A stretch of DNA of 64,000 nucleotides from an uncultured Thiotrichales bacterium (GTDB taxonomy: Bacteria > Pseudomonadota > Gammaproteobacteria > GCA-2400775). The stretch is from positions 100,085-164,084 of the forward strand of contig CAZTYM010000001.1 of NCBI GenBank assembly GCA_964617475.1. The letters run 5' to 3'. Positions within the stretch are counted from its first letter, which is position 1, and every line of letters begins with the position of its first letter. The position numbers were made by a program, and so were the translations under genes. The notes under the pieces were generated by a model that worked only from the letters and a program-made list of their open reading frames with translations, searched no databases and was not told where the DNA came from. Of this stretch, positions 1 through 64,000 are shown in pieces.

Positions 1-104
1 AACTCGTGGCCGATAGACTTGTCTTAAAGCCATAAATCGATCACGATTGACGAATTAACTATTCGCTTGGCTTGCTGCGTTTTTGCAGCGCCATTTTTTA
101 AAGT

Positions 105-731
105 TTGGATTGGCGTATGCATGAACGTGTTCAGCAAATTATTAAATTAATCACCATTGGCGTGCTCTGCGGCAACCTGCAAGCCTGTTCTAATTGGACC
201 GGTGACGGTAATGCCGTCAGTGATAAGGTAGAGCGTGCGTCAGTTGTTGTCTGGGCTCCAGAACAATCACCTGGTGCAGACGCCGTGATGAGAGAACATG
301 TGGCAACATTTAATGCCGATCAACGTAATGTGCAAATAGAACTTAAACTCATGCCCGAGCGGGAATATATGTCACAACTGCAACAAGCTCGAAACGAGCA
401 AACGTTACCAGGTGTTATTTGTCTAGAGCTTGCACAGTTTCAAGAATATGTTGAAAGCGATTTGCTGCAACCGCTCGAAAAAATGATGTCGCAACGTTTG
501 TGGAATGATTTGTTGCCAGACTTACTTGAGCAAGGCCATATTGGTACCCATATGTATGGTTTGCCGGCAATGCATACTGCTAAAAAAGATTGGTTGTGGA
601 CAGTAGTAGATGATGCCAAAGATAAATCCGCAACCATGGCCTTTATTCATTATTTGTTGCACCCTGAAAGGCAAAAGCCAATGATCGCAACAGGTAGTAC
701 AGAAGCGGTAACCTACTCTGCGCTTAATTAA
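105..731 (+). CDS. Putative lipoprotein with a shortened solute-binding-protein-like sequence
   Basis: N-terminal signal peptide with a lipobox-like LQAC. The N- and C-terminal stretches resemble type-1 periplasmic binding proteins, but at 208 aa it is only about half the usual length. Confidence 0.4.
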   Translation: MDWRMHERVQQIIKLITIGVLCGNLQACSNWTGDGNAVSDKVERASVVVWAPEQSPGADAVMREHVATFNADQRNVQIELKLMPEREYMSQLQQARNEQTLPGVICLELAQFQEYVESDLLQPLEKMMSQRLWNDLLPDLLEQGHIGTHMYGLPAMHTAKKDWLWTVVDDAKDKSATMAFIHYLLHPERQKPMIATGSTEAVTYSALN

Positions 732-873
732 ATGCGTGTATATTTAAGCCTCTTGAAAATCTCCTTATTGTCCGCATATTAATAGGCAGGCGGATGCCTT
801 ATGGGTCTGCCTGTTTTTGGTGAGCCTGGCCTATGGCGGGTTCTCGTTATCTTGCATTATGGAGAAAACACCT

Positions 874-1332
874 ATGCGTAATTTTGACTTAACTCCTTTA
901 TATCGTTCTGCTATTGGCTTTGATCATCTGTTTTCGCTGCTAGATTCAGCGGCTCGCAGTGATAGCTCTAATGGTTATCCTCCTTATAATGTAGAACTGG
1001 TAGATGAAGACCAGTATCGCATTACTATGGCGGTGGCAGGTTTTGACGACAGTGAATTGTCTATAGAAGTCAAAGAAAATACCTTAACTGTTACCGGCGA
1101 AAAAGTCGCAGATACCGCGCAGCGCAATTATCTGCACCAGGGTATTGCTGCACGTAACTTTGAACGTCGTTTTCAATTAGCTGATCATGTTAAAGTGACT
1201 AACGCGAATTTAGTTAATGGTTTATTGGATATTGATCTACAACGTGAAATTCCAGAAGCGATGAAACCACGCAAAGTAGCAATTAATACTTCTGCAGTAA
1301 AAGACAAACTGATCTCAGGTCAGGCTGCCTAA
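874..1332 (+). CDS. ibpA: Small heat-shock protein, Hsp20/IbpA family
   Basis: [17 protein letters not shown]...[24 protein letters not shown] is near-identical in pattern to the E. coli IbpA N-terminus and alpha-crystallin domain. Start placed at the internal MRNF rather than the longer ORF start. Confidence 0.85.
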
Positions 1333-1392
1333 TCACTAAGCAGTAATGTAAAGGAGGGGGCGAATGCCCCCTCTATTGTTTGTAGTCGCAAA

Positions 1393-1965
1393 CTATTTTT
1401 CAAAGTTAGCCAGTAACTCAGTTTCAACTTCTTCAGGAATTTCGCGATTACCGCTATTGACTATTGCATCATAAAGCTTGTGCACGCTGATGCCATAATC
1501 TTCAGGATATAGTTGCTCCATATCCCTGTTTCTTGACCCTTCAACCATTTGTTCTGCTAAGCCGTTATCCGGTAGTAATAATTTTACTAGTGGTTCAAAA
1601 CGCCAGAATAAACCACCGTCTTTTTCAATCAGCGCAATATAAGCTTTCATTTCCTGAATAACGTCGTATTGGCGGCGATTGCTGACCAGCATGTAGACAA
1701 ATATGCCGATAGCAGAGCTTGGCACCATGATGATCCAGCTCATTTTTGCCAAGGTTTCTTGATCGATCGCGCCATTACTGACGCCTATATTACCTAGTAA
1801 AAACAGCACACCATAAACTATTGCCGCAGCAATCACGCCAGTCAGTTTGGGTTTATGTTTTGCAGGAGCGATACGTTTTTTGAAATCCAGGCGTTCGAGA
1901 TCGAATTTCTTTTCGAATTGCTGAATGATGGAACGTTTGATTTTACGTTTTGATTTAGTGGCCAT
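1393..1965 (-). CDS. Hypothetical inner-membrane protein (two TM helices, basic N-terminus)
   Basis: ORF with lysine-rich N-terminus MATKSKRKIKR, two hydrophobic helices and an acidic C-terminus. Family not recognised. Confidence 0.5.
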   Translation of the reverse strand: MATKSKRKIKRSIIQQFEKKFDLERLDFKKRIAPAKHKPKLTGVIAAAIVYGVLFLLGNIGVSNGAIDQETLAKMSWIIMVPSSAIGIFVYMLVSNRRQYDVIQEMKAYIALIEKDGGLFWRFEPLVKLLLPDNGLAEQMVEGSRNRDMEQLYPEDYGISVHKLYDAIVNSGNREIPEEVETELLANFEK

Positions 1966-2020
1966 AGGGCCGCGCATTATCGCATGAAATGAGATAATGT
2001 CAGTAACGAAAAATGTGAGA

Positions 2021-3781
2021 TTATTTGTCTGAATCTATGACTGCGATTTGACAGCGGTTTCTGCCAAGCCGTTTAGCTTCGTATAAAGCGTCGTCGGCAC
2101 GAGAAAATACCTTATCAGGTGAGTCATTTTCACCGAACTCGGAGATACCGGCAGAAAGTGTTACAGGTATGGGTTTACCTTTGACTTCAAAATTACTGGA
2201 CTCAACTTGTTTTCGAATATTATCCGCGATAGTTTTTGCTGCCTTGCTGTCTGCGCCGGGTAACAACATGACAAATTCTTCGCCACCGTATCTTGCAACA
2301 AAATCAGTTTCGCGTAATTGTTTTTGCAAAATGCTCGCGATATATCGTAAAACATCATCACCTGTTAAGTGGCCATAGGTGTCGTTAATAATTTTAAAAT
2401 GATCCGCATCCCAAATAACCAGGCTAAGAGGTTTTCTATCGCGTTTCCATCTGGCGAATTCGACAAGAATACGTTCATCAAACGCCAGGCGATTAGGGGT
2501 TTTTGTCAGTGGATCAATGGTCGCTTGTATATGTTGTTCTTGAATTTGCTCACGCAATAAGCTTGCTTCTGATTCCATCGACTCAAGCTTGCTAGTCAGT
2601 TCACTCACTAATTTTTCAGACTCGGCATGCGCCTCTTTATGCTGTTGCTGGTGAGTACGCAAGTGTTCACGCAGACCATCTAACTGACTGAAGACGGATT
2701 TTCTTACTTGATCAATGTCATCGTGATTATTAATACTATGGTGAATACCTTCAACACTTTCATTAACGTTTTTATGAATAACATCGTTAGCCAGTTGTAC
2801 TTTTTCTCGAACCGATGATAGCCCAGAGATATTGAGCCCCATCACTTCAAGATGGTTAGTCAGTTCTGAGAGGAAGCTTTCAAGTTCATTTTTTTGTTCT
2901 TGAACTTGATTTTTAGCCTTCTCAATGAGATTGGATAGCAGTTTTAGTAGGCGCGGCCATTCATCAAGGGCTATCGGTTGTTCAAGTCGTTCGCGAATAT
3001 TAGCGACATCTACAGTTAGCGCTTCTGGAAAGTTTAGAAACTCAATGAGCAAGATAATCGCATCTGAAGCATCGTATGACTCCACTGAACCCGACTGAAT
3101 TTGTTGTTCTAAATCAGCCGCTGCTTTATTGAGTAGTTCGGAAAGTTGGATCGCCAGTTGTTTAAGTTTTTCTGGCTCTGCTTCCGCAGATTGCGCTTGT
3201 ATCGCCCGCAGCGTCGAGCTCGGAATTTCAGGAAAATCCAATCGACTGACGAAAACATTGATTAAATTTATATCATTTGCGGTGGATGTTTCGCCATGTG
3301 AATACGAAGTAGTAGTATCAGCAGCTTGATTACCGACCATATTGCCGATGTCAGTAACAATTTTCTCTAATTCTTTTTGATTAAGTTCTTGGCTAAGCTG
3401 TGATTTAAGCTGCTTAGCTTGTTGGCGAATGCTATCAATATTTTCTAGTTGGTCAGAGAGCTTTAAAAGCACCTTTGTCGGTGTTAACTGGTGCTCGGTT
3501 TCCTTGCTCAGCTGCATCAAAGTACCCGGCATACTCGCCGTCACTTCTTTCAACATGCGAATATCAACGTGTTTACCCATTGATTTACGCAAATTTGACA
3601 AACGTTCGTCTAAAACAGGGTGAACACCGTTGGCAGCGATTGTCAGTCGCCGAATGGTCATCCGTAACAGCTCTTCGGATTCAATCCATTCGCGCTCTTT
3701 TCGTCTCAGGTCATCTTGTGCCTGATTGAATTTAAGCTTCCAGTTCTCTTCACTGGTGCTCTTTTTTGACCGATTCAGCAT
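2021..3781 (-). CDS. Diguanylate cyclase (GGDEF domain) with long N-terminal coiled-coil region
   Basis: C-terminal RYGGEEF...GGEEFVMLLPG GGDEF signature. The roughly 400-aa N-terminus is highly helical and charged, with no TM segment. Confidence 0.85.
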   Translation of the reverse strand: MLNRSKKSTSEENWKLKFNQAQDDLRRKEREWIESEELLRMTIRRLTIAANGVHPVLDERLSNLRKSMGKHVDIRMLKEVTASMPGTLMQLSKETEHQLTPTKVLLKLSDQLENIDSIRQQAKQLKSQLSQELNQKELEKIVTDIGNMVGNQAADTTTSYSHGETSTANDINLINVFVSRLDFPEIPSSTLRAIQAQSAEAEPEKLKQLAIQLSELLNKAAADLEQQIQSGSVESYDASDAIILLIEFLNFPEALTVDVANIRERLEQPIALDEWPRLLKLLSNLIEKAKNQVQEQKNELESFLSELTNHLEVMGLNISGLSSVREKVQLANDVIHKNVNESVEGIHHSINNHDDIDQVRKSVFSQLDGLREHLRTHQQQHKEAHAESEKLVSELTSKLESMESEASLLREQIQEQHIQATIDPLTKTPNRLAFDERILVEFARWKRDRKPLSLVIWDADHFKIINDTYGHLTGDDVLRYIASILQKQLRETDFVARYGGEEFVMLLPGADSKAAKTIADNIRKQVESSNFEVKGKPIPVTLSAGISEFGENDSPDKVFSRADDALYEAKRLGRNRCQIAVIDSDK

Positions 3782-3982
3782 GAACCCTTCATGTTTAAGA
3801 TACGTTAAAATATGGTTAATAGACGGTAATCGTATCTAGACACAATAGGGTAGATGCAATTTCCGCCATATTTCGAGTTGTTCGTATAAAAGTAGCGACT
3901 TACTCAGCCGAAACTTGAGGCGAAAATTCAGCCGATAAAGCCCGTTTCTGGCGGCAACCTTGGTAGTAATTGACAGCTCAGG

Positions 3983-4372
3983 CTAATTGACGAGATTAGG
4001 GATGGCGAGAGAGAACGGTGCTATTTGAACGTCGAAGGTGTCACCCTCGTCACTGATCATTTGGTAGCTGCCTTGCATGGTGCCAAATTCGGTTTCAAGC
4101 GGACAAATAGAGGTATATTCAAACTCATCACCGGGTTTCAAAGTGGGTTGTTCACCGATGACTCCTGCTCCACGAACCTCCTGGACCTGGCCGTTGCCGT
4201 CGGTAATAATCCAATGTCGGCTAATAAGCTGAACAGTTCGTTCGCTCTCATTTGTAATCAAAACGGTATAAGTGAAAAACCATTGTGAATGTTCAGGTTC
4301 AGATCGTTCAGGAACGTAATGCGACTGAACATTAACAAGAACACCTTCTGTGCGAGCTTCTGATTTTGTCAT
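3983..4372 (-). CDS. apaG: ApaG (DUF525) protein
   Basis: 129 aa; HWIITDGNG...EVRGAGVIGEQPTLKPGDEFEYTS matches the ApaG/DUF525 fold signature. Confidence 0.85.
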   Translation of the reverse strand: MTKSEARTEGVLVNVQSHYVPERSEPEHSQWFFTYTVLITNESERTVQLISRHWIITDGNGQVQEVRGAGVIGEQPTLKPGDEFEYTSICPLETEFGTMQGSYQMISDEGDTFDVQIAPFSLAIPNLVN

Positions 4373-4495
4373 TGATATAACTGCAGTTTATTCTCAGCAG
4401 ATGATTATAACTGGTTTCGTCAGCAGATTCGCCAGCCAAATGAGTAGGCTATAATAGAATCAGGCTAATATAAACGACAAGAAATAAGGAAACGC

Positions 4496-5533
4496 GTGGC
4501 AACAAGTGTCTCTGTGCTCGCACCCGGATTATTAGGGCATCCATCATTTGCAGAAGCTATGGCTAATATCAGTTTGCCAGGTATTGAGCAACTGTTTGAT
4601 GCAATAATCGATACTATCCCAGCCAGCGACCGCTACGATCAGCAATTACTTTCCTTGCTAGGCGCAAATGTATCGCCAGATCGCATTGCTTCTCTTGCAA
4701 AAATGCTAGCATCTGAAACAGGCGGTAAAGCGCAAAAAGCTTCCTATCTGATCGCCTCGTTTGTTCATTTACAGGCAGATTCAGGTCGACTTATCATGTT
4801 CGGCGATGACCAATTAGAGGTAGATGAGAGTGAAACACAACAGTGGCTTGGGGAGTTAGAGCCGCTGTTTGAAGAACATCACATTAAGGCCGAGGCGATA
4901 TCTCCTGAGCATTGGCTAATAACAAGTGATAAACCCTTAGATTCAACTTTCTCACCTTTGTCACAGGTAGTGGGTAAGGACATACATGATTTTATGCCTA
5001 AAGGCGCTAATGCAATGTACTGGCGCAGCTTAATGAACGAAATTCAAATGCAGCTCCATCTGAGTTCTGAGAACAATGGAAGACAAGTACAAAGACGTAA
5101 AGTAGTTAATAGCATGTGGTTATGGGGTAGTGGTGAGCAGGTCAATACTAATAATTGCATTTGGCAAGGTATTACCACCGATGATGTGTTGGCGCGTCTG
5201 CTAGCTCAACGAATAGGTATTGGAACAATACGTTCCTTAAAACAAGGTGACGATTTGTTAAATCGGAATAACGCGTATCAAATCATCGTCGATACAAGCA
5301 TGGCCGGGCCTACGGCAAGACAGGATGTAGATTCATGGTATCAATATTTAGAGTTGTTTCAAGCAACCGTCGCTGCACCAATAATTCAAGCATTAAAGTC
5401 AAAAGAAATAAAAGAAGTACAGCTCTATCCAATAAATGGCCGAGCATTCCGTTTAAGGGTGGGTGGTTTTAATCCGTTGCGAAATTTTTTTGGTAAAAGA
5501 AAACATTTTGTCGATTATATGGCCGAAGTTTGA
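4496..5533 (+). CDS. Conserved hypothetical protein, translationally coupled to recJ
   Basis: 345-aa ORF whose stop overlaps the recJ start (ATGA overlap at 5530-5533). No confident family assignment from sequence. Confidence 0.5.
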   Translation: MATSVSVLAPGLLGHPSFAEAMANISLPGIEQLFDAIIDTIPASDRYDQQLLSLLGANVSPDRIASLAKMLASETGGKAQKASYLIASFVHLQADSGRLIMFGDDQLEVDESETQQWLGELEPLFEEHHIKAEAISPEHWLITSDKPLDSTFSPLSQVVGKDIHDFMPKGANAMYWRSLMNEIQMQLHLSSENNGRQVQRRKVVNSMWLWGSGEQVNTNNCIWQGITTDDVLARLLAQRIGIGTIRSLKQGDDLLNRNNAYQIIVDTSMAGPTARQDVDSWYQYLELFQATVAAPIIQALKSKEIKEVQLYPINGRAFRLRVGGFNPLRNFFGKRKHFVDYMAEV

Positions 5534-7284
5534 TGAGCGATTTTATCGACAGCAAACAAATTAAAAGACGGCATATTAATGCCGAGCTCGCGCTGCCTGA
5601 TTCAATGCACCCCGTTTTGGCTAAAGTGCTCGCTGCCAGAGATGTGCAATCAGTAAATGAACTAGACTATTCCCTAAACCAGTTGCAGCCTTATGAGAAA
5701 TTGTTCGGCATTAGCGAAGCATGTCAGTTATTACATAAGCATTTAAAGCTCGGTTCGCACATATTGATTGTCGCTGACTTTGATGCTGATGGTGCAACCA
5801 GTTGTGCTTTAGCTATGCGAGGCCTAAAAGCTATGGGTGCAAAGCAGGTTTCCTATGTTGTGCCCAATAGATTTGAATACGGCTATGGCCTAACGCCAGC
5901 GATTGTTGAGGTAGCAGCAAGTCATACACCCGATCTAATTGTTACCGTGGATAATGGTATATCCAGTAACAATGGCGTGGCCGCTGCACGCGAAAAGGGC
6001 ATTGATGTATTAATCACAGATCATCATCTACCGGGTAAGCAGTTGCCAGAAGCAAATGCCATCGTTAACCCAAACCAGCATGAAGATAAATTTCCAAGTA
6101 AAGTGCTAGCTGGTGTTGGCGTGATGTTCTATGTGCTGATGGCTTTGCGTGCTGAGCTTAAAACCAGCAATTGGTTTGGGGAAAAAAATATTCCTATACC
6201 TAACCTCGCTCAATGGTTAGATCTCGTCGCCTTAGGAACTATTGCCGATGTTGTGCCGCTTGATCATAATAATCGTATCTTAGTTGAACAGGGTCTGCGT
6301 CGTATTCGTCAGGGCAAATGTTGTGAAGGTATCAGCGCATTGCTCGCCGTATCTGGTCGTAATGCCACTTATCTCGCAAGCGCTGACTTGGGCTTTGCTT
6401 TAGGGCCAAGACTCAATGCAGCTGGGCGGCTTGATGATATGCAACAGGGTATCGAATGTTTATTGTGTGACGATACCGCCACCGCATTGCAAATAGCGCA
6501 ATCGCTTGATGAGTTAAACCAGGAGCGCCGCGATATTCAAGCGCAAATGAAAAAAGAAGCGATTGCCGAATTACGTAATATACGTGTCGAAGAGCAAGAC
6601 CAATATGGCCTATGTATTTTTCGCCGTGATTGGCATCAGGGTATAGTCGGTCTCGTAGCGGCTCATGTAAGAGAACAAAAACACAGGCCAGTTATTGCTT
6701 TTGCTGTCAGCGGTGAGGGTGAGCTCAAGGGTTCGGCACGTTCAATTCCTGGTTTACATATCCGCGATGCCTTAGACAGCGTTGCCACGCGTTATCCGCA
6801 CCTTATTTCTAAATTTGGTGGTCACGCCATGGCCGCAGGTTTAAGTCTACAGGAAGACCACTACGCAGAATTCTCACAACGCTTTAATGAAGTAGTTTGC
6901 GAAATGCTTAGTGAAGAAGATTTAAAAGAAGTAATTCATAGCGACGGCGAGCTATTAGAAGAATATCTCGATCTCGAAGCTGCTTTTGCGCTGCGCGGAG
7001 CAGGGCCTTGGGGCCAGCATTTCCCGGAACCGTTGTTTGATGGCAGTTTTGAGATTGTTGATAAACGCATCGTTGGCGAGAGCCACTTAAAGCTAAAACT
7101 GCGTGCCAAGCAGGGCCGTATTGTCGATGCCATTGCCTTTAATATCACCGACGAAGACTGGCCAGAAGATGTGGTAAGCGTGCGCGTCGCTTACCGTTTA
7201 GACATTAATGAATATCGCGGCGAGTGCTCACCACAGTTGATTATTGAGCATGTAGAGCCGCTTTCCACCACAGCGGTTAGCTGA
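5530..7284 (+). CDS. recJ: Single-stranded-DNA-specific exonuclease RecJ
   Basis: DHH motifs (ADFDADGATS, DHH) and DHHA1 region at RecJ length (584 aa). Lies upstream of prfB-lysS as in E. coli. Confidence 0.9.
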   Translation: MMSDFIDSKQIKRRHINAELALPDSMHPVLAKVLAARDVQSVNELDYSLNQLQPYEKLFGISEACQLLHKHLKLGSHILIVADFDADGATSCALAMRGLKAMGAKQVSYVVPNRFEYGYGLTPAIVEVAASHTPDLIVTVDNGISSNNGVAAAREKGIDVLITDHHLPGKQLPEANAIVNPNQHEDKFPSKVLAGVGVMFYVLMALRAELKTSNWFGEKNIPIPNLAQWLDLVALGTIADVVPLDHNNRILVEQGLRRIRQGKCCEGISALLAVSGRNATYLASADLGFALGPRLNAAGRLDDMQQGIECLLCDDTATALQIAQSLDELNQERRDIQAQMKKEAIAELRNIRVEEQDQYGLCIFRRDWHQGIVGLVAAHVREQKHRPVIAFAVSGEGELKGSARSIPGLHIRDALDSVATRYPHLISKFGGHAMAAGLSLQEDHYAEFSQRFNEVVCEMLSEEDLKEVIHSDGELLEEYLDLEAAFALRGAGPWGQHFPEPLFDGSFEIVDKRIVGESHLKLKLRAKQGRIVDAIAFNITDEDWPEDVVSVRVAYRLDINEYRGECSPQLIIEHVEPLSTTAVS

Positions 7285-7338
7285 GACTAGCCCGTATCGT
7301 GTAAACTACGCCGTTTTACACGATTTTCAGGTTTTAGA

Positions 7339-8437
7339 ATGATCGAAATTAATCTCATCTCACGTCGTATCAAAGATATGCAGGATCGCAGCAACGCTCT
7401 AAGGGGGTATCTTTGACTATGAGCAAAAGCACGAGAGATTAATCGAGGTCAGTCGAGAATTAGAGCAACCCGAAATCTGGAATGATGCCGAGCGAGCCCA
7501 GGCACTGGGTAAAGAGCGTTCGCAGCTTGAGCAAGTTGTTAACACCCTCGGAACTCTGGGCAGTACCTTAGATGACAGTAAGGAGCTCCTAGAGCTTGCC
7601 GCCGAAGAAGATGACCAAGAATCGGTAGATACCGTCGAAGCGGATTTAGATGAACTGGAAAACCAGCTTGCCGCCTTAGAATTTCGCCGCATGTTCTCAG
7701 GCGAAATGGACCCTAACAATTGCTACCTTGATATTCAATCAGGTTCAGGTGGTACCGAAGCGCAAGACTGGGCAGAAATGTTATTGCGTATGTATTTGCG
7801 TTGGGGTGAGCGCAGCGAATTTAAAACTGAACTAATTGAAGTTTCACCGGGTGATGTTGCGGGGATTAAACAAGCGACTATTCAGTTTACGGGGGAGTAT
7901 GCCTTTGGCTGGTTGCGCACTGAAACCGGCGTGCATCGTTTAGTGCGTAAGTCACCTTTTGATTCCGGTAACCGCCGTCATACATCGTTTGCTGCCGTGT
8001 TTGTTTCACCGGAAATTGATGATGACGTTGATATAGAAATCAATCCCGCCGATTTACGTATTGATACCTACCGTGCCAGTGGAGCCGGTGGACAGCATGT
8101 AAATAAAACCGAGTCCGCCATTCGTATTACGCATATGCCGACCAATGTTGTGGTGCAATGTCAAAACGATAGATCACAACATAAAAACAAAGCTACAGCG
8201 ATGAAACTGCTCAAAGCGAAGTTGTATGAGCTAGAAATACAAAAACGTTCAGCCGATCAGCAAGCCGTAGAAGACAGCAAGGCCGATATCGGCTGGGGTA
8301 GTCAAATACGCTCTTATGTTTTAGATCAGTCACGTATCAAAGATCTACGCACCAGCGTAGAAACCGGAAACACCCAAGCCGTCTTAGACGGTGACTTAAA
8401 CCAATTTATCGAAGCCAGCTTAAAAAGCGGACTCTAA
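7339..8437 (+). CDS. prfB: Peptide chain release factor 2, with programmed +1 frameshift at codon 26
   Basis: Frame 1 reads [25 protein letters not shown] then TGA at 7414-7416. The +1 frame continues DYEQKHERL...[16 protein letters not shown] (SPF/GGQ RF2 motifs). An internal SD-like AGGGGG lies 3 nt upstream of CUU UGA C, the classic RF2 autoregulatory site. Confidence 0.9.
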
Positions 8438-8453
8438 CCATCAGGATAAGCCC

Positions 8454-9938
8454 ATGTCTGAATTAGACGAAAACGAACAAATTACCCAACGTAAAGAAAA
8501 GCTGGCAGAAATGCGCCAGTCAGGCCAAGCCTATCCTAATGATGTACGCCGTGATGCTTTGGCGGGTGATTTGTTGGAGGCGTATAACGAGTTAGACAAA
8601 GAAGCCCTAGAAGAAAAGGCTATTGAAGTTTCCGTAGCAGGGCGCATGATGACCCGCCGTGTCATGGGTAAAGCCAGTTTTGCTCATCTACAAGACATGA
8701 CCGGCCAGATTCAGTGTTTTGTCCAAAAACAAGCTTTGCCAGAAGGTGCGTATGACGATTTTAAAAAATGGGATATTGGAGATATTATCGCAGGTAAAGG
8801 CGTTGTTTTTAAAACCAAAACAGGTGAATTGTCTATAAAGCTATCTGAGTTGCGTTTAATTACTAAATCACTACGCCCATTGCCGGAAAAATTCCATGGC
8901 TTGGCAGATCAAGAAACGCGTTATCGTCAGCGTTATGTTGATTTGATTATGAATGAATCATCACGCGATGTATTTCGAGTACGCAGTGCTACGGTGCAAT
9001 TCATTCGTAACTTCTTAAACGACAAACGTTTTATCGAAGTTGAAACACCGATGATGCAAGTGATTCCGGGTGGTGCCACCGCTCGTCCATTTGAAACCCA
9101 CCATAATGCCTTGGATATGGGCTTATATTTACGTATCGCGCCGGAGCTATATCTCAAACGTTTAGTCGTTGGTGGTATGGAAAAAGTTTTCGAGATAAAC
9201 CGTAACTTCCGTAACGAGGGTTTATCAACCAGACATAATCCAGAATTCACCATGCTCGAATTCTACCAAGCCTATGCGGACTACCATGACCTAATGGATA
9301 TCACCGAAGAAATGCTGCGCGGTTTAGCCGAAAGCGTATTAGGTAAAACCATCATCGACTACCAAGGTGAGCAATACGACTTTGGTAAACCATTCGAGCG
9401 TATGACGGTTAAAGAATCCATCTTAAAACTTAATAATGATATCAGCGCAGAACAACTAGAAAGCCTTGAATCCGCACGGGCAATTTGTGAGCGTTTAAAA
9501 ATCAAAATCAAAGACTCATACGGTTTGGGCAAACTACAAATCGAGATCTTTGAAAAAACCGTTGAGTCAAATTTAAAACACCCAACTTTTATTACCGAAT
9601 ACCCAGTCGAAGTCTCACCACTCGCTCGTCGTTCAGAAACCAATGATTTCGTTACCGACCGGTTTGAATTTTTCATTGGCGGTCGTGAACTTGCAAACGG
9701 CTTCTCAGAGTTAAATGATCCAGAAGACCAGGCCGAACGTTTCCAACAACAAGTGGAAGAAAAAGACGCCGGTGATGATGAAGCTATGCACTACGATGCC
9801 GACTATATTCGTGCATTAGAATACGGTATGCCCCCGACAGCAGGCGAGGGTATCGGTATAGACCGTTTAGTCATGTTATTAACCGACTCACCATCCATCC
9901 GCGATGTATTACTCTTCCCCCATATGCGACCCGAATAA
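8454..9938 (+). CDS. lysS: Lysyl-tRNA synthetase
   Basis: Class II aaRS motifs and LysS-like sequence throughout ([24 protein letters not shown]); 494 aa. Confidence 0.9.
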
Positions 9939-10556
9939 GGTGCGATTAGCACCTTATGAGATAGTGCCTGTGGTACGCCCTGAGTGATTAGCGATAGCTA
10001 ATCACGAAGAAGTGGTCTTGGGCCGCGACCCGAATAAATAATTTAAGGGGTCAGCACCTCGTTTTCTATTTTTAGAAAACGGATCTGTAACCCCTAAAAC
10101 TGTCATCTCTATAACTTCGTTCACCCTGAGCTTGTCGAAGGGTAAGCCAGTCCAAGGGTAAACTAGCCTCATCACATCATCCCTGCGCCCTGAGTAGTTT
10201 ACGATAGTAAACTACGAGGAAGTCGTCTTGGGCGGCGCCCTGAATAAGATCCGACTAGGATCTTATGAAGAAGTGGTCCTGGGCCGCGCCCTGAATAAGT
10301 AGTCCCTTATCCAGTTTAAACGCACCCCTCGACACGCTCGGGGTGAACGCAGAGTAGGCAAGGTAAGTCTTAAAGTGTAAGAATTGTAAATATTCCGTTC
10401 ACCCAATGCCCTGAATAAGATGCGTTAAGCATCTTATGAAGAAGTACCCTTGCGGTAAGCTTGTCGAAGGGTGAGCTTATCAAAGGCTGATCCCTGAATA
10501 GTTTGCGACTATTATGTTACGACGAAGTCAACTTAGACAACGACCGGAATAAGTAA
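9939..10556. repeat. Array of REP/BIME-like hairpin repeat units in the lysS downstream intergenic region
   Basis: Conserved flanks GCGCCCTGA(A/G)TA(A)G ... GA(A/G)GAAGTGGTC(C/T)TGGGC(C/G)GCG recur at about 9980, 10183, 10227, 10288, 10408 and 10492. Each encloses a different perfect palindrome (for example GTGATTAGC-GAT-AGCTAATCAC, GTAGTTTAC-GAT-AGTAAACTAC, AAGATGC-GTT-AAGCATCTT). An AGCTTGTCGAAG motif and the palindrome CGTTTTCTA-TTT-TAGAAAACG are also present. Confidence 0.7.
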
Positions 10557-10940
10557 ATGAATATTTTTAAAAAGACATCGTTTTGGGTGATTGTGTCAAT
10601 CATTGGTTTTGGGTTTATCGCTTTTTCGCTGATACCAAAACCTATCGATACGAATTTAGACAATATTGGTAATGGCCAGAAATCAGTGGTGTTTGTTTAC
10701 GACGCCAATTTAACGGTCAGTAACCAGCAAACGGTTGAGATAAATAAAGCACGCGAAACCCTCGGTGAGAGAGTTAATTTCTTATTGGCCAAACCAGGAG
10801 ACCCTAGGGCTGAATCATTTTTAAAACATCATCTGGCTTTATCTACGGATTTGTTGTTTTTTAATGAGTCAGGGGAGTTAGTTGATCGGCAGGTGGCCTT
10901 ATTGAGTGCTGAGGAGTTGATTGAGTCGTTGTCTGATTAA
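10557..10940 (+). CDS. Hypothetical membrane-anchored protein
   Basis: 127-aa ORF with an N-terminal TM helix and no recognisable catalytic motif. Embedded between repeat clusters. Confidence 0.45.
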   Translation: MNIFKKTSFWVIVSIIGFGFIAFSLIPKPIDTNLDNIGNGQKSVVFVYDANLTVSNQQTVEINKARETLGERVNFLLAKPGDPRAESFLKHHLALSTDLLFFNESGELVDRQVALLSAEELIESLSD

Positions 10941-10974
10941 GTCTGCTTGCTGACTCAGTTTCTTTCTTATCGTC

Positions 10975-11300
10975 ATTCCTGCGCCCTGAATGATTAGAGT
11001 GAGCTATTCATGAAAAAGTGCCCTCGGGGTACGAAAGCGGGAATCCAGATATAAAAATCTTTCGCCGTACCCTGAATAAGATGCGATCAGCATCTTATGA
11101 GGAAGTGCCCTTGGGACGAGCCCAGAATAATTTGCGTATATATCCGTTCGTGCTGAGCTTGTCGAAGCACATACTATCGAGGTTTTATGGCCATATGAAA
11201 ACCAGCCAATCACCTCTCAAAATCTATACATTTTTTTCGCCACTTCCTTCGGAAGTTTGCGCGACTTACTTTTTTCATAAAAAGTAAGCAAAAAACTAGC
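10975..11300. repeat. Second cluster of the same hairpin-repeat family plus additional palindromes
   Basis: GCGCCCTGAATGATTAG..., TACCCTGAATAAG-ATGCGATCAGCATCTTATGAGGAAGTGCCCTTGGGACGAGCCCAGAATAA, a third copy of AGCTTGTCGAAG, and the palindromes ACTTCC-TTC-GGAAGT and CTTACTTTTT-TCAT-AAAAAGTAAG. Confidence 0.6.
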
Positions 11301-11609
11301 TCCTAATCAGCCGGCCTTTGGCTTCCCTCGCTCGCACTGGAAATACAAGGGCCTGCGGAACTCGCTTTACTAAAGTAAAGCTCAAACAGTCCTCGGCCTT
11401 ATCGCGTATTTCAAGCACTTGCTCGGCAGCTGATAAGTCGCGGACAAAATGTTTGTGTGTTAACTAAATTAACGGCGGATTGCGTAATGGGTCTATATAC
11501 TTGCTTCAATAATATAAATATTTTATATCCGTTAAGCGAGTTAAAAATTACATTTCTTTTCGGTATTTGGAGCTGTGAATAACAGGATGATAATAGGAGG
11601 CAACCCAGT

Positions 11610-12032
11610 ATGGATGCGCTAGGTGTTCCCATAGTGCTTTTAGCTACTATATGGGGAGCATTCGCCGTTGTATTTAAGGCATTAGAGCTTATGACTGACC
11701 GTAGAGACCTGTTCCATGGATTTAAACTCCATGGAAGTACGGATACAACGTGCGATATTGATATTAAGCTTCATCACTTTTTGGACTGGTTACCCTTGTG
11801 GTTTGGCGTCATGATTTTTTTGATCATTTTTTCAGTAATAATATTTTTTGTACCAGACTTCCTTGATATAGATGATGAAACTTACCAATCAAAAATAGAG
11901 TTTATTAGAAATATTTGCTCAATCGCGGCTGCTATTCCACTGTTTGGTGCAATAGCATTCTTATTTGGTGGTTTATATGATATTGCCATATTTTATAAGG
12001 CACATAAACATAGGCGCAGGTCGAAATCATAG
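11610..12032 (+). CDS. Hypothetical small membrane protein (2-3 TM) in low-GC island
   Basis: Strong SD TAGGAGG 8 nt upstream of the ATG. Hydrophobic helices; AT-rich codon usage unlike the flanking genes; no known family recognised. Confidence 0.5.
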   Translation: MDALGVPIVLLATIWGAFAVVFKALELMTDRRDLFHGFKLHGSTDTTCDIDIKLHHFLDWLPLWFGVMIFLIIFSVIIFFVPDFLDIDDETYQSKIEFIRNICSIAAAIPLFGAIAFLFGGLYDIAIFYKAHKHRRRSKS

Positions 12033-12093
12033 TGTCAGACTCCTTGATTTTTAAACACTAGGTATATTCGTCTGAAATCAAGGAGTCTGACAC
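12033..12093. promoter_or_regulatory. Perfect 19-bp-stem hairpin immediately after the stop codon (terminator-like or regulatory structure)
   Basis: GTGTCAGACTCCTTGATTT pairs with AAATCAAGGAGTCTGACAC across a roughly 23-nt loop. No T-run follows, so this is not a canonical intrinsic terminator. Confidence 0.5.
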
Positions 12094-12148
12094 CATGATT
12101 TCCTTTAAAGAATGACTTAACGGAGAGCATTGTGATATGGGAGGAAGT

Positions 12149-12478
12149 ATGGATATCAATAATTTAATTCAGCTTGGAGCAGTTTTGGTTGCAATCTTTT
12201 CTCTAGTTTGGCAGCAATCGCGACTTGTAAGGGAAGAGCAATTGAAGGAAAAAAGGATAGATACTAAGCTTCGTATATTTTATATTCTTACGGATAAGGC
12301 AAGAGACTTAAAAGAAGAGGAAATAATTACGGCACTAGAGAAAGGTCAGCCACTATCCGACGTTGATAAAAACGAAATTAGAAAATCTCTATACGAAATG
12401 CTTAAAGATGAAACTGTGCGTTTTACTTATGGAAAAAAGTATAAGCCTCGAAAGAGATCTGAGTCTGATGAACCATAA
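12149..12478 (+). CDS. Hypothetical protein with N-terminal TM helix and charged helical C-terminus
   Basis: GGGAGG SD 5 nt before the ATG at 12149 (the ORF track start at 12137 lies inside this SD). Low-GC; family not recognised. Confidence 0.45.
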   Translation: MDINNLIQLGAVLVAIFSLVWQQSRLVREEQLKEKRIDTKLRIFYILTDKARDLKEEEIITALEKGQPLSDVDKNEIRKSLYEMLKDETVRFTYGKKYKPRKRSESDEP

Positions 12479-12551
12479 CAAGGCAAATATAGTCGATCTT
12501 TTTTTACAAATGTTTTAATACTCTATTTGTTGATAATATAGAGAGGAAATA

Positions 12552-13127
12552 TTGCATAAGTACCTATATTTAACGGAAGTTGAGTGGGTAGATACGTGGA
12601 TAAATGGGGGATGCGTACCAGTTTCTTTGGCTAGTTCTTATTTATCGATTGAGCGTGATGGAATAATGACGCCAGACGAAAACCTGATTCATGAATCGCC
12701 AGTTCCAATTCCTAGCCTAGAAAATCACGGATTCCATGTTAATAATTGTCATAATATTACTTTCAAAGGTTGTACGGGCGATGGATTTAATATACCGGAT
12801 ATTATAGATGCTAACTATTACTCAGAAGATGGCTTAGTTTTGTCTTTTTGTAACACCTTCGATATATGTATCGCGAAGAAGCTTAAAAAGAAAGCATGTG
12901 TCAGAATTTTAAACATAAAAAAGCTTAAAAAGAATATAGATAGACAACTTGGTTGTAAGGGAGTTATGAAAAGTTGCGAATATACCTCTACCCATAATCG
13001 AAATCATTTCTTGAAGGATGAAGCTGATGCCTGGCAAGATGAATATCGTATTTTTTGGAAGACTACCATAGAGAAACAGGTCAATATACCAGCTGGTACT
13101 GCTGAGCTAGTTAAGGCTATAAAGTAA
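12552..13127 (+). CDS. Hypothetical soluble protein (191 aa) in low-GC island
   Basis: ORF with TTG start and a GAGAGG SD. Cys/His scattered (CHNITFKGCTGDG); no family recognised. Confidence 0.45.
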   Translation: MHKYLYLTEVEWVDTWINGGCVPVSLASSYLSIERDGIMTPDENLIHESPVPIPSLENHGFHVNNCHNITFKGCTGDGFNIPDIIDANYYSEDGLVLSFCNTFDICIAKKLKKKACVRILNIKKLKKNIDRQLGCKGVMKSCEYTSTHNRNHFLKDEADAWQDEYRIFWKTTIEKQVNIPAGTAELVKAIK

Positions 13128-13256
13128 AAATTAATATGAGAAATCCCAAATACTGTAGGCATTATCTGAAGCGTTAAACTAATCGATCAGTTTTTGATGA
13201 TTAGAATATAAATAATAAATACTAATAGCGCCTTTATGAGCTTAATAATCCCACCA

Positions 13257-13805
13257 CTAAGCAGGGTTAGGAAACTCGTGCTCGCGACAAATTTGTTTTA
13301 TTTCAACTTTAGTAAGAGGCTCACCTGTCAATCCACACTTAAATTTTCCGTTGCTCATGGATTGATTAAAACGACAAGATTGGCATTGCCCAAAGCCATG
13401 ATGATCTTTTTTAAGTTGCCAGTCCATAAGGAGTGACTTCACCGCATCGCTAGCTTCTTTCGCTTCGCCAAAATTGGGCATTAGAGAGGTGGCCATACGT
13501 TTAACCGTAGATTTGGCTTTTGCTGTCATATCGAGTCGGGTAACACGCTTATCGTCGGCACACTGACGCCGCTCAACGTAACCGTCTTTCTCCAAAAGCT
13601 TGAGGCTCTGCGAAATACTCCCTTTTGTTTGTCCTAAATACTCGCTGAGTGCCTGTGCGGTGTTCGAGTACCGATTACAAATCGATAAGTATTGCAAAAT
13701 TTCAACATGTACAGGCTGAATACCCTCACTGTTGGCAGCCTGCCGCACCTGGCTTTTATAAAGCGAAGTTAGCCTCTCCAGCCAAATTTTAATGTCACTT
13801 ACCAT
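13257..13805 (-). CDS. MarR-family transcriptional regulator with C-terminal Cys-rich extension
   Basis: wHTH region (VHVEILQYLSICNRYSNTAQALSEYLGQTKGSISQSLKLLEKDGYVERR) typical of MarR. Extra C-terminal GQCQSC...KFKCG...ICREHE (four Cys). Start taken at the internal MVSD; a longer start at 13868 is possible. Confidence 0.7.
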   Translation of the reverse strand: MVSDIKIWLERLTSLYKSQVRQAANSEGIQPVHVEILQYLSICNRYSNTAQALSEYLGQTKGSISQSLKLLEKDGYVERRQCADDKRVTRLDMTAKAKSTVKRMATSLMPNFGEAKEASDAVKSLLMDWQLKKDHHGFGQCQSCRFNQSMSNGKFKCGLTGEPLTKVEIKQICREHEFPNPA

Positions 13806-13824
13806 AGTCAATATAGTATAGCTT

Positions 13825-13891
13825 CTAAACTTTATTGACAATCTTAAAATTACGAGTATTATTCTCATAAAGTTTAGATTCTAAACTTTAT
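13825..13891. promoter_or_regulatory. Divergent promoter/operator: sigma70-like TTGACA-16-TATTAT (+ strand) with a palindromic operator at the predicted +1
   Basis: TTGACA 13835-13840 and TATTAT 13857-13862. Perfect palindrome ATAAAGTTTAG-ATT-CTAAACTTTAT at 13867-13891, with a third half-site CTAAACTTTAT at 13825-13835. Confidence 0.5.
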
Positions 13892-13957
13892 TACAACCGT
13901 ATAGAGGAAGAAAGCTATGCCGTACCTATCATCAGCAAAAATCATACAGGTGGTTTC

Positions 13958-14227
13958 ATGAAGATCGATGTTTACGACTCCTATGCCAATAGAGTGGACG
14001 GTCGTCTCATGCATTTTGATGTGTTCATTAAAGCAGGCACTCCCTCAGACACCGCATTGCGTCATGGTAGGGAATGGCTAAGCAGTATTGGCGAAAACCC
14101 AGCCGGTTTGCAGCAATCGCGTTGTAATTTTTGCCATACCGAAGTTGCCAACCCTGAAGTTCAAATAATGGTCGAGCGGCAAGGTTTTTTTATTCTGCAA
14201 ATGGAAGGCTGTCCGGCACCCGTTTAA
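13958..14227 (+). CDS. Small conserved protein of unknown function (DUF-type, 89 aa)
   Basis: ORF directly downstream of the promoter/operator, with a CNFCH motif. Family assignment (possibly DUF2024-like) is from memory only. Confidence 0.5.
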   Translation: MKIDVYDSYANRVDGRLMHFDVFIKAGTPSDTALRHGREWLSSIGENPAGLQQSRCNFCHTEVANPEVQIMVERQGFFILQMEGCPAPV

Positions 14228-14370
14228 CCCTAATTAGAAAGGAGCATACGATGAAAAAACGAAATTAATTGGCGAATAATTAGGATCAGCTACAAACCCA
14301 TCGGATTCTAGTTATTTTTGAAGTCTCGAGTATCAACGTACCGCACACAACTAAACGGAGAGATTAAACT

Positions 14371-14847
14371 ATGAGAACGAAACATTTACTTATTGCTGCA
14401 GCATCACTTATAGCAACGGCCTGCGTCCAAGCTGATAATAAGGTTGATTATCCTGAAAACTTTCGCGATATGTATCATGTAAAATCACTGGTATTACACG
14501 ATGACCATCCACTTGCTGATCCATTCGCTGGTATCCATCATATTTATGCTAATGATATTGCTAAGCAAGGCTACGCCAAGGGTAAGTTTGCCGATGGCTC
14601 TGTGATCGTATTTGATTTATTCAATTCAGAGGAAGGCGGCGGCGCTTTAGCCGAAGGTAGTCGCAAACTTACAGGTGTTATGGTGAAAGACTCTAAAGCC
14701 TATAAAAAGACGGGTGGCTGGGGTTTTGAAGGTTTTGCTGGTGACAGTAAGACTGAACGCCTAGTCACTGATGGTGGTGCAGGCTGCTTTGCTTGTCATG
14801 AGGCAAATGCGAAAGACAGCGACTTTGTTTTCAGTAAATTACGTTAA
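14371..14847 (+). CDS. Cytochrome P460 family protein (periplasmic)
   Basis: Signal peptide, then GAGCFACHE haem-binding CXXCH near the C-terminus. Size about 160 aa and overall pattern fit cytochrome P460. Confidence 0.7.
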   Translation: MRTKHLLIAAASLIATACVQADNKVDYPENFRDMYHVKSLVLHDDHPLADPFAGIHHIYANDIAKQGYAKGKFADGSVIVFDLFNSEEGGGALAEGSRKLTGVMVKDSKAYKKTGGWGFEGFAGDSKTERLVTDGGAGCFACHEANAKDSDFVFSKLR

Positions 14848-15534
14848 TTAAGTCTTCAAAACAGTAAAGATCTTATGTGTGGCGGCCATAATCGGCTTAT
14901 GGTTTTGACCATGCATGTTTGCCCTCGTTGCGAGTAAAACCTGTTAACTCATTGTCAGCATAGGTGAGAAAAAAGATAACCTAGCAAAAAAGGGCAAAGT
15001 GAGTTACTCAATAAATGGGGTGGAAGACAAATGCAACTGTTTATTGGTCTCGTTCGTCACTACCCCATTTTTCTTGCATAAAGTATAAGGAATAAGAATA
15101 AAAAGTCTTACCCATTTTATTGTATCTATCAAATATAAAGGCTGGACTCCTTGGTTTTTCTATCAGCCTGGTTATGTATCGATTACGATAGGTTGACCTA
15201 GCGTTATTGGTTCTACCATCTAACCACCTAGATATCGCCTTAATCTGTTGCTTATTTTTAGCAGATTTCATATTTGTTTCTATCTTTCAAATTCGTGAAC
15301 GCCTTCACATTTTTCGCTTCATGTTTTCCGCTGGCTTCGTCGCTAAATATCAGGAGAGGGATAGGTTTCGTTTTCTAGGCGCCAGGCTGTTTCCGAGCAG
15401 CTAAAGATACTTTTTTTGACCTATATAGTCGCTTTCAGTAGCTGATGGCCTCACTGAAGTTTGAACAATATTTATTTGTATCTGATTGAGTGCTTTTTAA
15501 GCACTCTGAAATCAATGTTAAGAGAGCTGTTGGA

Positions 15535-17166
15535 ATGAGTAATCAAGGGAAAGAAATACCGCACGGATCGCTAGACAACTTTAAGCGTAATTGGAAAGCC
15601 GACGCGATGTCTGGCTTCCTTGTCTTTTTAATCGCTCTACCTCTTTGTCTTGCCATTTCCGTTGCTTGTGGATATCCCGCTATTGCTGGTGTGTATACCG
15701 CAATCATCGGCGGTATTTTATCTGCGTTTCTAAGTAATTCTGAAATGACAATCAAAGGCCCAGCGGCCGGGTTGATAGTTGTTGCTTTAGCCTGTGTCAC
15801 CGAATTCGGTTTTACGGGTGGCGAAAATATTGAGGCTGACATTCAAGCCTACCGTTTAGCACTGGGCGTGGGTGTTGTTGCGGGTTTAGTGCAGGTGTTC
15901 CTTGCGATTATGCGGTCTGGTGCTTTGAGTGAATTCTTCCCGGCGCCAGTCGTTCACGGTTTATTGGCATCAATTGGTGTGTTGGTTATTGCCACGCAGC
16001 TTCCTATTATGTTGGGTGTTCAAGGTGATGGCGCGCCATTAGAACGATTGGCTTCGATACCCAGTTATCTGTTTGAGATGAATCCGGCAATAGCTTTAAT
16101 CGGCGGTATTAGTCTGCTGATTATGTTTGGTTTTACTTATATTAAAAACCCCAAATTTAGAATTATTCCTGCACCTATGTTGGTTTTAATAGTGGCAGTA
16201 CCATTAGGCATTTACTTTGATATCGGTAATGTACAAAGTATCTCTTACTTTGGGATAGAGCATACTTTCGGTCCGCAGTATTTAGTCAATGTACCAGATA
16301 ATATGTTTAGTGCTATGGTCTTTCCAGACTTTTCCGGCGTGTTTACGGCAGTCGGTATTAAATACATTATTATGTTTGCGTTAATCGGCAGTATAGAGTC
16401 GGTGTTGAGTGCTAAGGCGGTTGACCAGATAGACCCTTGGCGTCGTAAAACCAATTTTGATAAAGATCTTCTCGCAGTTGGCGCGGGTAATACGCTGGCT
16501 TCATTTATTGGTGGTTTGCCAATGATTTCAGAAATTGCACGTAGTAAAGCAAATATTGATAATGGTGCTCGTACTCGTTTCTCTAATCTGTTTCATGGTG
16601 TTTTTCTACTTGGCTTTATCGCTTTAGTACCTGCGTTGATTAATCAAATACCATTAGCAGCGCTTGCTGCAATGTTGGTATTTACTGGGTTTCGCCTTGC
16701 ATCACCAAAAGAATTTATTCATATGTATCAAGTTGGGCGTGAACAGTTTATTGTATTTCTTACGACGATCATCGCCGTGCTTGCGACTGATTTATTGATG
16801 GGTATTTTTATAGGCCTGCTTACTAAAGCGATACTGCATATTATCAATGGAGCACCAATTCGCTCTGTATTTATGCCAAGTATTGAAGTGACTGAAAGTA
16901 ATGACGAAACTGCCATAGTAAAAGTGAGTAAGGCAGTGATCTTCAGTAACTGGCTTCCCGTGAAACAAGCTATCAATCGTCAAAGAGCAAATAAAGTAAT
17001 GATAGATTTGTCTAATACTAATTTGGTGGGCCATTCAGTCATGGCTAATTTGCATCAAATAAAAGACGATTTTGAGCGCGTAGGGCGAGAGCTTGCAATC
17101 ACAGGTATTGAGGCTCATCAACCACTATCAAGGCATCAATTGGCTGCGCTGAAAGCAAAAGCGTAA
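15535..17166 (+). CDS. SulP-family anion transporter with C-terminal STAS domain
   Basis: Multi-TM SulP core (GYPAIAGVYTAIIGG..., PLAALAAMLVFTGF) with a C-terminal STAS-like region. Start moved to MSNQ, downstream of an 8-bp palindrome that overlaps the longer ORF start. Confidence 0.85.
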   Translation: MSNQGKEIPHGSLDNFKRNWKADAMSGFLVFLIALPLCLAISVACGYPAIAGVYTAIIGGILSAFLSNSEMTIKGPAAGLIVVALACVTEFGFTGGENIEADIQAYRLALGVGVVAGLVQVFLAIMRSGALSEFFPAPVVHGLLASIGVLVIATQLPIMLGVQGDGAPLERLASIPSYLFEMNPAIALIGGISLLIMFGFTYIKNPKFRIIPAPMLVLIVAVPLGIYFDIGNVQSISYFGIEHTFGPQYLVNVPDNMFSAMVFPDFSGVFTAVGIKYIIMFALIGSIESVLSAKAVDQIDPWRRKTNFDKDLLAVGAGNTLASFIGGLPMISEIARSKANIDNGARTRFSNLFHGVFLLGFIALVPALINQIPLAALAAMLVFTGFRLASPKEFIHMYQVGREQFIVFLTTIIAVLATDLLMGIFIGLLTKAILHIINGAPIRSVFMPSIEVTESNDETAIVKVSKAVIFSNWLPVKQAINRQRANKVMIDLSNTNLVGHSVMANLHQIKDDFERVGRELAITGIEAHQPLSRHQLAALKAKA

Positions 17167-17266
17167 CTCGTTGTTCTAAAAACCTCTCCAAAAGTTTGCG
17201 TCATATATAGCTTGGTTCATAATGAACCAAAGTTTTTCTACTTTTCTCAGAATAAGTGATTGAGTT

Positions 17267-18031
17267 ATGGCAGTAAATAAGAAAGAACAGATACATGCTT
17301 TATTAAAAGGCATTGAAAGCGGTGACCCTTCTGCCGTATCTGTGGTTAATGAGGAAAAATATATTCAACATAACCCGCAGACGCATGAGGGGAGTGAAGG
17401 TTTGGCTGTATTATTTAAGCGCTTATCGCAAGTCTCTCCTCGCGTAAATATTGTTCGACTCTTTGAAGATGGGGATTTTGTCTTTGCTCATACTGAGTAC
17501 GATTTTTCGAGACGAAATATTGGTTTTGAAGTTTTTCGGTTTGAAGATGGTCAAGCTATAGAGCACTGGGATAATATTCAGAAAAGAGCTGGGCCTAATA
17601 TTTCTGGTCATTCTATGGTTGATGGTGCTGTAAACATTGAAGAAGTAGAAAAGACTGAAGAGAATCGACTATTGATCAAGTCATTCATTGAAAATGTAAT
17701 GATCAATACTCAATTTGATCAAATGACTGATTATATTTGTGCGAGAGAATACACCGAGCATAACCCAGAGTTGAGTGATGATTTGGACTTATTGCTAGCT
17801 CGATTATCAAAAATAGGCGATGGCGATGGTTATATCAGTTACGATAAATGTCATCGTTTACTAGCAGAAGGAAATTTTGTTTTATCTATTTGTGAAGGGC
17901 GAAAGGATCACGCGCACACCTCATTTTACGATCTATTTCGGATAAAAGAGGGAAAAATCGCTGAGCATTGGGATACGGTTGAAGCCATTCCTCCAGCTAG
18001 TGAATGGAAGAATAATAATGGTAAGTTCTAA
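17267..18031 (+). CDS. SnoaL-like / NTF2-fold protein (tandem duplication)
   Basis: Two internal repeats, each ending ...FEDGQAIEHWDNIQ and ...KEGKIAEHWDTVE, typical of SnoaL-like polyketide-cyclase-fold proteins. Confidence 0.55.
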   Translation: MAVNKKEQIHALLKGIESGDPSAVSVVNEEKYIQHNPQTHEGSEGLAVLFKRLSQVSPRVNIVRLFEDGDFVFAHTEYDFSRRNIGFEVFRFEDGQAIEHWDNIQKRAGPNISGHSMVDGAVNIEEVEKTEENRLLIKSFIENVMINTQFDQMTDYICAREYTEHNPELSDDLDLLLARLSKIGDGDGYISYDKCHRLLAEGNFVLSICEGRKDHAHTSFYDLFRIKEGKIAEHWDTVEAIPPASEWKNNNGKF

Positions 18032-18034
18032 GAT

Positions 18035-18496
18035 ATGAAAAAATGTTTAAATTTTATCTTGCTTTGTTTTGTCTCTGGCTGTTCAAGCAAGGCGCCAACC
18101 TTAGGTGTGAGTAATGGTTCGTTAAAAGAATGCCCGTCTTCTCCAAATTGTGTGTGCAGTCAATCTGAGAGTAAAGAACACCTTATTGAACCAATAGAGG
18201 CGAAAGTAAGTTTAGCTAAAGCAAGGGAAATTTTGTTAAATGTCATGGCGGATGCCGAAAGGGCTAATACAACTGTTGAACAAGAAAATTATATTAGAGC
18301 AGAGTTTTCCTCCAGACTCATTGGTTTTGTTGACGATGTGGAATTTTATCTGACAGGGGGAAACGGGAAGAACACTATCATTCATGTTCGATCTGCGTCT
18401 AGAACAGGCTATTCTGACTTAGGTGTTAATAGGAAGAGAATTGAGTCAATCAGACAGAAAGTAAATTTGCTAGCAAGTAAAGAACACTCACTATGA
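18035..18496 (+). CDS. DUF1499-family lipoprotein
   Basis: Lipobox LLCFVSGCSS, then CPSSPNCVCS and SDLGVNRKRIESIR motifs reminiscent of DUF1499. Confidence 0.5.
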   Translation: MKKCLNFILLCFVSGCSSKAPTLGVSNGSLKECPSSPNCVCSQSESKEHLIEPIEAKVSLAKAREILLNVMADAERANTTVEQENYIRAEFSSRLIGFVDDVEFYLTGGNGKNTIIHVRSASRTGYSDLGVNRKRIESIRQKVNLLASKEHSL

Positions 18497-18903
18497 CTCA
18501 TCAATCTGGTTTTGAAAAAGAGTATTCCGAGAAAAGTTTTTGGAACAAACTGTCTAAGTACGCTAAGGCAGCTGGGGTAGAAGTTGTCGAGAAAGCCTTA
18601 TTACTTTTTTATGCTGCTCAGGAAGAAACAACACCTGCGTGGGCGAAAGCGACGATTATTGGTGCTTTAGGTTATTTTATCAGCCTGGTCGATGGTATTC
18701 CTGATCTAACGCCGATTGTAGGCTACACGGATGACTTGGGTGTGCTGGTAATGGCGATAGCGACAATTTCCTCTCATATTACAGAAGATGTTAAAACCAA
18801 GGCGAAGAAAAAAATTGAGGAGTGGTTTGGTGATTCTGCGATTGATTCTCAACCGGATAGTACTGTGCCACCTAGTCAGATAGAAGATAAGCGAGAAAAC
18901 TAA
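18493..18903 (+). CDS. YkvA/DUF1232 membrane protein
   Basis: DGIPDLTPIVGYTDDLGV motif characteristic of DUF1232. Start overlaps the upstream stop (ATGA). Confidence 0.6.
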   Translation: MTHQSGFEKEYSEKSFWNKLSKYAKAAGVEVVEKALLLFYAAQEETTPAWAKATIIGALGYFISLVDGIPDLTPIVGYTDDLGVLVMAIATISSHITEDVKTKAKKKIEEWFGDSAIDSQPDSTVPPSQIEDKREN

Positions 18904-19039
18904 AAATAACTATTTTCAGAGCTTTTTAGAAGCCTCTTTTTCCAATTAAATATTGCTACAACTAGTCCGTGAGAAATCTGTAATATTCATTCGTTATCAT
19001 CGACATATTGCTGTAGTTTATGCTTAGGAGCGTGAAACA

Positions 19040-19522
19040 ATGAAATTGAACATAATTGCTTTTGTAGCATTGTCATCTTTGCTTGTCCTAATTGGTGCTA
19101 GCGCGGTAGTTGCTGAAGAAAAGAAGAAGACAAAAAAAGAAATTCGGTTTGAAAAAATTGCCCGTCCGGCTGATTTTACCAAACTCTATGACGAATCACC
19201 GGTGGAAGAATTAGTGGCTTATGGCAAGCAGTTGTATGACGACCGTACCTTGGCACCCAATGGACTTACTTGTAATGACTGCCATAATAAGTCACGAGCT
19301 TATAAGAAGGGTTTTGCAAAACCCTTTCCTCATCCTTCAAGAATGGCGAAAGCGCGTGCAGGCATTAAGCGAGATATCTACGCTGATGAAGGTGTGCAAA
19401 TGTGCATGGTAATTCCTATGAGCGCTGATCCTCTGCCCTGGGATTCCAAAGAATTAGCTGCGATGACCGCCCATGTTTTGGAAGTGGATCAGCCGTTTTA
19501 CCGTGAAAAAAAAGGTTTATAG
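19040..19522 (+). CDS. c-type cytochrome (monohaem), periplasmic
   Basis: Signal peptide, single CNDCH haem-binding motif, 160 aa. Confidence 0.7.
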   Translation: MKLNIIAFVALSSLLVLIGASAVVAEEKKKTKKEIRFEKIARPADFTKLYDESPVEELVAYGKQLYDDRTLAPNGLTCNDCHNKSRAYKKGFAKPFPHPSRMAKARAGIKRDIYADEGVQMCMVIPMSADPLPWDSKELAAMTAHVLEVDQPFYREKKGL

Positions 19523-19560
19523 CCAAAGTATAGATACTGTCTAAAAGCCAGAAGGATTTA

Positions 19561-20091
19561 ATGATGAAAACAAAGTATTCAATTGTATTGTTGTGTGTTT
19601 CAAGCTTATTGCTGTTAAGTACCGCTGTTTTTGCAGGCAAGGTGAGCGTTGATGTTGATGAGAATGATGTCGCGATTGGTGGTTATGACACTGTTGCTTA
19701 TTTTACTGAAGGTTTAGCTAACGAGGGCAGTGCTAATTATACTGTGGTATATAACGGTGCTATCTATCGTTTTGAATCTGCCAAGAATCGTGATTTATTT
19801 CGTGCTGAGCCTGCTAAGTACGTGCCGCAATACGGTGGTCATTGTGCTTATGGAGTCACTAAAAATAGAAAGTTTGTTGCCGACCCAAGAGCCTGGGATG
19901 TGGTAGATGGTAAGCTTTATCTCAATACCAATAGAAAGATACGCGATAAATGGCGTAAAGATATTGCTGGCAATGTAGAAGAAGCTAACGGAATTTGGAC
20001 TGATATCGCAGCCGCTAAAGACGCTGATCTAGAAGAAGACTTCCCAGTCTTTCGTAAGAGCGGCGACGAAAAAATGGATGATTTTTGGTAG
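19561..20091 (+). CDS. YHS-domain protein (putative metal-binding), secreted
   Basis: Signal peptide and GGYDTVAYF, the YHS-domain signature (cf. GYDPVSYF). Confidence 0.7.
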   Translation: MMKTKYSIVLLCVSSLLLLSTAVFAGKVSVDVDENDVAIGGYDTVAYFTEGLANEGSANYTVVYNGAIYRFESAKNRDLFRAEPAKYVPQYGGHCAYGVTKNRKFVADPRAWDVVDGKLYLNTNRKIRDKWRKDIAGNVEEANGIWTDIAAAKDADLEEDFPVFRKSGDEKMDDFW

Positions 20092-20334
20092 GCCACTGGT
20101 TTAACTTTTATACCGGTGGCGGTGTTTAAGACTTAGATTGTCACCGATTCTTTTCTTGTTTGTTATATTGTAACGAAGAAATATCAAAGACACTTTGTTT
20201 TTGTGGCTTTTTAAAATATTATAATTTCACACCGGGTTCAAAATTCTTACTTTGTTGGTTTCCGACCAACGGTGCTACTAGTCTTTTTAGTCAGGCCGAT
20301 ACATGACTGAGTTGAATGAGTGAGGAGAAATATT

Positions 20335-20676
20335 ATGAGTTGTTCTAATAGTCATTCCCATCCAGAACATATCCATGGTCCGGGTTGCGGACACACAGCG
20401 ATTCGTCATGGTGACCACGTTGATTACTTGCATGATGGTCATCTTCATCATCCGCACGAGGATCATTACGACGAGCACGTGATTGAAGTGAGCGATACTA
20501 ATCCAAATGAATGTAATAAAGTGCATGATTGCGGCGGGCACATACACGGGCCTAACTGCGGCCATGAGGCTGTACCTCATGGTGATCATATCGACTATAT
20601 CGTCGATGGTCGCTTACACCACGTTCACGACGGACATTGTGATGATCATGGTCCGGTAGAAATTGTTACAGCATAG
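20335..20676 (+). CDS. Histidine-rich tandem-repeat protein (putative metal-binding)
   Basis: Two about 45-aa repeats: HIHGPGCGHTAIRHGDHVDYLHDGHLHHPHEDHYDEH and HIHGPNCGHEAVPHGDHIDYIVDGRLHHVHDGHCDDH. GGAG SD 8 nt before the ATG at 20335. Confidence 0.65.
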   Translation: MSCSNSHSHPEHIHGPGCGHTAIRHGDHVDYLHDGHLHHPHEDHYDEHVIEVSDTNPNECNKVHDCGGHIHGPNCGHEAVPHGDHIDYIVDGRLHHVHDGHCDDHGPVEIVTA

Positions 20677-20868
20677 AATATTCATCTAATTCGATAACAG
20701 CCTAAGCTATTAATCTGCTTAGGCTGTTAGCTGATCTTTTCATATTATCTCGAGTTGTCTGATTCGATGCTTAGCTAATCGCATCTTATTTGTATTCAAA
20801 AAAACACCAATAAATACAACGTCTTGTGTATTATATTTCATTTAGATATTGCTTATTATTGGTGACGC

Positions 20869-21675
20869 TTGTTAGACGACTATTTGCCAAAAAGAATTGT
20901 ATGCCTCACCGAGGAAACCACGGAATTTCTTTATTTACTGGGTGAGCAAAAGCGCATTGTAGGTATCTCTGGTTTTACGGTTAGGCCACCGAGAGCGCGC
21001 AAAGAAAAACCCAGGGTATCGGCTTTCACTTCAGCTAAAATTGATAAAATTCTAGAGCTTAAACCCGATTTAGTATTAGGTTTCTCGGACTTGCAAGCTG
21101 ATATCGCAGCAGAGTTGGTGCGAAAGGGCGTGGCAGTACATATTTTTAATCAAAGGTCTGTAGACGAGATTCTTTCCATGATGACCTTGCTCGGCGGGTT
21201 GGTAGGTGCTCAGGCTAAGGCGCAGGAATGGATAGATGCTTTTAAACAAAAGGCTCGCATTTTGAAAGCGGAGTCTGAGGGTTTAACTAGGCCAGTTGTA
21301 TACTTCGAGGAGTGGGATGATCCTTTGATTAATGGAATTCAGTGGGTGTCAGAGTTGATTAATATTGCCGGTGGACATGATTGTTTTCCTGAACTCTCGA
21401 AGGAGGTGCTTGGAAAAAATAGAATCATTAGCGATGGCAAACGGGTCATTGCTAAAAACCCGGATATTATTATCGGTTCTTGGTGTGGCAAGAAATTCCG
21501 TCCTGAGAAAGTCGCAGCGCGAGATGGTTGGACTGAGATTAATGCGGTTAAAAACCAACATATTTATGAGATTAAATCGTGCGATATATTGCAGCCCGGT
21601 CCCGCTGCTCTAACTGATGGTTTGGATCAAATAAAGTCTTGCATAAATAATTGGCGTCAGTCCCATGCCGAGTGA
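20869..21675 (+). CDS. BtuF-like (class III) periplasmic-binding-protein-fold protein, no signal peptide
   Basis: Cobalamin/siderophore-binding-protein-like pattern (RIVGISGFT..., KPDLVLGF, WDDPLINGIQWVSELINIAGG, NPDIIIGSWCG). TTG start as given by the ORF track; no N-terminal signal sequence. Confidence 0.6.
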   Translation: MLDDYLPKRIVCLTEETTEFLYLLGEQKRIVGISGFTVRPPRARKEKPRVSAFTSAKIDKILELKPDLVLGFSDLQADIAAELVRKGVAVHIFNQRSVDEILSMMTLLGGLVGAQAKAQEWIDAFKQKARILKAESEGLTRPVVYFEEWDDPLINGIQWVSELINIAGGHDCFPELSKEVLGKNRIISDGKRVIAKNPDIIIGSWCGKKFRPEKVAARDGWTEINAVKNQHIYEIKSCDILQPGPAALTDGLDQIKSCINNWRQSHAE

Positions 21676-22033
21676 AAACCAACAATGTTCGCAATGTCCT
21701 ACTGTGTTTGCTTGTAGTGCAAAAGACAGTGGGAAGGCATGTTGGTGCCAGTCATTTCCGGCCGTTTTGCCGTTCGTAGTAGGGCAAGCATGCTTATGCC
21801 CGCTTTGCTTAAAGCAAGCAGTGGCTGCCAAATTACCTAGTTATCTCAGTTCGCTTGATCATAAAGAGGCTTTTGAGCTAGCACAAAATTATCCATCAAA
21901 CGCACCATTGCTAGAGGGGATTGATTACGTCATGGACGGTGAGCTAATGGTGTTTCAAGCCTGGTTTCACTTAAAGCGTGGTTATTGCTGCGGTAATGAT
22001 TGCCTTAATTGTCCTTATCCTAAAAGCGAATGA
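21665..22033 (+). CDS. Cysteine-rich CWC-family protein with C-terminal DUF5522-like region
   Basis: CSQCPTVFACS...CWCQSF...CLCPLC and C-terminal YCCGNDCLNCPY. Overlaps the upstream gene by 11 nt. Confidence 0.55.
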   Translation: MPSENQQCSQCPTVFACSAKDSGKACWCQSFPAVLPFVVGQACLCPLCLKQAVAAKLPSYLSSLDHKEAFELAQNYPSNAPLLEGIDYVMDGELMVFQAWFHLKRGYCCGNDCLNCPYPKSE

Positions 22034-22707
22034 ATAAGCAGCGTGTATTAGTGTCTTGGAGCAGTGGTAAAGACGCTGCCTGGGCGCTATATCAAGCGAA
22101 GCAATCATCTCATTTAGAGGTGGTAGGTGTGTTTACTACGGTAAATAATGCCTTTCAGCGCGTTGCTATGCATGGTGTTAGGCGAGAAGTGCTAGAACGG
22201 CAAGCAGAATGTCTCGGTTTGCCTTTATTTACGATTGATATTCCTTATCCATGTAGCAACGAAGACTATGAAAATGCCATGTCTCAGTTTATTGATGAGA
22301 TCAAGTCAGATGGAATCGATGGTTTAGTGTTTGGTGATTTATTCCTCGAGGATATTCGTGACTATAGAGAAAAGCAGCTAGCCGATTCAGGCTTATCTAT
22401 ACATTTTCCCTTATGGGAGATACCTACGGATGAGTTAGCGAAAGAGATGGTGAGTTCTGGATTACAGGCCGTTATTGCATGCGTCGATCCAAAGCAGTGC
22501 TCATCTGATTTAGCGGGGCGAATATATGATGCAGACCTTTTATCGGAATTACCAAAAAGTATGGACCCCTGTGGGGAGAATGGTGAATTTCACACCTGTG
22601 TGGTAGCAGGGCCCATGTTTAAACAAGCGCTGCAAGTTCGTGTTGGTGAGATAGTTGAACGTGAAGGCTTTGTTTATGCTGATGTATTATTATTAGGTGA
22701 CGGCTAG
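22030..22707 (+). CDS. PP-loop ATP pyrophosphatase, Dph6-like (MJ0570/DUF71 family)
   Basis: SWSSGKDAAWAL PP-loop (SGGKDS-type) plus the central motif set of the Diphthami_syn_2 family. 4-nt overlap with the upstream gene. Confidence 0.7.
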   Translation: MNKQRVLVSWSSGKDAAWALYQAKQSSHLEVVGVFTTVNNAFQRVAMHGVRREVLERQAECLGLPLFTIDIPYPCSNEDYENAMSQFIDEIKSDGIDGLVFGDLFLEDIRDYREKQLADSGLSIHFPLWEIPTDELAKEMVSSGLQAVIACVDPKQCSSDLAGRIYDADLLSELPKSMDPCGENGEFHTCVVAGPMFKQALQVRVGEIVEREGFVYADVLLLGDG

Positions 22708-22710
22708 TCC

Positions 22711-23475
22711 ATGGCGACCATTTGGCAAAAGCGTACTAAATACAAACACTACGAAGTTCGTAAAGCCGGGAATAGTACCCGTTTGTATACTAATGGTGTA
22801 TTCCATAGTCAGTACAACCCCAACCACCTTGTTAGTCGAGGCGTTTGGGATTTATTATTTTTACCCGTATTTTTTCTCCCAGCTGAAAAGTTAAAGCGCG
22901 TACTCGTTCTAGGAGTAGGGGGTGGTGCTGCAATTCAGTTATTAAATCGCTATGTTAAACCTGAACAGATTATTGGTGTTGAATTAGATGCAATACATTT
23001 ATCCATCGCTAAGCGATTTTTTAAAGTTGCGGGAAAAAATATTAAGCTTGTTCAAACTGATGCGATTAAGTGGCTAGCAAGTTATCGAGGGCCGCAGTTT
23101 GACCTGATTATCGATGATTTATTTTTTGAACAAGAAGGAATGGGGCAACGAGCAATAGATTTAGATTCATCCTGGTTTTCGTTAATAGAAAAACGACTTA
23201 ACGATCATGGCTTGCTTATAGCTAATACCTTTTCACATGCTGAACTATCTCGCTCAGCATTTTGTTGTGATTTAAATGTTGCTCAGCGATTTAGCGATGC
23301 CTATGCTTTTCAGCTGGAAAGATTTGATAATGTAGTAGGTGCTTTCTTAAAAGAAACGGCGACAGTCGGCCAGCTTCGAAAACGGCTTGGGCAAACAGAA
23401 GGTTTGAATAAAAAGAGTGGGGCAGATGCCCTGAAATTTAGAGTTAAACGGTTAAAGGGCGCTGTTGCCCCTTAA
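22711..23475 (+). CDS. Spermidine-synthase-like (PABS-fold) SAM-dependent transferase
   Basis: VLVLGVGGGAAIQ Rossmann motif and ELDAIHLSIAKRFF, typical of the spermidine/spermine synthase family. Starts 3 nt after the upstream stop. Confidence 0.6.
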   Translation: MATIWQKRTKYKHYEVRKAGNSTRLYTNGVFHSQYNPNHLVSRGVWDLLFLPVFFLPAEKLKRVLVLGVGGGAAIQLLNRYVKPEQIIGVELDAIHLSIAKRFFKVAGKNIKLVQTDAIKWLASYRGPQFDLIIDDLFFEQEGMGQRAIDLDSSWFSLIEKRLNDHGLLIANTFSHAELSRSAFCCDLNVAQRFSDAYAFQLERFDNVVGAFLKETATVGQLRKRLGQTEGLNKKSGADALKFRVKRLKGAVAP

Positions 23476-23494
23476 CCGCTTATCAATGATGTGT

Positions 23495-25141
23495 TTAAAG
23501 TGCGAAGCGTTTGGTTAAATCATTAAGGTTTTCGTTAATTTGATTTAACTCAGAGCACAGCTGTTTGGCTTCACGAGCACCTTCTGCAACCGCAGTTGAT
23601 ACGTTATCAATAGCTTTAATACTATCAGTCAATTCTTGCGTAACTTCTGTTTGTTGCTCGGTAGAAGATGCAATCTGATTAGTTGTTTCAGAAATACTGG
23701 TTACTGAGCGAGCAATTTCGGCGATGGATTTGCCTGCCATTTTCGCTTCTTCAACACTCTTCGCCATACCGGTTTGACTACGTTCCATTGAATCCACTGC
23801 TTGTTCTGAACGTGTTTGCAGACTAGTAATGGTTTTATTAATCTCATCAATAGAGTTTTGAGTGCGTTGCGCTAAAGTGCGAACCTCATCCGCAACCACG
23901 GCAAAACCACGACCTTGCTCACCTGCACGAGCCGCCTCAATAGCAGCATTCAGTGCCAGCAAGTTAGTTTGTTCAGCAATAGATCGTATGACTTCGGTTA
24001 CGCTGCTAATGCTTGCGCTATCTTCACGTAAGGCATTGATAACTTGTCCTGCTTCTTCCATGGCTTGGCTAACATCTTCAATTTGTTGCACAGCTTTACG
24101 AACAACTTGATCACCTTTTTGTGCCTCAAGCGATGCGTCACCAGCAACTTGTGCGGTAGAACTGGTATTACCAGCCACTTCCTGGAAGCTTGATGCCATT
24201 TCGTTCATAGATTCAGAAACTCTGTTGACATCAGCCTGCTGGCTAGCCATTCTTTCTGCTGAAGAACTAGACTGCTCGCTGAGACGTTGAGAAGCAGTAT
24301 CCAGCGTTTTAACACTTTGGCTAATTTCACGTATCAGAGTGCTAACACCTTCTTGCATGTCATGGAAATATCTTGCTGATGATCCTAATTCGTCTTTATC
24401 GAATTTGGACATATCAATATTTTGGCTCAAGTCACCATTACCCATTCTTTGCATTTGGGCGTTGAGTACTGCAAGCGGCGTATTAATTTTACGTAGCAAC
24501 ATAAAACCACCGAAAATGGTCAGTCCAATCAATACTACGCAAATACCCAGCAAAGATGTTGTAATGCCTGCAAATGAAGCTTTAGCTTCTGATCTCAACT
24601 GAACAGACTTGTTTTGTAAGTCAGCTTGGAATTTTTCTACTGGCGCAATCATAGCGTTAAATGGCGCAAGCATTGGGCCAAGAATAGTTTCACGTGCTTT
24701 TTCGATACGATCAGTATCGATAAGATGAATATAATGTTCTTGTGTTTTCACATAGTCAGCAAAGTTTTTGCGGAAGGTTGTGATAAATGCCTTGTCAGGT
24801 GCACTTTCTACTGCTTGGTCGAATTCACCTAATACTTTTAATGTTAATTCGCGGTTTTCTTCAATGATAGGATGAATGACTTTATGTTCTTCTTTGTTTT
24901 CGGTTAAGCCATAGTCCAGTGCAAAACGGCGATAAGTTAATGTGTAATGACGAAGTTCAGATACTTTCGTTAATAAATCCACATTCTTCTCAACGATATG
25001 GTCCACATCACTCTCGACCTGTGTCAAGCTGACATAGACATAAACGCTCAACGCGATAACCAGTGCGGCAACCGTTGAAAAACTTAAAACGATAAAATTT
25101 TTAATTGATAAATTCTTTAACATTATGCGCTCCAAAAGCAC
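23495..25141 (-). CDS. Methyl-accepting chemotaxis protein
   Basis: N-terminal TM, ligand-binding region, second TM, HAMP, and a highly conserved MCP signalling domain ([28 protein letters not shown]). Confidence 0.85.
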
Positions 25142-25373
25142 GTATTAAGTACTAGCAAATTTGAATTGGTTTTAGCGATTTAAGGCACTAAAATGCTCAC
25201 CTATAGTGCTTTCGCTTATCACTCTCCCGACTCTGGCTTTAATATCGGCTAGGTTAGAAAATACTTAAATGGGCTTGGAAAGTGGTTTTTCACCTATGCG
25301 GCCAAATGACAGCCGCTTGTCAGGATGGCGATATTACTGGCTATAAAGAAATTTCTTGATCCCAAAAATAGAA

Positions 25374-26132
25374 TCAAAATTGATAGACAAAAAGCTGTGT
25401 TTTACGTAGATCACAGACATCTATAATCGATTTTGGTTGATGTTCAGGGAGAGAAAAAGTGTTAGAAATAAACAAGGTATCAGGTTTGGTTTTTTCTTGT
25501 ACTAGCTTGGCGATTTCTGGCATCGGGGCAGGAGAGAGAAAACAGTATATTACGTCATACTCTTGCCATGGAGTTGACCAGAACGACTGATATTTTATTT
25601 CTAGGTTGGTTTTTCCTAAGCAACGTAGTTTTGCTAAAGCAAATGATAATGGCGCGGTTTCATAGCCGACGAATTTGGCTTGCGGAAATTGCTTCGCTAG
25701 TTTCACCAGTACACTAGCAACACCACAGCCAAAATCGGCAAAAACGAAGGGCTTATTGACATCGAGTTGTTCTGCTAAACAGGTAATGGTTTTATGGCCG
25801 CTGAGATAGAGCGGTACCTGCTCTCCAAAAGCATTCCAGTTAAGCAACCATACGAGCGCAAAACACACGAGATACCATGCTGGATGGATGGTTTGCAGGA
25901 GTGCAGAATAGAGTAATGGAAAAAAAGCCAAGTTAATTGGTATCCACCACGCTCTCAAGCCTAAAATGATGCCGAGAACTGCAGCAATGATACCTTGCGC
26001 AAAAATCAGTGAAAGTAATGAAGGAGGATTGCTATCGTCGGCAATAATAAGACGATAAGTGATTACTAGCATGCAACTCATTATGTGAATAAAGAGCGCG
26101 CGCAGGCTGGGACGTAGCGTTGATAACATCAT
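25374..26132 (-). CDS. Membrane-anchored class I SAM-dependent methyltransferase
   Basis: N-terminal TM helices followed by the motif I DFGCGVA and a methyltransferase-fold remainder. Confidence 0.55.
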   Translation of the reverse strand: MMLSTLRPSLRALFIHIMSCMLVITYRLIIADDSNPPSLLSLIFAQGIIAAVLGIILGLRAWWIPINLAFFPLLYSALLQTIHPAWYLVCFALVWLLNWNAFGEQVPLYLSGHKTITCLAEQLDVNKPFVFADFGCGVASVLVKLAKQFPQAKFVGYETAPLSFALAKLRCLGKTNLEIKYQSFWSTPWQEYDVIYCFLSPAPMPEIAKLVQEKTKPDTLFISNTFSLPEHQPKSIIDVCDLRKTQLFVYQF

Positions 26133-26188
26133 TCAATGTCAAAGGTTATGAGCAGTATTAAGACGCTGAATGTGTTGATGTGCTTGAT

Positions 26189-27181
26189 CTACTGCTGCTC
26201 TGTAAGAGTATCAGGAATGTTATAGGGTAACTCTAAAAACTGTATCGTGGTATCAATGCCATCATCGAGGTATAGGTCTGAATCTCCGATGTGTTTAATT
26301 AGCATTACCGCTAGGGCTTGGTACTGGTTATCTCCGGTTGGAAGGGCGGTGACAATTTTACCGACGCTCTCGTTGTTTGTGCTTCCGATGCTATAAATAC
26401 CATCACCGGAAAGAGGTGTTTCTTCACATTGTATAGCGATGCGTATCATGCGTCTTTTTAGTTTACCAAGATGGTGCATGCGAGCCACGACTTCCTGGCC
26501 AGGATAGCAACCTTTACTGAAACTGAGGCCGTTGACTAAGTCAAGATTCATCATCTGAGGGACAAAACAACCCTGGGTTTTTTCTACCAATGTTGGTAAG
26601 CCATATTGAATATCAAGTAAACGCCAAACACTATTATCGCAATGAGTCAATTCAAACTGGTTTGCATTGTCAGACTGGCTGATATACAAGTAGCGTTTTC
26701 CATCAGCGAGCGGCGTAAGAAAATCATCGCCAATGCATACTACTTGCTGAGTCGACATATTTATATCTGGAAACAAAGCGGAAATAGACTGTTTATCGCA
26801 AACTAAACCATTGCATGTTTGCCTAGTTGCGGCAAATTCCACATCAGCCATCAAGACATACATTTTCAACCGCTTAAGCACATTTTCTTGAATGCTGCTG
26901 GCAATTATCATTTGATAATGGTCGGCAAAACGTATCAGGTAAAACAAGGCTAAAAGCCGTCCTTTAGGGTCACAGTAGCCGTTTAAATGGAACTCTTGTT
27001 CTGTAAGGCTTTCTACATCATTAGTAAATTGACCGTGAAGAAATTGGCTAGCGTCCTTACCACTTATTTTAATTACAGATAAATGATCAAGTTGACAGAT
27101 AAGATTTTTATCATCGAGATTAGAAAGACTTGTAGCCAGATCCTGTGATTCAGGTTCTGATACTTGTTGCGCTTTACTCAT
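26189..27181 (-). CDS. ygfZ: tRNA-modifying / Fe-S repair folate-binding protein YgfZ
   Basis: The YgfZ signature KGCYPGQE is present at about 330 aa, and the aminomethyltransferase-like fold is evident. Confidence 0.8.
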   Translation of the reverse strand: MSKAQQVSEPESQDLATSLSNLDDKNLICQLDHLSVIKISGKDASQFLHGQFTNDVESLTEQEFHLNGYCDPKGRLLALFYLIRFADHYQMIIASSIQENVLKRLKMYVLMADVEFAATRQTCNGLVCDKQSISALFPDINMSTQQVVCIGDDFLTPLADGKRYLYISQSDNANQFELTHCDNSVWRLLDIQYGLPTLVEKTQGCFVPQMMNLDLVNGLSFSKGCYPGQEVVARMHHLGKLKRRMIRIAIQCEETPLSGDGIYSIGSTNNESVGKIVTALPTGDNQYQALAVMLIKHIGDSDLYLDDGIDTTIQFLELPYNIPDTLTEQQ

Positions 27182-27297
27182 AAATTTAGATGCTCAGTGG
27201 TTACGTGTGAATACAGTCTTTATCGGTCTAGATAGGTTTGAATTTTAGTTAAGATTTAAGACAAAACAAGTCTTATTTTTGCGGGTATACTTAGAGC

Positions 27298-27669
27298 ATG
27301 GAAAAAATGCACCCTGTATTTCTTAAGTTGAATCAAATTCACTTCCCGCCGATGGCGTTGGTGTCAATTTTGCACAGGATAACAGGCGTTATTCTGGTTA
27401 TTGCTATGCCAGTTTTGGTTTATTTGCTGACTGTATCTCTGCAAAATGAAGCTGGTTACCAGCGCGCTATCGAACTTAGTAATCAGCTTCTATTTAAAGC
27501 GTTGCTCATTCTTTTTTTTTGGTCGCTTGGTCATCATGTCGTTGCAGGTATCCGTTTTCTGATCATTGATCTACTTGGACGCCCTGTCAGTGGTCGCGAG
27601 TCTGCCTACGTTGCGCTAGTGTTAAGCCTTTTGGTGTTTTTGTTTTCAGTAGGTGTGGTGATACTGTGA
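27298..27669 (+). CDS. sdhC: Succinate dehydrogenase cytochrome b556 subunit
   Basis: ILHRITGVILV haem-ligand region, 123 aa, three TM helices. First gene of the sdhCDAB operon. Confidence 0.85.
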   Translation: MEKMHPVFLKLNQIHFPPMALVSILHRITGVILVIAMPVLVYLLTVSLQNEAGYQRAIELSNQLLFKALLILFFWSLGHHVVAGIRFLIIDLLGRPVSGRESAYVALVLSLLVFLFSVGVVIL

Positions 27670-28007
27670 TTCTTTCGCCTAACAGTACGCATGGATGGTT
27701 GCTGCAAAGGCTAACAGCCGTATTTATTGCGATTTGCTTACCTGTCTTTTTTATTTACTTCTTGTTTTATTCACCCAACTCATATGATGACTGGTACGCA
27801 ACGATGACTTCCGTGCACGTTATTATTTTGACAGTGGTTTTTTTTACTGCTTTATCCTTGCATGCATGGATAGGGCTTCGTGATGTTGTCATTGACTATA
27901 TTCATCATCTTGGTTATCGCATCGCCATACTAAGCATCGTTGTTATTTTGATATTTGGCCAGCTACTTTGGTTGGCGATTGTATTATTAAGGCCTATCAA
28001 TGAATGA
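27666..28007 (+). CDS. sdhD: Succinate dehydrogenase membrane anchor subunit
   Basis: 113-aa three-TM protein overlapping sdhC and sdhA. Confidence 0.85.
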   Translation: MILSPNSTHGWLLQRLTAVFIAICLPVFFIYFLFYSPNSYDDWYATMTSVHVIILTVVFFTALSLHAWIGLRDVVIDYIHHLGYRIAILSIVVILIFGQLLWLAIVLLRPINE

Positions 28008-29778
28008 TAGCGTAGCGAATATTCCCCGACGTAGTTTTGATACTCTGGTGATTGGTGCCGGTGGCGGAGGTTTGCGAGCAGCCTATCAGCTCGCTCAGGC
28101 TGATCTTAATGTGGCTGTAGTATCAAAAGTTTTTCCCACACGCTCACATACCGTTGCTGCGCAAGGCGGGGTTAATGCCGCGCTTGCCAATGTATCGCCT
28201 GATAATTGGCATTGGCATATGTATGACACGATTAAAGGTAGTGATTACTTAGGTGATCAAGACGCCATAGAGTATATGTGTCGAGCCGCTTCTCGTATGG
28301 TTGTTGAGTTGGAGCACATGGGTGTCCCATTCTCGCGTCTTGATAACGGCAAGATCTATCAACGGGCATTTGGCGGGCAAAGCCAGGAATTTGGCGGCGA
28401 TCAAGCATCGAGAACCTGTGCTGCTGCGGATCGTACGGGACATGCAATACTTCACTCGCTCTATCAACAAAATTTAAAATCGAAAACGCATTTTTTTGAT
28501 GAGTATTTCTCAATCGATTTGATCTACGATCCGGATCACACCGTGCTCGGTGCTTTGGTGCTGGAAATCGAGACGGGTGAGCTACTCATTATTGAAGCTA
28601 AGACAACACTAATTGCCACTGGCGGTGCGGGCCAAATCTTTCGTACCAATACCAATGCGCGTATTAATACCGGTGATGGTATGGCCATGGCGTTGCGCTC
28701 AGGTGTACCGCTACAAGATATGGAATTTTTTCAATTTCATCCCACCGGAATTGCTCGTAAAGGCATGCTTATTTCGGAAGGTGTTAGAGGCGAAGGTGGC
28801 TATTTAGTCAATAAGGATGGTGAACGGTTCATGGAGCGCTATGCGCCACACGCAAAAGACTTAGCCAGTCGAGATGTAGTGAGTCGAGCAATTGCGACAG
28901 AAGTGCGTGAAGGACGGGGTTGTGGTGAAGATAAAGATTATGTCTTGCTGAAGTTGGATCATCTCGGTGCAGATGTAATTAAAAAACGCTTACCTAATAT
29001 TCGTGAAACAGCAATCACTTTTATGGGTGTAGATCCTATTGAGCAAGCCATTCCGGTGTTTCCAACAGCGCATTACACCATGGGAGGGATTCCCACCAAT
29101 CGCTTTGGCCAAGTGATGCGCTCAACAGTTGGCGGTGAGGAAGAAGCGGTGCTCGGGCTTTATGCCGCAGGAGAATGCGCCTGTGTATCGGTTCATGGTG
29201 CTAACCGGCTGGGTGGTAACTCATTGCTCGATATTATTGTGTTTGGTCGTGCGGCTGCGAATCATATTATCAGTTATCTTGCCGAAAATCGTTATCATCG
29301 TGCTTTCGATGAAAGCTCGCTTGATGCTTCGTTAGCGCGACTAAATCGTTGGAATAAGCGAGGAGAAGGGGAGACCGTGTCAGCACTGCGAGAGGAATTA
29401 CAAGCGACGATGGAAGAGTATTGCGGTGTATTTCGAACGCATGAGGTGCTAGAAAAAGGCGTTGGAAAAGTTAAAGCCCTAAAACAACGATTAGACAATG
29501 TTTATTTACAAGATCATAGTAAAGTATTTAACACTGCACGTATCGAAGCATTGGAACTGGAGAACTTGATCGATATCGGCTTAGCAACGGTGGAGTCCGC
29601 CTTAGCGAGATGTGAAAGTAGAGGTGCACATTCTCGTATCGATTACCCAAAACGTAATGATACCAATTGGCTTAAACACTCTTTATACCATCTAGAAGAA
29701 GGTGTGGTTGATTATAAACCAGTCAAAATGAAGCCTTTAACCGTATCTACTTTTCCTCCAAAAGAACGGGTTTACTGA
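28000..29778 (+). CDS. sdhA: Succinate dehydrogenase flavoprotein subunit
   Basis: FAD-binding VIGAGGGGLRAA, SKVFPTRSHTVAAQGG (covalent FAD His) and RLGGNSLLD motifs. Confidence 0.95.
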   Translation: MNDSVANIPRRSFDTLVIGAGGGGLRAAYQLAQADLNVAVVSKVFPTRSHTVAAQGGVNAALANVSPDNWHWHMYDTIKGSDYLGDQDAIEYMCRAASRMVVELEHMGVPFSRLDNGKIYQRAFGGQSQEFGGDQASRTCAAADRTGHAILHSLYQQNLKSKTHFFDEYFSIDLIYDPDHTVLGALVLEIETGELLIIEAKTTLIATGGAGQIFRTNTNARINTGDGMAMALRSGVPLQDMEFFQFHPTGIARKGMLISEGVRGEGGYLVNKDGERFMERYAPHAKDLASRDVVSRAIATEVREGRGCGEDKDYVLLKLDHLGADVIKKRLPNIRETAITFMGVDPIEQAIPVFPTAHYTMGGIPTNRFGQVMRSTVGGEEEAVLGLYAAGECACVSVHGANRLGGNSLLDIIVFGRAAANHIISYLAENRYHRAFDESSLDASLARLNRWNKRGEGETVSALREELQATMEEYCGVFRTHEVLEKGVGKVKALKQRLDNVYLQDHSKVFNTARIEALELENLIDIGLATVESALARCESRGAHSRIDYPKRNDTNWLKHSLYHLEEGVVDYKPVKMKPLTVSTFPPKERVY

Positions 29779-29780
29779 CT

Positions 29781-30476
29781 ATGGAATTTCGCGTTTATCG
29801 ATATAACCCAGAAGTTGATTCTGAACCCTATATGCAGTCATTCGAAGTTACAGCAATTAACGATGACACGATGCTATTGGATGTGCTGAAACAGATTAAA
29901 TCTGAGGATGAAACACTGACTTTTCGTCATTCATGTGGTGAAGGGGTATGTGGGTCCGATGCGATTAACGTTAATGGCCGAAACCTGCTTGGATGTATTA
30001 CCCCTGTTAGTGAATTAAAACAGCCTGTTGAAATTCGCCCTGTTCCTGGAATGCCCGTTATTCGGGACTTAGTTGTCGATATGAGTCAGTTTTATCACCA
30101 CTATCGCTCGATTGATCCTTATTTAATTGTCCACGATCCAATACCAGAAGAAGAGTTCTTGCAAAGCCCACAGCAAAGAGATGAACTAGACGGTTTGTAT
30201 GAGTGTATTCTTTGCGGATGCTGTACTACTGCTTGTCCTTCTTTTTGGTGGAATCCGGAACGTTACCGGGGACCAGCTGCATTATTGCAAGCTTATCGTT
30301 TTGTCGCCGATAGTCGCGATCAAGCGACTACCAAGCGCTTAGAAGGCCTTGAAGGTCCATATCGTTTGTTCCGTTGTCACACGATTATGAATTGCGTTGA
30401 TGCTTGTCCGAAAGGACTTAATCCGGCGCATGCCATTGTGGAATTAAAAAAGAAAATGATTAAGGAGTCGATTTAA
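29781..30476 (+). CDS. sdhB: Succinate dehydrogenase iron-sulfur subunit
   Basis: CGSDAINVNG, CILCGCCTTACPS and CHTIMNCVDACPKG cysteine clusters. Confidence 0.95.
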   Translation: MEFRVYRYNPEVDSEPYMQSFEVTAINDDTMLLDVLKQIKSEDETLTFRHSCGEGVCGSDAINVNGRNLLGCITPVSELKQPVEIRPVPGMPVIRDLVVDMSQFYHHYRSIDPYLIVHDPIPEEEFLQSPQQRDELDGLYECILCGCCTTACPSFWWNPERYRGPAALLQAYRFVADSRDQATTKRLEGLEGPYRLFRCHTIMNCVDACPKGLNPAHAIVELKKKMIKESI

Positions 30477-30478
30477 TC

Positions 30479-30718
30479 ATGGATATGTCCCGCTTGCGTT
30501 GGCGTTGTCGGCGCGGGATGGCAGAGCTCGATATAATGCTAGATAATTTTCTGACTTATGGTTATCTGCAGCTAGATCAACATAAGAAAACCGTGTTTTA
30601 TAAAATGCTTGAATACCCAGATAATGAACTTCATGATTATCTAATTTTAAAAACGCAACCCAGGGATAGGGAAATACAAGATGTCATCATATCGATCCGA
30701 GCCGCATTTAAGAATTGA
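30479..30718 (+). CDS. sdhE: FAD assembly factor SdhE (YgfY / CptB)
   Basis: RLRWRCRRGMAELD matches the SdhE N-terminal RGxxE signature; 79 aa; immediately after sdhB. Confidence 0.8.
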   Translation: MDMSRLRWRCRRGMAELDIMLDNFLTYGYLQLDQHKKTVFYKMLEYPDNELHDYLILKTQPRDREIQDVIISIRAAFKN

Positions 30719-31148
30719 TGTAAAAACATCTCGCTTCTTGATTATTTTTGTTGTTATAGCTCATGGCACAGCGTTTCTTGTGGCGGCGAGTATTGCAGCC
30801 ACATGGTATATCAAATTAGCGTTGATACTATCAGTAGTAGTAAGTGCGTATTACTCTCTTTTTATCTCACCATTTTTAGTGCTTCGTCATCCGCTTGTGT
30901 TGCTATTTAAAAATTCAGCAAACGCACTGATTAAATTTAACGGTAAAGGTTTTCATCGGGCGAAGATATGCAATGATACTTATATCCATCCATGGCTCGT
31001 GGTATTGAATCTCAAGCTGGCCACAGGAAAGCGGGTTTCTATTCCTTTGCTAAAAGACGGTATGAGTAGTGAACAGCATCGGCAACTACGTGTTTATTTA
31101 AAAATTCAAGGCTATCGAACAGCAGAAAAACTATCGCCAAGGCGATAA
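30681..31148 (+). CDS. ygfX: YgfX/CptA-like inner-membrane protein
   Basis: Overlaps the sdhE 3' end as ygfY-ygfX do in E. coli. Two TM helices followed by a basic C-terminal domain. Confidence 0.6.
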   Translation: MSSYRSEPHLRIDVKTSRFLIIFVVIAHGTAFLVAASIAATWYIKLALILSVVVSAYYSLFISPFLVLRHPLVLLFKNSANALIKFNGKGFHRAKICNDTYIHPWLVVLNLKLATGKRVSIPLLKDGMSSEQHRQLRVYLKIQGYRTAEKLSPRR

Positions 31149-31152
31149 CACG

Positions 31153-32733
31153 TTACGAGGTTTTTCGTAAATACGTGTTTTCTGCTACCTCGTTGGTTTC
31201 AGGATAGTCGAGTGTATAATGCAAACCACGGCTTTCCTGACGCAGCATGGCAGACCGGACTATGATATCTGCAATCGTGATAAGGTTACGTAGTTCTATC
31301 AAATCGTTGGTAATGATGTGATTGGCATAGAAATCATTGATCTCTTGCTTTAAGTTTTCGATGCGTTTTTTTGCTAGCTTTAAGCGTTTATTGCTTCTAA
31401 CAATGCCGACATAGTCCGACATGACGCGACGTAACTCGTCCCAGTTATGGTTGATCTCTACAGTTTCCAACGAGGGTGTGACCTGGCTGGCATCCCAGGG
31501 GCGCAATGATTTGGGGTGATCATTATTGTTAACCAGAGATTCAATACTCTGTGCAGCAGCTTCGGCCATCACTAGGCATTCTAGCAAAGAGTTGCTGGCC
31601 ATTCGGTTGGCGCCGTGCAGGCCGGTAAATGCCGTTTCACCAATGGCGTAAAGTCCGGGCAAGTCGGTTTCACCGTCTATATTCGCTACAACGCCGCCAC
31701 ACAGATAATGTGCAGCAGGAACCACGGGTATGGCTTGCGTGGTCATATCAAAACCAAATTGCTTGCATCGCTCGTAAACCGTAGGAAAGTGTTCGATGAT
31801 AAATTCACTGTCTCTATGGCTGATATCAAGATAAACAAAGTCTATTCCGAGACGTTTGATCTCGTGGTCAATGGCTCTGGCCACAATATCTCTTGGTGCA
31901 AGTTCACCTCGAGGATCAAATTTGTGAAGAAAAGCTTCGCCTGCTTTTTTGTCGTTATTGGGTAGGCGCAGTTTGGCCCCCTCACCACGCAAGGCTTCGG
32001 TTAATAAAAATGACTTGGCGTCGGGATGATAAAGACAGGTTGGATGGAATTGAATAAATTCCATGTTGCCGACACGGCAACCTGCGCGCCAGGCCATAGC
32101 GATGCCATCTCCCGTTGAAACATCAGGGTTGCTAGTGTAAAGATACACTTTGCCAGCACCACCAGTAGCCAGCACAGTGGCTTTAGCGCTGAAGACATCA
32201 ACCTGTGAGCTTGATTTATTTAATACATAGGCGCCGACACAACGATTTTCTTCGGTGATCAGATCGATGGCAATATGTTCATCAAAAATATCGATATTGG
32301 TGGCGTTGCGTGCCTGAGAGGCCAGATTGGTTTCAACTTCGTAACCGGTTGCGTCCGCTGAATGAATGACGCGGCGGTGGCTGTGCCCGCCTTCTTTCGT
32401 CAAGTGGTATTCGTTCTTGTTGTAGCGAGAAAAATTAACGCCGCCTCGTATTAACCATTCAATGCTTTTTCTGGCGTTTTCGACTACATAACGAACGGTT
32501 TCGCTATCGCATAATCCGGCCCCGGCAGAAAGGGTATCTTCGATGTGGGCATCGACTGAATCGTTTTTGTCCAAAACAACTGAAATTCCTCCCTGCGCAT
32601 ATAGCGTTGCACTTTCGGTAAGTGTCGATTTTGCCAGCACAGCGATACGGATCTTTTTCGGTAAACGCAAGGCGAGTGTCAGTCCGGCTGCGCCGGCGCC
32701 GAAGATGATAACGTCGTATTGATAAGGTTTCAT
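31153..32733 (-). CDS. nadB: L-aspartate oxidase
   Basis: YDVIIFGAGAAGLTLA FAD motif and a fumarate-reductase/succinate-dehydrogenase flavoprotein fold without the covalent-FAD His context. Divergent from rpoE as in E. coli. Confidence 0.9.
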   Translation of the reverse strand: MKPYQYDVIIFGAGAAGLTLALRLPKKIRIAVLAKSTLTESATLYAQGGISVVLDKNDSVDAHIEDTLSAGAGLCDSETVRYVVENARKSIEWLIRGGVNFSRYNKNEYHLTKEGGHSHRRVIHSADATGYEVETNLASQARNATNIDIFDEHIAIDLITEENRCVGAYVLNKSSSQVDVFSAKATVLATGGAGKVYLYTSNPDVSTGDGIAMAWRAGCRVGNMEFIQFHPTCLYHPDAKSFLLTEALRGEGAKLRLPNNDKKAGEAFLHKFDPRGELAPRDIVARAIDHEIKRLGIDFVYLDISHRDSEFIIEHFPTVYERCKQFGFDMTTQAIPVVPAAHYLCGGVVANIDGETDLPGLYAIGETAFTGLHGANRMASNSLLECLVMAEAAAQSIESLVNNNDHPKSLRPWDASQVTPSLETVEINHNWDELRRVMSDYVGIVRSNKRLKLAKKRIENLKQEINDFYANHIITNDLIELRNLITIADIIVRSAMLRQESRGLHYTLDYPETNEVAENTYLRKTS

Positions 32734-33044
32734 TAACAGAGAAGTCTTACTTATAGCGTTGTTCGCTACTATAATAGATGGCTTATTGTGGTGATTGCCA
32801 GGCTTCGAACTATATTAGCGACTTTTGCTCTTTCACTCAAAATTCGGATTTGTTTTTAATTATCGCTGTAAAACAAGCTTAAAGTCCGTCAAAATGGCGT
32901 TGAACCGGCATAGATTAGCGGTAAATAAGTATTTTTTAATAAAACGGAATGCCATAGTCTTCATGAACTCTTATCTCTCAACACTGTCTAGCAACTGTAG
33001 CTGGCAGAGACCAGTTGGGCAAAAAGCCCTATAGAGCGCGGTAA

Positions 33045-33617
33045 ATGGTCGATAAAGAGTTAGTAGAAAGGGTAAAACAGGGTGATAAACGGGCGTTTGA
33101 TGCATTGGTATTAAAGTATCAGCATCGACTCGTAAAATTGATTTCTGGCTATGTTAGAGATCAGGCCGATGTACATGATATTGCCCAGGAAGCTTTTATT
33201 AAAGCTTATCGTGCCATTCCGAAGTTTAGAGGTGATAGCGCGTTTTACACATGGCTTTACAGAATTGCCATTAATACGGCTAAAAACTACTTGGTATCGC
33301 AAGGGCGAAAGCCGAGAACAGTCGATATTGATGACGATACGGACGGTAGTTTTTTGTCGAACCCAGAGTTAAGAGATATAGCAACACCAGATCGCTTAAT
33401 TCAGAGAGATGAAATTGAAAAAACGGTTTTTGATGCTATAGAGCAATTACCGGAAGATTTGAGGGTTGCTGTAACTTTACGCGAACTTGATGGTCTTAGC
33501 TATGAGGAGATTGCCGATGCTATGGATTGTCCGATTGGAACAGTGCGTTCTCGCATTTTCCGGGCGCGTGAAGCAATTGATGATCGATTAGATGGTTTAC
33601 TAAGGAATAATGGTTAG
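33045..33617 (+). CDS. rpoE: RNA polymerase sigma-E (sigma-24)
   Basis: LVERVKQGDKRAFDALVLKYQHRLV and region 4 YEEIADAMDCPIGTVRSRIFRAREAI are close to E. coli RpoE. Confidence 0.9.
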   Translation: MVDKELVERVKQGDKRAFDALVLKYQHRLVKLISGYVRDQADVHDIAQEAFIKAYRAIPKFRGDSAFYTWLYRIAINTAKNYLVSQGRKPRTVDIDDDTDGSFLSNPELRDIATPDRLIQRDEIEKTVFDAIEQLPEDLRVAVTLRELDGLSYEEIADAMDCPIGTVRSRIFRAREAIDDRLDGLLRNNG

Positions 33618-33621
33618 AAAC

Positions 33622-34191
33622 ATGAAACATGATTTTGAAGAATCGTTGTCAGCATTGGTTGACGGAGAGCTTGATAACAGTCAACGGCACAAGATTGCTG
33701 ATGAGCTCTTAACTAATGCTAATGCCAGAGAGACTTGGCATAGATACCATTTACTTCGTGATGCATTAAAGAAAAATCTACCCGAAGAGCTGGCTCCCAA
33801 TCTAGTAGATCGCGTTTGTAATGCGATAGCAAATGAACCTACGCACAAGCTCACATCAGAATCAACATTTGAATCTGATAAAAAATCATCCTGGGGCTTC
33901 GGCTTTAAACCTGCTTACGGTTTTGTTGCCGTGGCTGCGTTAGTCGTTGCCGTTGTTACGGTAAGCCAGATTGAAAATGTAGCGACAGATTTACCTGAAC
34001 TTGCCAAGACAGACTCAAACAATGTAAACGTCGGTCAGTCAGGAAGTGACAGTGTTGCTGGTGGCATTTCGGTTGTAGATAACTCGCAGCTCTCGGCATA
34101 TTTGGTCAACCATTCGACGCGGTCGCAGCGACCGTTGCAAAATCGTCTTATCCCTTATGTTACTTCCGTCGAATATTCTTACAAGCGTTAA
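33622..34191 (+). CDS. rseA: Anti-sigma-E factor RseA
   Basis: SLSALVDGELD N-terminal motif followed by a TM segment. An alternative in-frame start lies at 33610. Confidence 0.75.
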   Translation: MKHDFEESLSALVDGELDNSQRHKIADELLTNANARETWHRYHLLRDALKKNLPEELAPNLVDRVCNAIANEPTHKLTSESTFESDKKSSWGFGFKPAYGFVAVAALVVAVVTVSQIENVATDLPELAKTDSNNVNVGQSGSDSVAGGISVVDNSQLSAYLVNHSTRSQRPLQNRLIPYVTSVEYSYKR

Positions 34192-34231
34192 GTCAGGTTA
34201 GAGTCGCTATATTTGAATTACAGTTTCCAAA

Positions 34232-35245
34232 ATGATTGCTAAATACCGATCTCTTATTTTCTGCTTAGCAATTTTGCTGGTGCCGTCAAGCTTAGCGTTT
34301 GCAAATAAAACCAAGCATATTGAACATTGGCTAGACCGCATGGCTCATGCATCTGAAGCGTTGAGTTATAAAGGACGTTTTATTCACGAAGTAGATAGCG
34401 AGACTTCCTTACTCGAAATAGTCCATGTAGTTGCTGATAAGGGGTCGCGAGAACGCATCGTGAGTCTAAGTGGTGAACCACAAGAGTTGATACGAGACCA
34501 GCATGGCAATGTGTTTTTGATGGACTTTAAGCAACCTTTGTTAATTGACAAGAATGTCCACGAAGTTTCGTTGGCGGTGCGTCTTAAACAGAATCTAAGT
34601 AACGTGTTGAAAAATTATCGATTCAACTTCGATAAGGTTGATCGCGTTGCTGGTAGGAAGTCTCAAGTATTTTCTATTGTACCGCTAGATATGCAGCGCT
34701 ACAGCTATCGTCTCTGGGTAGATGACGAAACAGGGTTTCTCATACGTTCTCAATTGATAAACGAGAAAGGCAAGGTTTTGGAACATATCATGTTTTCAGA
34801 CATTGAAATCATGAAGACTCCAAACAATTCACTACTGCAAGCAGTGCGTTACAGCGATGAATTTGATGTAAATAGTTCGCGCTCAGATATTCCAGACAAC
34901 AGCAATAAAGTTAACCAAATAGATGCTTGGCATATCACTGGTAAACCTTCTGGCTTCTGGCAAGTTAATCATAATCCGAATATGTTGCTTGGGGCTAAAA
35001 AGTCGGTGATTTATTTATCTCTTACTGATGGTTTGGCATCAGTTTCGGTTTATATAGAACCGCTTAAGCAGCCAGTTAAAAAAATGCTGAGCGGTGTATC
35101 TCGCTCGGGCGCGCTTAGCGCATTTGGCAGAGTGATAGATCATCATCAAATTACCGTAGTTGGCGAGGTTCCTCCTACTACAGTTGAAGAAATAGGTAAT
35201 GCAGTAACCAGAGCGACCGTTAGTTTAAGTACCAAAGGGGAATGA
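34232..35245 (+). CDS. rseB: Sigma-E regulatory protein RseB
   Basis: Signal peptide, MucB/RseB-sized periplasmic protein, located after rseA. Confidence 0.8.
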   Translation: MIAKYRSLIFCLAILLVPSSLAFANKTKHIEHWLDRMAHASEALSYKGRFIHEVDSETSLLEIVHVVADKGSRERIVSLSGEPQELIRDQHGNVFLMDFKQPLLIDKNVHEVSLAVRLKQNLSNVLKNYRFNFDKVDRVAGRKSQVFSIVPLDMQRYSYRLWVDDETGFLIRSQLINEKGKVLEHIMFSDIEIMKTPNNSLLQAVRYSDEFDVNSSRSDIPDNSNKVNQIDAWHITGKPSGFWQVNHNPNMLLGAKKSVIYLSLTDGLASVSVYIEPLKQPVKKMLSGVSRSGALSAFGRVIDHHQITVVGEVPPTTVEEIGNAVTRATVSLSTKGE

Positions 35246-35697
35246 AGTTAATGCAAGAAACGGTGAGAGTGGTTGCATTAGAGGAAGGCGCTGCATGGAT
35301 AGAAAAAAAACGCCAAAGTCAGTGTGGTGGCTGTCGAGCTCGTCATGCTTGCGGTTCTGCAATATTGAGTAAAGTGCTTGGTACGCGCCGCAACCAATTA
35401 CGTGTTGTCGCACCTGCAGGCGTGAGTGTTGGCCAAGATGTCGAAATAGAATTTAAAGAAGCGGTGCTGATTAAGGCTTCATTTATGCTCTATATGTTAC
35501 CGTTAATTGGCTTTTTCTTAGGCGCAGTTGTTGGGAAAATAGTAACTAATTATGCAGGCTTTGGTAGTGAAATTTTGATTATATTTGCTGCATTGGCTGG
35601 ATTTTTTGGTGTTGTCATTGCGTTGCGAAGCTTTTCGAATGCATTTGCGGATAAGTCGCAATATCAGCCAAAAATAACTCGTATTGTAGAGTCGTAA
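35242..35697 (+). CDS. rseC: Sigma-E regulatory protein RseC
   Basis: CGGCRARHACG motif and C-terminal TM helices typical of RseC/MucC. Confidence 0.75.
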   Translation: MKLMQETVRVVALEEGAAWIEKKRQSQCGGCRARHACGSAILSKVLGTRRNQLRVVAPAGVSVGQDVEIEFKEAVLIKASFMLYMLPLIGFFLGAVVGKIVTNYAGFGSEILIIFAALAGFFGVVIALRSFSNAFADKSQYQPKITRIVES

Positions 35698-35717
35698 GGA
35701 ACCAATGCAGAGGCTCA

Positions 35718-37214
35718 TTGTCTACAACAATGAATGAACTGAGGGCTTTAATTTTGAACTATAGAATTTTTAATCGTTTTATATTCTCATTTGTATTGGT
35801 GGTCGTTTTATCAGTACCAGTAGTTTCAAGTGCGGCTGTTCGTGGTTTGCCAGATTTTACCGAGCTTGTTGAGCAGTCCGCTCCAGCGGTGGTTAATATT
35901 GGTACAACCCAAAAGATTAGTCGTGGCTCTCGTGAGGCCCCTCACGGCGGATTGATTCCTGATTTGCCGGAGAATAGCCCATTTAATGATTTTTTTCGTC
36001 GTTTTCTTGATGAAGACGAAAGTGATGAAGAGGCATTAGAGGAATTTCGCCCTCGTTCTTTAGGCTCTGGTTTTATCTTCGATAAGTCTGGTCTGGTTTT
36101 AACGAACCATCATGTTGTCGAAGGAGCTGATGAGGTTGTTGTTCGACTTAGCGACCGCAGAGAATACACTGCTGAGGTTATCGGTAGTGATAAGCGTAGT
36201 GATATTGCTGTACTAAAAATTGATGCCGACGAAGATTTACCTGTCGTTAAAATTGGTTCACCTGATGATTTGAAAGTAGGTGAGTGGGTATTAGCTATTG
36301 GCTCTCCTTTCGGTTTTGATTACACAGTAACAGCGGGTATTGTTAGCGCTAAGTCACGTAGTTTACCAAGCGAAAACTACGTACCCTTTATTCAGACTGA
36401 TGTGGCCATTAACCCCGGTAATTCCGGTGGCCCTTTATTTAATCTGAAAGGCGAGGTTGTCGGTGTTAATGCGCAGATTTTTAGTCGCACTGGTGGCTTT
36501 ATGGGCTTGTCTTTTTCAATACCGATTGATTTAGCGATTGAGGTTAGTGATCAGCTTCGTGATACCGGTGTTGTTGCTCGTGGTTGGCTTGGCGTGTTAA
36601 TTCAAGATGTCACGCGAGATTTGGCTGAGTCCTTTGGCATGGATAAACCTGAAGGCGCTCTAGTGTCTAGAGTGTTACCAGATAGTCCAGCAGAAGACGC
36701 GGGTTTCCAGGTGGGTGATATCATACTTAAGTTCAACAGCCGCTCATTACCTAACTCATCATCGCTACCTCCGGTGGTAGGTCGTGTGAAGGTGGGTAGT
36801 GAGGTAAAAGTGAGCATTATTCGTAACGGTAAACCAAAAACCTTACGCGTTCGCATTGGAGAATTACCTGGTGAGCCACAGGCAAGGCCAGCTAGTCTCA
36901 ATAAATCCCCTAAGGCTGGTGTTAAAGACGTCGATCGAATTGGCTTAACGGTATCAGATCTTACTGATGAACAGCGTGATGAAGCAGATGTCGATGAGTA
37001 TGGTGTGATTGCTACGGATATTAGTCGCGGTTCAGCTTCTCGCGCCGGGGTACGTAAAGGCGATATTATCTTAAAGCTTGATCAGGAGGATGTTGAAACC
37101 GCTAAACAGTTTCGGGACATGATTGAGTCTATTCCTGACGGTAAATCTGTACCGATGTTGGTACAAAGAAACGGCGCTCCAACGTTTTTAGCACTTAAGA
37201 TAGACGATAAATAG
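35718..37214 (+). CDS. Periplasmic serine endoprotease DegP/DegQ/MucD family
   Basis: Trypsin-fold catalytic triad context (TNHHVV, GNSGGPL) plus two PDZ domains. Sits after rseC as mucD does in Pseudomonas. Confidence 0.85.
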   Translation: MSTTMNELRALILNYRIFNRFIFSFVLVVVLSVPVVSSAAVRGLPDFTELVEQSAPAVVNIGTTQKISRGSREAPHGGLIPDLPENSPFNDFFRRFLDEDESDEEALEEFRPRSLGSGFIFDKSGLVLTNHHVVEGADEVVVRLSDRREYTAEVIGSDKRSDIAVLKIDADEDLPVVKIGSPDDLKVGEWVLAIGSPFGFDYTVTAGIVSAKSRSLPSENYVPFIQTDVAINPGNSGGPLFNLKGEVVGVNAQIFSRTGGFMGLSFSIPIDLAIEVSDQLRDTGVVARGWLGVLIQDVTRDLAESFGMDKPEGALVSRVLPDSPAEDAGFQVGDIILKFNSRSLPNSSSLPPVVGRVKVGSEVKVSIIRNGKPKTLRVRIGELPGEPQARPASLNKSPKAGVKDVDRIGLTVSDLTDEQRDEADVDEYGVIATDISRGSASRAGVRKGDIILKLDQEDVETAKQFRDMIESIPDGKSVPMLVQRNGAPTFLALKIDDK

Positions 37215-37328
37215 CGTTTTCACCTTCCCCTATCTACTCGGGGCGCGCGACTCTAGCCATAGGTTTAGATGTCGCAGCGCCCCGATTTGGTTTAATATGA
37301 GCCATTTTCTTGGGCCCATACTAACCAA

Positions 37329-39122
37329 ATGCAGCACATCAGAAACTTCTCCATCATCGCTCATGTCGATCATGGCAAATCCACTTTAGCTGATCGTTTT
37401 ATCCAATTATGCGGTGGGCTAAGTGATAGAGAAATGGCCGATCAAGTTCTTGATTCGATGGATCTTGAGCGCGAGCGGGGTATTACCATCAAAGCGCAAA
37501 GTGTCTCGCTCGACTATGTTGCTGAGGATGGCAACAAATATTTACTCAATTTCATCGATACGCCGGGGCATGTCGATTTTTCTTATGAAGTATCGCGGTC
37601 GTTAGCGGCATGTGATGGCGCGTTGCTTGTTGTTGACGCCGCGCAGGGCGTAGAAGCGCAGACTGTGGCGAATTGCTATACTGCCGTTGATCTGGGCTTG
37701 GAAGTGATACCAGTGTTAAATAAAGTTGATCTACCTTCAGCTGAACCTGAACGAGTGATTGACGAAATTGAGGAGATTGTTGGTATCTCAGCTGAGGATG
37801 CGCTTAGTGTTAGTGCAAAAACCGGTTTAGGCGTCAAAGAATTACTGAATCAGCTTGTTAAGCGCATTCCTCCACCGAGTGGTAGTGTCGATAAACCTGT
37901 GCAAGCACTGATTATTGACTCATGGTTCGATAATTATTTAGGTGTGGTTTCCTTGGTCCGGGTTGTCAACGGTAGTTTAAAAAAACGTCAGCGTATCAAG
38001 GTTATGTCAACTGGCAAAGACTATATTGCTGATAGTGTTGGTATTTATACACCTAAAGCGGTGCAGCGTGATGAGTTGATGACTGGCGAAGTTGGGTTCG
38101 TGATTGCCGGTATCAAAGATGTCGACGGCGCTCCAGTTGGTGATACCTTAACCGATAACAATCGCCCTGCAAATGAACCATTACCTGGCTTTCAAACCGT
38201 TCAGCCACAAGTGTTTGCCGGTCTATTTCCAATTAGCTCTGATAATTATGAGGATTTGCGTGAAGCTCTGGCTAAGCTACGTATTAATGATACTGCGTTG
38301 TTTTACGAGCCAGAAACCTCACAAGCGCTGGGGTTTGGCTTTCGTTGTGGCTTTCTCGGTATGTTACACATGGAGATTGTGCAAGAAAGGCTGGAGCGAG
38401 AGTATCAGCTTGAACTAATAACAACCGCGCCGACGGTAATTTATGAAGTTACCAAGACTGATGACACGACTATTAATGTTGATAATCCGGCATTGCTTCC
38501 GCCTGTTAATGAGATTGCCACATTAGCCGAACCCATCATTCTGGCTAATATTCTCGTACCGCAGACTTACCTGGGGGCGGTTATCACTTTATGTGTTGAA
38601 AAGCGTGGTACACAAAAGCGTCTTGAATATTTAGGCCATCAAGTCGCGCTAAGTTACGAAATGCCAATGAATGAGGTTGTCCTTGATTTCTTCGATCGTC
38701 TTAAATCTGTAAGCCGTGGCTATGCCTCGTTGGACTACAGTTTTGTCCGCTTTGAACCGGCCGACTTGGTGAAAGTGGACATTTTGATTAATGGCGAGAA
38801 AGTAGATGCACTTTCGACCATTGTTCACCGCGATCAATCCTATCCTCGTGGCCGACAACTGGCTGAAAAAATGAAGGAATTAATACCACGGCAAATGTTT
38901 GAAGTTGCGATACAGGCGACTATCGGTAATCATGTCATTGCTCGGGAGTCGGTTAAGGCATTAAGAAAAAATGTTACCGCAAAATGCTATGGTGGTGATA
39001 TCACCCGCAAACGCAAGTTGCTAGAAAAACAAAAAGAAGGGAAGAAAAGAATGAAACAAGTGGGGTCTGTTGATATTCCGCAAGAAGCTTTTCTCGCTGT
39101 ATTACAAGTAGGGAAAAAATAA
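37329..39122 (+). CDS. lepA: Elongation factor 4 (LepA)
   Basis: Near-identical to E. coli LepA across GTP-binding motifs ([21 protein letters not shown]). Confidence 0.95.
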
Positions 39123-39928
39123 TGGATTTTGATTTTGCCGCCATCATGCTGGTCGTGCTATTGGTCACCGGATTGATATGGGTGATTGATCTGGCTGGTG
39201 GAGCACGAAAACGCTGGGCTTTATATAAAGAAATTTCGGCATCTGATAGAGAAGCAACGGAAGAAGAGCAAAAAGCGTTAAAAGAACCAGTAATAGTCGA
39301 CTATGCACGGTCGATATTTGGGGTAATACTGGTTGTATTTATAGTTAGGTCGTTTATTTTTGAACCATTTCGCATTCCTTCTGGCTCAATGATGCCAACC
39401 TTGGTCGATGGTGATTTTATATTAGTTAATAAATTTGACTACGGAATTCGAATTCCTGTAATCAATAAAAAGCTCATCGAGTTAGGTAGTCCAGAGCGAG
39501 GCGACGTGATTGTTTTTCGTTATCCTAATAAACCCAGTGTTGATTATATTAAACGAGTCATTGGCTTGCCTGGTGATGAAATACGCTACGAGAAAAAACA
39601 GGTTTTTGTTAATGGTGAAGAAGTTGAGCTTACGGACCAAGGGCGTTTCCCTGGTTGGAAAAATGAAGGTAAGGGGAGTTTGGTGCTTTCAGAAGTTCTC
39701 GGAGATGCAGAACATCAAATATTAGTAGATCCGCGGGGCCGTCGTAATGATGGTTCTGGAGTATTTACGGTGCCTAAGGGAGAATACTTTGTCATGGGCG
39801 ATAATCGTGACCATAGTAACGATAGTCGCTTTTGGGGATATGTTCCTGATGAAAATTTAGTTGGAAGAGCCTTTTTTATTTGGATGAATTTTTCTTCTTT
39901 TGAACGGGTAGGAAGTTCAATCCGATAA
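39122..39928 (+). CDS. lepB: Signal peptidase I
   Basis: SGSMMPTL catalytic Ser box, KRVIGLPGD, and GDNRDHSNDSRFWG boxes. Confidence 0.9.
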   Translation: MDFDFAAIMLVVLLVTGLIWVIDLAGGARKRWALYKEISASDREATEEEQKALKEPVIVDYARSIFGVILVVFIVRSFIFEPFRIPSGSMMPTLVDGDFILVNKFDYGIRIPVINKKLIELGSPERGDVIVFRYPNKPSVDYIKRVIGLPGDEIRYEKKQVFVNGEEVELTDQGRFPGWKNEGKGSLVLSEVLGDAEHQILVDPRGRRNDGSGVFTVPKGEYFVMGDNRDHSNDSRFWGYVPDENLVGRAFFIWMNFSSFERVGSSIR

Positions 39929-39941
39929 ACTCGGAGGTATT

Positions 39942-40307
39942 ATGCAAAAACGAAATAAACAGTTAGGGATGGGTTTGTGGGGAGTATTGATTGTTCTTGC
40001 CCTAATCGCTTTTTTTGCCACGCTTGTAATACGCCTTTACCCGGTTTACTACGAGTATTTTAGTATCACTTCTATTATGAGTCGTATTTCAAAGGAGCAG
40101 TTAAACAGCAAAAGTGAAATTGTACAGCGGCTCAGTAAAACAATGCAGATTGATAACGTAAGCCGAATAGATCTTGATGACTTTGATATTAAGCAAACGA
40201 GAGCAGGTTACACAGTCACGCTAGATTACGAAGATCGTGTGCATATCTTTGGTAACGTAGATGCAATCGCAAGTTTTAATAAAGTCATTGAAATATCACG
40301 ACCTTGA
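39942..40307 (+). CDS. DUF4845-family small membrane protein
   Basis: N-terminal TM helix and conserved placement between lepB and rnc as in many gammaproteobacteria. Family name assigned from memory. Confidence 0.5.
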   Translation: MQKRNKQLGMGLWGVLIVLALIAFFATLVIRLYPVYYEYFSITSIMSRISKEQLNSKSEIVQRLSKTMQIDNVSRIDLDDFDIKQTRAGYTVTLDYEDRVHIFGNVDAIASFNKVIEISRP

Positions 40308-40999
40308 ATGTCAAGTTTAAATCAATAGAGAAAATTCTCGATTATCAGATAGTCGATCAAACGCTTTTTGTTCTGGCCTTAACGCATCGTAGTGTTGGTA
40401 ATAAGAATAACGAGCGATTGGAGTTTCTTGGTGATGCTGTACTTGATTTGGTAGTTGCTGAGGATATTTATCTTCGTTTTTCAAAAGCGGATGAAGGTCA
40501 GCTGAGCCGCATGCGCGCGAGACTTGTAAAGGGGGATACGCTGGCAAAAATAGCTCGTGACATTGGTTTGGCGGACCATCTTATCCTCGGTTCGGGGGAG
40601 ATGAAAAGTGGTGGACGTCGCAGAGCCTCGATATTGGCCGGAACTTTAGAAGCTTTGATTGGTGCAATATATTTAGACAGTGGCTATGAAGCCAGCCAAA
40701 AAGTGATACGGCATTTATACACTGCAGAATATGAACAGCTCTCGCTTGAAGATGCCTTGAAAGATCCTAAAACTCGTTTACAAGAGTATTGCCAGTCACG
40801 AAGTATGTCTTTACCAAGCTATAAAGTTCTTAGCATTCTTGGTGAAGGACATAATCAAGTCTTTACTTGCGAATGTAGCATCAAATCGTTGCCTGAGGAA
40901 ATGACGACAGGTGAAAGTATTTCACGAAGAAAGGCCGAGCAACAAGCAGCGGCGTCTATGTTAGTTCGGCTGGGAATTGATTCGGCTGAGAATAAGTGA
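40304..40999 (+). CDS. rnc: Ribonuclease III
   Basis: ALTHRS...ERLEFLGDAVL RNase III signature and a C-terminal dsRBD. TTG start overlapping the upstream stop. Confidence 0.9.
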   Translation: MNVKFKSIEKILDYQIVDQTLFVLALTHRSVGNKNNERLEFLGDAVLDLVVAEDIYLRFSKADEGQLSRMRARLVKGDTLAKIARDIGLADHLILGSGEMKSGGRRRASILAGTLEALIGAIYLDSGYEASQKVIRHLYTAEYEQLSLEDALKDPKTRLQEYCQSRSMSLPSYKVLSILGEGHNQVFTCECSIKSLPEEMTTGESISRRKAEQQAAASMLVRLGIDSAENK

Positions 41000-41033
41000 T
41001 TCTATATAAAATCTTAATCCGGGGTTGTGGCTA

Positions 41034-41924
41034 ATGTCTTTTCGCAGCGGCTATGTTGCTATTATAGGCCGACCTAACGTGGGTAAGTCGACCTTGCTCA
41101 ATCGTGTAATTGGGCAAAAAATCAGTATTACTTCGCGTAAGCCACAAACTACACGCCACTCAATTATGGGTGTTAAGACTACTGATGAGTTTCAAGCGCT
41201 CTACGTCGATACTCCGGGAATACATACCAAAGCCACTCGTGCGATGAATCGTTACATGAATCAAACAGCCTTAACAACGTTAAAAGATGTTGATGTAATA
41301 GCCTGGTTAGTTAACCCCGGGGTCTGGCTAGAAGATGAAAACCTTATTTTGAAAAATCTTAATTCAATAAAAACACCCGTTATATTAGTGATTAATAAAA
41401 TTGACGATATGCAAAATAAGAAACAATTATTACCTCAAATTGACGAGCTATCTACGAAATATGAATTTGCCGAAGTCGTTCCCTTGTCTGCCAAAAAAGA
41501 TATCAACATAAATCAATTTGAACAAGCAATATGCCAATACCTGCCCGAAGATGCACCGCTGTTCCCGGAAGATCAATTGACTGATCGCAGTTCACGTTTT
41601 TTGGCGGCGGAAATTGTTAGGGAAAAAATTATGCGTCGTGTTGGCAAGGAAATACCTTATGCGCTTACCGTTGAAATAGAAGACTTTCGAGATGAAAACG
41701 GGGTAGCCCACATTCATGCTCTCATCTGGGTGGAAAGAGATGGCCAAAAAGCCATCGTCGTTGGACAAAATGGCAGCGTGTTAAAGGAAGTTGGACAAGC
41801 TGCAAGACGAGATATGGAAAACTTGTTTGGCTGCAAGGTTTATTTAAAACTCTGGGTTAAAGTGAAACGTGGTTGGAGTGATAATGCCAGGGCATTACAA
41901 AGTTTGGGCTATGGCGATCAATAG
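41034..41924 (+). CDS. era: GTPase Era
   Basis: GYVAIIGRPNVGKSTLLN, DTPG and NKID G-motifs plus a KH domain. Start placed at MSFRSGYV. Confidence 0.9.
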   Translation: MSFRSGYVAIIGRPNVGKSTLLNRVIGQKISITSRKPQTTRHSIMGVKTTDEFQALYVDTPGIHTKATRAMNRYMNQTALTTLKDVDVIAWLVNPGVWLEDENLILKNLNSIKTPVILVINKIDDMQNKKQLLPQIDELSTKYEFAEVVPLSAKKDININQFEQAICQYLPEDAPLFPEDQLTDRSSRFLAAEIVREKIMRRVGKEIPYALTVEIEDFRDENGVAHIHALIWVERDGQKAIVVGQNGSVLKEVGQAARRDMENLFGCKVYLKLWVKVKRGWSDNARALQSLGYGDQ

Positions 41925-42720
41925 CGTTTCAGGGATACCCGCCTTTGTTTTGCACTCGCGTCCTTATCGTGATAGCAGCGCCATTGTAGAGTTGTTTACG
42001 CAAAGTCATGGTCGTGTTGCGGTTGTCGCGCGCGGCGTGAAATCTGCAAAGTGTCGATATCGTGGCATACTGCAACCGTTCCAGCCTTTGTTGGTTTCCT
42101 GGTCAGGGCGAGGTGAAATGTTTAGTCTCTCCTCAGCTGAAGAAACTGGATTACCCTATCCCGTTCGTGGTCAACATCTCGTTGTTGGTTTATACGTTAA
42201 TGAACTGCTGATGCGATCGTTAGGTAAAGGCGATACTCATGAAGAGATATATTCTGCCTATCAAGAGCTGCTAGAACAGCTGGCTCAAGGTGGTGAGAAA
42301 ACAATTAGTATGACACAGGAAAATGCGTTGCGTTTTTTTGAAATAGAATTACTGAGTAGTCTTGGTTACGGTTTGATACTCGATAGAGATGCCGGCAGCG
42401 GAGAATTAATCAATGCTAAGTATAGTTATATGTATCACCCGGCGCGTGGGCCATTGCTTGTTGACAGTGATTCCGTATCCAGTTCTGCGGCTGAAGTCAG
42501 AGTAAGTGGCGCTACATTGATCGCTCTAGAGCAGCAAGTAAGGCTTAACAAGGAAAGGTTGATTGATGCAAAGCGACTATTACGAAATGCGCTGATGTAT
42601 CATTTGGGTAATAAGCCATTACGGAGTCGGCGTTTATTTCAGCAGTATAGTAAGCAGCCTGCTTCAGTGACGTCGATAAAAAAAGAGGCAGCTCATGAGC
42701 GCGAAGGTAGTACCCACTGA
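41911..42720 (+). CDS. recO: DNA repair protein RecO
   Basis: [14 protein letters not shown]-terminal OB-fold motif as in E. coli RecO. Start ATG at 41911 overlaps the era 3' end. Confidence 0.85.
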
Positions 42721-43462
42721 ATTATTGTTAGGCGTTAATATTGATCATATAGCGACTATTCGCCAAGCGCGGCAAGGTCGATATCCTGATCCGATTCAAG
42801 CCGCCATTTTGGCTGAAGAAGCGGGTGCAGATGGCATTACGCTACACTTACGTGAAGATCGTCGGCACATTCAAGATCGCGATGTCCGTTTGTTAAAAGA
42901 AATATTGCAAACACGCATGAATTTAGAGATGGCGGTAACCGACGATATGTTGGCCATTGCCAGTCGTGTTAAGCCACAGCATTGCTGTTTGGTTCCAGAA
43001 AGACGAGAAGAACTGACTACGGAAGGTGGTTTGGATGTGTTATCTCATCTTGGTAGGGTTCGGGACGCTTGCGGCACGTTGGCAGCGAGTGACATCGAGG
43101 TATCGCTGTTCATTGATCCTGATAAAACGCAAATAGAAGCAGCGGTTGCGGCTAATGCGCCCGTAGTCGAAATTCATACCGGGCATTATGCAGAAGCCAA
43201 GACACCCAGCGAGGAGCAACGCGAGTATCAGCGCATAGCTGAGGCGGTGCGCTATGGCCAGGAATTGGGGCTAATAGTCAACGCGGGGCACGGGCTGGAC
43301 TATCATAATGTTAAGCCTATCGCTGCATTGTCTGGCTTAAATGAGCTCAACATTGGTCATTCTATCGTTGCCCGAGCCTTATTCATTGGTTTTAAATCAG
43401 CTGTGCAAGAGATGCGATCGTTGATGTTGGAGGCCACACGGAGCGCTTCTCAGGCTCGCTGA
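42695..43462 (+). CDS. pdxJ: Pyridoxine 5'-phosphate synthase
   Basis: [17 protein letters not shown]...[17 protein letters not shown] is near-identical to E. coli PdxJ. The true start may lie a few codons downstream of the first ATG. Confidence 0.9.
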
Positions 43463-43563
43463 AGGCCTTGCGATAGCGGATTTTTTAGCTATAAAAAAGT
43501 TAACAATATATCAATAAGTGCTTGAAAGCATGTGGCATTTTCCACTATAATTCGCCGCTTCGT

Positions 43564-43640
<77 letters not shown>

Positions 43641-43768
43641 AAAGGTATGTTGTGAACGTTTGCAGTTGTCGGTTCGGCTTAGTAAAGCCCGGGGACAAGC
43701 TCTCCCGCTACCAAAGCGAGATGTTCTCTTTTATAATATGCCTTAAGCAGTTTTAAGTAGTTATCAGG

Positions 43769-43789
43769 TGGGCCGTTAGGCCCATTTTT
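43769..43789 (+). terminator. Rho-independent terminator between tRNA-fMet and rimP
   Basis: TGGGCC-GTTA-GGCCCA followed by TTTTT. Confidence 0.55.
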
Positions 43790-43809
43790 CGTTTTAGGGG
43801 TTTTTCATT

Positions 43810-44268
43810 ATGCGTAGTGCGCCGCCTCGCGTATGTGAATGTATCGAGCCAGCGGTTACTGGATTAGGATACGAATTTGTCGGCGCAGAGTATGTGACCG
43901 AAAATGGTCAGCGAGTATTACGTGTTTATATTGATGCTGAAGATGGCATCGATGTCGATGACTGTGCCAAAGTAAGCCACCAGATTAGTGGCGTAATGGA
44001 TGTAGAAGATCCGATACGCGAGGCTTATGTACTGGAGGTGTCATCACCTGGAATGGATAGGCCTTTATTTACGCCTGAGCAGTTTCAGCGTTTTGTTGGT
44101 GAAACGGTGCGAGTTAAGCTGGCGACAGCGGTTTTGGGTAGGCGCAAACTTAAGGGCGAACTGATCGAGTCGAATGACACGGGTGTGGTGATTGAAGTTG
44201 ATGGTGAACCTTACGACGTTCTCTGGTCAGCGATAAATGAGGCGAGATTAGTGCCTCGGTTTGATTAA
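43810..44268 (+). CDS. rimP: Ribosome maturation factor RimP
   Basis: LRVYIDAEDGIDVDDCAKVSHQISGVMDVEDPI...LEVSSPGMDRPLF is near-identical to E. coli RimP. The first ATG may overpredict the N-terminus. Confidence 0.85.
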   Translation: MRSAPPRVCECIEPAVTGLGYEFVGAEYVTENGQRVLRVYIDAEDGIDVDDCAKVSHQISGVMDVEDPIREAYVLEVSSPGMDRPLFTPEQFQRFVGETVRVKLATAVLGRRKLKGELIESNDTGVVIEVDGEPYDVLWSAINEARLVPRFD

Positions 44269-44309
44269 TGATGGATTTGATTTTCGAATAGAAGGTAATC
44301 GGAAAGCTT

Positions 44310-45809
44310 ATGAACAAAGAGATTTTGCTAGTTGTAGACTCGGTTTCAAATGAGCGTGGTGTTAGTAAGGACATCATTTTTGAAGCGATTGAGCTAGCTT
44401 TAGCGACCGCGACGAAAAAACGAAACCGTCTCGATATTGAAGCTCGAGTCAGCATCGATCGTCAGACTGGCGACTACGAGACATTCCGTCGTTGGTTGGT
44501 TCTGGAAGATAATAGCGAAGAATTCGAATCGCCTGACCATCAAATTCAGTTATCTGATGCGCGAGAACAAAACGCCGCTATTAGTGTTGGTGATTATATC
44601 GAAGAGCCAATGGAGTCGGTCGAATTTGGCCGTATTGCCGCGCAAACCGCCAAGCAAGTTATTGTTCAAAAAGTGCGTGAAGCAGAACGTGCTCAAGTGC
44701 TTGATGCCTACAAAGACAGGGTAGGTGAATTACTCAATGGCGTGGTTAAGCGAGTCGATCGTGGTAATGTCATTATGGATCTAGGCGGCAACGCTGAAGC
44801 GGTAATTCTTCGTGAAGACCTTGTTCCGCGTGAGGCCGTCCGAACAGGCGATCGCGTTCGTGGTTATCTCAAAGAAGTACGAGCTGAAGCGCGCGGGCCA
44901 CAGTTGTTCGTTAGCCGTGTAGCACCAGAAATGCTTATCGAGCTATTCAAGCTGGAAGTGCCTGAGGTCGGTGAGGAGCTGATAGAAATTATTGGTGCGG
45001 CACGCGATCCTGGATCACGAGCAAAAATTGCAGTGCGCTCTCATGACTCCCGCATTGATCCCGTTGGCGCCTGTGTAGGTATGCGGGGTTCTCGTGTCCA
45101 GGCTGTGTCAAATGAATTAGCCGGTGAGCGTATCGATATTATTCTTTGGGACGACAATCCTGCGCAATTTGTTATTAATGCCATGGCACCTGCTGATGTG
45201 ACATCGATTGTGGTTGATGAAGATTCTAACTCTATTGATATTGCCGTCAGTGAAGCCAATCTTTCACAAGCCATTGGACGCGGCGGTCAGAACGTCAGAT
45301 TGGCAAGCCAGCTAACAGGCTGGGAACTTAATGTCATGACTGAAACCGATGCGCAGCTTAAGGGCGAAGCCGAAGCTGAAGCGACGCAAGCCATGTTTGT
45401 TGAGCAGCTCAATGTTGACGATGATGTTGCGATGATTCTAGTACAAGAAGGATTTACCAGTCTTGACGAGATTGCCTACGTGCCCGAATCAGAAATGATG
45501 GCAATTGAAGAATTTGATGAAGAAACTGTAGAAGAGCTAAGACGCCGGTCGCGCGATATATTAATTACCAAAGCTATTGCTGACGAAGAAATATTTTCTT
45601 CAGCAGAGCCTGCGGAAGATCTACTCGCGCTGGACGGGATGGATGAGCGATTGGCACACGTATTAGCAGGTCGAGGCATTATTACTCAGGAAGATCTTGC
45701 CGAGCAATCTGTCGATGAATTGACAGAAATTGAAGATTTGGACGCGGAGCGTGCGGCAGAGTTGATTATGGCGGCGCGTGCGCCATGGTTCGCTGAGGAG
45801 GAAGGTTAA
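44310..45809 (+). CDS. nusA: Transcription termination/antitermination factor NusA
   Basis: S1 and KH domains and the acidic repeat C-terminus; highly similar to E. coli NusA. Confidence 0.95.
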
Positions 45810-45815
45810 GCGAGT

Positions 45816-48368
45816 ATGGCTGATGTTACCGTAAAAGAATTTGCCGATGTGGTTAAAATCCCTGTCGATCGATTAATGTCGCAGTTAAGCAGCGCTGGCA
45901 TTGATGTTAACAGCGCTGATGATACGATTTCAGACAAGGAAAAAACTGCACTACTGACGTATTTGCGTGATCTTCATGGTGCCAAAGATAAAAAGCAAGC
46001 CGGTCCTAGCCGAATCACACTGAAACGTAAAACAGTCAGCGAAATAAAACAGACTGTTTCTAGTCCGCGGACAACCGCGGGCGGTCGTGCCACACCTCAG
46101 AATCGTAGCAAAACCATTAACGTTGAGGTTCGCAAAAAACGCACCTATGTCAAACGTGAAGAAGTATTGGCTGAAGAGGAAGAGCGCCTTAAATCCTTAA
46201 AAGAAGAGCGTAAGCGTGAAATTGAAGAAGCTGCACCGCCACCACCTCCACCGGTAGATAAAAAAGAGGCAAAAGTTGCAAAAGCCTCTAAAGCTAGTGA
46301 GAAAGAAAAAGTTACCGCTTCAAAAGAAGGTGATAGCTCGGTTGACGTTGTTGCCAAAGAAAAACCAGAGACAGTTAAAGAGTCAAAGCCAGCAGCAGAG
46401 CCAACACAAGCTGTTGAAGCGACACCACCGCCTCCCGCGCCGAGTGAGAAAAAAGAGCGTAAAGAGAAAAAACGCGGCAAGGGTAAGCGCGATGACCAAG
46501 AATTGCATATCGCTAGCGATAAAGTGGCGCGTAAACGCAAAGCTGTTCGTAAACCGCGTCAAGCAACGCCGGCTGCTGAGACCAAACATGGTTTTGAAAT
46601 GCCAACAGCGCCTGTTAAGCGTGAGGTCACTATTCCAGAAACTATTACTGTCTCAGATCTAGCACAAGGTATGGCAGTGAAAGCTGCTGAGGTTATTAAA
46701 TATCTGATGACTAACGGCACCATGGCTACTATTAATCAGGTGCTTGATCAAGAAACCGCAGCAATCGTTGTCGAAGATATGGGTCATACACCCAAAATGA
46801 TGAACGAAGCTGAGCTGGAAGAAACGGTATTAGCGGTTGATGACGGTGATGTAGAACAAAAACCAAGAGCACCTGTGGTGACCATTATGGGTCACGTTGA
46901 TCATGGTAAGACATCACTACTCGATTATATCCGCCGCAGTAAGGTCGCGGCAGGTGAAGCCGGTGGTATTACTCAGCACATCGGTGCTTATCGTGTCACT
47001 ACCGATAAAGGCACTGTTGCGTTCCTGGATACGCCAGGTCATGCGGCGTTTACCGCTATGCGCGCACGCGGTGCGCAGGCTACGGATATTGTGATTTTGG
47101 TGGTTGCAGCGGACGATGGTGTTATGCCACAAACGATAGAAGCCATTCAGCATTCTAAGGCAGCTGGCGTACCAATGGTTGTTGCGGTCAATAAGGTTGA
47201 TAAAGAAGAAGCGAATCCTGATCGCGTTAAACAAGAATTAGGAACCCATGAGGTGATACCTGAAGATTGGGGTGGTGATGTGATGTTTATCAACGTCTCA
47301 GCCGTGACCGGTGAAGGCGTTGATGCGTTGCTAGACGCTATATTGTTACAAGCAGAGCTGATGGAGCTCACCGCCGCTGAAGATCAGCGCGCCAGTGGTG
47401 TGGTTATTGAGTCGAGTCTGGATCGAGGTCGTGGTCCAGTCGCAACCATACTGGTACAAAGTGGCACCTTAAATAAAGGCGATATTTTACTTTGCGGTAA
47501 TGAGTATGGTTCTGTCAGGGCTATGCATAATGAACATGGCCAGCCGGTTGATTCAGCAGGACCATCCACACCAGTAGTCGTGCTTGGCTTGTCAGGTACG
47601 CCTAACGCTGGTGATGATGCGGTATCGGTAGCCGAAGAAAAAATTGCTCGCGAAATTGCCGAATCACGTCAAGGTAAAGACCGTGATATGAAACTCGCCA
47701 AGCAGCAAGCGGCTCGGCTTGATGACATGTTTAACCGCATGGGACAAGAAGATGTCAGTACATTGAATATTCTTCTTAAGGGCGATGTACAAGGTTCAGT
47801 TGAAGCCTTAAAAGATTCGTTGACCAAGCTCTCTAACGATGAGGTACAGGTCAATATTGTCGCCAGCGGTGTTGGTGGCATAAATGAATCTGATGTTAAC
47901 CTGGCCTTGGCTTCAGAAGCAGTGGTTATTGGTTTTAATGTGCGTGCAGACGCGACAGCTCGTCGTTTGTGCCAAGAGGCTTCAATGGAGCTTAAGTATT
48001 ACAGCATCATCTACGAAGTTATAGATGATGTGAAAGCGGCATTGTCTGGATTGCTAACACCTGATGTTCGTGAAGATATTATTGGTTTGGCTGAAGTGCG
48101 CGATGTTTTCCGTTCACCCAAGTTTGGTGCTATTGCCGGTTGTATGGTTACGGAAGGAGTTGTTAAACGTAATAATCCAATCCGCGTGCTACGTGATAAC
48201 GTGGTTATATACGAAGGCGAGCTTGAATCTTTACGTCGCTTTAAAGATGACGCTAATGAAGTTAAGAACGGCATGGAATGCGGTATCGGTGTTAAGAACT
48301 ATAACGACGTTAAAGTGGGTGACCAAATCGAAGTCTACGAACGCGTCACTGTTCAGCGTACGTTATAG
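45816..48368 (+). CDS. infB: Translation initiation factor IF-2
   Basis: Low-complexity K/E/A-rich N-terminal region, then a G domain ([21 protein letters not shown]) and conserved C-terminal domains. Confidence 0.95.
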
Positions 48369-48381
48369 TTATTAGCCCTTA

Positions 48382-48771
48382 GTGAAAGACTTTAATCGTA
48401 GTGACAGAGTTGCAGAGCAGCTAAAGCGAGAATTGTCGCAGCTCATTCGTCACGAAAGCAGAGACCCTCGCTTTCAATCTTTTACTGTTACTGCCGTGCG
48501 GGTATCGCGCGATTTATCGAAGAGCAAGGTCTTTCTGACAAGCCCTGAAGGTGAGCAAGAGAGTACCGAGGCAGTATTAGCAATTAATAAGGCTGCTAAT
48601 TATTTTCGTTATGAGCTGAAGTCTCGGCTTTTGTTGCGTAGTATCCCTCAACTAGAATTTCTCTATGATGAATCCGTAGAGCGTGGTTCACGCATGACTA
48701 GCTTAATCGAGGATACTCTTGCCAAAGATCGTGCTCGCTCGACATCGTCTGATGAGGACGAAACTGGCTAG
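48382..48771 (+). CDS. rbfA: Ribosome-binding factor A
   Basis: GTG start; RbfA KH-like fold sequence (RVAEQLKRELSQLI...). Confidence 0.85.
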   Translation: MKDFNRSDRVAEQLKRELSQLIRHESRDPRFQSFTVTAVRVSRDLSKSKVFLTSPEGEQESTEAVLAINKAANYFRYELKSRLLLRSIPQLEFLYDESVERGSRMTSLIEDTLAKDRARSTSSDEDETG

Positions 48772-48779
48772 CTTCAAAG

Positions 48780-49703
48780 ATGGCTCGTCGCAAGCACACC
48801 GGCAGAGAAGTTCATGGAATTTTACTGCTAGATAAACCTCTGGGTATTAGTTCAAACTTCGCTTTACAAAAAGCGAAGCGCTTATTCAATGCGCGTAAAG
48901 CAGGGCATACCGGAAGCTTAGATCCTTTAGCGACAGGTATGTTGCCGATTTGCTTTGGTCAAGCGACCAAGGTTTCGCAGTATCTAATCGATTGTGATAA
49001 GCGATATCGCGCCACGGTCAAATTGGGTGTGACCACCACGACTGGTGATGCCGAAGGTGAGATTGTCAGCGAGTCGACAACTGAAGGTGTGGGTTTTAAT
49101 AAAATTGAAGCTGTAGTCAGTCAATTTCGTGGTGAAATCACACAAATCCCGCCAATGTACTCGGCTGTTAAACACCAAGGCAAGCCGCTCTATAAGTTTG
49201 CAGCCAAAGGAATAGATATTGAGCGCGAGCAGCGTTACGTAACAGTCTATCAGCTAGATGTGGTTGCACTAGCTGATGATGAGTTAGAGATCGATGTTCA
49301 CTGTTCAAAAGGCACATATATTCGAACCTTGGCTGAGGATATTGGTGAGAAACTTGGCTGTGGTGCACATTTGATCGCTTTGCGCCGTTATTCTGTAGGA
49401 AATTACGAGGGCGTGACTCCTTGGAAGCTGAGTGATTTGAATTTGCTAAGGGAATCTGGTGGTCTGGAGCGTTTAGATCAGGAGCTTTTAGGCTTTGACA
49501 GCGGTTTGCAGCATTTCCCCAAGCTAGAAATTGCACTTGAACTAGCGGAAAAGCTATCGAATGGGCTAAAAATACCTGTAGATAGCGAATTGCCGAGTGG
49601 ATTAATACGACTTTATGACACTGAAAAGCGATTTTTTGGCTTTGGCGAGGCACATAGTTCAGGTCTTTTGAAACCAAGTCGAATTTTCCATTTTTCCGTT
49701 TAA
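48780..49703 (+). CDS. truB: tRNA pseudouridine-55 synthase
   Basis: [14 protein letters not shown] and the catalytic-Asp context [11 protein letters not shown]. Confidence 0.9.
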
Positions 49704-49783
49704 AATCCTTGTTTTACGCGCGTTTGACAGGTAGAATTGCGCCGCAAAAGAGTATAAGTATTGATTGGAGTATATTGGGTACT

Positions 49784-50053
49784 ATGTCATTGAGTGCTGC
49801 TGAGAAAGCCGAAGTTATTAAAGAATATCAACGCGAAGCGAATGATACCGGATCGCCGGAAGTTCAGGTTGCTTTGCTATCAACCCGCATTAAGCAATTG
49901 ACTGATCATTTTAAGTCTCACGTACATGATCATCATTCACGTCGTGGGTTGTTAAAAATGGTTAGCCAACGCCGTAAGTTGCTCGACTATTTGAAGACAG
50001 AAGACGTATCGCGTTATCGCGATTTAATCAAGCGTCTCGGTCTGCGCAAATAG
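49784..50053 (+). CDS. rpsO: 30S ribosomal protein S15
   Basis: [36 protein letters not shown]...[22 protein letters not shown] is near-identical to E. coli S15. Start taken at the internal ATG with a GGAG SD. Confidence 0.9.
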
Positions 50054-50091
50054 CGCAGCTGTGACCATTGCCTCATTCTTGGTTCTACTAG

Positions 50092-50122
50092 ACCACCATC
50101 AAACTAGATGGTGGTTTTTTCA
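50092..50122 (+). terminator. Rho-independent terminator / processing hairpin after rpsO
   Basis: ACCACCATC-AAACTAG-ATGGTGGT followed by TTTTTTC. Confidence 0.6.
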
Positions 50123-50173
50123 TTTTTGCCTTTAGCAGGCTGTTAGTAAAATTCTACCTCGCGAGATATTACA

Positions 50174-52264
50174 GTGAATCCAATACGAAAAGAAATTCAA
50201 TACGGTAAGCATAAACTAGTGCTAGAAACAGGCGAGATTGCTCGCCAAAGTAGCGCTGCAATTCTGGTGAGTATGAATGATACCCAAGTGCTCGTTACCG
50301 CTGTCGGTAAAAAAGAAGCTGACGAAGGGAGAGACTTTTTCCCCTTAACGGTTAATTATCAAGAACGTACTTACTCAGCAGGTAAAATTCCAGGTGGATT
50401 TTTTAAACGCGAAGGTCGTCCAACAGAAAAAGAAACACTGACTTCACGTTTGATTGATCGCCCTATACGTCCTCTTTTTCCAAAAGGTTTTACTAACGAA
50501 GTACAGGTTATTGCTACGGTTGTTTCGTTAGACAAAGAAATCGATCCTGATATTCCTGCCATCATTGGTGCATCAGCAGCCTTAGCGGTTTCAGGAATGC
50601 CGTTTGCTGGCCCAATTGGTGCCGCACGTGTTGGCTACAAGGACGGTAACTATTTACTTAACCCTGATATCTCTGAGCTGGCTAGCTCTGAACTCGACTT
50701 GGTTATTTCAGGTACGGAAGATGCCGTGTTGATGGTTGAGTCTGAAGCCGATATGTTGTCAGAAGAGGTCATGTTAGGTGCCGTATTGTTTGGTCATGAA
50801 CAGCAGCAAGCCGTGATCACCGCAATCAATGAATTTGTAGCCGAAGTTGGTAACGAGGCGTGGAATTGGCAAGCACCTGCTTCAGATGATGACTTAAAAG
50901 CCGCTGTAGCTGCGGTTTGCGCCGGCGAAATTGAAGAAGCCTATGCCATTAGTGAAAAAACGGCGAGACAAGATCGCTTAGGTGAGATTCGCAGTGAAGT
51001 GGCAGCGCAATTTGATGCCGATGATAGCAATGCCTGGACGGGTGATGATGCCAAAGGCGCGATTGCAAAAATTGAAAAAGCCCTGGTGCGCGATAAAATT
51101 TTAAGTGGTGCGCCACGGATTGACGGACGAGATACTAAATCAGTTAGGCCAATTAGCGTTCGTGTCGGCGTATTAACCCGTGTACATGGTTCAGCCTTGT
51201 TTACACGTGGTGAAACACAATCACTAGTAGTAACCACTTTGGGAACTGGCAGAGATGCGCAGGTAATCGATGCGATCGAAGGTGAACGTAAAGAACCCTT
51301 TATGTTTCATTACAACTTCCCACCATATTGTGTTGGTGAGACTGGCATGGTTGGTTCACCTAAACGACGTGAGATCGGTCATGGTCGTTTAGCCAAACGT
51401 GGTGTCGCAGCCGTAATGCCAGATATGGATGAGTATCCTTACGTTGTTCGTGTGGTTTCTGAAATTACCGAATCTAACGGTTCAAGTTCAATGGCATCTG
51501 TTTGCGGTGCTAGCTTATCGATGATGGATGCCGGTGTGCCACTGAAAGCACCTGTTGCTGGTATCGCAATGGGTTTGATTAAAGAAGATGATCGTTTCTC
51601 GGTTTTATCTGACATCTTAGGTGATGAAGATCATTTAGGAGACATGGACTTTAAAGTAGCCGGTACCGAAAATGGTGTCACTGCCTTACAAATGGATATA
51701 AAAATTCAGGGTATTACCCGCGAGATTATGGAAACTGCATTGGCGCAAGCTCGTGATGGCCGTTTACATATTCTTGGTGAGATGGCGAAAGTTATTGATA
51801 CTTCACGCGAAGAGCTATCAATGTATGCGCCACGTATCCTTACTATGAATGTGCATCCAGATAAGATTCGTGATGTTATTGGTAAAGGCGGTGTGACTAT
51901 CCGTTCTATTACTGAAGAGACAGGCGCAACGGTTGATATCGATGACGATGGTGTTGTACGTATTGCTTCACCTGATGGCGAAGCTGCAGCAGAAGCAAGA
52001 CGTCGTATTGAAGAAATCACCGCTGATGTAGAAGTAGGTAACATTTACGAGGGTCGTGTAGCAAAGATTATGGACTTCGGTGCCTTTGTTACTGTGTTGC
52101 CTGGTAAAGACGGTTTGGTCCATATCTCGCAGATTTCACAAGAGCGCGTTGAAAATGTCAGCGACAAACTTTCAGAAGGCGAAACCGTGAAGGTAAAAGT
52201 ATTGGAGATTGACAAGCAAGGTCGCATTCGTTTGAGTATGAAGGCGATCGAAGAAAACGCTTAA
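50174..52264 (+). CDS. pnp: Polynucleotide phosphorylase
   Basis: GTG start. Two RNase PH domains plus KH and S1 domains; near-identical to E. coli PNPase. Confidence 0.95.
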
Positions 52265-52292
52265 TCTGCTTACTGTTAAAAACCTAATAAAA

Positions 52293-52331
52293 AGCGGCAA
52301 TGACTGGGCAGGTCATTGCCGCTTTTTTTTG
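52293..52331 (+). terminator. Rho-independent terminator after pnp
   Basis: AGCGGCAATGAC-TGGGCAG-GTCATTGCCGCT followed by TTTTTTTT. Confidence 0.7.
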
Positions 52332-52462
52332 TTTATGTACATTAAACTACAGTCATCCTTTTAACAAACAATGACTTAGCTAATAATCTTTAACATGGCC
52401 CATCAGCGGAATGCTTATTGCTGAAGCAATGGCATCTGTAAACATAATGAAGGGCCGTAACT

Positions 52463-53269
52463 ATGAAGCGATACTCACACTACCTAGGTGCAATTGGTAC
52501 CAGCTGTTTGGTGGTAGCCGTATTATGGGTTTTGCCAGAGGAAGTGAGCTTATTTCTCAATATTCCGGGATTGTTCCTAGTTATTGGCGGTACTATTATC
52601 GCGACCTGTGTTAGTCGACGTCGTCGGCACGTGGTAAGTGTATTACGCTCATTGCCCGCATTAGTTTTCAACAAGAAAAACCCTAGCAACTTAAACGCAA
52701 AGGTTGATCGTTTTTTGGGTACAGCAGAGAGTTATCGTCGTTCTCGCATACGCATGACAGAAGAGATGGCAGCGCGTATAGGTGATGGCTTTGCCCAAAG
52801 CGGTATTGCTTTAGTGGTGGATAGAGTTGAACCCGCTGAAATGAATAAAATTTTTCAGTGGCGTATAAATGCTATTGCCTCCGCCGAGCAAGCAAAAATT
52901 CAAGTAGTTAAAACCATGGCCAATTTTGCACCTGCCTTAGGTATGCTGGGAACGCTAGTCGCTATGGTACACATGCTTTATGGATTAGAAAGTGCTGATA
53001 TTAACGAAATTGGTCGTTCAATGGCGTTTGCTATGATTACCACACTATATGGAATTATTATTTCTAATCTTATTTGTAAACCTCTAGCCATTAAAATGGA
53101 GCAAGCACTACAACAAAAAATGCTCGTGCTTAATATGTGGGTAGAAGGCATTAATGGTATGGCTGCAAAACGTCATCCGCAATTAATTAGAGAGGCAATG
53201 GACACATTCCTCATGCAAAACGAACAGTATGAAGCTGAAGTGCCGGCATTGGTATTAGCAACAAACTAA
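52463..53269 (+). CDS. motA: MotA/PomA-family stator protein (proton/sodium channel subunit A)
   Basis: Four-TM topology with a large cytoplasmic loop. APALGMLGTLVAMVHML and AMITTLYGIIISNLICKPLA align with PomA/MotA TM3-TM4 motifs. Confidence 0.75.
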   Translation: MKRYSHYLGAIGTSCLVVAVLWVLPEEVSLFLNIPGLFLVIGGTIIATCVSRRRRHVVSVLRSLPALVFNKKNPSNLNAKVDRFLGTAESYRRSRIRMTEEMAARIGDGFAQSGIALVVDRVEPAEMNKIFQWRINAIASAEQAKIQVVKTMANFAPALGMLGTLVAMVHMLYGLESADINEIGRSMAFAMITTLYGIIISNLICKPLAIKMEQALQQKMLVLNMWVEGINGMAAKRHPQLIREAMDTFLMQNEQYEAEVPALVLATN

Positions 53270-53291
53270 CGGTCTTTTGGGAGTTTACTTA

Positions 53292-54416
53292 ATGTCGGTA
53301 ACTAACAATAAAAATATGTCATGGGTTTCTATGGAAAAGCCAGAGCCTATTGCAGCGCGTAATAGTTCCTCTGATTCAGATGGCTGGGTCGTAAGTTATG
53401 CTGATATCTTATTATTGTTACTGACTTTTTTCATTTTGCTGTTTGCATTTTCGCGCGTTGGAGGCACCGACATGCGTGAAACTGAATCAGGACAGTCGGA
53501 AACATTATCTGAAGCAAAGCAAGAGCGAACAACTCAAACTGCTAGATTAGAATACGAGCTTGAACAAGTTGCTCCAGAATCTTTATTGGAAGCACCGTCC
53601 ACCGATAAACCTATCCGCCAGCTAATGGTTGTTGCCAGTAGCACAGGCACTAATTTTGTTGAGCAAGTGAAAGAAACTTCTGACCGAACTAGTGATGAGG
53701 AAAATAGCGAAGATATTGTTACTGGTCTAAATGTGGATGCTGAGACATTAGATCTTGCTGAGCAAGAAGAGAATTTAGACTTGGTCTATGAAATTGAGCA
53801 GGACATAAATAATAGCATTGCCTCAGAAGCAGACTTTTCTGAATCAGAAAATACTACTGCGCACATAATGCCTTATTCTATTGAAGCTGAGTACATCGAA
53901 GCTGAGCATATCGCAACTCACTTTCCCGAAGAAAATCACATTGCGCAACAGCATACCGTTGGTTTAACGATTGACGAGCAACTAGCTAGACTCAGCGCAG
54001 GTTTAACCTCAGATGAAATTGAACTTACCAGCGGCTATCAGTCTATAAATATAGAACTCAATAACAAAGTATTATTTTCATTAGGCGAAGCGAATTTATT
54101 AGCAGAAGGGCAGCAGTTTTTGAACGAAATCGTCGACATCATGCAAGGTAATGAATATTATGCCTCGATAGAAGGGCATACTGATAATTCGCCTATTTCT
54201 ACAGCGCGATTTCCCTCTAATTGGGAGCTGTCTTCAGCGCGTGCAAACTCTGTTGCACGTTATCTTATTGAGCAAGGTATTAATGCTCAGCGCTTGCGCA
54301 CAATTGGTTATGCGGATACTAAGCCGAAAGTAGATAATAATTCCGAAGAAGGTCGGGCCGTTAATCGACGTGTATCGATCATGTTTCATTTTGATGAAGA
54401 TACGCCCGTCACTTAA
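53292..54416 (+). CDS. motB: MotB/PomB-family stator protein with OmpA-like peptidoglycan-binding domain and long acidic linker
   Basis: VVSYADILLLLLTFFILLFAF plug/TM region. C-terminal OmpA-like domain (IEGHTDNSPIS...NWELSSARANSVARYL...NRRVSI). About 150-aa acidic, low-complexity linker. GGGAG SD before the ATG at 53292. Confidence 0.75.
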   Translation: MSVTNNKNMSWVSMEKPEPIAARNSSSDSDGWVVSYADILLLLLTFFILLFAFSRVGGTDMRETESGQSETLSEAKQERTTQTARLEYELEQVAPESLLEAPSTDKPIRQLMVVASSTGTNFVEQVKETSDRTSDEENSEDIVTGLNVDAETLDLAEQEENLDLVYEIEQDINNSIASEADFSESENTTAHIMPYSIEAEYIEAEHIATHFPEENHIAQQHTVGLTIDEQLARLSAGLTSDEIELTSGYQSINIELNNKVLFSLGEANLLAEGQQFLNEIVDIMQGNEYYASIEGHTDNSPISTARFPSNWELSSARANSVARYLIEQGINAQRLRTIGYADTKPKVDNNSEEGRAVNRRVSIMFHFDEDTPVT

Positions 54417-54419
54417 TGC

Positions 54420-55031
54420 ATGAGTATCATGAATAATTTCCTAAGTAGATATCTATTTGTCACCAGTACGTTCGTGCTGCTGCTGATGTCTCAGTTCGCC
54501 ATGGCTGGTATTGACGAAGGGATTGCAGCGTACAATAACGGCGATCACGCAACTGCCTATGATGAGTTTTTGCCCGTCGCAAAAGCTGGCGACAAAAAAG
54601 CGCAACTCTTATTAGGCTTAATGTATGACAATGGGCTTGGTGTTAAGAAAGACCACGACAGTGCTGCACAGTGGTACCGTAGAGCGGCGGAACAAGGACA
54701 ACCACGTGCACAATTCAACCTTGGTCTAATGTACGAAAGTGGTGAAGGCATCCAAGCTGACGAAGAACTCGCGCTCTCCTGGATTCGTAAATCCGCGGAA
54801 CAAGGTTATGCCGAAGCGCAAGATATGTTGGGCCGCTTTTACGAACATGGTAAGTACCTAGATAAAGATCTGGTCAAATCTCACATTTGGTATAGCCTGG
54901 CGGCTGGAAAGGGCGCGCGCGAATCTATAGCACCGCGAGAAAGAGTTGCAGCGCAGCTTAGCGAAGCACAACTCGCTGAGTCAGAAAAAATGGTTAACGA
55001 ATGGCAAAACGTCTTTCAACACGTGTTTTAG
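54420..55031 (+). CDS. Secreted Sel1-repeat protein (MotX-like candidate)
   Basis: Signal peptide and about four Sel1-like repeats (AQLLLGLMYDNGLGVKKD, AQFNLGLMYESGEGIQAD, AQDMLGRFYEHGKYLDKD). Vibrio MotX is a Sel1-repeat protein of similar size. Confidence 0.5.
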   Translation: MSIMNNFLSRYLFVTSTFVLLLMSQFAMAGIDEGIAAYNNGDHATAYDEFLPVAKAGDKKAQLLLGLMYDNGLGVKKDHDSAAQWYRRAAEQGQPRAQFNLGLMYESGEGIQADEELALSWIRKSAEQGYAEAQDMLGRFYEHGKYLDKDLVKSHIWYSLAAGKGARESIAPRERVAAQLSEAQLAESEKMVNEWQNVFQHVF

Positions 55032-55107
55032 AACAGTAAACTACTGGTCGTTCCACCTCACCTAGCAATCAATTATAATCGTCACTTTATCCTAGCCAGG
55101 TATTTCA

Positions 55108-55428
55108 GTGATGGAAGATATAAATCCACAAGAACTCAAAGACTTGCTTGAGCAAGCAAACCCACCCAAAGTTATCGATGTCCGTCAAGACTGGGAATAC
55201 GAAAAATGCAGCATCGATGGTTCGCTGCATATTCCCATGGATCAAATAGAAGACCACGTAGACCAACTAGACGTAGAAGAAAACATTGTTGTCGTCTGCC
55301 ACCACGGCATGCGCAGCGCGCAAGTTGCCCAATACCTCATTCAAAGTGGTTTCTCTAATATCTCAAATCTTGCTGGTGGTATTGATGCCTGGGCCAGAGA
55401 AATCGACCCCGCGATGGAACAGTATTAA
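55108..55428 (+). CDS. Single-domain rhodanese (sulfurtransferase), GlpE-like
   Basis: Active-site loop VVVCHHGMRSAQ; 106 aa. Confidence 0.75.
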   Translation: MMEDINPQELKDLLEQANPPKVIDVRQDWEYEKCSIDGSLHIPMDQIEDHVDQLDVEENIVVVCHHGMRSAQVAQYLIQSGFSNISNLAGGIDAWAREIDPAMEQY

Positions 55429-55864
55429 CTACTTACAAATATACTTATCCTTAGAATTTTACTTCTTTACTGTGATGGTAGAAGCAAAATAAATGATAGG
55501 GTTAGCAACTTGCTCAAGATAGTCGCTGACCCTGTAATTCTGAATGCCAAATCATGTGTTTTACCTCTTCTTTTTGTCTTTTTTCCTGATTTCTAAGTAG
55601 TTGATCTATCCTGTCGATACTATAAGGGTATATTACTTTTGTTGACTTAGCGTTGCTTTCGCTATTTGGTTTATTTTAGAAAAATCAAGGCGTTACAGGT
55701 ATATTTCACTTGCGCTTTTTGATGAAAGTAGTTAGTTTTATATTTACCATTGATTTGCATGCAGTTCAGGTCTTTGTTAGCGGAAGGCTCGATAATTATC
55801 CTTCTTAAAGTTGTGTGATTAAGCTGGGTAAACTGTTGCAATATGGGGAGGAAGGACAAGCAAG

Positions 55865-56794
55865 ATGTCACCTAATGCTATATTAATTAATAGTACTGGA
55901 ATCGAGAAGCGGGATATTACTATGGATTCGAACTTGGAATCGGTCATACTGGAACCTGATAGTGCGTTCGACAACCGCTTAGGGCAGATTCTCCTCAAGG
56001 AAGGGAAAATCAAGGAAAAAGATGTTAAACGCATTATTACCTATGCGCAAAAGAAAAAGATTCGTTTTGGTGAGGCCGCAATTAAACTCAGGGCTGCGTC
56101 TCGCAATGATGTTGAGCGCGCTATTGCCGCGCATTTTGACTATCCTTATCTGCTTAAAAACGAGGGTAATTTAAGCAAGGAATTGGTATCTGCTTACCGT
56201 CCTTTCACTACGAAAGCGGAAGATATTCGAAACCTAAGAAGTCAGTTAATTTCCAAGTGGTTTAATGATGAGCATAACTGCCTAGCGATTGTTAGTCCAA
56301 ATTCGGGCTCTGGCCGCAGTTATCTTGCCGCTAATCTTGCTATCGCTTTTTCTCAACTTGGGCATAAAACTTTGCTTGTTGATGCCGATTTACAAGATGC
56401 ACGTCAGCATAAAATTTTTGGACTAGATAATTCCATAGGTTTGTCTACGTTGCTTGTTGGTAATGATGATCTGGATTTACCAATCAGAAGTATAGAATTG
56501 ATAAATCGATTATATGTGATGACGGCTGGCGCAGCGCCGCCAAACCCTTCAGAACTATTATCGCGGGAGAAATTTAAACAACTCAAGAGTGTTGTTTCAA
56601 GTCGGTTTGACGTGGTGATTTTTGATACCTCACCTGGTGAGTTAGGTAATGCCGCTGAAGCCGTAGCTGAGGCTTGCGGAGGAGCGCTGATGGTATTGGT
56701 GCCTAATCGTACTCATCACACTGATGCTTCAACCTTTGTGGATAGAGTGAATGATAGAGCCACTGTAGTGGGTGCTGTGTTCAATAAACCGTAG
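55865..56794 (+). CDS. MshEN/T2SSE-N-like domain fused to BY-kinase (CapB/Wzc-type) P-loop ATPase domain with Walker A lysine replaced by Arg
   Basis: N-terminal RLGQILLKEGKIKEKDVKRIITYAQ and RFGEAAIKLRAASRNDVERAIAAHF resemble the tandem 24-aa MshEN/GspE-N motifs. The C-terminus aligns with BY-kinase catalytic domains (SPNSGSGRSYLAANLA vs SxxPGEGKT...NLA; LLVDADLQ...HKIFGL; PPNPSELL; VVIFDTSP). There is no C-terminal tyrosine cluster. Confidence 0.6.
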   Translation: MSPNAILINSTGIEKRDITMDSNLESVILEPDSAFDNRLGQILLKEGKIKEKDVKRIITYAQKKKIRFGEAAIKLRAASRNDVERAIAAHFDYPYLLKNEGNLSKELVSAYRPFTTKAEDIRNLRSQLISKWFNDEHNCLAIVSPNSGSGRSYLAANLAIAFSQLGHKTLLVDADLQDARQHKIFGLDNSIGLSTLLVGNDDLDLPIRSIELINRLYVMTAGAAPPNPSELLSREKFKQLKSVVSSRFDVVIFDTSPGELGNAAEAVAEACGGALMVLVPNRTHHTDASTFVDRVNDRATVVGAVFNKP

Positions 56795-56840
56795 TAATTA
56801 TTTGTTCTGATCTGTCTAAGAAATATTTTTGGAGAATGTT

Positions 56841-56969
56841 GTGAATCTTGATAAAAATAGTCGTGTTTACATTGCTGGATGTGGTGGTATGTTGGGAGAT
56901 GCAGTTTATGGCTATTTCTCAGAAAGAACGACGGTAAAAGCGACGGATATTGATCTTAATGTTGATTGA
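56841..56969 (+). pseudogene. Truncated N-terminal remnant of an NAD-dependent epimerase/dehydratase-family gene
   Basis: VNLDKNSRVYIAGCGGMLGDAVYGYF (Rossmann GxxGxxG) terminates after 43 codons. About 580 bp of non-coding sequence follows. Confidence 0.35.
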
Positions 56970-57546
56970 TTTGAATACTCCGATGTTAGGAGACTATGCT
57001 GGCATGGAGCAATCAATTACTGAGTTTATACTTGATTTGATCATTATGTGAATTTGGCTCTCCAGGTGGACGAGTGAATTATTGGCAGGGATGACAATCA
57101 AGAGATAGCAGCACTATCGATCTTCTCTTTATTCAAACTACTAAAAAAGATTCCTTTATAGCATTATCGTAACAGTTTCCGAGTCGACTCTTGCTCAGCA
57201 GCAGTCGGTGCTCCTGGCAAAATTGCTGCACTCACCTTTCCTTAATTATTGGCTGCTATAGGCACTAAGGAGTGTTGTCTTGCCATTAGTATGGAAAAGG
57301 TTTAGCAACTGCATAAGATGCAGCTTATATGGGAAAAAATAATTCTGATAAAATAAGAGAAGTCTGACAACGCTTGATTAAAGATAATCAATTAGTATCC
57401 ATCATAGCAGATAAGGATTATTACCGTGTTCATGCAAAGTCTCGCTGAGACGTTATTGTGCATCAATACCTTAATACCTTGAAGTGATGGAAAGCATTCT
57501 CGCATAATCCATAGAAAAGAACTCAAGCAAGTTCAATTCCTAAAAC

Positions 57547-59091
57547 TTAATTCATTCTTATTAAAAATTTTAACTTACTCGGCAAAATTTGCTGAATCAG
57601 CACTTTTTCGTCGTGTTTAAGTGGCAGTTTGACTAAAATAATAGCTAGAAATAATGTGCAGGCGGCTATTGCTGCAATAATTTCAATTAAACCTAGTGCT
57701 TTAAGCGCAAAACCGGCGGCTATGGATAATATAGTAATTGCTAATATAAGGAAGCTTAGCCTCCAATCAAACGTAAAAATATAGTCATATCGTCGCATAT
57801 ACACAGTAATAATAATTACTGATAAAACAAGGCCTGCAATATTTGCGATGGCAATAGACCATAGACCTAAGTGCGGAATAAGCGGAATCGCCAAGAATAT
57901 GGATGCTGATAGGGTTAGATTGCTAATAGTAAATATGCGAGTGTGTTCAACTGCTTTTACTAAAAGGTCTAGCACCACGTTAATGCTGGAAATTACTATT
58001 ACGGTATAGAAACCTAAAAATAGTAGAGAAGCATTTGTATATTTACCCGATGATATCCAATTAAATAGCGTCTCGCCGGCTACGGAAAAAAGGATAAAAA
58101 GCGGTACCAGTACGAGCAAATTTAAACGGAACAGGAAATTTCCCATAGAGACGATATGACTAAAATCATTATCTATGCTGTAGCGTGACATAAACTTCGG
58201 TCTTATCAAACCAACAAAAAGGCGAATTGGTGCAAACTTTCTTATATATTCTATTAATCTGTCTATCACACCGAATAAGGCAATGAGCTCTGTTGGCATA
58301 AAGTAAGAAACAAAGAGTCGATTCGCAGGACTACCGTAGGAAATGGAAGTAAGGTTTTGCATGTAACTCCACGCGCCGAATCTAAGATAACGATTTCGAT
58401 TTGTCATTAAGACACTGCTATCACCTAGGTGCTTTTCATGATCGTTTCTTCTGCGCACTATCAGCCAGCAAAGCAAAATAACTAGAGTTGCCGCTTCCGA
58501 AATGCCCTCAATAATGACAAAATTAGCTAGTGATAGTTGATCAATCGACATCGCAAATACCACTAGAACCAGTTTAATAAGACCACCAATAGCGGCACTA
58601 TATTGTGCTTCTTTCTGCCATAATAGGTTTTCCAATGCCATCACAACAAAAGTGGCGTTTGCACGAAAAAATCCGACTGCGAAATACCACGGTACTATCC
58701 ACAGCCAGTCTTGAAGTTTAAATGCGTTTGCTATTACTTCAATAAATGGAAGCAGTACTGCTATAAGCACAAGGTAAAGAACAGCCCTAAGCGCGATGCT
58801 ATACATCAGCAATTGGTACATTGGCTTGTTATTACTGTGGGTGCGCAGTTCTGGCACGAATCGATGTAATACAGAATTAACACCAAAAGAAGACACAAGC
58901 CCCATAATTCGAGTAAGGGCGTGCAGCGATGTATAGACCGCAAATTCGGCAATAGACAATGCACGAATAATTAGCAGTAAAACGACGAAGGTAGACCCAG
59001 CAGCAAATCCTTTCCCCAACACAAAATGAATAAAGCTCTTTCTAAATGCTTTGATACCATAGTGTTTTGATCCAGATAGAGGCATGCTCAC
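57547..59091 (-). CDS. Polysaccharide biosynthesis/flippase protein (Wzx-like, MOP superfamily)
   Basis: 514 aa with roughly 12-14 TM helices and the N-terminal pattern typical of PST/Wzx proteins. Confidence 0.65.
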   Translation of the reverse strand: MSMPLSGSKHYGIKAFRKSFIHFVLGKGFAAGSTFVVLLLIIRALSIAEFAVYTSLHALTRIMGLVSSFGVNSVLHRFVPELRTHSNNKPMYQLLMYSIALRAVLYLVLIAVLLPFIEVIANAFKLQDWLWIVPWYFAVGFFRANATFVVMALENLLWQKEAQYSAAIGGLIKLVLVVFAMSIDQLSLANFVIIEGISEAATLVILLCWLIVRRRNDHEKHLGDSSVLMTNRNRYLRFGAWSYMQNLTSISYGSPANRLFVSYFMPTELIALFGVIDRLIEYIRKFAPIRLFVGLIRPKFMSRYSIDNDFSHIVSMGNFLFRLNLLVLVPLFILFSVAGETLFNWISSGKYTNASLLFLGFYTVIVISSINVVLDLLVKAVEHTRIFTISNLTLSASIFLAIPLIPHLGLWSIAIANIAGLVLSVIIITVYMRRYDYIFTFDWRLSFLILAITILSIAAGFALKALGLIEIIAAIAACTLFLAIILVKLPLKHDEKVLIQQILPSKLKFLIRMN

Positions 59092-59142
59092 GAAGTATTA
59101 CCTTAAAGTTTGGTGGGGGTTAGGAGATAGCTAAAACAGTTA

Positions 59143-59979
59143 TTAAAGCCAATGCTTCAATGGTCGGTCAATTAGCTTCTCTAAACGCTTAATTTCGTTT
59201 TCAAAGCTTTCTTTCAATTGCTGCTTGGTAGCTTCTTTCATGGGTGGAATGACGGTATTGGAACTAGTGCGGTTTAAGTTACGGTATATTTTTTGAAAAC
59301 CTAGTTTACCTGTAGTATTCCATAACGATCCTAAACCGATTTTACGAATGATCGAACGGACACCATTCTTTATTGCTTCTGCTCCTGCAGACCGGTTTAC
59401 GTAGCTTTCGTTGGAGCGCTGAGTCAGCGCTGCGGACTGGTGATTGGGGTCAATTTCTAAGAACTGATAAACGCGTTTAGAAACGGCCACTGGGTCCTTA
59501 ATAACATCATCAAAAAGTAGAACGAGTAACTGCTCTTTTGGAAAATGCACTAGCCAGTTTTCTAAGTGCGTTGCGTAAAGCCCTTGTTCTATATAAGAGG
59601 GGTTGTTCTTCATTCCATATTCAAAACTCAAATCTTCGCCCTGAATGTGACCAGTGCGGACTTCATGTTGATGATTTGAGATGGCTCTTTGTTCAGGGTT
59701 TCTCAGTAGGACGATAAGCTTGACTTCTGGGTTGTATTGTTTGATTCGGGTGGGTACGGATACGCCGTGAAAATAAGAGGGTGATATTTCGCCGATTATT
59801 TTTTTGTTGGTGTCTATGAAATTACGTTCATACCACTCAAAGCCAAAGTCATAATAGTTGGAAAAAAAATCCAGTTCCTTTTTTTCGCTGACATATGCTT
59901 CAGGGTGGTCTGCAAGAATGTCATAAACCCAGGTTGAGGCACATTTTTGTGCTCCGATGCCAATGAACGTTGGCTTCAT
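59143..59979 (-). CDS. Sulfotransferase-family protein
   Basis: 5'-PSB-like IGIGAQKCASTW and 3'-PB-like LIVLLRNPEQRAISNHQH motifs. Confidence 0.7.
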   Translation of the reverse strand: MKPTFIGIGAQKCASTWVYDILADHPEAYVSEKKELDFFSNYYDFGFEWYERNFIDTNKKIIGEISPSYFHGVSVPTRIKQYNPEVKLIVLLRNPEQRAISNHQHEVRTGHIQGEDLSFEYGMKNNPSYIEQGLYATHLENWLVHFPKEQLLVLLFDDVIKDPVAVSKRVYQFLEIDPNHQSAALTQRSNESYVNRSAGAEAIKNGVRSIIRKIGLGSLWNTTGKLGFQKIYRNLNRTSSNTVIPPMKEATKQQLKESFENEIKRLEKLIDRPLKHWL

Positions 59980-60573
59980 TGTTTCAATTCTCCTTAGTGA
60001 GCGAGTAAGGAACGCCTAACAGAAAAAACTATTCCTCATAAATTCACGCTTTATATTGGCTATTATATCGCTGGATTGAATGATGACGCATGAATTCTGT
60101 ATTGCATCTCTTGTCTATATCGGATGCTAATGCGCCAATTGTAGTGCGCTTAACCGAAAGTACAACGATTTATGAAAAGTCTAGTCACGCTTAGCGCAAT
60201 GTCTGTATATCGAGCCTATCTCACTCGGTGTCTGTTATCTACCCTAACAGTAAAAAAATTGTTGTCCTATGTTTAGCTGTTAAATGAAGGTGTCGGAAAA
60301 CTTTACAGTATTGGTTTTGATAAGATTCAGGCCTTTCTACAACGCTCTTGGCTAAGGCTATGAGAGTAAACGAGTTATGTCGACTAGGCACTAAATTAGT
60401 TTGTCGAGAAACTTTACATTCACATGGTTACACGCAAGTTGTTATATCGATAAATAATGGTAAGTAATTGTAATGTAAAGAAAAAAAATAATTGGCCTAT
60501 TATATGCAGATCAACAATAGATTTAGTTAAATGTTGCTAATGCAACGGGAAATTCTTTGATTAAGGGATAGCG

Positions 60574-63500
60574 ATGAGTGATTACAAATACAGTTTTAGC
60601 TGTGAGATAGATAATTTCGGATTCTGGAGGGAGCTTTCATCACTCAGTCGCTGTGCTACGGCCGCGCTTGTCACGGGCATATATCTATTTCTCTGTGCAA
60701 CCACAGTACACGCAGAAATTAAGTTCGAGGACGTGACTGTCGGGTCAGGTACGGAGTATGAAGGTGAATCTTACGGTGCTTCATGGGGTGACTCGAACAG
60801 CGATGGTTGGCCTGATCTTTTCGTTAACCATCATCGAAATACTCCAAGTGCTTACTTAAACCAGGCGGATGGATCATTTGAAGACCGAGGGTTCGAAGTA
60901 GATATCTGGAGAGAGAGACCAAATCGTGACATGCATGGAGGTAGCTGGGCCGACTTTGATAACGACGGTGACCAGGATTTATTTATCACAATTGGATCTT
61001 CGGCAAATAGTCAGTTTCTTGTTAATACCGATACCATACTTTCAGACGAGGTTAATGACAGTACATTTACATTCGACGTAGTTAACTGGGCTGGCAGAAT
61101 GCCTACCTGGTTAGATTTCGATCTGGATGGTTTATTAGACTTTGCTGTATCTCTTCGTAGTTCTAGGCCGCAGATGCATCGACAAATTCCAGGTGCTCGC
61201 GATTTTCAACGTGTGAATAGTGCGGCAAATGCGGCATGTGTTATTAATGACGGATCGAACTACAGCTTGCTTTCCGATGTAAATAACGACTCAAGACTTG
61301 ATTTTGTCTGTTTGAGTGCAGCGTTCGCCCCTGACGAAATTTATAACGTAGGTCAGTTACCTTTTACTACAGTCGCTAACCAATTTCCGGTCATTTCGAA
61401 CGTGACAGACACTGCAATCGGTGACTTCAATGGAGACTTGGTCAATGACTTCGTTATGTCGCGGGGAAGGTTACGTCAACGAGGTGCAGCAATTGTCAGT
61501 CCCTCTAGAATTGAAGCTCATCTGATTCCGACTGAACCCGACATCCCTCAAGGTATCGATTTTAAAACAACGGGAGACGTTACTTTCCAGGTTACTTGGG
61601 CTAGTCGTAATATTAACCGCGTCTTTATTGGTTCACAGGGTATCAATACAGGTGTGCAGAATATTGATACTGTTTTAACTTTTACTCTATCGGCATCTAA
61701 CCCTGATCACCAAGGGATTGTTGATATTGATCCAACCTTACCTTCAGCTATATACATTGGTTACGATGTCGCTTCCGAAACATGGCAATACCGGGTTGAT
61801 AGAGGCAATACATTTGCTTACACCTATACGTTCATTGATAGCACCGTTCCAGATATGTCTGACATACAGGTATTCGGTCTAAACAATAGTGATGCCCCTA
61901 ACCGGTCCGCACTCGTACTTAGTGATCCTAATACTGGAGATTTTATTGAAAGCGCGCAAGCCTCAGGCTTGGGTCAGCCGCAATCGTGTGCTTCAGTTGT
62001 TGCTGCAGACTTTGATAATGATATGGATGTGGATATCTACATGGCTTGTCGTACGGGCATCGAAAACATACCAAACATCGTGTACGAAAACCAAGGCGAT
62101 GGCACATTCGTATTATTACCGCCAACTACTGGTGGTGAAGGCCCTCTTGGTTTCAATGTGGGGTTAGCAGAAAGTGTAACGGTAGCCGACTACGATGTTG
62201 ACGGTCGCGTTGATTTGTTTGTTACAAATGGCCTTAAGCTTTATCCTGAATTTGAACCGCTAGCTAATGGTGGGCCTGACGTACTACTGCGGAACACAAG
62301 CGATAATAACAATAACTGGATACAGCTCGACTTGGTGGGGACACGGTCTAACCGCGATAGTATTGGTGCCAAAGTTTTTGCAACTGCGGGCGGCGTCACT
62401 CAGTTGCGTGAACAAAATGGTGGTTTCCATCGTTGGTCACAAGACCATCAGCGTATTCACTTTGGTTTAGCGCAAAATACGTCTGTTGACATACAGGTTA
62501 TTTGGCCGAATGGCGATATTGATAATTTTACGATAGATGGCATTACAGACACAGTTAACAACTTGTACCGTATTACAGAAAGCGATGGTGTTTCAGGCCC
62601 ATCGACAATCGAGCAAGTTACTTTAACAACCTCTGTACCTCTTTCCCCTTGTGTTGAGCCTGAAATTGATCGGCTTGTTGAACAAGGGTTGTTCGTATGG
62701 CGTGATTGTAATGCCGATACCTGGCATGTTCGTGTAACAGGCGGCGGTGTTTCAACAAATTATGAAGGTAGCGTTTTAGCCGATGACCCATTGGCAAGTT
62801 TGACTGCTTTCAATATTGAAACTAATGACAGTGTGGATTCACCTGATTCACGCCAAATTATATTTGACCTGGTTTCAGGTGCGACAGGTATTGATGGTTT
62901 CGACTTTAGTTTACAACCTGGCACCAGTGCATGTCTTTCACTTGATGCTCCTGCTGGGGCTGATGTTTTTCTCGGATTTTTAAAGAATCCAATAACATTA
63001 CCAATTGACTTATTAACACTGGGTCCATGTAACAATCAAATGCAGTTGCCGTCGGTATCTGTGGAAGACGCAGTCGTCAATGAGGCTGACGGAATTGTAA
63101 GTGTGCCATTGAATTTGTCCTTTGCCGCGACAGATGTAGTCACTGTAGAGCTTAGTACGACTGATGGTAGCGCGACATCTCCTGACGATTACGCTGGTAT
63201 CGACGCTGCATTACCACAAATTGTTACTTTCCAACCTGGTGACCTCAGTGCAAGCGTTGATATTACAATCAATGATGATCTAGAAGCAGAAGGGACTGAA
63301 GATTTTAACGTTACCATTAGTAATCTAGTCGGTAGCGCGCTTATTTCAAGAAATAGCGCTGTAATTACGCTTGAGGATGACGAAATCAACCCAATAGGTC
63401 GTCCGGTAGTTGATAGAGATGTTGATCAGGCATTGTTCCTTTGGCAGGACGAGACGACGGGTGCGTGGAATGTTGAAGCCACTGCTGGCGGATCTACTCA

Positions 63501-64000
63501 AACACTCAATTTTGTTGGTGAAATATTATCTGATCAAGGTTTTACTCAAGTCACACCAGTAAGTATTGAAGGCAATGATGTCTTAGATAATGTTACTGAT
63601 CCGAATGCAATCCTGTTCGACTTGGCAGTACGACAGGGGGCCGGGCCAGTAGATGAATTTAACTTTAGTTTCCCTATCGGCGCATCTGTTTGTTTCACTG
63701 TAACTGGTGCACCTTCAGGTCAAACTGTATTACTTGGTGCGTCAAGACAGCCGCTAACAGCGCCTTTCGATCTTGCGACTTTACAGCCATGTACGGGTGT
63801 ACCAACACGAATTTCCGTAGCGGATGTCAGTGTTTCCGAGACAGAAGCTTCGGTTGATATACCTGTAACTTTGTTGTTCCCAAGTACAGAAGTAGTGACT
63901 GTAGAACTGTCGACTACAGATGGTACTGCGGTATCACCTGACGATTACACAGGGTTAACTTCGCCTGCAACGGTGATTTTCCCTGTTGGTCAAACGTCTG
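60574..64000 (+). CDS. Large secreted FG-GAP/VCBS + ASPIC/UnbV (CRTAC1-like) protein with tandem Calx-beta domains; 3' end beyond window
   Basis: Open in frame 1 from the ATG at 60574 to the window end. Signal-like N-terminus; FG-GAP-like DxDGDxD repeats (ADFDNDGDQD, DFDNDMDVD, DYDVDGRVD); UnbV/ASPIC signature (NNNNWIQLDLVGTRSNRDSIGAKVFATAGGVTQLREQNGGFHRWSQDHQRIHFGL...VDIQVIWPNGD); at least two Calx-beta units (VELSTTDGSATSPDDYAG...INDDLEAEGTEDF). Confidence 0.7.
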   Translation, partial: MSDYKYSFSCEIDNFGFWRELSSLSRCATAALVTGIYLFLCATTVHAEIKFEDVTVGSGTEYEGESYGASWGDSNSDGWPDLFVNHHRNTPSAYLNQADGSFEDRGFEVDIWRERPNRDMHGGSWADFDNDGDQDLFITIGSSANSQFLVNTDTILSDEVNDSTFTFDVVNWAGRMPTWLDFDLDGLLDFAVSLRSSRPQMHRQIPGARDFQRVNSAANAACVINDGSNYSLLSDVNNDSRLDFVCLSAAFAPDEIYNVGQLPFTTVANQFPVISNVTDTAIGDFNGDLVNDFVMSRGRLRQRGAAIVSPSRIEAHLIPTEPDIPQGIDFKTTGDVTFQVTWASRNINRVFIGSQGINTGVQNIDTVLTFTLSASNPDHQGIVDIDPTLPSAIYIGYDVASETWQYRVDRGNTFAYTYTFIDSTVPDMSDIQVFGLNNSDAPNRSALVLSDPNTGDFIESAQASGLGQPQSCASVVAADFDNDMDVDIYMACRTGIENIPNIVYENQGDGTFVLLPPTTGGEGPLGFNVGLAESVTVADYDVDGRVDLFVTNGLKLYPEFEPLANGGPDVLLRNTSDNNNNWIQLDLVGTRSNRDSIGAKVFATAGGVTQLREQNGGFHRWSQDHQRIHFGLAQNTSVDIQVIWPNGDIDNFTIDGITDTVNNLYRITESDGVSGPSTIEQVTLTTSVPLSPCVEPEIDRLVEQGLFVWRDCNADTWHVRVTGGGVSTNYEGSVLADDPLASLTAFNIETNDSVDSPDSRQIIFDLVSGATGIDGFDFSLQPGTSACLSLDAPAGADVFLGFLKNPITLPIDLLTLGPCNNQMQLPSVSVEDAVVNEADGIVSVPLNLSFAATDVVTVELSTTDGSATSPDDYAGIDAALPQIVTFQPGDLSASVDITINDDLEAEGTEDFNVTISNLVGSALISRNSAVITLEDDEINPIGRPVVDRDVDQALFLWQDETTGAWNVEATAGGSTQTLNFVGEILSDQGFTQVTPVSIEGNDVLDNVTDPNAILFDLAVRQGAGPVDEFNFSFPIGASVCFTVTGAPSGQTVLLGASRQPLTAPFDLATLQPCTGVPTRISVADVSVSETEASVDIPVTLLFPSTEVVTVELSTTDGTAVSPDDYTGLTSPATVIFPVGQTS

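Follow-up and report, generated by a model that had tools for sequence, protein, structure and literature searches.

Structured repeats of about fifty nucleotides downstream of lysS, probable members of a dispersed family of very small mobile elements

The repeat field downstream of lysS

The window, the 64-kb stretch of DNA which we have analyzed, contains a gene for a class II lysine-tRNA ligase (lysS, 8454..9938, + strand), with the Pfam domains tRNA_anti-codon and tRNA-synt_2. A LysS identical to that of the window is found on 19 metagenomic contigs. The gene order recJ-prfB-lysS is found in a metagenomic gammaproteobacterial contig (ena:ERZ27264644:k141_978740). The end of lysS runs directly into a field of structured repeats, and the segment after this field contains small low-GC ORFs, with a GC content of 0.352 at 12001-13000. 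The field also includes an open reading frame, ORF127 (10557..10940, + strand), which codes for a conserved hypothetical protein of 127 aa with an N-terminal hydrophobic helix. It has no Pfam match and is outside the repeat family. Its 18 homologues (53-66% identity) are found in unrelated gene contexts and none of them adjoins lysS, so we have rejected the idea that ORF127 is a cassette gene.

The first-pass annotation placed the field at 9939-10556. It is in fact larger: It starts at 9927, inside lysS, its repeat units reach 11118 and related modules extend to about 11443. Between 9927 and 11118 the + strand contains seven units of 49-51 nt, and there are also one or two which have decayed. 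All seven are detected at E<=6e-5, on the + strand and within 9924-11121, when the 64-kb window is searched with a covariance model for which 47 members of the family were used, from the window and from different genomes. In the rest of the window no score of this model falls under E=0.7 and there is no second repeat site. The flank pattern CCCTGART-N17-22-GARGAAGTNNNCYTGGG has four matches in the window, compared to none in 100 shuffles, while GARGAAGTGSYCYTGGG, allowing up to three mismatches, has seven matches against a shuffle mean of 0.89. The structured repeats with conserved flanks which had been proposed from inspection are therefore real.

The units lie on the + strand as follows. U0 (9927..9975) is diverged, with a ATAAGGTGC-GATTA-GCACCTTAT hairpin and a covariance-model match at 9924-9968 (31.4 bits, E 5.8e-5). 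It is followed by U1 (9976..10025), with a GTGATTAGC-GATA-GCTAATCAC hairpin and 65.5 bits; the same hairpin subfamily is found in L055, L048 and NORP163, and also in L085, where it lies within an S module, a type of repeat described below. The next array contains U2 (10186..10235, GTAGTTTAC-GATA-GTAAACTAC hairpin, 65.3 bits) and U3 (10236..10286, ATAAGATCC-GACTA-GGATCTTAT hairpin, 47 bits). U4 (10409..10457, ATAAGATGC-GTTAA-GCATCTTAT hairpin, 60.5 bits for 10404-10460) splits the module S2. U5 (10492..10540, in the region 10490..10553) is decayed and its 7.7 bits are not significant. U6 (10982..11031) is also decayed and has 49 bits for 10979-11034. Finally, U7 (11070..11118) has a ATAAGATGC-GATCA-GCATCTTAT hairpin and 62.3 bits for 11065-11121. 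A different near-perfect palindrome is thus found inside each unit. The palindromes were originally described as perfect, which is not true of all of them; two units, U5 and U6, show decay.

Every run of units is terminated by a partial unit start, also on the + strand: CGACCCGAATAA (10026..10037) after U1, CGCCCTGAATAAG (10287..10299), which closes the U2-U3 array, CGACCGGAATAAG (10541..10553) directly after U5 and AGCCCAGAATAAT (11119..11131) directly after U7. Units adjoin head-to-tail without any spacer, and their orientation is direct in every clustered case, both in the window and in all the other loci. The variable part is a palindrome which lies within the unit and there are no spacers, so a CRISPR array may be rejected, as had been done from the beginning.

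The last four codons of lysS, ATG CGA CCC GAA, and its TAA stop codon overlap the 5' flank of U0. The first 12 nt of U0, CGA CCC GAA TAA, are the last three codons plus the stop, which is located within the 5' arm of this unit. Three copies of this terminal 12-mer are found in the field, at 9927, 10026 (12/12) and 10541 (11/12); the partial unit start at 10026..10037 is the same as the lysS end at 9927-9938.

Structure of the repeat unit

Each unit consists of CGCCCTGA, a variable hairpin, GARGAAG and a short hairpin with a TG end, whose last base is also the last base of the unit. It may be summarized as 5'-CGCCCTGA-(9-11 bp variable stem, G..A loop)-GARGAAG-(UACUC-UUG-GGGUG)-3', with a length of about 50 nt. 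In the alignment of 47 units, the long stem is formed by columns 12-20 paired with columns 27-35. Pairing is found in 91.5% of the cells, eight of the nine pairs show changes on both sides, and none of 500 shuffles reaches the observed covariation. When the register of the long stem is slid as a control, the paired fraction goes down to 26-52%. The stem does change while its pairing is kept, as the first reading of the sequence had suggested. Loops are mainly of G..A types.

According to RNAalifold, the long stem is prolonged at its base by tandem G.A/A.G, U9-R38 and C8-G39; the pair counts at U9-R38 are UA25, UG21 and CG1. The second hairpin, UACUC-UUG-GGGUG, covaries at two pairs (AU36/GC6/GU4/CG1 and CG40/GC4), also by RNAalifold, and units in the window have a compensated version of it, GUGGUC...GGGCCGC. 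The conserved flanks reported for these repeats are present, and they are more than flanks: They prolong the stem by tandem G.A and also form the second hairpin, which is small. The flank GCGCCCTGA is conserved at 94-100% in 85 units, whose extraction was blind to that flank. We also considered that each unit might once have been a lysS end, with variation in the 5' flank only at synonymous positions; the partial units had suggested this, but it is unsupported on 85 unbiased units.

G.U pairs are far commoner than A.C pairs, by 40 to 7 in one stem and by 79 to 2 in the other, and the + strand is therefore the one which folds. With RNA parameters the units fold strongly, with z-scores from -2.9 to -5.7, and the z-score for the window region 9900-10300 folded as RNA is -4.97. 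With DNA parameters the long hairpin remains robust, but the short one does not: It depends on two G.U pairs and folds poorly as DNA, which favours RNA over a mobile DNA element. A possible outer pairing, GCGCCC with GGGUGC, is conserved and is predicted by RNAfold for consensus units; it hardly covaries, and it would form at the expense of the short hairpin. The ends of the unit, CGCCC... and ...GGGTG, are complementary over just some 5-6 nt.

Several known RNA structures were compared with the unit. Its bulged strand is the same as that of the Kt-7 kink-turn, which made this motif attractive, and no L7Ae-type partner is known in these bacterial classes. The kink-turn has been given less weight, since the pairs found at 9-38 suit a symmetric tandem-G.A helix better. 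Hammerhead and small ribozyme cores, compared by eye, were rejected: CUGAGUGA is one base too long, and either A or G is found where A14 should be. A type III toxin-antitoxin RNA array was also rejected, as the arrays follow lysS and precede unrelated genes or none, and the neighbouring ORFs have no Pfam match to a toxin. In Rfam we found no relevant family, at either gathering or permissive thresholds, for the window and for consensus-type loci; matches in the field region are chance ones (E>=0.49) and five loci with consensus units gave none.

Units inserted in other repeats

The field contains other repeat modules, which are shared with a Thiotrichales MAG. Module T (10042..10099, + strand) is a 58-nt long hairpin with a terminator-like core (terminator-like site at 10047-10060). 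It is a separate dispersed repeat, 89% identical to positions 4514-4560 of locus L060. Module S is present in several versions. S1 (10116..10143, + strand) is empty, with the structure TTCGTTC-ACCCT-GAGCTTGTCGA-AGGGT; it is 97% identical to L060 1511-1541 and a tandem partial copy reaches 10159. An inverted copy (10324..10352, - strand) is an inverted repeat 86% complementary to 10115-10143. S2 (10395..10486, + strand) is split by U4 into a left half (10395-10408) and a right half (10458-10472), after which there is a tandem partial copy (10473-10486). S3 (11143..11170, + strand) is empty, CCGTTC-GTGCT-GAGCTTGTCGA-AGCAC, with a stem compensated relative to S1; a copy in L060, formed by CGTTCGTGCTG, a unit and AGCTAGTCGAAGG, is its filled version. 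S1 carries the motif AGCTTGTCGAAG, which had been reported to recur three times. The three sites are confirmed (10129, 10458 and 11156), with a diverged copy at 10473 and an inverted one at 10327-10339. The motif belongs to this separate host module, which receives the unit, and not to the unit itself.

Two more modules are found in the second half of the field. A GTCATTCC...GGGAATCC hairpin (10972..11046, + strand) is split by the decayed U6, and it appears unsplit, as GTCATTCCCTTGGAGAAGGGAATCC, in L053, L060 and L077. Module H (11233..11443, + strand) is a long composite palindrome, ...GCGACTTACTTTTTTCATAAAAAGTAAGC...CTCCTAATCAGC^CGGCC...GGCAGCTGATAAGTCGCGG, 94% identical to L053 621-671. 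It is empty in the window and filled after ATCAGC in L053 and L016. Module S, which may be written as TTCGYTC-ACCCTG^AGCTTGTCGAAGGGT, is filled exactly between CTG and AGCT in L053, L060, L055 and L085, and by U4 in the window. In other Gammaproteobacteria, a palindrome of the Thioalkalispiraceae type (GTCATTGCG...CGCAATGAC) is found both as empty copies and with the unit at three different positions.

The inserts in filled modules have the form CGCCCTGA...GGGGTG(TA), and the left flank ends in YG. No target duplication is evident in these filled/empty comparisons, which involve paralogous or diverged copies of a repeat, not alleles of one site. They indicate, as far as paralogous copies can, that the unit behaves as a discrete insertion of about 50 nt after YG. 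Precise deletion of the unit is the alternative to insertion, and it might also have produced such pairs of copies.

Identical hairpin subfamilies are found at lysS, in S and in H, across different genomes. For example, the ATAAGATCCGACTAGGATCTTAT subfamily includes U3 in the window, the unit at the lysS stop in L076/L085 and inserts in H or S in L053, L060 and L016. If the units are mobile, stem variation would correspond to dispersed subfamilies under a fold constraint, and not to a role peculiar to this locus. NORP163 has a different carrier, a MITE which is flanked by TA and has 27-bp terminal inverted repeats, with 1-4 tandem units in its central part. There the unit is the cargo of the MITE, not the MITE itself. 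The MITE-like label once applied to the unit has to be abandoned: Its ends are complementary over 5-6 nt or so and no target duplication is seen.

Distribution in other genomes

Among species-representative genomes, the flank pattern is found at 63 loci, about 56 of which clearly contain the same unit, and the covariance model detects 84 units within the retrieved loci. They belong to sulfur-oxidising and wastewater bacteria, as MAGs of Gamma-, Beta- and Alphaproteobacteria. Dispersed copies are found in NORP163, CSMAG_324, Thioalkalispiraceae, Thiohalobacter and uncultured Thiotrichales; one alphaproteobacterial MAG and one genome of Natroniella acetigena (Firmicutes) also carry the unit. Some MAGs have it on many contigs: ten in NORP163, five each in CSMAG_324 and SRP128015_co1_108, and four in SRP135972_co2_294. 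It is absent from the 72,556 plasmids in PLSDB and from the viral contigs searched. A full-text literature search found no paper containing its sequence, and this is an undescribed family.

Practically all arrays outside lysS are intergenic (40/42). The gene upstream of these dispersed arrays is on the same strand in 22 cases and on the opposite strand in 13, with no gene called in the other seven; seven arrays are antisense to both neighbours. The neighbours look, by inspection, like ordinary housekeeping genes, the exception being an IS3-like fragment in L043. Array orientation is not related to GC skew (19/37), and a replication-strand bias may be rejected; such a bias would be expected for a lagging-strand single-strand-DNA transposon.

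In Propionivibrio, Accumulibacter and Rhodocyclaceae, nearly every copy begins at ATG^CGCCCTGAGTGA of lysS. About 25 betaproteobacterial loci have their first unit at this position, and only two betaproteobacterial copies are found outside lysS. A scan of metagenomes for the lysS junction added nine loci, with 1-3 units each. The betaproteobacterial lysS arrays are in sense orientation, with the stop codon on their 5' side and an intrinsic terminator on their 3' side; among the metagenome loci, a terminator of this type follows the lysS units in several (L069, L073, L075). With this position and their near restriction to lysS, the betaproteobacterial copies look more like a locus-specific 3'-UTR element than like a mobile one. 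LysS from the window is 59% identical to betaproteobacterial LysS with the same repeats.

In some lineages only, the unit tail resembles the lysS coding sequence just upstream of the junction (12/15 identical, a value reached by 11 of 2000 shuffles). This is suggestive only, and the sequences may indicate that the unit family originated from a duplicated lysS end.

The junction after lysS was also compared in related genomes, which have different arrays and different islands at this place. In a relative with 97% identity in LysS (L076/L085), synteny with the window ends after 10037 and resumes at 15277, so that the segment between lysS and a sulfate-transporter gene (10038..15276, no strand assigned) is variable. 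The repeats of this relative include a filled S module and, at the stop codon, three units other than those of the window; its modules come in a different order, and a type I restriction-modification system follows in the same interval. Relatives with 88% identity have two units plus a partial one, followed by a KAP NTPase. A relative with 78% identity, whose LysS ends in MRPERAK*, has no units at all. No unit or lysS fragment is found at the distal border of the island, 15277. This variability fits the initial suggestion that the locus is a hotspot.

Origin of the repeats

We think that the field is probably a nested mosaic of very small repeat modules, non-coding, non-autonomous and mobile, which have accumulated at a permissive, variable locus after lysS; we would give this explanation a probability of roughly 0.55. 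The unit would be copied while it is folded as a single strand. The enzyme would act in trans, and the most plausible candidate is a nuclease of the HUH type: Such a mechanism is pointed to by the strand-specific fold, the conserved single-stranded junction and the lack of duplication. Every unit ends in TG, and each insertion would so recreate a target. A TG end, together with insertion after YG, would thus lead to spacerless arrays of units with differing stems. The end of lysS, ..ATG^CGNCCNGAR-stop, would imitate the junction between two units, ..GTG^CGCCCTGAG.., and the first 12 nt of an incoming unit would re-encode Arg-Pro-Glu-stop; insertion would therefore leave LysS intact and be tolerated. 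A neutral insertion of this kind would explain why the same arrangement is found at the lysS end in two bacterial classes. As for the enzyme, no transposase, integrase or relaxase is found near any copy, in Pfam gene lists or by probe search, and tblastn with approximate IS200 TnpA and YafM probes, which have low sensitivity, gives no Y1/RAYT match in the window or in about 0.55 Mb of loci.

The explanation which competes best with this one, and which has a minor yet appreciable chance of being correct, is that the unit acts mainly as RNA, in the 3' untranslated region of lysS. It might protect the transcript from exonucleases, modulate termination at the stop codon which its stem contains or be a protein-binding site, and copies elsewhere would be secondary hitch-hikers. 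The first unit overlaps the lysS stop in two distant clades, and the betaproteobacterial arrays lie in sense between this stop and an intrinsic terminator. The stems are strand-specific and rich in G.U, and both the units and the 9900-10300 region fold strongly as RNA, with the z-scores given above. CUGA-R and Y-GAR-GA-AG can even be drawn as a Kt-7-like kink-turn, although column 38, with A/G opposite a near-invariant U, is easier to reconcile with a simple tandem-G.A helix than with the bulge of a kink-turn. There is a tendency for dispersed copies to follow a gene in sense orientation (22 vs 13), but this leaves 13 of the 35 dispersed arrays with a called gene where the upstream gene is on the opposite strand, together with the seven which are antisense to both neighbours. 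Units are also found inside other repeats and a MITE, which is not what a lysS element would lead us to expect, and there is no match in Rfam. A conserved regulatory role for lysS is unlikely, because the number and identity of units change between close relatives and the relative with 78% identity has none. If the unit were such an RNA element after all, an aminoacyl-tRNA synthetase operon would have a 3'-UTR motif which had gone unrecorded.

We consider it distinctly unlikely that the repeats were left behind by site-specific integration at the 3' end of lysS, where successive islands would have brought a lysS end plus a hairpin, as their attachment site, and left stacked attL/attR remnants. 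The three copies of the lysS 12-mer would agree with this, as would the partial unit start at the end of all arrays, the variable island which follows the field (small low-GC ORFs in the window, type I restriction-modification or a KAP NTPase in relatives) and the similarity of the unit tail to lysS coding sequence (12/15). On the other hand, there is no integrase in the island of the window or in those of relatives, units adjoin without any DNA between them, and the distal border at 15277 has neither a unit nor a lysS fragment. Dozens of sites are not at lysS and lie inside other repeats, and the differing stems would be unexpected for the arms recognized by a sequence-specific recombinase. 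A mere local tandem duplication of the lysS terminator region, with no repeat family, is very improbable: The 64-kb window has no other copies and slippage could make arrays grow, but the unit is present on many contigs of several MAGs in three proteobacterial classes, and the differing stems of neighbouring units match units at other loci and genomes.

A mosaic of small mobile repeats is thus the explanation which we prefer. If correct, it would provide a well-defined proteobacterial example of repeats which are too small to encode anything and yet are apparently mobile. The family has features which make it convenient for study: a 25-nt recognition-like sequence which is fixed across classes, a stem which varies freely, and a landing site which can be predicted, as it lies on the stop codon of an essential gene. 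It offers a testable route to the enzyme which moves such elements, and the unit could be used as a strain-typing marker for Accumulibacter/Propionivibrio and for populations of sulfur oxidisers. For annotation it should be kept in mind that, in these lineages, a repeat may supply the stop codon of lysS.

A more specific proposal is that the 50-nt unit is by itself a complete minimal mobile element, with an HUH nuclease (relaxase- or RAYT-like) cutting and rejoining single-stranded DNA at TG^CGCCCT, the conserved junction with the MOBQ nick core GTGCGCCCT. The element would naturally home to the end of lysS, which resembles this junction and whose final codons and stop are restored by the unit. 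The arrays would then be a record of events, and the site would seed the variable defence island. This is speculative and we regard it as rather doubtful; if true, the unit would be among the smallest mobile elements known.

Comparison with known systems

Integron attC sites are similar to the unit in several ways: They have conserved ends around a variable imperfect palindrome, structure matters more than sequence, one strand folds, and arrays lie beside a fixed primary site with variable content downstream. However, the unit lacks the RYYYAAC/GTTRRRY boxes, cassettes and intI, and its copies are dispersed at many loci. We have rejected this identity: The flanks, GCCCTGA...CYTGGGG on the top strand, do not fit these boxes on either strand and there is no integrase among the called genes.

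Another comparison involves the transfer origins of plasmids of the MOBQ family, whose oriT nick region has the consensus NWACCNNTAAGTGCGCCCTYNN (PMC3832669). The junction between units, GGGGTGCGCCCTGAG, contains the 9-mer GTGCGCCCT, with a hairpin just 5' of it. The boundary TG^CGCCC which we have deduced for the unit is 2 nt from the nick position of RSF1010. Nevertheless, the similarity is limited to these 9 nt, no relaxase is found in the vicinity, and neither plasmids nor viral contigs gave a match to the unit. In an oriT of this family AAGTGCGCCCT should be found 8 nt after the inverted repeat, whereas the spacing in the unit is 0-2 nt, and the identification has been rejected. The match of GTGCGCCCT to the MOBQ oriT core is only a lead.

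The BOX elements of Streptococcus pneumoniae have the structure boxA-boxB(n)-boxC, with an internal module of about 45-50 nt whose number of tandem copies varies. The same plan is found in the NORP163 carrier, which has 1-4 units between its terminal inverted repeats. There is no sequence relation between them, and the unit is also found alone, in other carriers and on the stop codon of a gene.

The small dispersed repeats (SDR) of cyanobacteria were reportedly described by Elhai et al. in 2008 as very small mobile repeated elements. SDR are tens of nucleotides long, form hairpins and are nested in repeats; their mobility is inferred from filled and empty sites, and no enzyme is known for them. 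Size, hairpins, nesting and the use of filled and empty sites are common to both. The differences are that SDR belong to another phylum and have other sequences, and that the unit forms two hairpins, has long single-stranded parts which are conserved and prefers a site at the end of a gene.

Finally, the field was first described as REP/BIME-like. REP and BIME elements, and REPINs with their RAYT transposases, are known in E. coli and Pseudomonas (PMC3116915). The comparison is correct in that the unit belongs to a short, structured, extragenic and nested family: These are short extragenic palindromes at many intergenic sites, they form mosaics with other short motifs, inserted into or beside one another, and their movement as folded single strands by an enzyme supplied in trans has been proposed. 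It fails in other respects. The unit has CTGA before its stem, not the GTAG or GTGG of REP: CTGA is present in all 85 units, in which G10 and A11 were required by the extraction and T9 is 94% conserved, and the stem itself starts with a variable RT[AG][AG]. REP elements conserve their palindrome within a genome, while the unit conserves its flanks and leaves the stem free to change, even across classes. REPINs are inverted doublets, while copies of the unit are arranged head-to-tail. The unit family is best filed as a variant among short structured mobile repeats.

The lysS region and its surroundings

Between lysS and the gene for the sulfate transporter lies a swap region: positions 10038-15276 of the window were compared with 11581-19032 of L085, a close relative whose LysS is 97% identical. 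In the window, this interval contains three small ORFs of low GC content, which have no Pfam match, together with genes for MarR, DUF2024 and cytochrome P460. In L085 the corresponding genes encode RhuM and a restriction-modification system of type I, and a relative with an 88% identical LysS has a KAP NTPase there. No integrase was seen.

At 10042-10099 there is a long hairpin of 58 nt, which has a T run and a GC core resembling that of a terminator. It is itself a dispersed repeat, common to the window and to a locus from a Thiotrichales MAG (L060, 4514-4560), and could be a portable terminator that works in both directions.

Upstream of lysS, the prfB gene contains CTTTGAC at 7411-7417. From GAC (7415) up to 8437 the frame stays open and resembles RF2. 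This is the layout that the canonical +1 programmed frameshift of release factor 2 would predict. At gathering score, Rfam gives one match in the whole window, a single tRNA gene at 43564-43637.

Larger repeats and the unit

Module H is a composite palindromic repeat of 200-450 nt, with the structure GCGACTTACTTTT..AAAAGTAAGC ... GGCAGCTGATAAGTCGCGG. It is found at 11233-11443 in the window and also in relatives: L053 (about 440-680), L016 (4440-4700) and L077 (about 5690-6190), the last copy with internal insertions.

An element with a nested palindrome, GTCATTGCGAG-(arm)-GCGGCAATCTC...GAGATTGCCGC-(arm')-CTCGCAATGAC, has many copies in other gammaproteobacterial MAGs (L029, 2320-3060 and 6784-6900; also L011, L012 and L021). 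Several positions within it receive the 50-nt unit.

A single unit copy is found in a distant phylum, in the Firmicutes species Natroniella acetigena (L045, 762-815). Its flanks are perfect and its middle is poorly paired, it could correspond to horizontal transfer or contamination.

In the MAG NORP163, units are carried by a MITE (L005, L013, L017, L022, L028 and L062). Its centre holds one to four units in tandem, and its size, about 230-380 bp, increases with their number. The terminal inverted repeats, TACTAAGGAGYMCATTGATKAGACGACA, are flanked by TA, which suggests an origin of the IS630/Tc1 type.

Follow-up and report, generated by a model that had tools for sequence, protein, structure and literature searches.

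The closest described systems to the locus analysed here are the PP-loop enzymes of the Dph6/DUF71 family and the proteins of corrinoid (B12) uptake and salvage. Dph6, the diphthine–ammonia ligase of archaea and eukaryotes, adenylates a carboxylate and then amidates it. The DUF71-B12 subgroup is distinguished by the signature ENGEF/YH, replacing EGGE/DxE188 of Dph6, and clusters with genes for B12 transport and salvage (BtuFCD, cbiB); it co-occurs in genomes with CbiB and is anti-correlated with bacterial CbiZ (de Crecy-Lagard et al. 2012, PMC3541065). The same paper favoured a hydrolase-like role in which DUF71-B12 replaces CbiZ, a proposal doubted by a reviewer (PMC3541065). DUF71-B12 has figured in the literature as a 'missing function' of vitamin B12 salvage since 2012; no later biochemical follow-up was found in the searchable literature. 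Among the other salvage enzymes, CbiZ, CbiB, and CobQ/CobB make or break the side-chain amides of corrinoids. On the uptake side, BtuF is the periplasmic binding protein of the BtuCD-F importer and has a class III two-lobe fold. A 'cysteine-rich CWC protein' is encoded between CbiA and SirC in the norcobamide cluster of Sulfurospirillum, and is co-induced with the cluster (PMC7755780).

The locus (positions 20869–23475 of the 64-kb window, i.e., the whole stretch of DNA analysed) consists of four tightly packed open reading frames on the + strand, as read from the list of open reading frames and the sequence of the junctions. Gene 1 (20869..21675, TTG start, 268 aa) encodes a cytoplasmic BtuF-like (class III, Peripla_BP_2) binding protein (BP); gene 2 (21665..22033, ATG start, 122 aa), a Cys-rich CWC and DUF5522 protein; gene 3 (22030..22707, ATG start, 225 aa), a PP-loop ATP pyrophosphatase assigned to the DUF71-B12 subgroup (COG2102); and gene 4 (22711..23475, ATG start, 254 aa), a spermidine-synthase-like (PABS-fold) SAM-dependent transferase. 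The junction sizes given in the original prediction were all reproduced from the sequence: an 11-nt overlap of genes 1 and 2, with the ATG of gene 2 inside '...cATGccgagTGA', a 4-nt ATGA overlap of genes 2 and 3 ('gaATGAat'), and a 3-nt gap between genes 3 and 4 ('TAG tcc ATG'). Short gene overlaps are frequent in operons and are weak proof by themselves. The real support for a unit comes from relatives whose proteins are 47–81% identical to those of the window, in which order and tight spacing persist amid different flanks. All four genes are retained in three of them (L085, L086, and L088) and the first three only in three others (L087, L089, and L101); the junctions of the BP-DUF5522-DUF71 cassette remain tight or overlapping across the differing flanks. 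The four genes are thus one co-transcribed unit, as had been predicted, with gene 2 translationally coupled to the binding protein gene and gene 4 a lineage-specific, dispensable fourth member. The notion of a four-gene set recurring in other genomes is borne out in part: the order is kept in relatives, but the full set is confined to close ones.

On the 5′ side, a stem-loop with a 13-bp stem (20695..20729, + strand; dG, −22.3 kcal/mol; z, −6.1 against 200 shuffles) is located 3′ of the upstream His-rich gene, between that gene and the operon. It has a weak T-run behind it and was missed by the consensus scan because its loop is 9 nt. This terminator-like hairpin marks where the transcription unit is bounded on its 5′ side. 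The operon had been placed directly downstream of a metal-related cluster; His-rich and YHS genes do stand just upstream, but they are outside the unit, since the strong hairpin lies between and the cluster is absent from L086–L089. No sigma-70 promoter was flagged in the 140 nt upstream of the operon, Fur, Zur or NikR-like boxes upstream of it scored no better than shuffles, and no conserved 5′ leader block was found among the window, L085, L086, L087, and L088. Neither a cobalamin riboswitch nor any Rfam family reached the gathering score in the whole 64-kb window, and in the segment before the operon (20000–20950) neither was found even at E ≤ 5. A BLAST search based on a restricted panel of reference proteins showed no btuB, btuCD or cob genes, and no FecCD or ABC genes, in the window.

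Gene 3 has the COG2102/PF01902 fold (Pfam E = 2.3e-31), with PDB matches to 3rjz (E = 5e-13) and 2d13 (E = 3e-11), and the sequence of its PP-loop, SWSSGKDA, does not vary within the family. The fold and the ATP-binding residues are common to Dph6. In marked contrast, the segment CGENGEFHT, which aligns to GEGGEFET of PF0828/3rjz, contains ENGEFH in place of the Dph6 motif EGGEFE, so that a His occupies the position of the catalytic Glu188. The ENGEFH motif is invariant in the alignment of the gene 3 family, and ExGE[F/Y/M]H is found in 95 of 96 DUF71 homologs of the loci examined. Against the Dph6 model TIGR03679, gene 3 scores 72.3 bits (cut-off, 197.3). A true Dph6 is ruled out by the motif and cut-off tests; on its signature, gene 3 belongs to the DUF71-B12 subgroup. 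The original label of a Dph6-like PP-loop ATPase is correct as to family.

Of 80 species genomes, 8 (loci L016, L036, L045, L046, L055, L058, L060, and L083) have the ortholog of gene 3 (52–56% identity) downstream of a same-strand, Rfam-confirmed cobalamin riboswitch; they are distributed over Acidobacteriota, Gamma- and Alphaproteobacteria, and Actinomycetota. Six randomly chosen other loci showed no riboswitch. Recognised btu genes are present in six of the eight loci, of btuB type in L016, L036, L046, L058, and L060, and of btuFCD transporter type in L036, L046, L055, and L060; L045 and L083 are the other two. Seventy of the 80 DUF71 orthologs are solitary, with no recognisable B12 neighbour, and all-against-all clustering revealed no conserved neighbours of the 80 beyond lineage-level synteny. 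DUF71 contexts in the plasmid collection (Meiothermus, Allomeiothermus, and Acinetobacter) were uninformative for B12. The window operon has in common with the published DUF71-B12 loci the PP-loop fold, the ENGEF/YH motif, and an adjoining BtuF-family gene, and its gene 3 orthologs, like the subgroup, sit in riboswitch/btuB/btuFCD operons. It differs from them in that the BtuF-family gene, the sole B12-type neighbour of gene 3 in the window, encodes a cytoplasmic protein without BtuCD, in the absence of a riboswitch, in the addition of a DUF5522/CWC protein and a PABS-fold transferase, and in belonging to a mostly solitary subfamily.

The gene 1 protein has the class III substrate-binding fold (PF01497, E = 9e-48 in the Pfam profile search). 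An in-frame TGA at 20863–20865 stands 3 nt upstream of the start, and the consensus of the BP family begins with MxDYYPxRIVCL at residue 1, directly at the domain; the protein therefore has no signal peptide, in agreement with the original prediction of a signal-peptide-less BtuF-like protein. Its homologs are 65–78% identical and about 266 aa long, and NCBI labels the orthologs 'cobalamin-binding protein'. The AF2 model (pLDDT, 91) gave Vibrio cholerae BtuF as the top PDB match in Foldseek (5ysc; E = 1.8e-15; TM, 0.72–0.76). In comparison with BtuF, the two-lobe fold is common, whereas the identity is only about 20%, the score against the BtuF equivalog NF002894 is 44 bits (cut-off, 234), and gene 1 has neither an export signal nor an adjoining permease or ATPase; it has instead two invariant cysteines (Cys12 and Cys206) and a Cys-rich neighbour. 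Corrinoid binding by the gene 1 protein is suggested, by analogy, by the gene context of two orthologs. One (L091, 68% identity) lies in the order riboswitch–BtuB–X–BP–BluB (247 bits)–CobQ (493 bits), with CobB nearby, placing BP and CobQ in one operon; the other (L055, 57% identity) follows riboswitch–btuD–btuC–btuF–DUF71.

The main domain of the gene 2 protein is DUF5522 (PF17653, E = 1.6e-14; 54.1 bits against a Pfam threshold of 25). The match to Cys_rich_CWC (PF14375), under which the protein had first been named, is weak (E = 0.033; 15 bits against a threshold of 24), although six of seven orthologs match that profile (best E = 4.3e-6). The many cysteines noted at the outset are confirmed by nine that are invariant in the ortholog alignment (C8, C11, C28, C45, C48, C108, C109, C113, and C116). 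The word-based homolog search gave just four matches because the protein evolves fast, and was replaced by a pattern-based metagenome scan for DUF5522 relatives. The AlphaFold model (pLDDT, 47; four sequences in the alignment) was unusable, and a PDB sequence search gave no meaningful match. The DUF5522 gene is directly 3′ of the BP ortholog in 10 of 14 contexts, the tightest pair of the cassette. In the DUF5522-anchored scan, a B12 marker was present in 16 of the 42 loci of at least 5 kb; the arrangements include riboswitch-btuB-DUF5522(-btuFDC) (L142, L156, and L165) and DUF5522-(DUF71)-BluB::CobT-riboswitch-btuB (L098, L099, L102, L108, and L113).

Profile searches gave significant matches not only for genes 1 and 3 but also for gene 4 (PF01564, E = 2.6e-10), as the original prediction had anticipated. 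Gene 4 shares with spermidine synthase (SpeE) the PABS-type Rossmann fold and the conserved acidic residues that bind ribose and adenine. In spermidine synthase, the Asp of GGGDG selects decarboxylated SAM (dcSAM). This Asp is replaced in gene 4, where LGVGGGAA aligns to IGGGDG, the second catalytic, substrate-binding Asp (DSSDP-type, D-x-x-D) is not aligned, and the score against the speE-type NCBIfam model NF002010 is 44.8 bits (cut-off, 260). These motif and cut-off tests rule out a true spermidine synthase and agree with the original reading of a PABS-fold transferase. Its family is a small one, with 201 representatives (E ≤ 1e-30) out of 1.84 billion. Homologs stand beside the cassette only in L085, L086, and L088, the window's own lineage, and are missing from L087, L089, L101, and all wider contexts; none was found in the plasmid collection. 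It is not apparent what a class I SAM transferase would contribute to B12 salvage.

Although none of the four genes had been thought to have a role assignable from sequence, a B12 role is assigned to the core of the operon, because gene 3 has the DUF71-B12 signature and clusters for uptake or biosynthesis under the control of cobalamin riboswitches repeatedly contain each of genes 1, 2, and 3. The B12 link of the three core families is well supported. Judged from sequence, the cluster is probably a cytoplasmic module for corrinoid salvage or processing around the DUF71-B12 enzyme, whose chemistry we infer from its relatives. In this module, corrinoids imported by transporters encoded elsewhere would be captured in the cytoplasm by the BtuF-like protein, which may pair with the DUF5522/CWC protein, a probable Zn or Fe-S partner, and the pair would hand the corrinoid to the DUF71-B12 enzyme. 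With ATP, this enzyme would adenylate a carboxylate side chain of the corrinoid and convert it to an amide, a chemistry it probably shares with Dph6, and thereby re-amidate, or complete, corrinoids whose amidation is incomplete or that have been hydrolysed; a CbiZ-like remodelling step is less likely. The proposed step is, by analogy, of the kind catalysed by CbiZ, CbiB, and CobQ/CobB, whereas the fold of gene 3 is unrelated to theirs and its corrinoid activity is putative. The PABS-fold enzyme would be a lineage-specific SAM-dependent add-on, the acceptor of which we leave unspecified.

A bolder form of the proposal is that BP, DUF5522/CWC, and DUF71-B12 constitute a previously unrecognised cytoplasmic corrinoid chaperone–enzyme system for a missing step of B12 salvage, such as the repair, by ATP-dependent re-amidation, of corrinoids that are deamidated or incomplete, with DUF5522/CWC as a new factor for handling corrinoids that contains metal or Fe-S and, in this lineage, the PABS-fold enzyme adding a SAM-dependent modification to give a modified cobamide or lower ligand; we offer this only tentatively, and as a whole it is rather unlikely. 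What is new here is two candidate B12-linked partners of DUF71-B12, the highly conserved cytoplasmic BtuF-like protein and the DUF5522/CWC protein, neither of which we found described as B12-linked. The operon and its relatives suggest a dedicated handling of salvaged corrinoids by a cytoplasmic binding protein and enzyme. Microbial communities of the sea and the gut are shaped by the exchange and remodelling of B12; to that field a new salvage or repair step, if true, would be of interest. The question is directly tractable, since the three proteins are small and soluble, the class of ligand is defined, and one carrier, Moritella marina, can be cultured.

The ligand of the binding protein bears directly on the first alternative, a cytoplasmic handling of heme, siderophores or metals, in which the ligand of BP would be an iron or metal chelate and that of the Cys-rich protein a metal, with a functional tie to the upstream His-rich/YHS cluster. 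The ligands of Peripla_BP_2 members include heme, siderophores, and metals. By sequence, the closest PDB match of gene 1, 4m7o, is annotated 'iron-binding protein', and heme and siderophore binders were as close as BtuF in the fold search, which did not separate ligand classes; the His-rich and YHS genes are also near at hand. This cluster is, however, cut off by the hairpin and absent from L086–L089, and the Fur/Zur box scores lend nothing to an iron or zinc regulon. Moreover, the neighbours of the orthologs are BluB/CobQ/BtuB and cobalamin riboswitches rather than iron genes, and the partner enzyme has the B12-subgroup signature, all of which makes metal handling improbable.

Still within B12 metabolism, the operon might serve the activation of corrinoids, with the Cys-rich protein reducing protein-bound Co(II), the SAM enzyme methylating Co(I) as in MetH reactivation, and the PP-loop enzyme as an accessory. 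The nine invariant cysteines of gene 2 are compatible with an Fe-S cluster, the SAM-binding fold has lost the dcSAM-specific Asp, and Cys12 and Cys206 of BP are invariant. The SAM enzyme is nonetheless absent from most cassettes, and there is no linked flavodoxin or ferredoxin partner. The established reaction of PP-loop enzymes is the adenylation of carboxyl or carbonyl groups; they are not known to drive electron transfer. We give corrinoid activation little credence.

The diphthamide analogy of the original prediction would have gene 4 transfer an alkyl group from SAM and gene 3 then perform ATP-dependent amidation on a protein or small-molecule target other than a corrinoid. Gene 3 and Dph6 are homologs (PF01902; 3rjz/2d13), and in four lineages there is a translational link between gene 3 and the transferase gene. 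Yet Glu188 is replaced by His, the TIGR03679 score falls short (72 bits against 197), and L087, L089, L101, and every wider context lack the transferase, while orthologs of genes 1–3 are embedded in B12 operons. Bacteria have no diphthamide (PMC3541065), and the EF-2 substrate and the Dph pathway do not exist in them. At most, the analogy may extend to the reaction, in which a carboxylate is amidated with ATP, but not to the target, and a diphthamide-like pathway is very unlikely.

Chance adjacency of four genes of unrelated functions, for which the mostly solitary DUF71 orthologs and the restriction of the full set to one lineage might speak, is scarcely credible in view of the overlapping start and stop codons, the order retained at 47–81% protein identity amid different flanks, the pairing of BP and DUF5522 in 10 of 14 contexts, and the independent tie of each core family to B12 loci.

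In public databases, the gene 3 subfamily is named only 'adenine nucleotide alpha hydrolase' by NCBI, and the source names of gene 4 relatives are only 'spermidine synthase' and 'oxidoreductase'. PGAP labels some distant bacterial DUF71 proteins 'diphthine--ammonia ligase', which is an annotation error.

The four open reading frames lie on the plus strand at 20869–21675 (gene 1; TTG start, 268 aa), 21665–22033 (gene 2; ATG start, 122 aa), 22030–22707 (gene 3; ATG start, 225 aa), and 22711–23475 (gene 4; ATG start, 254 aa). The junctions read from the sequence, namely an 11-nt overlap of genes 1 and 2, a 4-nt ATGA overlap of genes 2 and 3, and a 3-nt gap between genes 3 and 4, agree exactly with the original prediction, as do the coordinates. 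The predicted families were recovered in Pfam for gene 1 (Peripla_BP_2; E = 9e-48), gene 3 (Diphthami_syn_2; E = 2.3e-31), and gene 4 (Spermine_synth, with a PABS fold; E = 2.6e-10), whereas gene 2 matches DUF5522 significantly (PF17653; E = 1.6e-14) and the predicted CWC domain weakly (E = 0.033), although 6 of 7 orthologs match CWC. A 13-bp hairpin (20695–20729; −22.3 kcal/mol, z −6.1) follows the 3′ end of an upstream His-rich ORF, and the operon is therefore a unit apart from the upstream genes. This ORF (20320–20676, +; 118 aa) has no match in Pfam or NCBIfam, and consists of two tandem copies of HIHGPxCGHxAxxHGDHxDYxxDGxLHHxH; it is preceded at 19040–20091 (+) by a c-type cytochrome-like ORF (weak SoxA/TsdA match) and a member of the YHS domain-containing (seleno)protein family (NF041384, 148.7 bits). 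On the other side, a methyl-accepting chemotaxis protein gene (23495–25141, −) converges on gene 4 with 19 nt between the stop codons, followed at 25374–27181 (−) and 27298–30476 (+) by a membrane-anchored class I methyltransferase-like ORF, a YgfZ-type folate-binding protein (weak GCV_T match), and sdhCDAB.

Relatives of the operon, gathered by exact-protein look-ups in other genomes and metagenome contigs (loci designated L), retain its arrangement despite differing flanks. All four genes are kept, with overlaps or gaps of ≤11 nt, in L085, L086, and L088 (a Thiotrichales MAG), where gene 3 is 81%, 66%, and 59% identical to that of the window; genes 1–3 without gene 4 are present in L087 (64%), in L089 from Moritella marina (48%), and in L101 (45%), and L090, L092, and L173 have the gene 1–gene 2 pair only. 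The binding protein and DUF5522 are paired in 10 of 14 contexts. From these retention patterns, the conserved core is the binding protein–DUF5522 pair, usually with DUF71, and gene 4 is a lineage-specific addition; all four genes occur together in three loci, and gene 4 was found, among the loci compared, in the window's own lineage only. In a second sample, 80 species genomes selected by their gene 3 ortholog (51–59% identity), gene 3 is mostly solitary, adjoined by a gene 1 ortholog in two loci (L050 and L055) and by genes 2 or 4 in none. The chemoreceptor neighbor is kept in L085, L086, and L088, with a different one near the Moritella cassette, and the ygfZ–sdh synteny is retained in L087 and L088.

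In alignment with the Dph6-type structures 3rjz (PF0828) and 2d13, gene 3 shows GENGEFHT versus GEGGEFET of PF0828, and the ENGEFH motif is invariant in its family. Replacement of the catalytic Glu188 by ENGEF/YH, together with clustering with btuFCD or cbiB, defines the bacterial DUF71-B12 subgroup, proposed by De Crecy-Lagard et al. to act in B12 salvage, possibly replacing CbiZ (PMC3541065). Its function was still given as unknown in a 2016 table, and our literature search found no later work on it. Rfam detected an upstream same-strand cobalamin riboswitch at 8 of the 80 gene 3 loci, from four phyla (L016, L036, L045, L046, L055, L058, L060, and L083); no others emerged when every locus was scanned with an nhmmer profile, and Rfam was negative for six loci picked at random. 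Excluding L045 and L083, the gene orders are riboswitch–btuB–DUF71, riboswitch–btuB–DUF71–btuF…btuCD, and riboswitch–btuB–btuDC–btuF–DUF71. A bacterial genome carries on the order of ten cobalamin riboswitches, so that, by inference, well under one chance match would be expected in 80 upstream windows of ~5 kb.

The absence of a signal peptide from gene 1, as predicted, is borne out by an in-frame TGA 3 nt upstream of the TTG and by a family consensus that begins at residue 1 (MxDYYPxRIVCL). The family (~266 aa), whose members are named 'cobalamin-binding protein' at NCBI, is strongly conserved, with 65–78% identity in Gammaproteobacteria and beyond. L091 (68% identity) has the order riboswitch, TonB-dependent B12 receptor, 193-aa ORF (5423–6004; no Pfam or NCBIfam match), binding protein, BluB (247 bits; cut-off, 150), and cobyric acid synthase CobQ (493 bits; cut-off, 273), with CobB close by. 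In L055 (57% identity), the ortholog follows riboswitch…btuD–btuC–btuF–DUF71, and therefore coexists with a second, separate BtuF-family gene of the transporter operon. The AlphaFold model (pLDDT, 91) has Vibrio cholerae BtuF as its top PDB match; the model is just as close to heme and siderophore binders, and the ligand therefore cannot be read from the fold. Cys12 and Cys206 are invariant and Cys172 nearly so (alignment A5), and these residues could possibly serve in thiolate–cobalt ligation, or in forming a disulfide or sharing a metal with the Cys-rich protein. In L172 (2350–3606; 418 aa), a 67% identical ortholog is extended at its C terminus by a fused GNAT acetyltransferase domain; PhyH and NUDIX genes come next, and neither DUF5522 nor DUF71 is nearby.

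The fast-evolving gene 2 family has nine invariant cysteines in the alignment, including a C-terminal CCxxxCxxC-P-Y. A pattern-based metagenome scan yielded 80 DUF5522 loci, among them binding protein–DUF5522 (L092), binding protein–DUF5522–DUF71 (L101), DUF5522–DUF71 (L103, L115, and L147), riboswitch–btuB–DUF5522 (L142 and L156), and riboswitch–btuB–DUF5522–btuF–btuD–btuC (L165). Five Flavobacteria-like contigs (L098, L099, L102, L108, and L113) have DUF5522–(DUF71)–BluB::CobT fusion–riboswitch–btuB with divergent btuCD; the fusion (L098, 8059–9741; 561 aa) joins 5,6-dimethylbenzimidazole synthase and DMB phosphoribosyltransferase. All seven riboswitches tested were confirmed, and 16 of the 42 loci ≥5 kb long contain a B12 marker. 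No mention of DUF5522 was found in the searchable literature. As independent evidence, the norcobamide cluster of Sulfurospirillum encodes, between CbiA and SirC, a 'cysteine-rich CWC protein' that is co-induced with the cluster (PMC7755780).

In gene 4, LGVGGGAA aligns with IGGGDG of spermidine synthases, with loss of the Asp that selects decarboxylated SAM; the second substrate Asp is also missing, and speE-type models score 44.8 bits versus 260. Gene 4 probably encodes a SAM-dependent transferase of methyl or alkyl groups, and belongs to a small family (201 representatives at E ≤ 1e-30 among 1.84 billion).

Altogether, the operon is best explained as a cytoplasmic corrinoid salvage or processing module, and a B12-related role of its core is quite likely. 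Based on homology and context, the BtuF-like protein would capture a corrinoid in the cytoplasm, acting with the Cys-rich protein as an obligate partner, as suggested by translational coupling and their frequent pairing. The PP-loop enzyme might then adenylate a corrinoid carboxylate using ATP and amidate it, a tentative mechanism proposed because of the chemistry of Dph6 and other PP-loop families and the company of the CobQ/CobB amidotransferases; a SAM-dependent step would have been added in the window's lineage. The DUF71-B12 link and the adjacency to BtuF-family genes are already published (PMC3541065). What appears new is that the highly conserved, cytoplasmic BtuF-like neighbor is distinct from the transporter's binding protein, that DUF5522/CWC joins the B12-linked families as the third and is the tightest partner of this neighbor, and that a PABS-fold gene has been added to the cassette in this lineage. 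Counting against the B12 reading, the 64-kb window contains no cobalamin riboswitch detectable with Rfam and no recognizable btu or cob genes, and most DUF71 orthologs are solitary; the operon also has no conserved 5′ leader.

For the PP-loop enzyme, the CbiZ-like remodeling role put forward in 2012 is the alternative to amidation. The accessory proteins may instead form a redox and Co-methylation activation system, one in which the PP-loop enzyme would be hard to place. Handling of heme, siderophores, or metals, compatible with the fold of gene 1, lacks support: a search upstream of the operon found neither Fur nor Zur boxes, and the metal-related cluster (the cytochrome-like, YHS, and His-rich ORFs), although located immediately upstream as predicted, is set apart by the hairpin and unlinked to the operon in other genomes. 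The His-rich ORF is 88% conserved in L085 and not present upstream of the operon in L086–L089. The diphthamide-like pathway, a speculative reading in the original prediction, is unlikely: gene 3 lacks the catalytic Glu188 of Dph6 and scores 72 bits against the Dph6 equivalog model (cut-off, 197), and the transferase gene is dispensable. The label 'diphthine--ammonia ligase' on distant bacterial DUF71 homologs in RefSeq/GenBank (L175, 7001–7672; L176, 5971–6642), carried by Allomeiothermus silvanus, Acinetobacter baumannii, Priestia, and Peribacillus, is probably an over-annotation, because diphthamide is missing from bacteria (PMC3541065). The A. baumannii copy adjoins queE and queC.

Follow-up and report, generated by a model that had tools for sequence, protein, structure and literature searches.

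The closest described systems to the locus reported here are two-gene stators of the PomAB/MotPS/MotCD class and several kinds of Sel1-repeat and other periplasmic repeat proteins. Vibrio PomA/PomB (PDB 8BRD, 8BRI and 8ZYV), the Na+-driven stator of the polar flagellum, is a stand-alone pair in which the A subunit has four transmembrane (TM) helices, a length of about 250-270 aa and a four-helix cytoplasmic domain, and the B subunit combines a TM aspartate with a plug, a linker and an OmpA-like domain. The traits described as specific to flagellar stators (PMC12505986) are, in the A subunit, four cytoplasmic helices and a third TM helix (TM3) without a break and, in the B subunit, a plug plus linker and a domain of OmpA type. 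Three threonines are conserved in all Na+ stators, and those at PomA positions 158 and 185 are replaced by alanine in H+ stators (PMC10374538).

Among Gammaproteobacteria, the presence of Na+ stators is correlated with that of MotX/MotY rings (PMC6375700). MotX (NCBIfam NF047621; PDB 8Z5N and 9YFG), a T-ring protein of Vibrio, is a secreted Sel1-repeat protein of about 200 aa that acts together with MotY and binds PomB at its periplasmic domain. Elsewhere, unrelated TPR-type scaffolds, which are periplasmic helical-repeat proteins, bind MotB, recruit stators and are sometimes encoded beside motA/motB (PMC10954123, PMC7990780). These include PflA/PflB of Campylobacterota, MotK of Cereibacter (PMC10954123) and FlcA of spirochaetes, all with a demonstrated role in motility. 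Other Sel1-repeat proteins include LpnE and LceB of Legionella and HcpC of H. pylori.

Here we describe a locus from an uncultured Thiotrichales bacterium in which genes for a MotA-like and a MotB-like protein are directly followed by a gene for a Sel1-repeat protein. The whole stretch of DNA that was analyzed, 64 kb in length, is referred to below as the window.

Organization of the locus

The three open reading frames proposed by an initial sequence-only reading are present on the plus strand downstream of pnp and are tightly packed. The motA-like gene (52,463-53,269) encodes a protein of 268 aa with a Pfam MotA_ExbB match (E = 1e-20), the motB-like gene (53,292-54,416) one of 374 aa with MotB_plug and OmpA-like domains, and the third gene (54,420-55,031) a Pfam Sel1 protein of 203 aa. 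The motB reading frame itself opens at a TTG at 53,277; the in-frame ATG at 53,292, which gene callers chose on identical contigs, gives the 374-aa product. Only three nucleotides separate the motB stop from the sel1 start (TAA TGC ATG). The strong domain matches, together with conservation of the block in related genomes, place the three genes far beyond chance.

The pnp gene ends at 52,264 and is followed, before motA, by a strong intrinsic terminator on the plus strand (52,289-52,327; a 17-bp stem and then a T-run), whose stem is kept in four lineages with compensatory changes. The stator genes are thus a transcription unit of their own, and motA-motB-sel1 form a separate operon that starts after the pnp terminator. 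A terminator scan found one site within the operon, inside the motB coding region (54,239-54,260). The first terminator-like site 3' of the sel1 stop codon lies at 55,648-55,664, past a gene for a single-domain, GlpE-like rhodanese (55,108-55,428, plus strand; Pfam Rhodanese; 72 bits on the NCBIfam GlpE model against a cut-off of 102), and operon transcription may continue into this gene. The rhodanese gene is also found downstream in lineages L011, L015, L016 and L095, and its synteny holds throughout the clade.

Upstream of motA we found a conserved leader or promoter block (52,395-52,456, plus strand), the columns of which are unchanged across four lineages while the flanking sequence varies. 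It contains GGCCC (52,397-52,401), CGGAAT-N5-TTGCT (52,407-52,422) with a sigma-54-like -24/-12 spacing, a small hairpin ATTGCT-GA-AGCAAT (52,417-52,430) and the ribosome-binding site AAGGGC (52,450-52,455). The element CGGAA(T/C)-N5-TTGC is found 41-45 nt upstream of the ATG in five lineages, including L095, the most divergent of them. RNAalifold folded the hairpin and placed GCCC in a pairing with GGGC, part of the ribosome-binding site. As a sigma-54 promoter CGGAAT-N5-TTGCT is a weak match and was kept as a lead only: it departs from the consensus at three positions, and sites with two mismatches or fewer are no more frequent in the window than chance predicts. A sigma-28 (FliA) promoter would link the operon to a flagellar regulon, but no conserved match to one was found in the five lineages. 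A consensus scan upstream of motA gave no sigma-70-type site, and no conserved sigma-70 match was found. A search of the same region for a structured RNA or riboswitch in Rfam at E <= 1 returned chance matches only, far below gathering scores.

A flagellar-type stator pair

The A subunit aligns over its full length with PomA, and also with Clostridium MotA, and a sequence comparison with solved structures matched it to no proteins other than the A subunits of flagellar stators. Functionally placed residues of PomA are kept: R88/K89 correspond to R92/R93, E96/E97 to E100/E101, P151 to P157 and P199 to P207, and R92, E100, P157 and P207 are invariant across 22 family members. The A subunit thus carries both the Arg/Glu residues that contact FliG and the two prolines. 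In an AlphaFold2 model (mean pLDDT 83), four short helices (residues 54-69, 75-92, 96-104 and 109-119) lie on the cytoplasmic side between TM2 and TM3, and TM3 is an unbroken helix spanning residues 124-173. The model therefore has the flagellar-type structure, with a cytoplasmic domain of at least four helices and no break in TM3, and shows neither the condensed cytoplasmic domain of two to three helices with a kinked TM3 nor the ZorA tail that mark ExbB, TolQ and ZorA. A fold search of the PDB returned flagellar MotA or PomA for all of the top 23 matches, the best being PomA (8BRD), with TM-scores of 0.75-0.86 for the Vibrio stators.

The B subunit has the flagellar architecture: an N-terminal tail, a single TM helix with Asp38, a plug, an acidic linker and an OmpA-like peptidoglycan-binding domain. 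The Pfam scores are above the cut-offs for both MotB_plug (39.4 bits, cut-off 24) and OmpA (74.4 bits, cut-off 27.2). The channel aspartate D38 lies in the motif SYAD-ILLLL and is invariant in the ortholog alignment, and the periplasmic domain matches PomB, MotS and MotB at E = 1e-19 to 1e-26 (MotS, 1.6e-22). The hallmark TM and plug motifs that had been read from the sequence are borne out, and the two genes encode a genuine stator of PomAB type. We assign it to the flagellar-type PomAB/MotPS/MotCD class, 'TGI4' or flagellar 'FIT/TGI4' in a published classification (PMC12505986).

Within this class, neither subunit belongs to a curated NCBIfam equivalog. The A subunit matches MotP best (134.6 bits, cut-off 394), then PomA (121.5, cut-off 341), MotA (108.2, cut-off 340) and PRK09109 (107, cut-off 237). 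For the B subunit, the full-length match to MotD (183.4 bits, cut-off 283) is followed by the MotB family (137.2, cut-off 259) and MotS (127.6, cut-off 264). The best matches are therefore to Bacillus MotP and Pseudomonas MotD, yet all scores lie below every curated stator cut-off, so the pair has no named equivalog and belongs to an uncharacterised, unnamed subfamily of the PomAB/MotPS/MotCD class. Like Vibrio PomAB it is a stand-alone two-gene stator, with identity of only about 25%.

The linker of the B subunit had been noted as unusually long and acidic, at about 150 aa. It is indeed long and acidic, and at 178 aa (residues 63-240) is longer than stated: 23% of its residues are Asp or Glu (41, against 8 Lys and Arg), giving a net charge of -33 and a pI of 4.05, and it exceeds the linker of Vibrio PomB by about 60 aa. 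Within this family, the description as unusual did not hold. In the ortholog alignment, the linker varies in sequence and length between a conserved TM/plug region and a conserved C-terminal domain, and MotB homologs of the family range from about 234 to 452 aa. The linker is a hypervariable spacer, as across its MotB family.

The residues expected of a Na+ stator were found alongside the TM aspartate, as the sequence-only reading had proposed to check. PomA T158, T185 and T186, which form the Na+ site, are all present in the A subunit, as T164, T193 and T194. The B subunit carries Leu at the position 11 residues after the aspartate, as do PomB and MotS. All three threonines are also found in MotA of Clostridium sporogenes, so that they are needed for Na+ use and are not proof of it. 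The stator is probably sodium-coupled.

Flagellar stator or another motor

A different reading, offered as an alternative by the sequence-only reading, is that the two genes encode a MotAB-like motor outside the flagellum. In this view it is driven by ions, energizes some other process of the envelope and is joined in the periplasm by the Sel1 protein. The genomic setting is compatible with this. No flagellar genes were found in the window or its 10-kb flanks, nor beside about 80 homologous motAB loci, among which only motA-motB is common and the other neighbors are housekeeping or clade-specific genes. Stand-alone stator operons are, however, normal for pomAB and motAB in polar flagellates, and the position of the genes outside any che/flagellar cluster sets them apart from Pseudomonas motCD, which sit in such a cluster. 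The scores below all flagellar equivalog cut-offs also fit a non-flagellar motor, as does the presence, just downstream in this genome, of exopolysaccharide genes that include a c-di-GMP-type tyrosine kinase, but these genes are not conserved in relatives.

Distant members of the family bear on the same question. The residue corresponding to R92 is Phe, Met or Ala in members from Alcaligenaceae and from metagenome-assembled genomes of Kangiellaceae; Alcaligenaceae already carry canonical motAB, and Kangiellaceae are not known to be motile. Parts of the MotA family may therefore be non-flagellar. In Halothiobacillaceae, distant members that have lost R92 adjoin a gene for a PAS-GGDEF-EAL protein. 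Against extending this to the pair described here, both the Arg and the Glu of the FliG contact are invariant throughout the clade of the window and its relatives at 40-46% identity. Every trait by which flagellar stators are told apart from generic ion transporters (PMC12505986) is present, and ExbB and TolQ match the A-subunit fold poorly, at TM-scores of 0.3-0.47 and 11-17% identity. The structural hallmarks thus disfavor a non-flagellar energizer, and we consider it unlikely.

Zorya or another defense system was rejected, as PADLOC ZorA barely matched MotA (E = 0.003-0.008 over about 75 residues) and the ZorB matches to MotB (down to E = 3.8e-21) had their best stretches in the C-terminal OmpA-like region common to MotB-type proteins. 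A SiiAB-like link to a giant adhesin was likewise rejected, with no type I secretion genes seen and a large downstream neighbor that is not conserved. By eye, that large downstream open reading frame of the window seems to have FG-GAP/VCBS-like and Calx-beta-like repeats; a protein of 11,926 aa is encoded downstream in L095. Elsewhere in the window, a gene for a methyl-accepting chemotaxis receptor (23,495-25,141, minus strand) is the one hint that the genome may encode a flagellum.

The Sel1-repeat protein is not a MotX ortholog

The third gene does encode, as had been proposed, a Sel1-repeat protein with a signal peptide and of the size and repeat type of MotX. Pfam Sel1 matches it at three places (98 bits), and it begins with an N-terminal hydrophobic segment ending in AMA|G; four orthologs have a similar segment, ending in IIA|G, ANA|G, IHA|G and SQA|A. 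Behind the signal peptide come four repeats, each a pair of helices, and a helix that caps the C terminus; the structural model (mean pLDDT 93.6) has ten helices.

The further description of the protein as MotX-like was not upheld. On the NCBIfam MotX model it scores 48.3 bits against a cut-off of 330, and two orthologs score 36.6 and 43.9 bits. Control Sel1 proteins from unrelated contexts reach the same range (48.3, 61.8, 44.9 and 40.8 bits), so that the score is generic Sel1 background. The best NCBIfam match is MerG (100 bits). By sequence against the PDB, generic Sel1 proteins reach 130-290 bits, and MotX only 30; the closest chains, those of LpnE, LceB, E. coli c5321, Oxalobacter Sel1 proteins, HcpC and a MerG-like protein, score 149-290 bits. 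A fold search gave the same picture: LpnE, the Oxalobacter proteins, LceB, c5321 and HcpC are nearest, with TM-scores of 0.69-0.76 for most and 30-41% identity (HcpC, 21%), whereas MotX (8Z5N_C) ranks 29th with a TM-score of 0.58 and 20% identity. MotX has an intramolecular disulfide, and the Sel1 protein contains no cysteine. Sel1 proteins of about 200 aa with 43-49% identity to it are also encoded in settings that have nothing to do with stators, such as next to sarcosine oxidase genes in L096. The product is thus an ordinary periplasmic Sel1-repeat protein and not a MotX ortholog; what distinguishes it from generic Sel1 proteins is its translational adjacency to motB, a position conserved in one clade.

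Distribution and decay of the motB-sel1 linkage

Intact Sel1 orthologs were found only in the close clade, where the gene is kept next to motB in the window, in L015, in the P0124 lineage and in L095. At about 75 more distant motAB loci of the family, no Sel1 gene lies alongside. Even within the clade the gene has decayed: in L011/L012 it is truncated, with a tandem repeat (50 bp x 2.9) in place of its 5' half, in L016 it is frameshifted and carries stop codons, and in P0136 a further truncated call of 151 aa was found. In both L011/L012 and L016, motA and motB are intact, so the Sel1 gene is not retained wherever the stator is, as a MotX-type gene would be. Since sister lineages have lost the Sel1 gene, the stator can do without it. 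The linkage of motAB to a Sel1 gene is confined to one narrow Thiotrichales-like clade, in which it arose once.

The protein might nonetheless, in line with the sequence-only reading, be a functional analogue of MotX, a T-ring-like periplasmic scaffold that recruits and activates a Na+-type stator at a polar motor. It shares its size class, signal peptide and repeat type with MotX, its gene is kept in translational adjacency to motB in the four lineages named above, the stator has the Na+-type signature, and both the correlation of Na+ stators with MotX/MotY rings and the unrelated scaffolds PflA/PflB and MotK offer precedents. However, its likeness to MotX is no greater than that of any Sel1 protein, although true MotX orthologs of other genera are readily found by BLAST (2e-46 to 1e-113). 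In addition, the gene is degraded in two or three sister lineages of the single clade in which the linkage is found, and, in a further difference from Vibrio, neither MotX nor a MotY-like gene (a second OmpA-like gene) was identified within the window. We regard this reading as very unlikely.

PflA/PflB, MotK and FlcA are much larger than the Sel1 protein, with no homology detected beyond the repeat class, and their role in motility has been shown; the Sel1 gene is dispensable in relatives. In the literature, we found no report of a Sel1 gene joined to a stator operon. That the motB-sel1 junction is tight and conserved in four to five lineages would fit a real link in function, perhaps an underrated one. 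The Sel1 protein is somewhat more likely to be a passenger of the operon than an optional periplasmic adaptor for the stator. The more specific scenario, in which an ordinary Sel1 protein was recruited into a Na+-type stator operon as a new adaptor, reinventing the role of MotX by convergence and being kept in some lineages and dropped in others, appears distinctly improbable.

Discussion

Our combined findings are best explained by a flagellar-type, probably Na+-driven stator operon that is accompanied by a dispensable Sel1 gene other than MotX, an explanation that we hold with moderate confidence. The data show the domain architecture, the conserved residues, the fold, the layout of the operon and, for the Sel1 gene, a linkage restricted to one clade as well as decay. 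From these we infer a 5:2 assembly, actual use in a flagellum and coupling to Na+, and the same holds for any contact of the Sel1 protein with the stator. If the unit works as solved stators do, five A subunits would form a ring that turns about two B subunits. The path of the ions would lead through MotB Asp38 and a pocket formed by MotA Thr164, Thr193 and Thr194, which has the composition of a Na+ site, and the R92/E100 face of MotA would push on FliG. The plug would shut the channel until the OmpA-like domain, on its long, acidic and presumably disordered tether, binds peptidoglycan at the motor. An ordinary Sel1 gene became attached to this operon in one narrow clade.

The locus of this uncultured, marine sulfur-oxidizer-like gammaproteobacterium is tidy and largely ordinary, because the Sel1 protein is not MotX and its gene has been lost in close relatives. 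For annotation, the equal scores of generic Sel1 proteins on the MotX model and the loss of the gene in sister lineages mean that a secreted Sel1 protein of about 200 aa encoded beside motB should not be annotated as MotX. Should the Sel1 protein bind and recruit the stator, the locus would be a case of convergent evolution of stator scaffolds, and only then would it be of interest on that point. It also illustrates how variable the tether of MotB can be. If the stator reading is true, the pair would represent an uncharacterised, probably Na+-coupled subfamily of PomAB type, named by no curated model and widespread in uncultured sulfur-oxidizing and related Gammaproteobacteria.

A predicted flagellar-type stator downstream of pnp

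All three ORFs reported downstream of pnp by the sequence-only reading were found at its coordinates. The stator pair it proposed is also borne out: the motA-like gene (52463-53269, + strand; 268 aa) carries the Pfam domain MotA_ExbB and the motB-like gene (53292-54416, +; 374 aa) carries MotB_plug and OmpA. The motB-like ORF opens at TTG 53277, and the in-frame ATG at 53292, which yields the 374-aa product, is the start chosen by gene callers on identical contigs. The Sel1 gene (54420-55031, +; 203 aa; three Pfam Sel1 repeats) begins 3 nt after the motB stop. Since a terminator with a 17-bp stem (52289-52327) follows the end of pnp (52264), and downstream of the Sel1 stop codon no terminator-like site occurs before 55648, past a small rhodanese gene, motA-motB-sel1 forms its own transcription unit, of which the rhodanese gene is perhaps also a part.

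Flagellar stators are distinguished from generic ion transporters by helix and TM3 traits, by the plug and linker of the B subunit and by its OmpA-type domain (PMC12505986). In the AlphaFold2 model of MotA (mean pLDDT 83), four short cytoplasmic helices lie between TM2 and TM3, and TM3 is unbroken. MotB has the plug and, in its transmembrane segment, the aspartate D38, which is invariant in the ortholog alignment; its C-terminal domain matches MotB, PomB and MotS at E = 1e-19 to 1e-26. The only solved structures to which the whole of MotA aligned were flagellar stators (Clostridium MotA, Vibrio PomA, Paenibacillus MotA1, Aquifex MotA and Bacillus MotA). The first 23 chains in a Foldseek search were flagellar MotA/PomA, the best being PomA 8BRD, with ExbB and TolQ trailing far behind. 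PomA residues R88/K89, E96/E97, P151 and P199 correspond to R92/R93, E100/E101, P157 and P207 here, and T158 and T185/T186 to T164 and T193/T194; among these, R92, E100, P157, P207, T164 and T194 do not vary across 22 MotA relatives. Neither subunit reaches any NCBIfam stator cut-off (MotP 135/394, PomA 121/341, MotD 183/283), and scores this far below the cut-offs indicate a subfamily without a curated name. The locus thus most likely encodes a predicted flagellar-type stator of an unnamed, PomAB-like subfamily.

The Na+ pocket of PomA consists of three threonines (T158, T185, T186) that are kept in all Na+ stators, whereas H+ stators carry alanine at positions 158 and 185 (Hu et al., PMC10374538). 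All three are present in the MotA of the window. Judging from these threonines, the predicted stator is probably Na+-coupled.

The acidic MotB linker described in the sequence-only reading exists (residues 63-240; 41 acidic versus 8 basic residues, pI 4.05), but it is not unusual for this family, whose MotB homologs span about 234 to 452 aa. Orthologs conserve the C-terminal domain and the TM/plug region, while the linker cannot be aligned and differs in length among them. The linker is a disordered tether, genuine yet unexceptional. Its length is polymorphic even at the strain level, with MotB of 369 aa in L002, a homologous contig (10831-11940), versus 374 aa in the window (53292-54416), although MotA is 100% identical between the two.

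A conserved leader precedes motA (52395-52456) and contains a block invariant in four lineages. The element CGGAA[T/C]-N5-TTGC, CGGAAT-N5-TTGCT in the window, lies 41-45 nt ahead of the ATG in five lineages and has sigma-54 promoter geometry with a weak -24 half. The region can fold into a small hairpin, and its GCCC can base-pair with GGGC in the ribosome-binding site. Searches upstream of motA turned up neither a conserved sigma-28 nor a conserved sigma-70 promoter, and an Rfam search of the leader gave no match. The leader may act as a sigma-54 promoter, in translational control or in both ways, and is a regulatory lead only.

The Sel1-repeat protein is not MotX

The Sel1 protein has a conserved, signal-peptide-like N-terminus, and its model (mean pLDDT 93.6) shows four helix-pair repeats plus a capping helix. 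Its proposed likeness to MotX failed every test run. On the NCBIfam MotX model (NF047621) it scored 48.3 bits against a cut-off of 330, and its orthologs 36.6 and 43.9 bits; its best NCBIfam match was MerG (100 bits). Genuine MotX orthologs from Shewanella or Colwellia are retrievable by BLAST at 2e-46 to 2e-63 (PMC6375700). In a PDB search, generic Sel1 proteins scored 130-290 bits versus 30 bits for MotX, which ranked 29th by fold. The protein contains no cysteines. Control Sel1 proteins of ~200 aa from unrelated contexts, one of which (P0205) adjoins sarcosine oxidase genes, score the same or higher on the MotX model (48.3 and 61.8 bits). The Sel1 protein of the window is not MotX; it is a predicted periplasmic, clade-specific protein.

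Genomic surroundings

Many metagenome contigs and an NCBI MAG encode proteins identical to those of the window. Among named genomes, an 'uncultured Thiotrichales' MAG comes closest by MotA (79% identity), and one relative at 67% identity has RuBisCO and carboxysome genes close to the locus. Flagellar genes are absent from the 64-kb window, as is any second MotA, MotB, OmpA-like or Sel1 gene. A methyl-accepting chemotaxis protein gene (23495-25141, -; 4HB_MCP_1, HAMP and MCPsignal domains) is the sole hint within it of a motile organism. A GGDEF protein gene (DGCcoil and GGDEF domains) lies at 2021-3781 (-).

Beyond the stator locus, a stand-alone EpsG-type tyrosine autokinase gene (55865-56794, +; TIGR03029 276 bits, just under the cut-off of 314) heads an exopolysaccharide-like locus. 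The kinase N-terminus resembles an MshE-related cyclic-di-GMP-binding domain (NF053729, 29 bits; cut-off 38). The locus also encodes a 514-aa multi-TM protein (57547-59091, -) and a sulfotransferase (59143-59979, -), and is absent at the corresponding position in two homologous loci, L011 and L095. A large secreted protein follows (60574 to beyond 64000, +), with FG-GAP/VCBS-like and repeated Calx-beta-like segments recognized by eye; its called lengths on otherwise near-identical contigs (1393, 1407 and 1471 aa) suggest repeat-number variation. About 1.2 kb past the rhodanese gene of L095 lies the start of a gene (12266 onward) whose called product is 11,926 aa long and matches no Pfam family. 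Elsewhere, prfB (7339-8437, +) has an ordinary, classic programmed +1 frameshift: ORF0 ends ...GGGGGTAT CTT TGA C (7411-7417) and reading continues in the +1 frame, which explains why the called product is only 243 aa long.

Distribution of the stator subfamily and decay of the Sel1 gene

Members at 35-46% identity occur in Thiohalobacter, Thiogranum, Halothiobacillus, Guyparkeria, Methylococcaceae, Alcaligenaceae and Kangiellaceae MAGs, and across ~80 loci the motA-motB pair alone is conserved. The full PomA-like residue set is retained in the window's clade and nearer relatives; in the most distant MotA members R92 is replaced by Phe, Met or Ala. In Halothiobacillaceae/Guyparkeria, motAB is directly followed by a gene of ~850 aa encoding a PAS-GGDEF-EAL protein (about 8800-12000 in homologous loci L048, L050, L058, L062, L067, L074-L076, L078, L081, L082 and others), and the linked MotA carries Phe/Gln where the FliG-contact Arg pair would be. 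These loci may represent a non-flagellar or c-di-GMP-linked branch. Given the replaced R92 and this neighbor in distant members, part of the wider family may be non-flagellar.

Intact Sel1 orthologs (58-74% identity) were found in the close clade only. Wherever context was examined (the window, L015 and L095, the most divergent clade member), the order is pnp-motA-motB-sel1-rhodanese. This synteny is by descent, so the motAB-Sel1 linkage counts as a single evolutionary event. In L011 and L012, from two independent JGI metagenomes, the Sel1 gene has lost its 5' half to a 50-bp tandem repeat directly 3' of motB (L011 11981-12125, also in L012; 2.9 copies, 98% matches), and the 100-aa ORF that remains has no signal peptide. 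In another homologous locus, L016, the Sel1 gene carries stop codons and frameshifts; P0136, a gene call truncated to 151 aa, is similar to this remnant. Since motA and motB are intact in L011/L012 and L016, the stator appears independent of the Sel1 protein, which, on this sequence evidence, is dispensable to it. From the operon structure, the Sel1 protein is possibly an optional stator adaptor, comparable to the TPR-type proteins of other lineages.

Follow-up and report, generated by a model that had tools for sequence, protein, structure and literature searches.

The gene described here occupies positions 55865..56794 on the forward strand of the 64-kb stretch of DNA that was analyzed (the window) and encodes a protein of 309 amino acids, exactly as the initial annotation had placed it. 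The open reading frame is intact, with a Shine-Dalgarno sequence (AAGGA/GGAGG) 8 to 13 nucleotides 5' of the ATG. Its translation, a match to the NCBIfam model TIGR03029 ("EpsG"), an AlphaFold model, and Foldseek matches to CapB, Wzc, and Etk identify the gene as a divergent member of the already catalogued EpsG family. The protein begins with a disordered segment (residues ~1 to 30), which is followed by a four-helix domain of the MshEN_N type and then by a BY-kinase-like P-loop domain. The chain ends in VGAVFNKP, two residues past the final conserved asparagine (N307). For the full-length protein, the AlphaFold model has a pLDDT of 89.1 and a pTM of 0.82.

Two genes of the same polysaccharide locus lie downstream on the reverse strand and are inverted relative to their counterparts in related loci. 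The first (57547..59091) is a homologue of Wzx/Polysacc_synt-type flippases; it gave no direct Pfam or NCBIfam match and was assigned through its 50% identity to the PF01943 flippase that stands after EpsG in the related locus L007. The second (59143..59979) encodes a sulfotransferase (PF00685, E = 9e-19) with 59% identity to the one whose gene comes immediately after EpsG in L007 and L009. At 60565..64000, on the forward strand, Pfam matches mark the start of a giant FG-GAP/UnbV_ASPIC/Calx-beta surface protein whose gene runs past the end of the window. This gene stays open for >2076 codons in L002, and its product is 42% identical to the FG-GAP protein at the cluster end in L007. Directly downstream of the EpsG-family gene lies a 750-bp stretch that contains stop codons in every frame and may be a decayed gene. 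It gave no Pfam match and no tblastx match to related loci; its possible reading as an SDR/epimerase remnant has a GxGxxG-like motif as its sole basis. PomA/MotX-like genes are also found among the neighbors; these and the named relatives of the PCP described below tentatively suggest that the host is a marine gammaproteobacterium. The GGDEF cyclase gene that the initial annotation had brought into connection with this protein (2021-3781, reverse strand) is real (Pfam GGDEF, E = 2e-46), but nothing ties it to the EpsG-family protein: the two genes are 52 kb apart on opposite strands, with dozens of unrelated housekeeping genes between them.

Membership in the EpsG family

TIGR03029 matches residues 36 to 307 of the protein over profile positions 2 to 273 of 274 (E = 1.9e-82). 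The score of 276.5 bits is under the curated equivalog cutoff of 313.8 bits, and the protein is nonetheless a full-length homologue; its relatives score 294 to 420 bits on the same model. Many of its 4,437 homologues carry the source name EpsG, and its identity to named EpsG proteins is only 42 to 46%. The EpsG-family architecture, an N-terminal MshEN_N-like region joined to a BY-like P-loop domain within ∼290 residues and without a tyrosine tail, is present in this protein. The only functional study of EpsF and EpsG is reportedly that of Ayabe-Chujo et al. (2012). The initial annotation did not know the architecture as a characterized system; it is in fact that of EpsG, is captured by TIGR03029 (the model includes the MshEN-like part), and is listed in the supplement of Wang et al. 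2016 (PMC5013675), where Methylobacillus EpsG appears among the predicted c-di-GMP binders and is composed of an MshEN_N domain and a non-T2SSE ATPase.

With the rest of the family, this copy shares the combination of MshEN_N and BY-like P-loop domains across its full length, a Walker A motif lacking lysine, the absence of a tyrosine tail, the conserved linker QFDYPYL (here HFDYPYL), and a type of polysaccharide locus that includes an OPX gene and an EpsF-like PCP gene. In contrast to the family, it falls below the equivalog cutoff, its PCP gene is not adjacent, no exosortase EpsH/EpsI was seen near it, and its cluster is one for a sulfated polymer with giant FG-GAP/Calx-beta proteins. Four otherwise almost invariant positions are occupied here by H90, Q177, N200, and V279. 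Conservation was counted in the 120 nearest homologues and, separately, in 151 diverse representatives of the family.

The BY-kinase-like domain

The initial annotation had assigned the part of the protein beyond its N-terminal region to the catalytic domains of bacterial tyrosine kinases (CapB/Wzc), had read its Walker A motif as GSGRS with arginine in place of lysine, had observed that the C-terminal tyrosine cluster is absent, and had proposed a pseudokinase; each of these statements is borne out. By Foldseek, the full-length model superimposes on the Wzc kinase domain (PDB entry 3LA6) with an rmsd of 1.7 Å over ∼204 columns and a TM score of 0.75 normalized to the target, and the profile match to CapB has an E value of 7e-48. 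The top PDB matches of the full-length model or profile are CapA/B chimeras, Wzc, Etk, BceF, and VpsO.

The motifs of the domain, as defined for BY-kinases (PMC9800525), were located on the forward strand. The EX2RX2R motif through which BY-kinase rings oligomerize was read from the sequence as E119, R122, and R125 (56219..56239), which are kept in 105/120, 120/120, and 119/120 of the nearest homologues, respectively. The Walker A motif (56294..56320) is degenerate and runs from S144 through PNSGSG to R151 and S152, with R151 aligned to the catalytic lysine of GAGKS in CapB. Walker A' (TLLVDADLQ, 56369..56395), for which the consensus is hhhhDxDxR, retains D173, present in all 120 nearest homologues, and the likewise conserved D175; the arginine of this motif is replaced by Q177, a position held by arginine in 92 of the 120 nearest homologues and in 137 of the 151 diverse representatives, 4 of which have glutamine. 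Walker B (VVIFDTSP, 56612..56635), compared with the consensus hhhhDTPP, includes D254 (119/120) and T255 (115/120). The last tyrosine in the protein is Y217.

As judged from the homologues, the lysine-to-arginine change is a trait of the family and not peculiar to this gene. Among the 120 nearest homologues, residue 151 is arginine in 69, cysteine in 29, valine in 8, serine in 7, and glycine in 5, and is never lysine; among the 151 diverse representatives, it is arginine in 86, lysine in 14, alanine in 13, serine in 12, and cysteine in 11, with lysine missing from 137. The initial annotation had allowed for homologues with a canonical lysine and for a sequencing error in this gene. Among the homologues counted, lysine is found only in the 14 diverse representatives just mentioned, and the gene shows zero base differences from its counterparts in six further metagenome contigs, which together with the family-wide substitution rules out a sequencing or assembly error as the source of the arginine. 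The missing tyrosine cluster is equally general: almost all family members stop 1 to 3 residues past the last strand, and the longer tails among the 151 representatives are never tyrosine-rich.

Canonical BY-kinases (Staphylococcus aureus CapB, Escherichia coli Wzc and Etk, Vibrio cholerae VpsO, and Burkholderia BceF) and the protein described here have in common the fold, the EX2RX2R motif, the Walker A' aspartates, and Walker B, and the kinase-like protein and the PCP are separate polypeptides, an arrangement of the CapA/CapB type. Unlike those kinases, this protein has arginine for the Walker A lysine, glutamine for the Walker A' arginine, no C-terminal tyrosine cluster, and an additional N-terminal MshEN_N domain. 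Mutants of Wzc and VpsO in the Walker A lysine have lost kinase activity (table in PMC9800525). According to their PDB titles, structures of Wzc K540M contain MgADP; loss of the lysine therefore does not prevent nucleotide binding.

There is precedent for BY pseudokinases that act by binding a PCP, namely the pairs EcpK/EpsV and HfsB/HfsA (PMC12004946). Like EcpK of Myxococcus xanthus and HfsB of Caulobacter, this protein has a BY-kinase fold from which catalytic and phospho-acceptor residues are gone (PMC12004946). EcpK and HfsB are stand-alone partners of a kinase-less PCP-2, to which they are proposed to bind directly (PMC12004946), and the arrangement here is similar in that the candidate PCP, P0196, is without a kinase domain. 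"Pseudokinase" is a fair description of the protein. EcpK differs in that all three of its Walker motifs are missing, of which the EpsG family retains A' and B, and in its lack of an MshEN_N domain; nor has a second-messenger input been proposed for it. With the Walker A lysine so rare and the tyrosine tail absent, automatically assigned names such as "tyrosine autokinase" and "tyrosine kinase EpsG" are probably misnomers throughout the EpsG family.

The N-terminal MshEN_N-like domain

Two tandem motifs of about 24 residues had been recognized as MshEN-type in the initial annotation, which quoted peptides corresponding to residues 38 to 62 and 67 to 91. This reading holds in the exact register of MshE. 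The motif region covers 53 residues, 38 to 90 (55976..56134, forward strand), in which motif I (residues 38 to 61) and motif II (residues 67 to 90), each of 24 residues, are separated by a 5-residue spacer, as in MshEN (motif definition from PMC5013675). In a phmmer comparison, residues 34 to 96 align without gaps to residues 5 to 67 of V. cholerae MshE; R38/L39/G40 fall on R9/L10/G11 of MshE, and R67/F68/G69 fall on R38/L39/G40. The HMM search suggested with the initial annotation had a divided outcome: Pfam T2SSE_N gave no match with the single sequence, but NCBIfam NF053729 ("c-di-GMP motif, MshE-related," 53 residues) matches residues 38 to 89 with an E value of 5.4e-7 and a score of 29.3 bits, below the 38-bit cutoff and the lowest among nine family members tested (canonical EpsG proteins score 39 to 41 bits). 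Besides this motif model, the domain was found through the family profile, which matches PilF GSPII domains (E = 6e-16) and MshE (PDB entry 5HTL, E = 1.4e-6), and through its predicted structure. Among 350,542 PDB chains, the best match to an AlphaFold model of residues 30 to 112 is 5HTL, the structure of MshE with c-di-GMP (rmsd of 0.9 Å over 55 columns), followed by c-di-GMP-bound PilF GSPII-B; the shortness of the domain limits the Foldseek E value for 5HTL to 0.09. Helices are predicted at residues 33 to 45, 51 to 64, 68 to 74, and 80 to 90. Its register, the family-profile matches, and the modeled fold together support an assignment of the N-terminal domain as MshEN_N-like.

MshE, PilF GSPII-B of Thermus thermophilus, and NfrB of E. 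coli, in which an MshEN/GSPII domain is able to gate a polysaccharide synthase, resemble the present domain in their two 24-residue motifs, 5-residue spacer, identical register, and four-helix fold. In contrast to these domains, the MshEN_N subdomain occurs here alone, without MshEN_C/T2SSE_N1; its fusion partner is a BY-like domain instead of a T2SSE ATPase or glycosyltransferase; and binding is a prediction, with both terminal glutamines replaced and K48 and R76 deviating as well.

These deviations bear directly on whether the domain of this copy would still sense c-di-GMP. The two glutamines of the motifs hydrogen-bond the ribose-phosphate of the ligand (PMC11731258), and Gln32 of MshE has been implicated in binding (PMC5013675). 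In this copy, A61 and H90 stand at both ligand-contacting glutamines, and the helix-turn glycine at motif II position 10 is replaced by R76. Since glutamine is kept at position 90 in 119 of the 120 nearest homologues and in 146 of the 151 diverse representatives, H90 marks a loss specific to this lineage. In PilF GSPII-B, a single glutamine-to-glutamate change lowers affinity 77- to 158-fold, and no binding is left when both are changed (PMC11731258); in XpsE, according to Wang et al., binding has been lost through comparable substitutions (PMC5013675). Taken with the low NF053729 score, these observations make it possible, though in our judgment doubtful, that the protein serves the same scaffold role described below with an N-terminal domain that no longer senses c-di-GMP and mediates protein-protein contact only, like the nonbinding N-domains of XpsE and PilB. 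With the domain reduced to a contact module, the PCP would have a pseudokinase partner that is constitutive and unresponsive to c-di-GMP. Against such a loss, R38/L39/G40, R67/F68/G69, and the hydrophobic stacking positions V54, I58, V83, and I87 are all intact, and c-di-GMP binding by MshEN is chiefly hydrophobic (PMC5013675). Moreover, alanine and histidine lack the repulsion of a glutamate, and histidine might still act as a hydrogen-bond donor; Mfla_2024, the reference EpsG and a predicted binder, itself departs from the relaxed motif in four places; and the predicted fold lies within 0.9 Å of ligand-bound MshE. Binding of c-di-GMP by the EpsG family is a prediction, and no binding experiments on its members were found in the searchable literature. 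For this copy the prediction is less certain: the sequence leaves it plausible but weakened, and the replacement of both ligand-contacting glutamines has probably lowered the affinity.

Partner genes and the proposed role

In the relatives L007, L008, and L009, OPX, PCP, and EpsG genes are contiguous, and a sulfotransferase gene follows EpsG directly in L007 and L009. Natural fusions that unite Wzz plus GNVR, MshEN_N, and BY-like domains in one protein also exist. The initial annotation had stated that no Wzc-periplasmic or CapA-like partner gene is adjacent, which is true of the whole window: tblastn found no PCP, CapA-like, or OPX gene in the 64 kb, the queries from three relatives being their OPX and PCP proteins along with porin, priming transferase, and exosortase, none of which gave a match. 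A likely partner nevertheless lies beyond it: scaffold_88, the same scaffold, carries an OPX gene ∼35 kb downstream of the EpsG-family gene and, after it, a PCP gene of the EpsF-like type (P0196; 380 amino acids, GNVR domain only). This OPX-PCP pair is the likely partner of the EpsG-family protein, from whose gene a rearrangement has probably separated it. In Methyloradius, EpsH and EpsI genes come after EpsG; tblastn with those two proteins found nothing in the window or in L011, and the closest relatives, L007 and L009, are also without them nearby.

The displacement raises the question of whether the gene was left stranded when its polysaccharide cluster was rearranged and is now decaying, with no further role in polysaccharide synthesis. 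Its position ∼35 kb from an OPX-PCP pair directly after which EpsG stands in relatives, the stop-rich stretch immediately downstream, and the inverted flippase and sulfotransferase genes would fit such a history, as would 6 mismatches at the 69 positions that are ≥90% conserved in the 120 nearest homologues (median, 1), a divergence reached by only 6 of the 120. Measured against the 151 diverse representatives, however, the protein is no outlier, with 3 mismatches and 40 sequences having at least that number. The reading frame is full length and intact behind a good Shine-Dalgarno sequence, the model is of high confidence (pLDDT, 89), residues of the fold core and ring interface are all kept, the rest of the cluster is intact on this scaffold, and a second EpsG-like gene was not found after P0196 there. 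We consider decay improbable. Still more remote is an active kinase or ATPase that uses Arg151 in place of the Walker A lysine and phosphorylates another protein (e.g., the PCP or a sugar dehydrogenase) instead of its own tail; the retained Walker A' aspartates and Walker B, a TIGR01007 ("tyrosine autokinase") score of 122 bits that exceeds the cutoff of 108 bits, and a literature that describes EpsG proteins as tyrosine kinases speak for it, but relatives have C, A, S, V, T, or G at position 151, which are incapable of the lysine's job, the corresponding Wzc and VpsO mutants are kinase-dead (PMC9800525), the Walker A' arginine is Q177 here, and a tyrosine tail is found nowhere in the family.

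The reading we favor, and to which we give about an even chance of being correct, is that the protein is a divergent EpsG-family pseudokinase scaffold for a PCP, with the MshEN_N domain as its regulatory input, in the production of a sulfated exopolysaccharide and with the OPX-PCP pair ∼35 kb away as its partner. It would be the soluble cytoplasmic partner of the EpsF-like PCP in a Wzx/Wzy-type pathway. For this protein we infer PCP interaction, ring formation, and nucleotide binding: a ring scaffold independent of phosphorylation, probably still nucleotide-binding, would dock under the PCP and set its oligomeric state, which in turn would govern polymerization and export. Canonical BY-kinase rings assemble and disassemble through a cycle of autophosphorylation and dephosphorylation; that cycle would be missing here, and the four-helix domain would provide the regulatory input in its place, most likely, at the level of the family, by responding to c-di-GMP. 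The initial annotation had the protein regulating the adjacent polysaccharide genes; if functional, it would instead act posttranslationally on the export machinery.

Direct gating by c-di-GMP is established for synthase-dependent polysaccharides, including cellulose, alginate, Pel, PNAG, and the NfrB glycan. For the Wzx/Wzy copolymerase machinery, a receptor that binds c-di-GMP directly has been predicted, with no test of it found in the searchable literature, and our family-wide comparison of sequences supports that prediction. Where MshEN_N and a BY-like domain are combined, the Walker A lysine is present in 0/120 close and 14/151 diverse homologues and a tyrosine tail in none, a pattern that fits a replacement of phosphorylation by ligand binding. 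We tentatively suggest that in EpsG-type systems a second-messenger domain may have replaced tyrosine phosphorylation as the ring switch, and that at this locus the pseudokinase may in addition have been uncoupled from its PCP, its changed glutamines reflecting altered affinity or specificity. Canonical EpsG is a better experimental candidate than the divergent, displaced copy at 55865..56794. If a second messenger does switch the ring, the Wzx/Wzy-dependent pathway would be under direct posttranslational control by c-di-GMP.

Domain composition of the EpsG-like protein

The ORF at 55865-56794 (+ strand) encodes a 309-aa protein, and a ribosome-binding sequence (AAGGA/GGAGG) lies 8-13 nt 5' of its ATG. 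ORF translation bore out all descriptive statements of the initial annotation: the position of the ORF, the two cited peptides (residues 38-62 and 67-91), a Walker A motif with arginine (S144-PNSGSG-R151-S152), and the lack of C-terminal tyrosines. The final Tyr is Y217, and the C-terminus lies two residues past N307, the last conserved residue. In an NCBIfam scan, residues 36-307 aligned to positions 2-273 of the 274 in the EpsG model TIGR03029 (E 1.9e-82, 276.5 bits); the protein is thus a homologue of the EpsG family that falls below the equivalog cut-off (313.8 bits).

The protein combines two folds, an MshEN_N domain and a BY-kinase-like P-loop domain, as the initial annotation had proposed. 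The HMM search suggested there for the N-terminal domain gave a divided result: the Pfam scan returned only generic P-loop models (ParA/CbiA/AAA_31) and no T2SSE_N match, whereas the 53-residue NCBIfam model NF053729 ("cyclic di-GMP-binding domain, MshE-related") matched residues 38-89 (E 5.4e-7, 29.3 bits). A profile built from 50 EpsG family members was run against PDB sequences. Its C-terminal two thirds retrieved CapA/CapB chimeras (7e-48), Etk, Wzc, BceF, and VpsO, while its N-terminus retrieved PilF GSPII domains (6e-16) and MshE (5HTL; 1.4e-6). The full-length AlphaFold model (pLDDT 89.1, pTM 0.82) has disorder at residues 7-29 and helices at 33-45, 51-64, 68-74, and 80-90, followed by an alpha/beta P-loop domain. 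Using Foldseek, this P-loop domain superposes on the CapB, Wzc, and Etk kinase domains (rmsd 1.6-1.8 A across ~204 columns for Wzc and Etk). When residues 30-112 were modelled separately, the best of 350,542 chains was MshE with c-di-GMP (5HTL; rmsd 0.9 A over 55 columns), and c-di-GMP-bound PilF GSPII-B structures were the next-best matches; the Foldseek E-value of 0.09 is weak because the domain is short.

Gene setting and the polysaccharide locus

The gene looks monocistronic, since an AT-rich spacer of 436 bp precedes it and the next intact gene on its 3' side is convergent. Directly upstream, after pnp, is a set of genes that looks stator-like (52463-55428, +): one gene resembles MotA/PomA, another resembles MotB/OmpA and has an extended acidic linker, a third encodes a Sel1-repeat protein weakly similar to MotX, and a fourth a single-domain rhodanese. 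No flagellar genes are found near this set. The GGDEF cyclase to which the initial annotation had pointed is a real gene (2021-3781, -; Pfam GGDEF match) whose product carries a long DGC-associated coiled coil (PF20975); no connection to the EpsG-like gene is demonstrable. Together with a SulP-family sulfate permease (15490-17166, +), it fits a theme of c-di-GMP signalling and sulfated EPS, yet both lie 40-52 kb off, amid housekeeping genes.

Divergence of the sequence raises the question of whether the gene is decaying. The query departs from consensus at 6 of the 69 positions that are >=90% conserved in its 120 nearest homologues (Q90H, A109S, L121I, R131K, R200N, and R279V; median 1), a divergence equalled by only 6 of the 120 sequences. 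Against 151 broad representatives, however, it does not stand out: it differs at 3 of 38 positions, and 40 sequences diverge as much or more. Directly 3' of the gene, a 750-bp stretch (56795-57546, +; of most note 56841-56969) reaches the convergent flippase and has stops in every frame. Six further metagenome contigs carry this stretch unchanged. A 42-codon ORF (VNLDKNSRVYIAGCGGMLGDAVYGYFSERTTVKATDIDLNVD, then a stop) bearing a GxGxxG-like motif stands at its start. As the stretch has no Pfam match and no tblastx match to related loci, its reading as the N-terminal remnant of a Rossmann-fold sugar epimerase or reductase that has decayed is only a guess. Decay of the EpsG-like gene itself is improbable, because its ORF is intact and predicted to fold confidently.

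In two relatives (53% and 47% identical; loci L007 and L009) the genes stand in one common order: porin, OPX, EpsF-like PCP, EpsG, sulfotransferase, a ~440-510-aa protein, flippase, an ASD1-domain protein, and a giant FG-GAP/Calx-beta protein. The named EpsG of Methyloradius follows OPX and PCP and precedes the exosortase genes EpsH/EpsI. Homologues of the relatives' cluster in the window are EpsG, the sulfotransferase (59%), the flippase (50%), and the FG-GAP protein (42%), with the sulfotransferase and flippase inverted relative to the relatives. The giant secreted FG-GAP protein (60565-64000, +, continuing past the window end into locus L002 at 5398-11625; >2076 codons open) also contains UnbV_ASPIC, and its Calx-beta domains are repeated. 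A homologous giant protein closes the EpsG cluster in both relatives, so this protein may belong to the sulfated-EPS locus as one of its conserved components.

The initial annotation had noted no adjacent partner gene, which holds for the window: tblastn with the relatives' proteins found neither OPX nor PCP, and no porin or priming transferase either, in the whole 64 kb. A likely partner nevertheless exists on the same scaffold. A search with a relative's PCP retrieved P0196, a 380-aa protein with a GNVR domain that is 50% identical to it and whose gene is preceded by one for OPX. The longest contig of P0196 is, at 350,880 bp, as long as that of the query protein; the P0196 gene lies on ERZ23498758 scaffold_88 on the same strand as the query gene, with starts 35,030 bp apart. 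Its locus (L011, ~25-45 kb downstream of the query gene) holds the remainder of the polysaccharide cluster: within 10 kb upstream of P0196, another sulfotransferase of 343 aa, a 508-aa homologue of the ~440-510-aa protein, and an ASD1-domain protein, as well as a 1330-aa SdrD_B-repeat protein, a 1314-aa protein with a pectate-lyase fold, and a Bac_transf gene that is short (164 aa) and priming-transferase-like. Set against those of the relatives, this cluster is dispersed and in part inverted. No EpsG-like sequence was found after P0196 in this locus; the query gene has been parted from its presumed PCP by rearrangement within one large locus. EpsG and PCP are linked independently by natural single-chain fusions of 747-809 aa (P0261, P0266, P0318, P0328, and P0367), in which a Wzz/GNVR copolymerase is followed by an MshEN_N-like region and a BY-like domain. 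This architecture is Wzc-like, except that a putative c-di-GMP module separates the membrane portion from the pseudokinase.

Putative nucleotide and c-di-GMP sites

Replacement of the Walker A lysine is common in the family. The initial annotation had allowed that homologues might carry the canonical lysine and that K-to-R was an error, but lysine is found in none of the 120 nearest homologues (R 69, C 29, V 8, S 7, G 5) and in 14 of the 151 representatives (R 86, A 13, S 12, C 11, T 7, V 4, G 2), which were drawn from 50%-identity clusters (542 clusters at E<=1e-30). A sequencing error or an oddity of the query gene is ruled out by these family-wide non-lysine residues and by base-for-base identity of the gene in six further metagenome contigs. 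In about 90% of the representatives the chain stops <=3 residues beyond the final conserved Asn; the tails that run longer are never rich in tyrosine. Using published motif definitions (PMC9800525), the ring-forming EX2RX2R (E119, R122, R125), the Walker A' aspartates (D173, D175), and Walker B (D254, T255) are conserved across the 120 nearest homologues. The query thus lacks catalytic and acceptor residues and retains the ring motif. Judging by PDB entry titles, Wzc K540M still binds MgADP. From its sequences, the EpsG family overall looks like a BY pseudokinase that retains a nucleotide pocket. Recent work describes BY pseudokinases that act through binding to a PCP without a kinase (EcpK/EpsV and HfsB/HfsA; PMC12004946), but those, unlike EpsG, have no MshEN_N domain.

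The putative c-di-GMP site was compared in ungapped register with MshE, with residue roles per Wang et al. (PMC5013675). MshE R9/L10/G11 (query R38/L39/G40), G18 (G47), and R38/L39/G40 (R67/F68/G69) are kept, as is the hydrophobic character of L25/L29 (V54/I58) and L54/L58 (V83/I87). Not kept are I19 (K48), Q32 (A61), G47 (R76), and Q61 (H90). Both MshEN glutamines hydrogen-bond the ribose-phosphate of c-di-GMP, and in PilF GSPII-B a single Q-to-E change lowers affinity 77- to 158-fold while a double change abolishes binding (PMC11731258); MshE Gln32 has itself been identified as involved in binding (PMC5013675). Position 61 is Q in 128 of 151 representatives; a large subclade, to which the closest relatives of the query belong, has A instead. 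At position 90, 146/151 representatives and 119/120 nearest homologues have Q, so H90 is specific to the query's lineage. Canonical EpsG proteins score 39.4-41.0 bits with NF053729 (cut-off 38), and the query's score is the lowest of nine family members tested. MshEN binding of c-di-GMP is mainly hydrophobic (PMC5013675), and Ala and His at the glutamine positions are not repulsive. Almost no EpsG family member fully meets the relaxed motif; Mfla_2024, the Methylobacillus EpsG, has four departures from it. Judged from these residues, c-di-GMP binding by the query is possible and probably weaker, and is undecidable in silico.

The family alignment shows two EpsG-specific features that the published MshEN consensus lacks: K or R at position 48 (motif I position 11; 110/151), where that consensus is hydrophobic, and a nearly invariant QFDYPYL segment directly after motif II (query residues 90-96). 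Either could serve as a ligand contact or an interface with the P-loop domain.

Place in the EpsG family and proposed mechanism

Ayabe-Chujo et al. 2012 is reportedly the one functional paper on EpsF/EpsG, and we found no c-di-GMP binding test on any EpsG-type protein in the searchable literature. The architecture, which the initial annotation did not know as a characterised system, is already catalogued, both as TIGR03029 and through Mfla_2024, which the supplement of Wang et al. (PMC5013675) lists, with a printed motif alignment, among c-di-GMP binders predicted from motif conservation only. The query is a divergent addition to this family.

We infer that the query protein would form a ring beneath the EpsF-like PCP and set its oligomeric state without phosphorylation, with regulatory input from the MshEN_N domain. 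Across the EpsG family this input would probably be c-di-GMP; in the query it may be weakened or lost. A canonical EpsG is a better subject than the query for testing c-di-GMP gating. At the level of the family, a c-di-GMP-gated BY pseudokinase in the Wzx/Wzy pathway is an idea that, although predicted since 2016, deserves testing.
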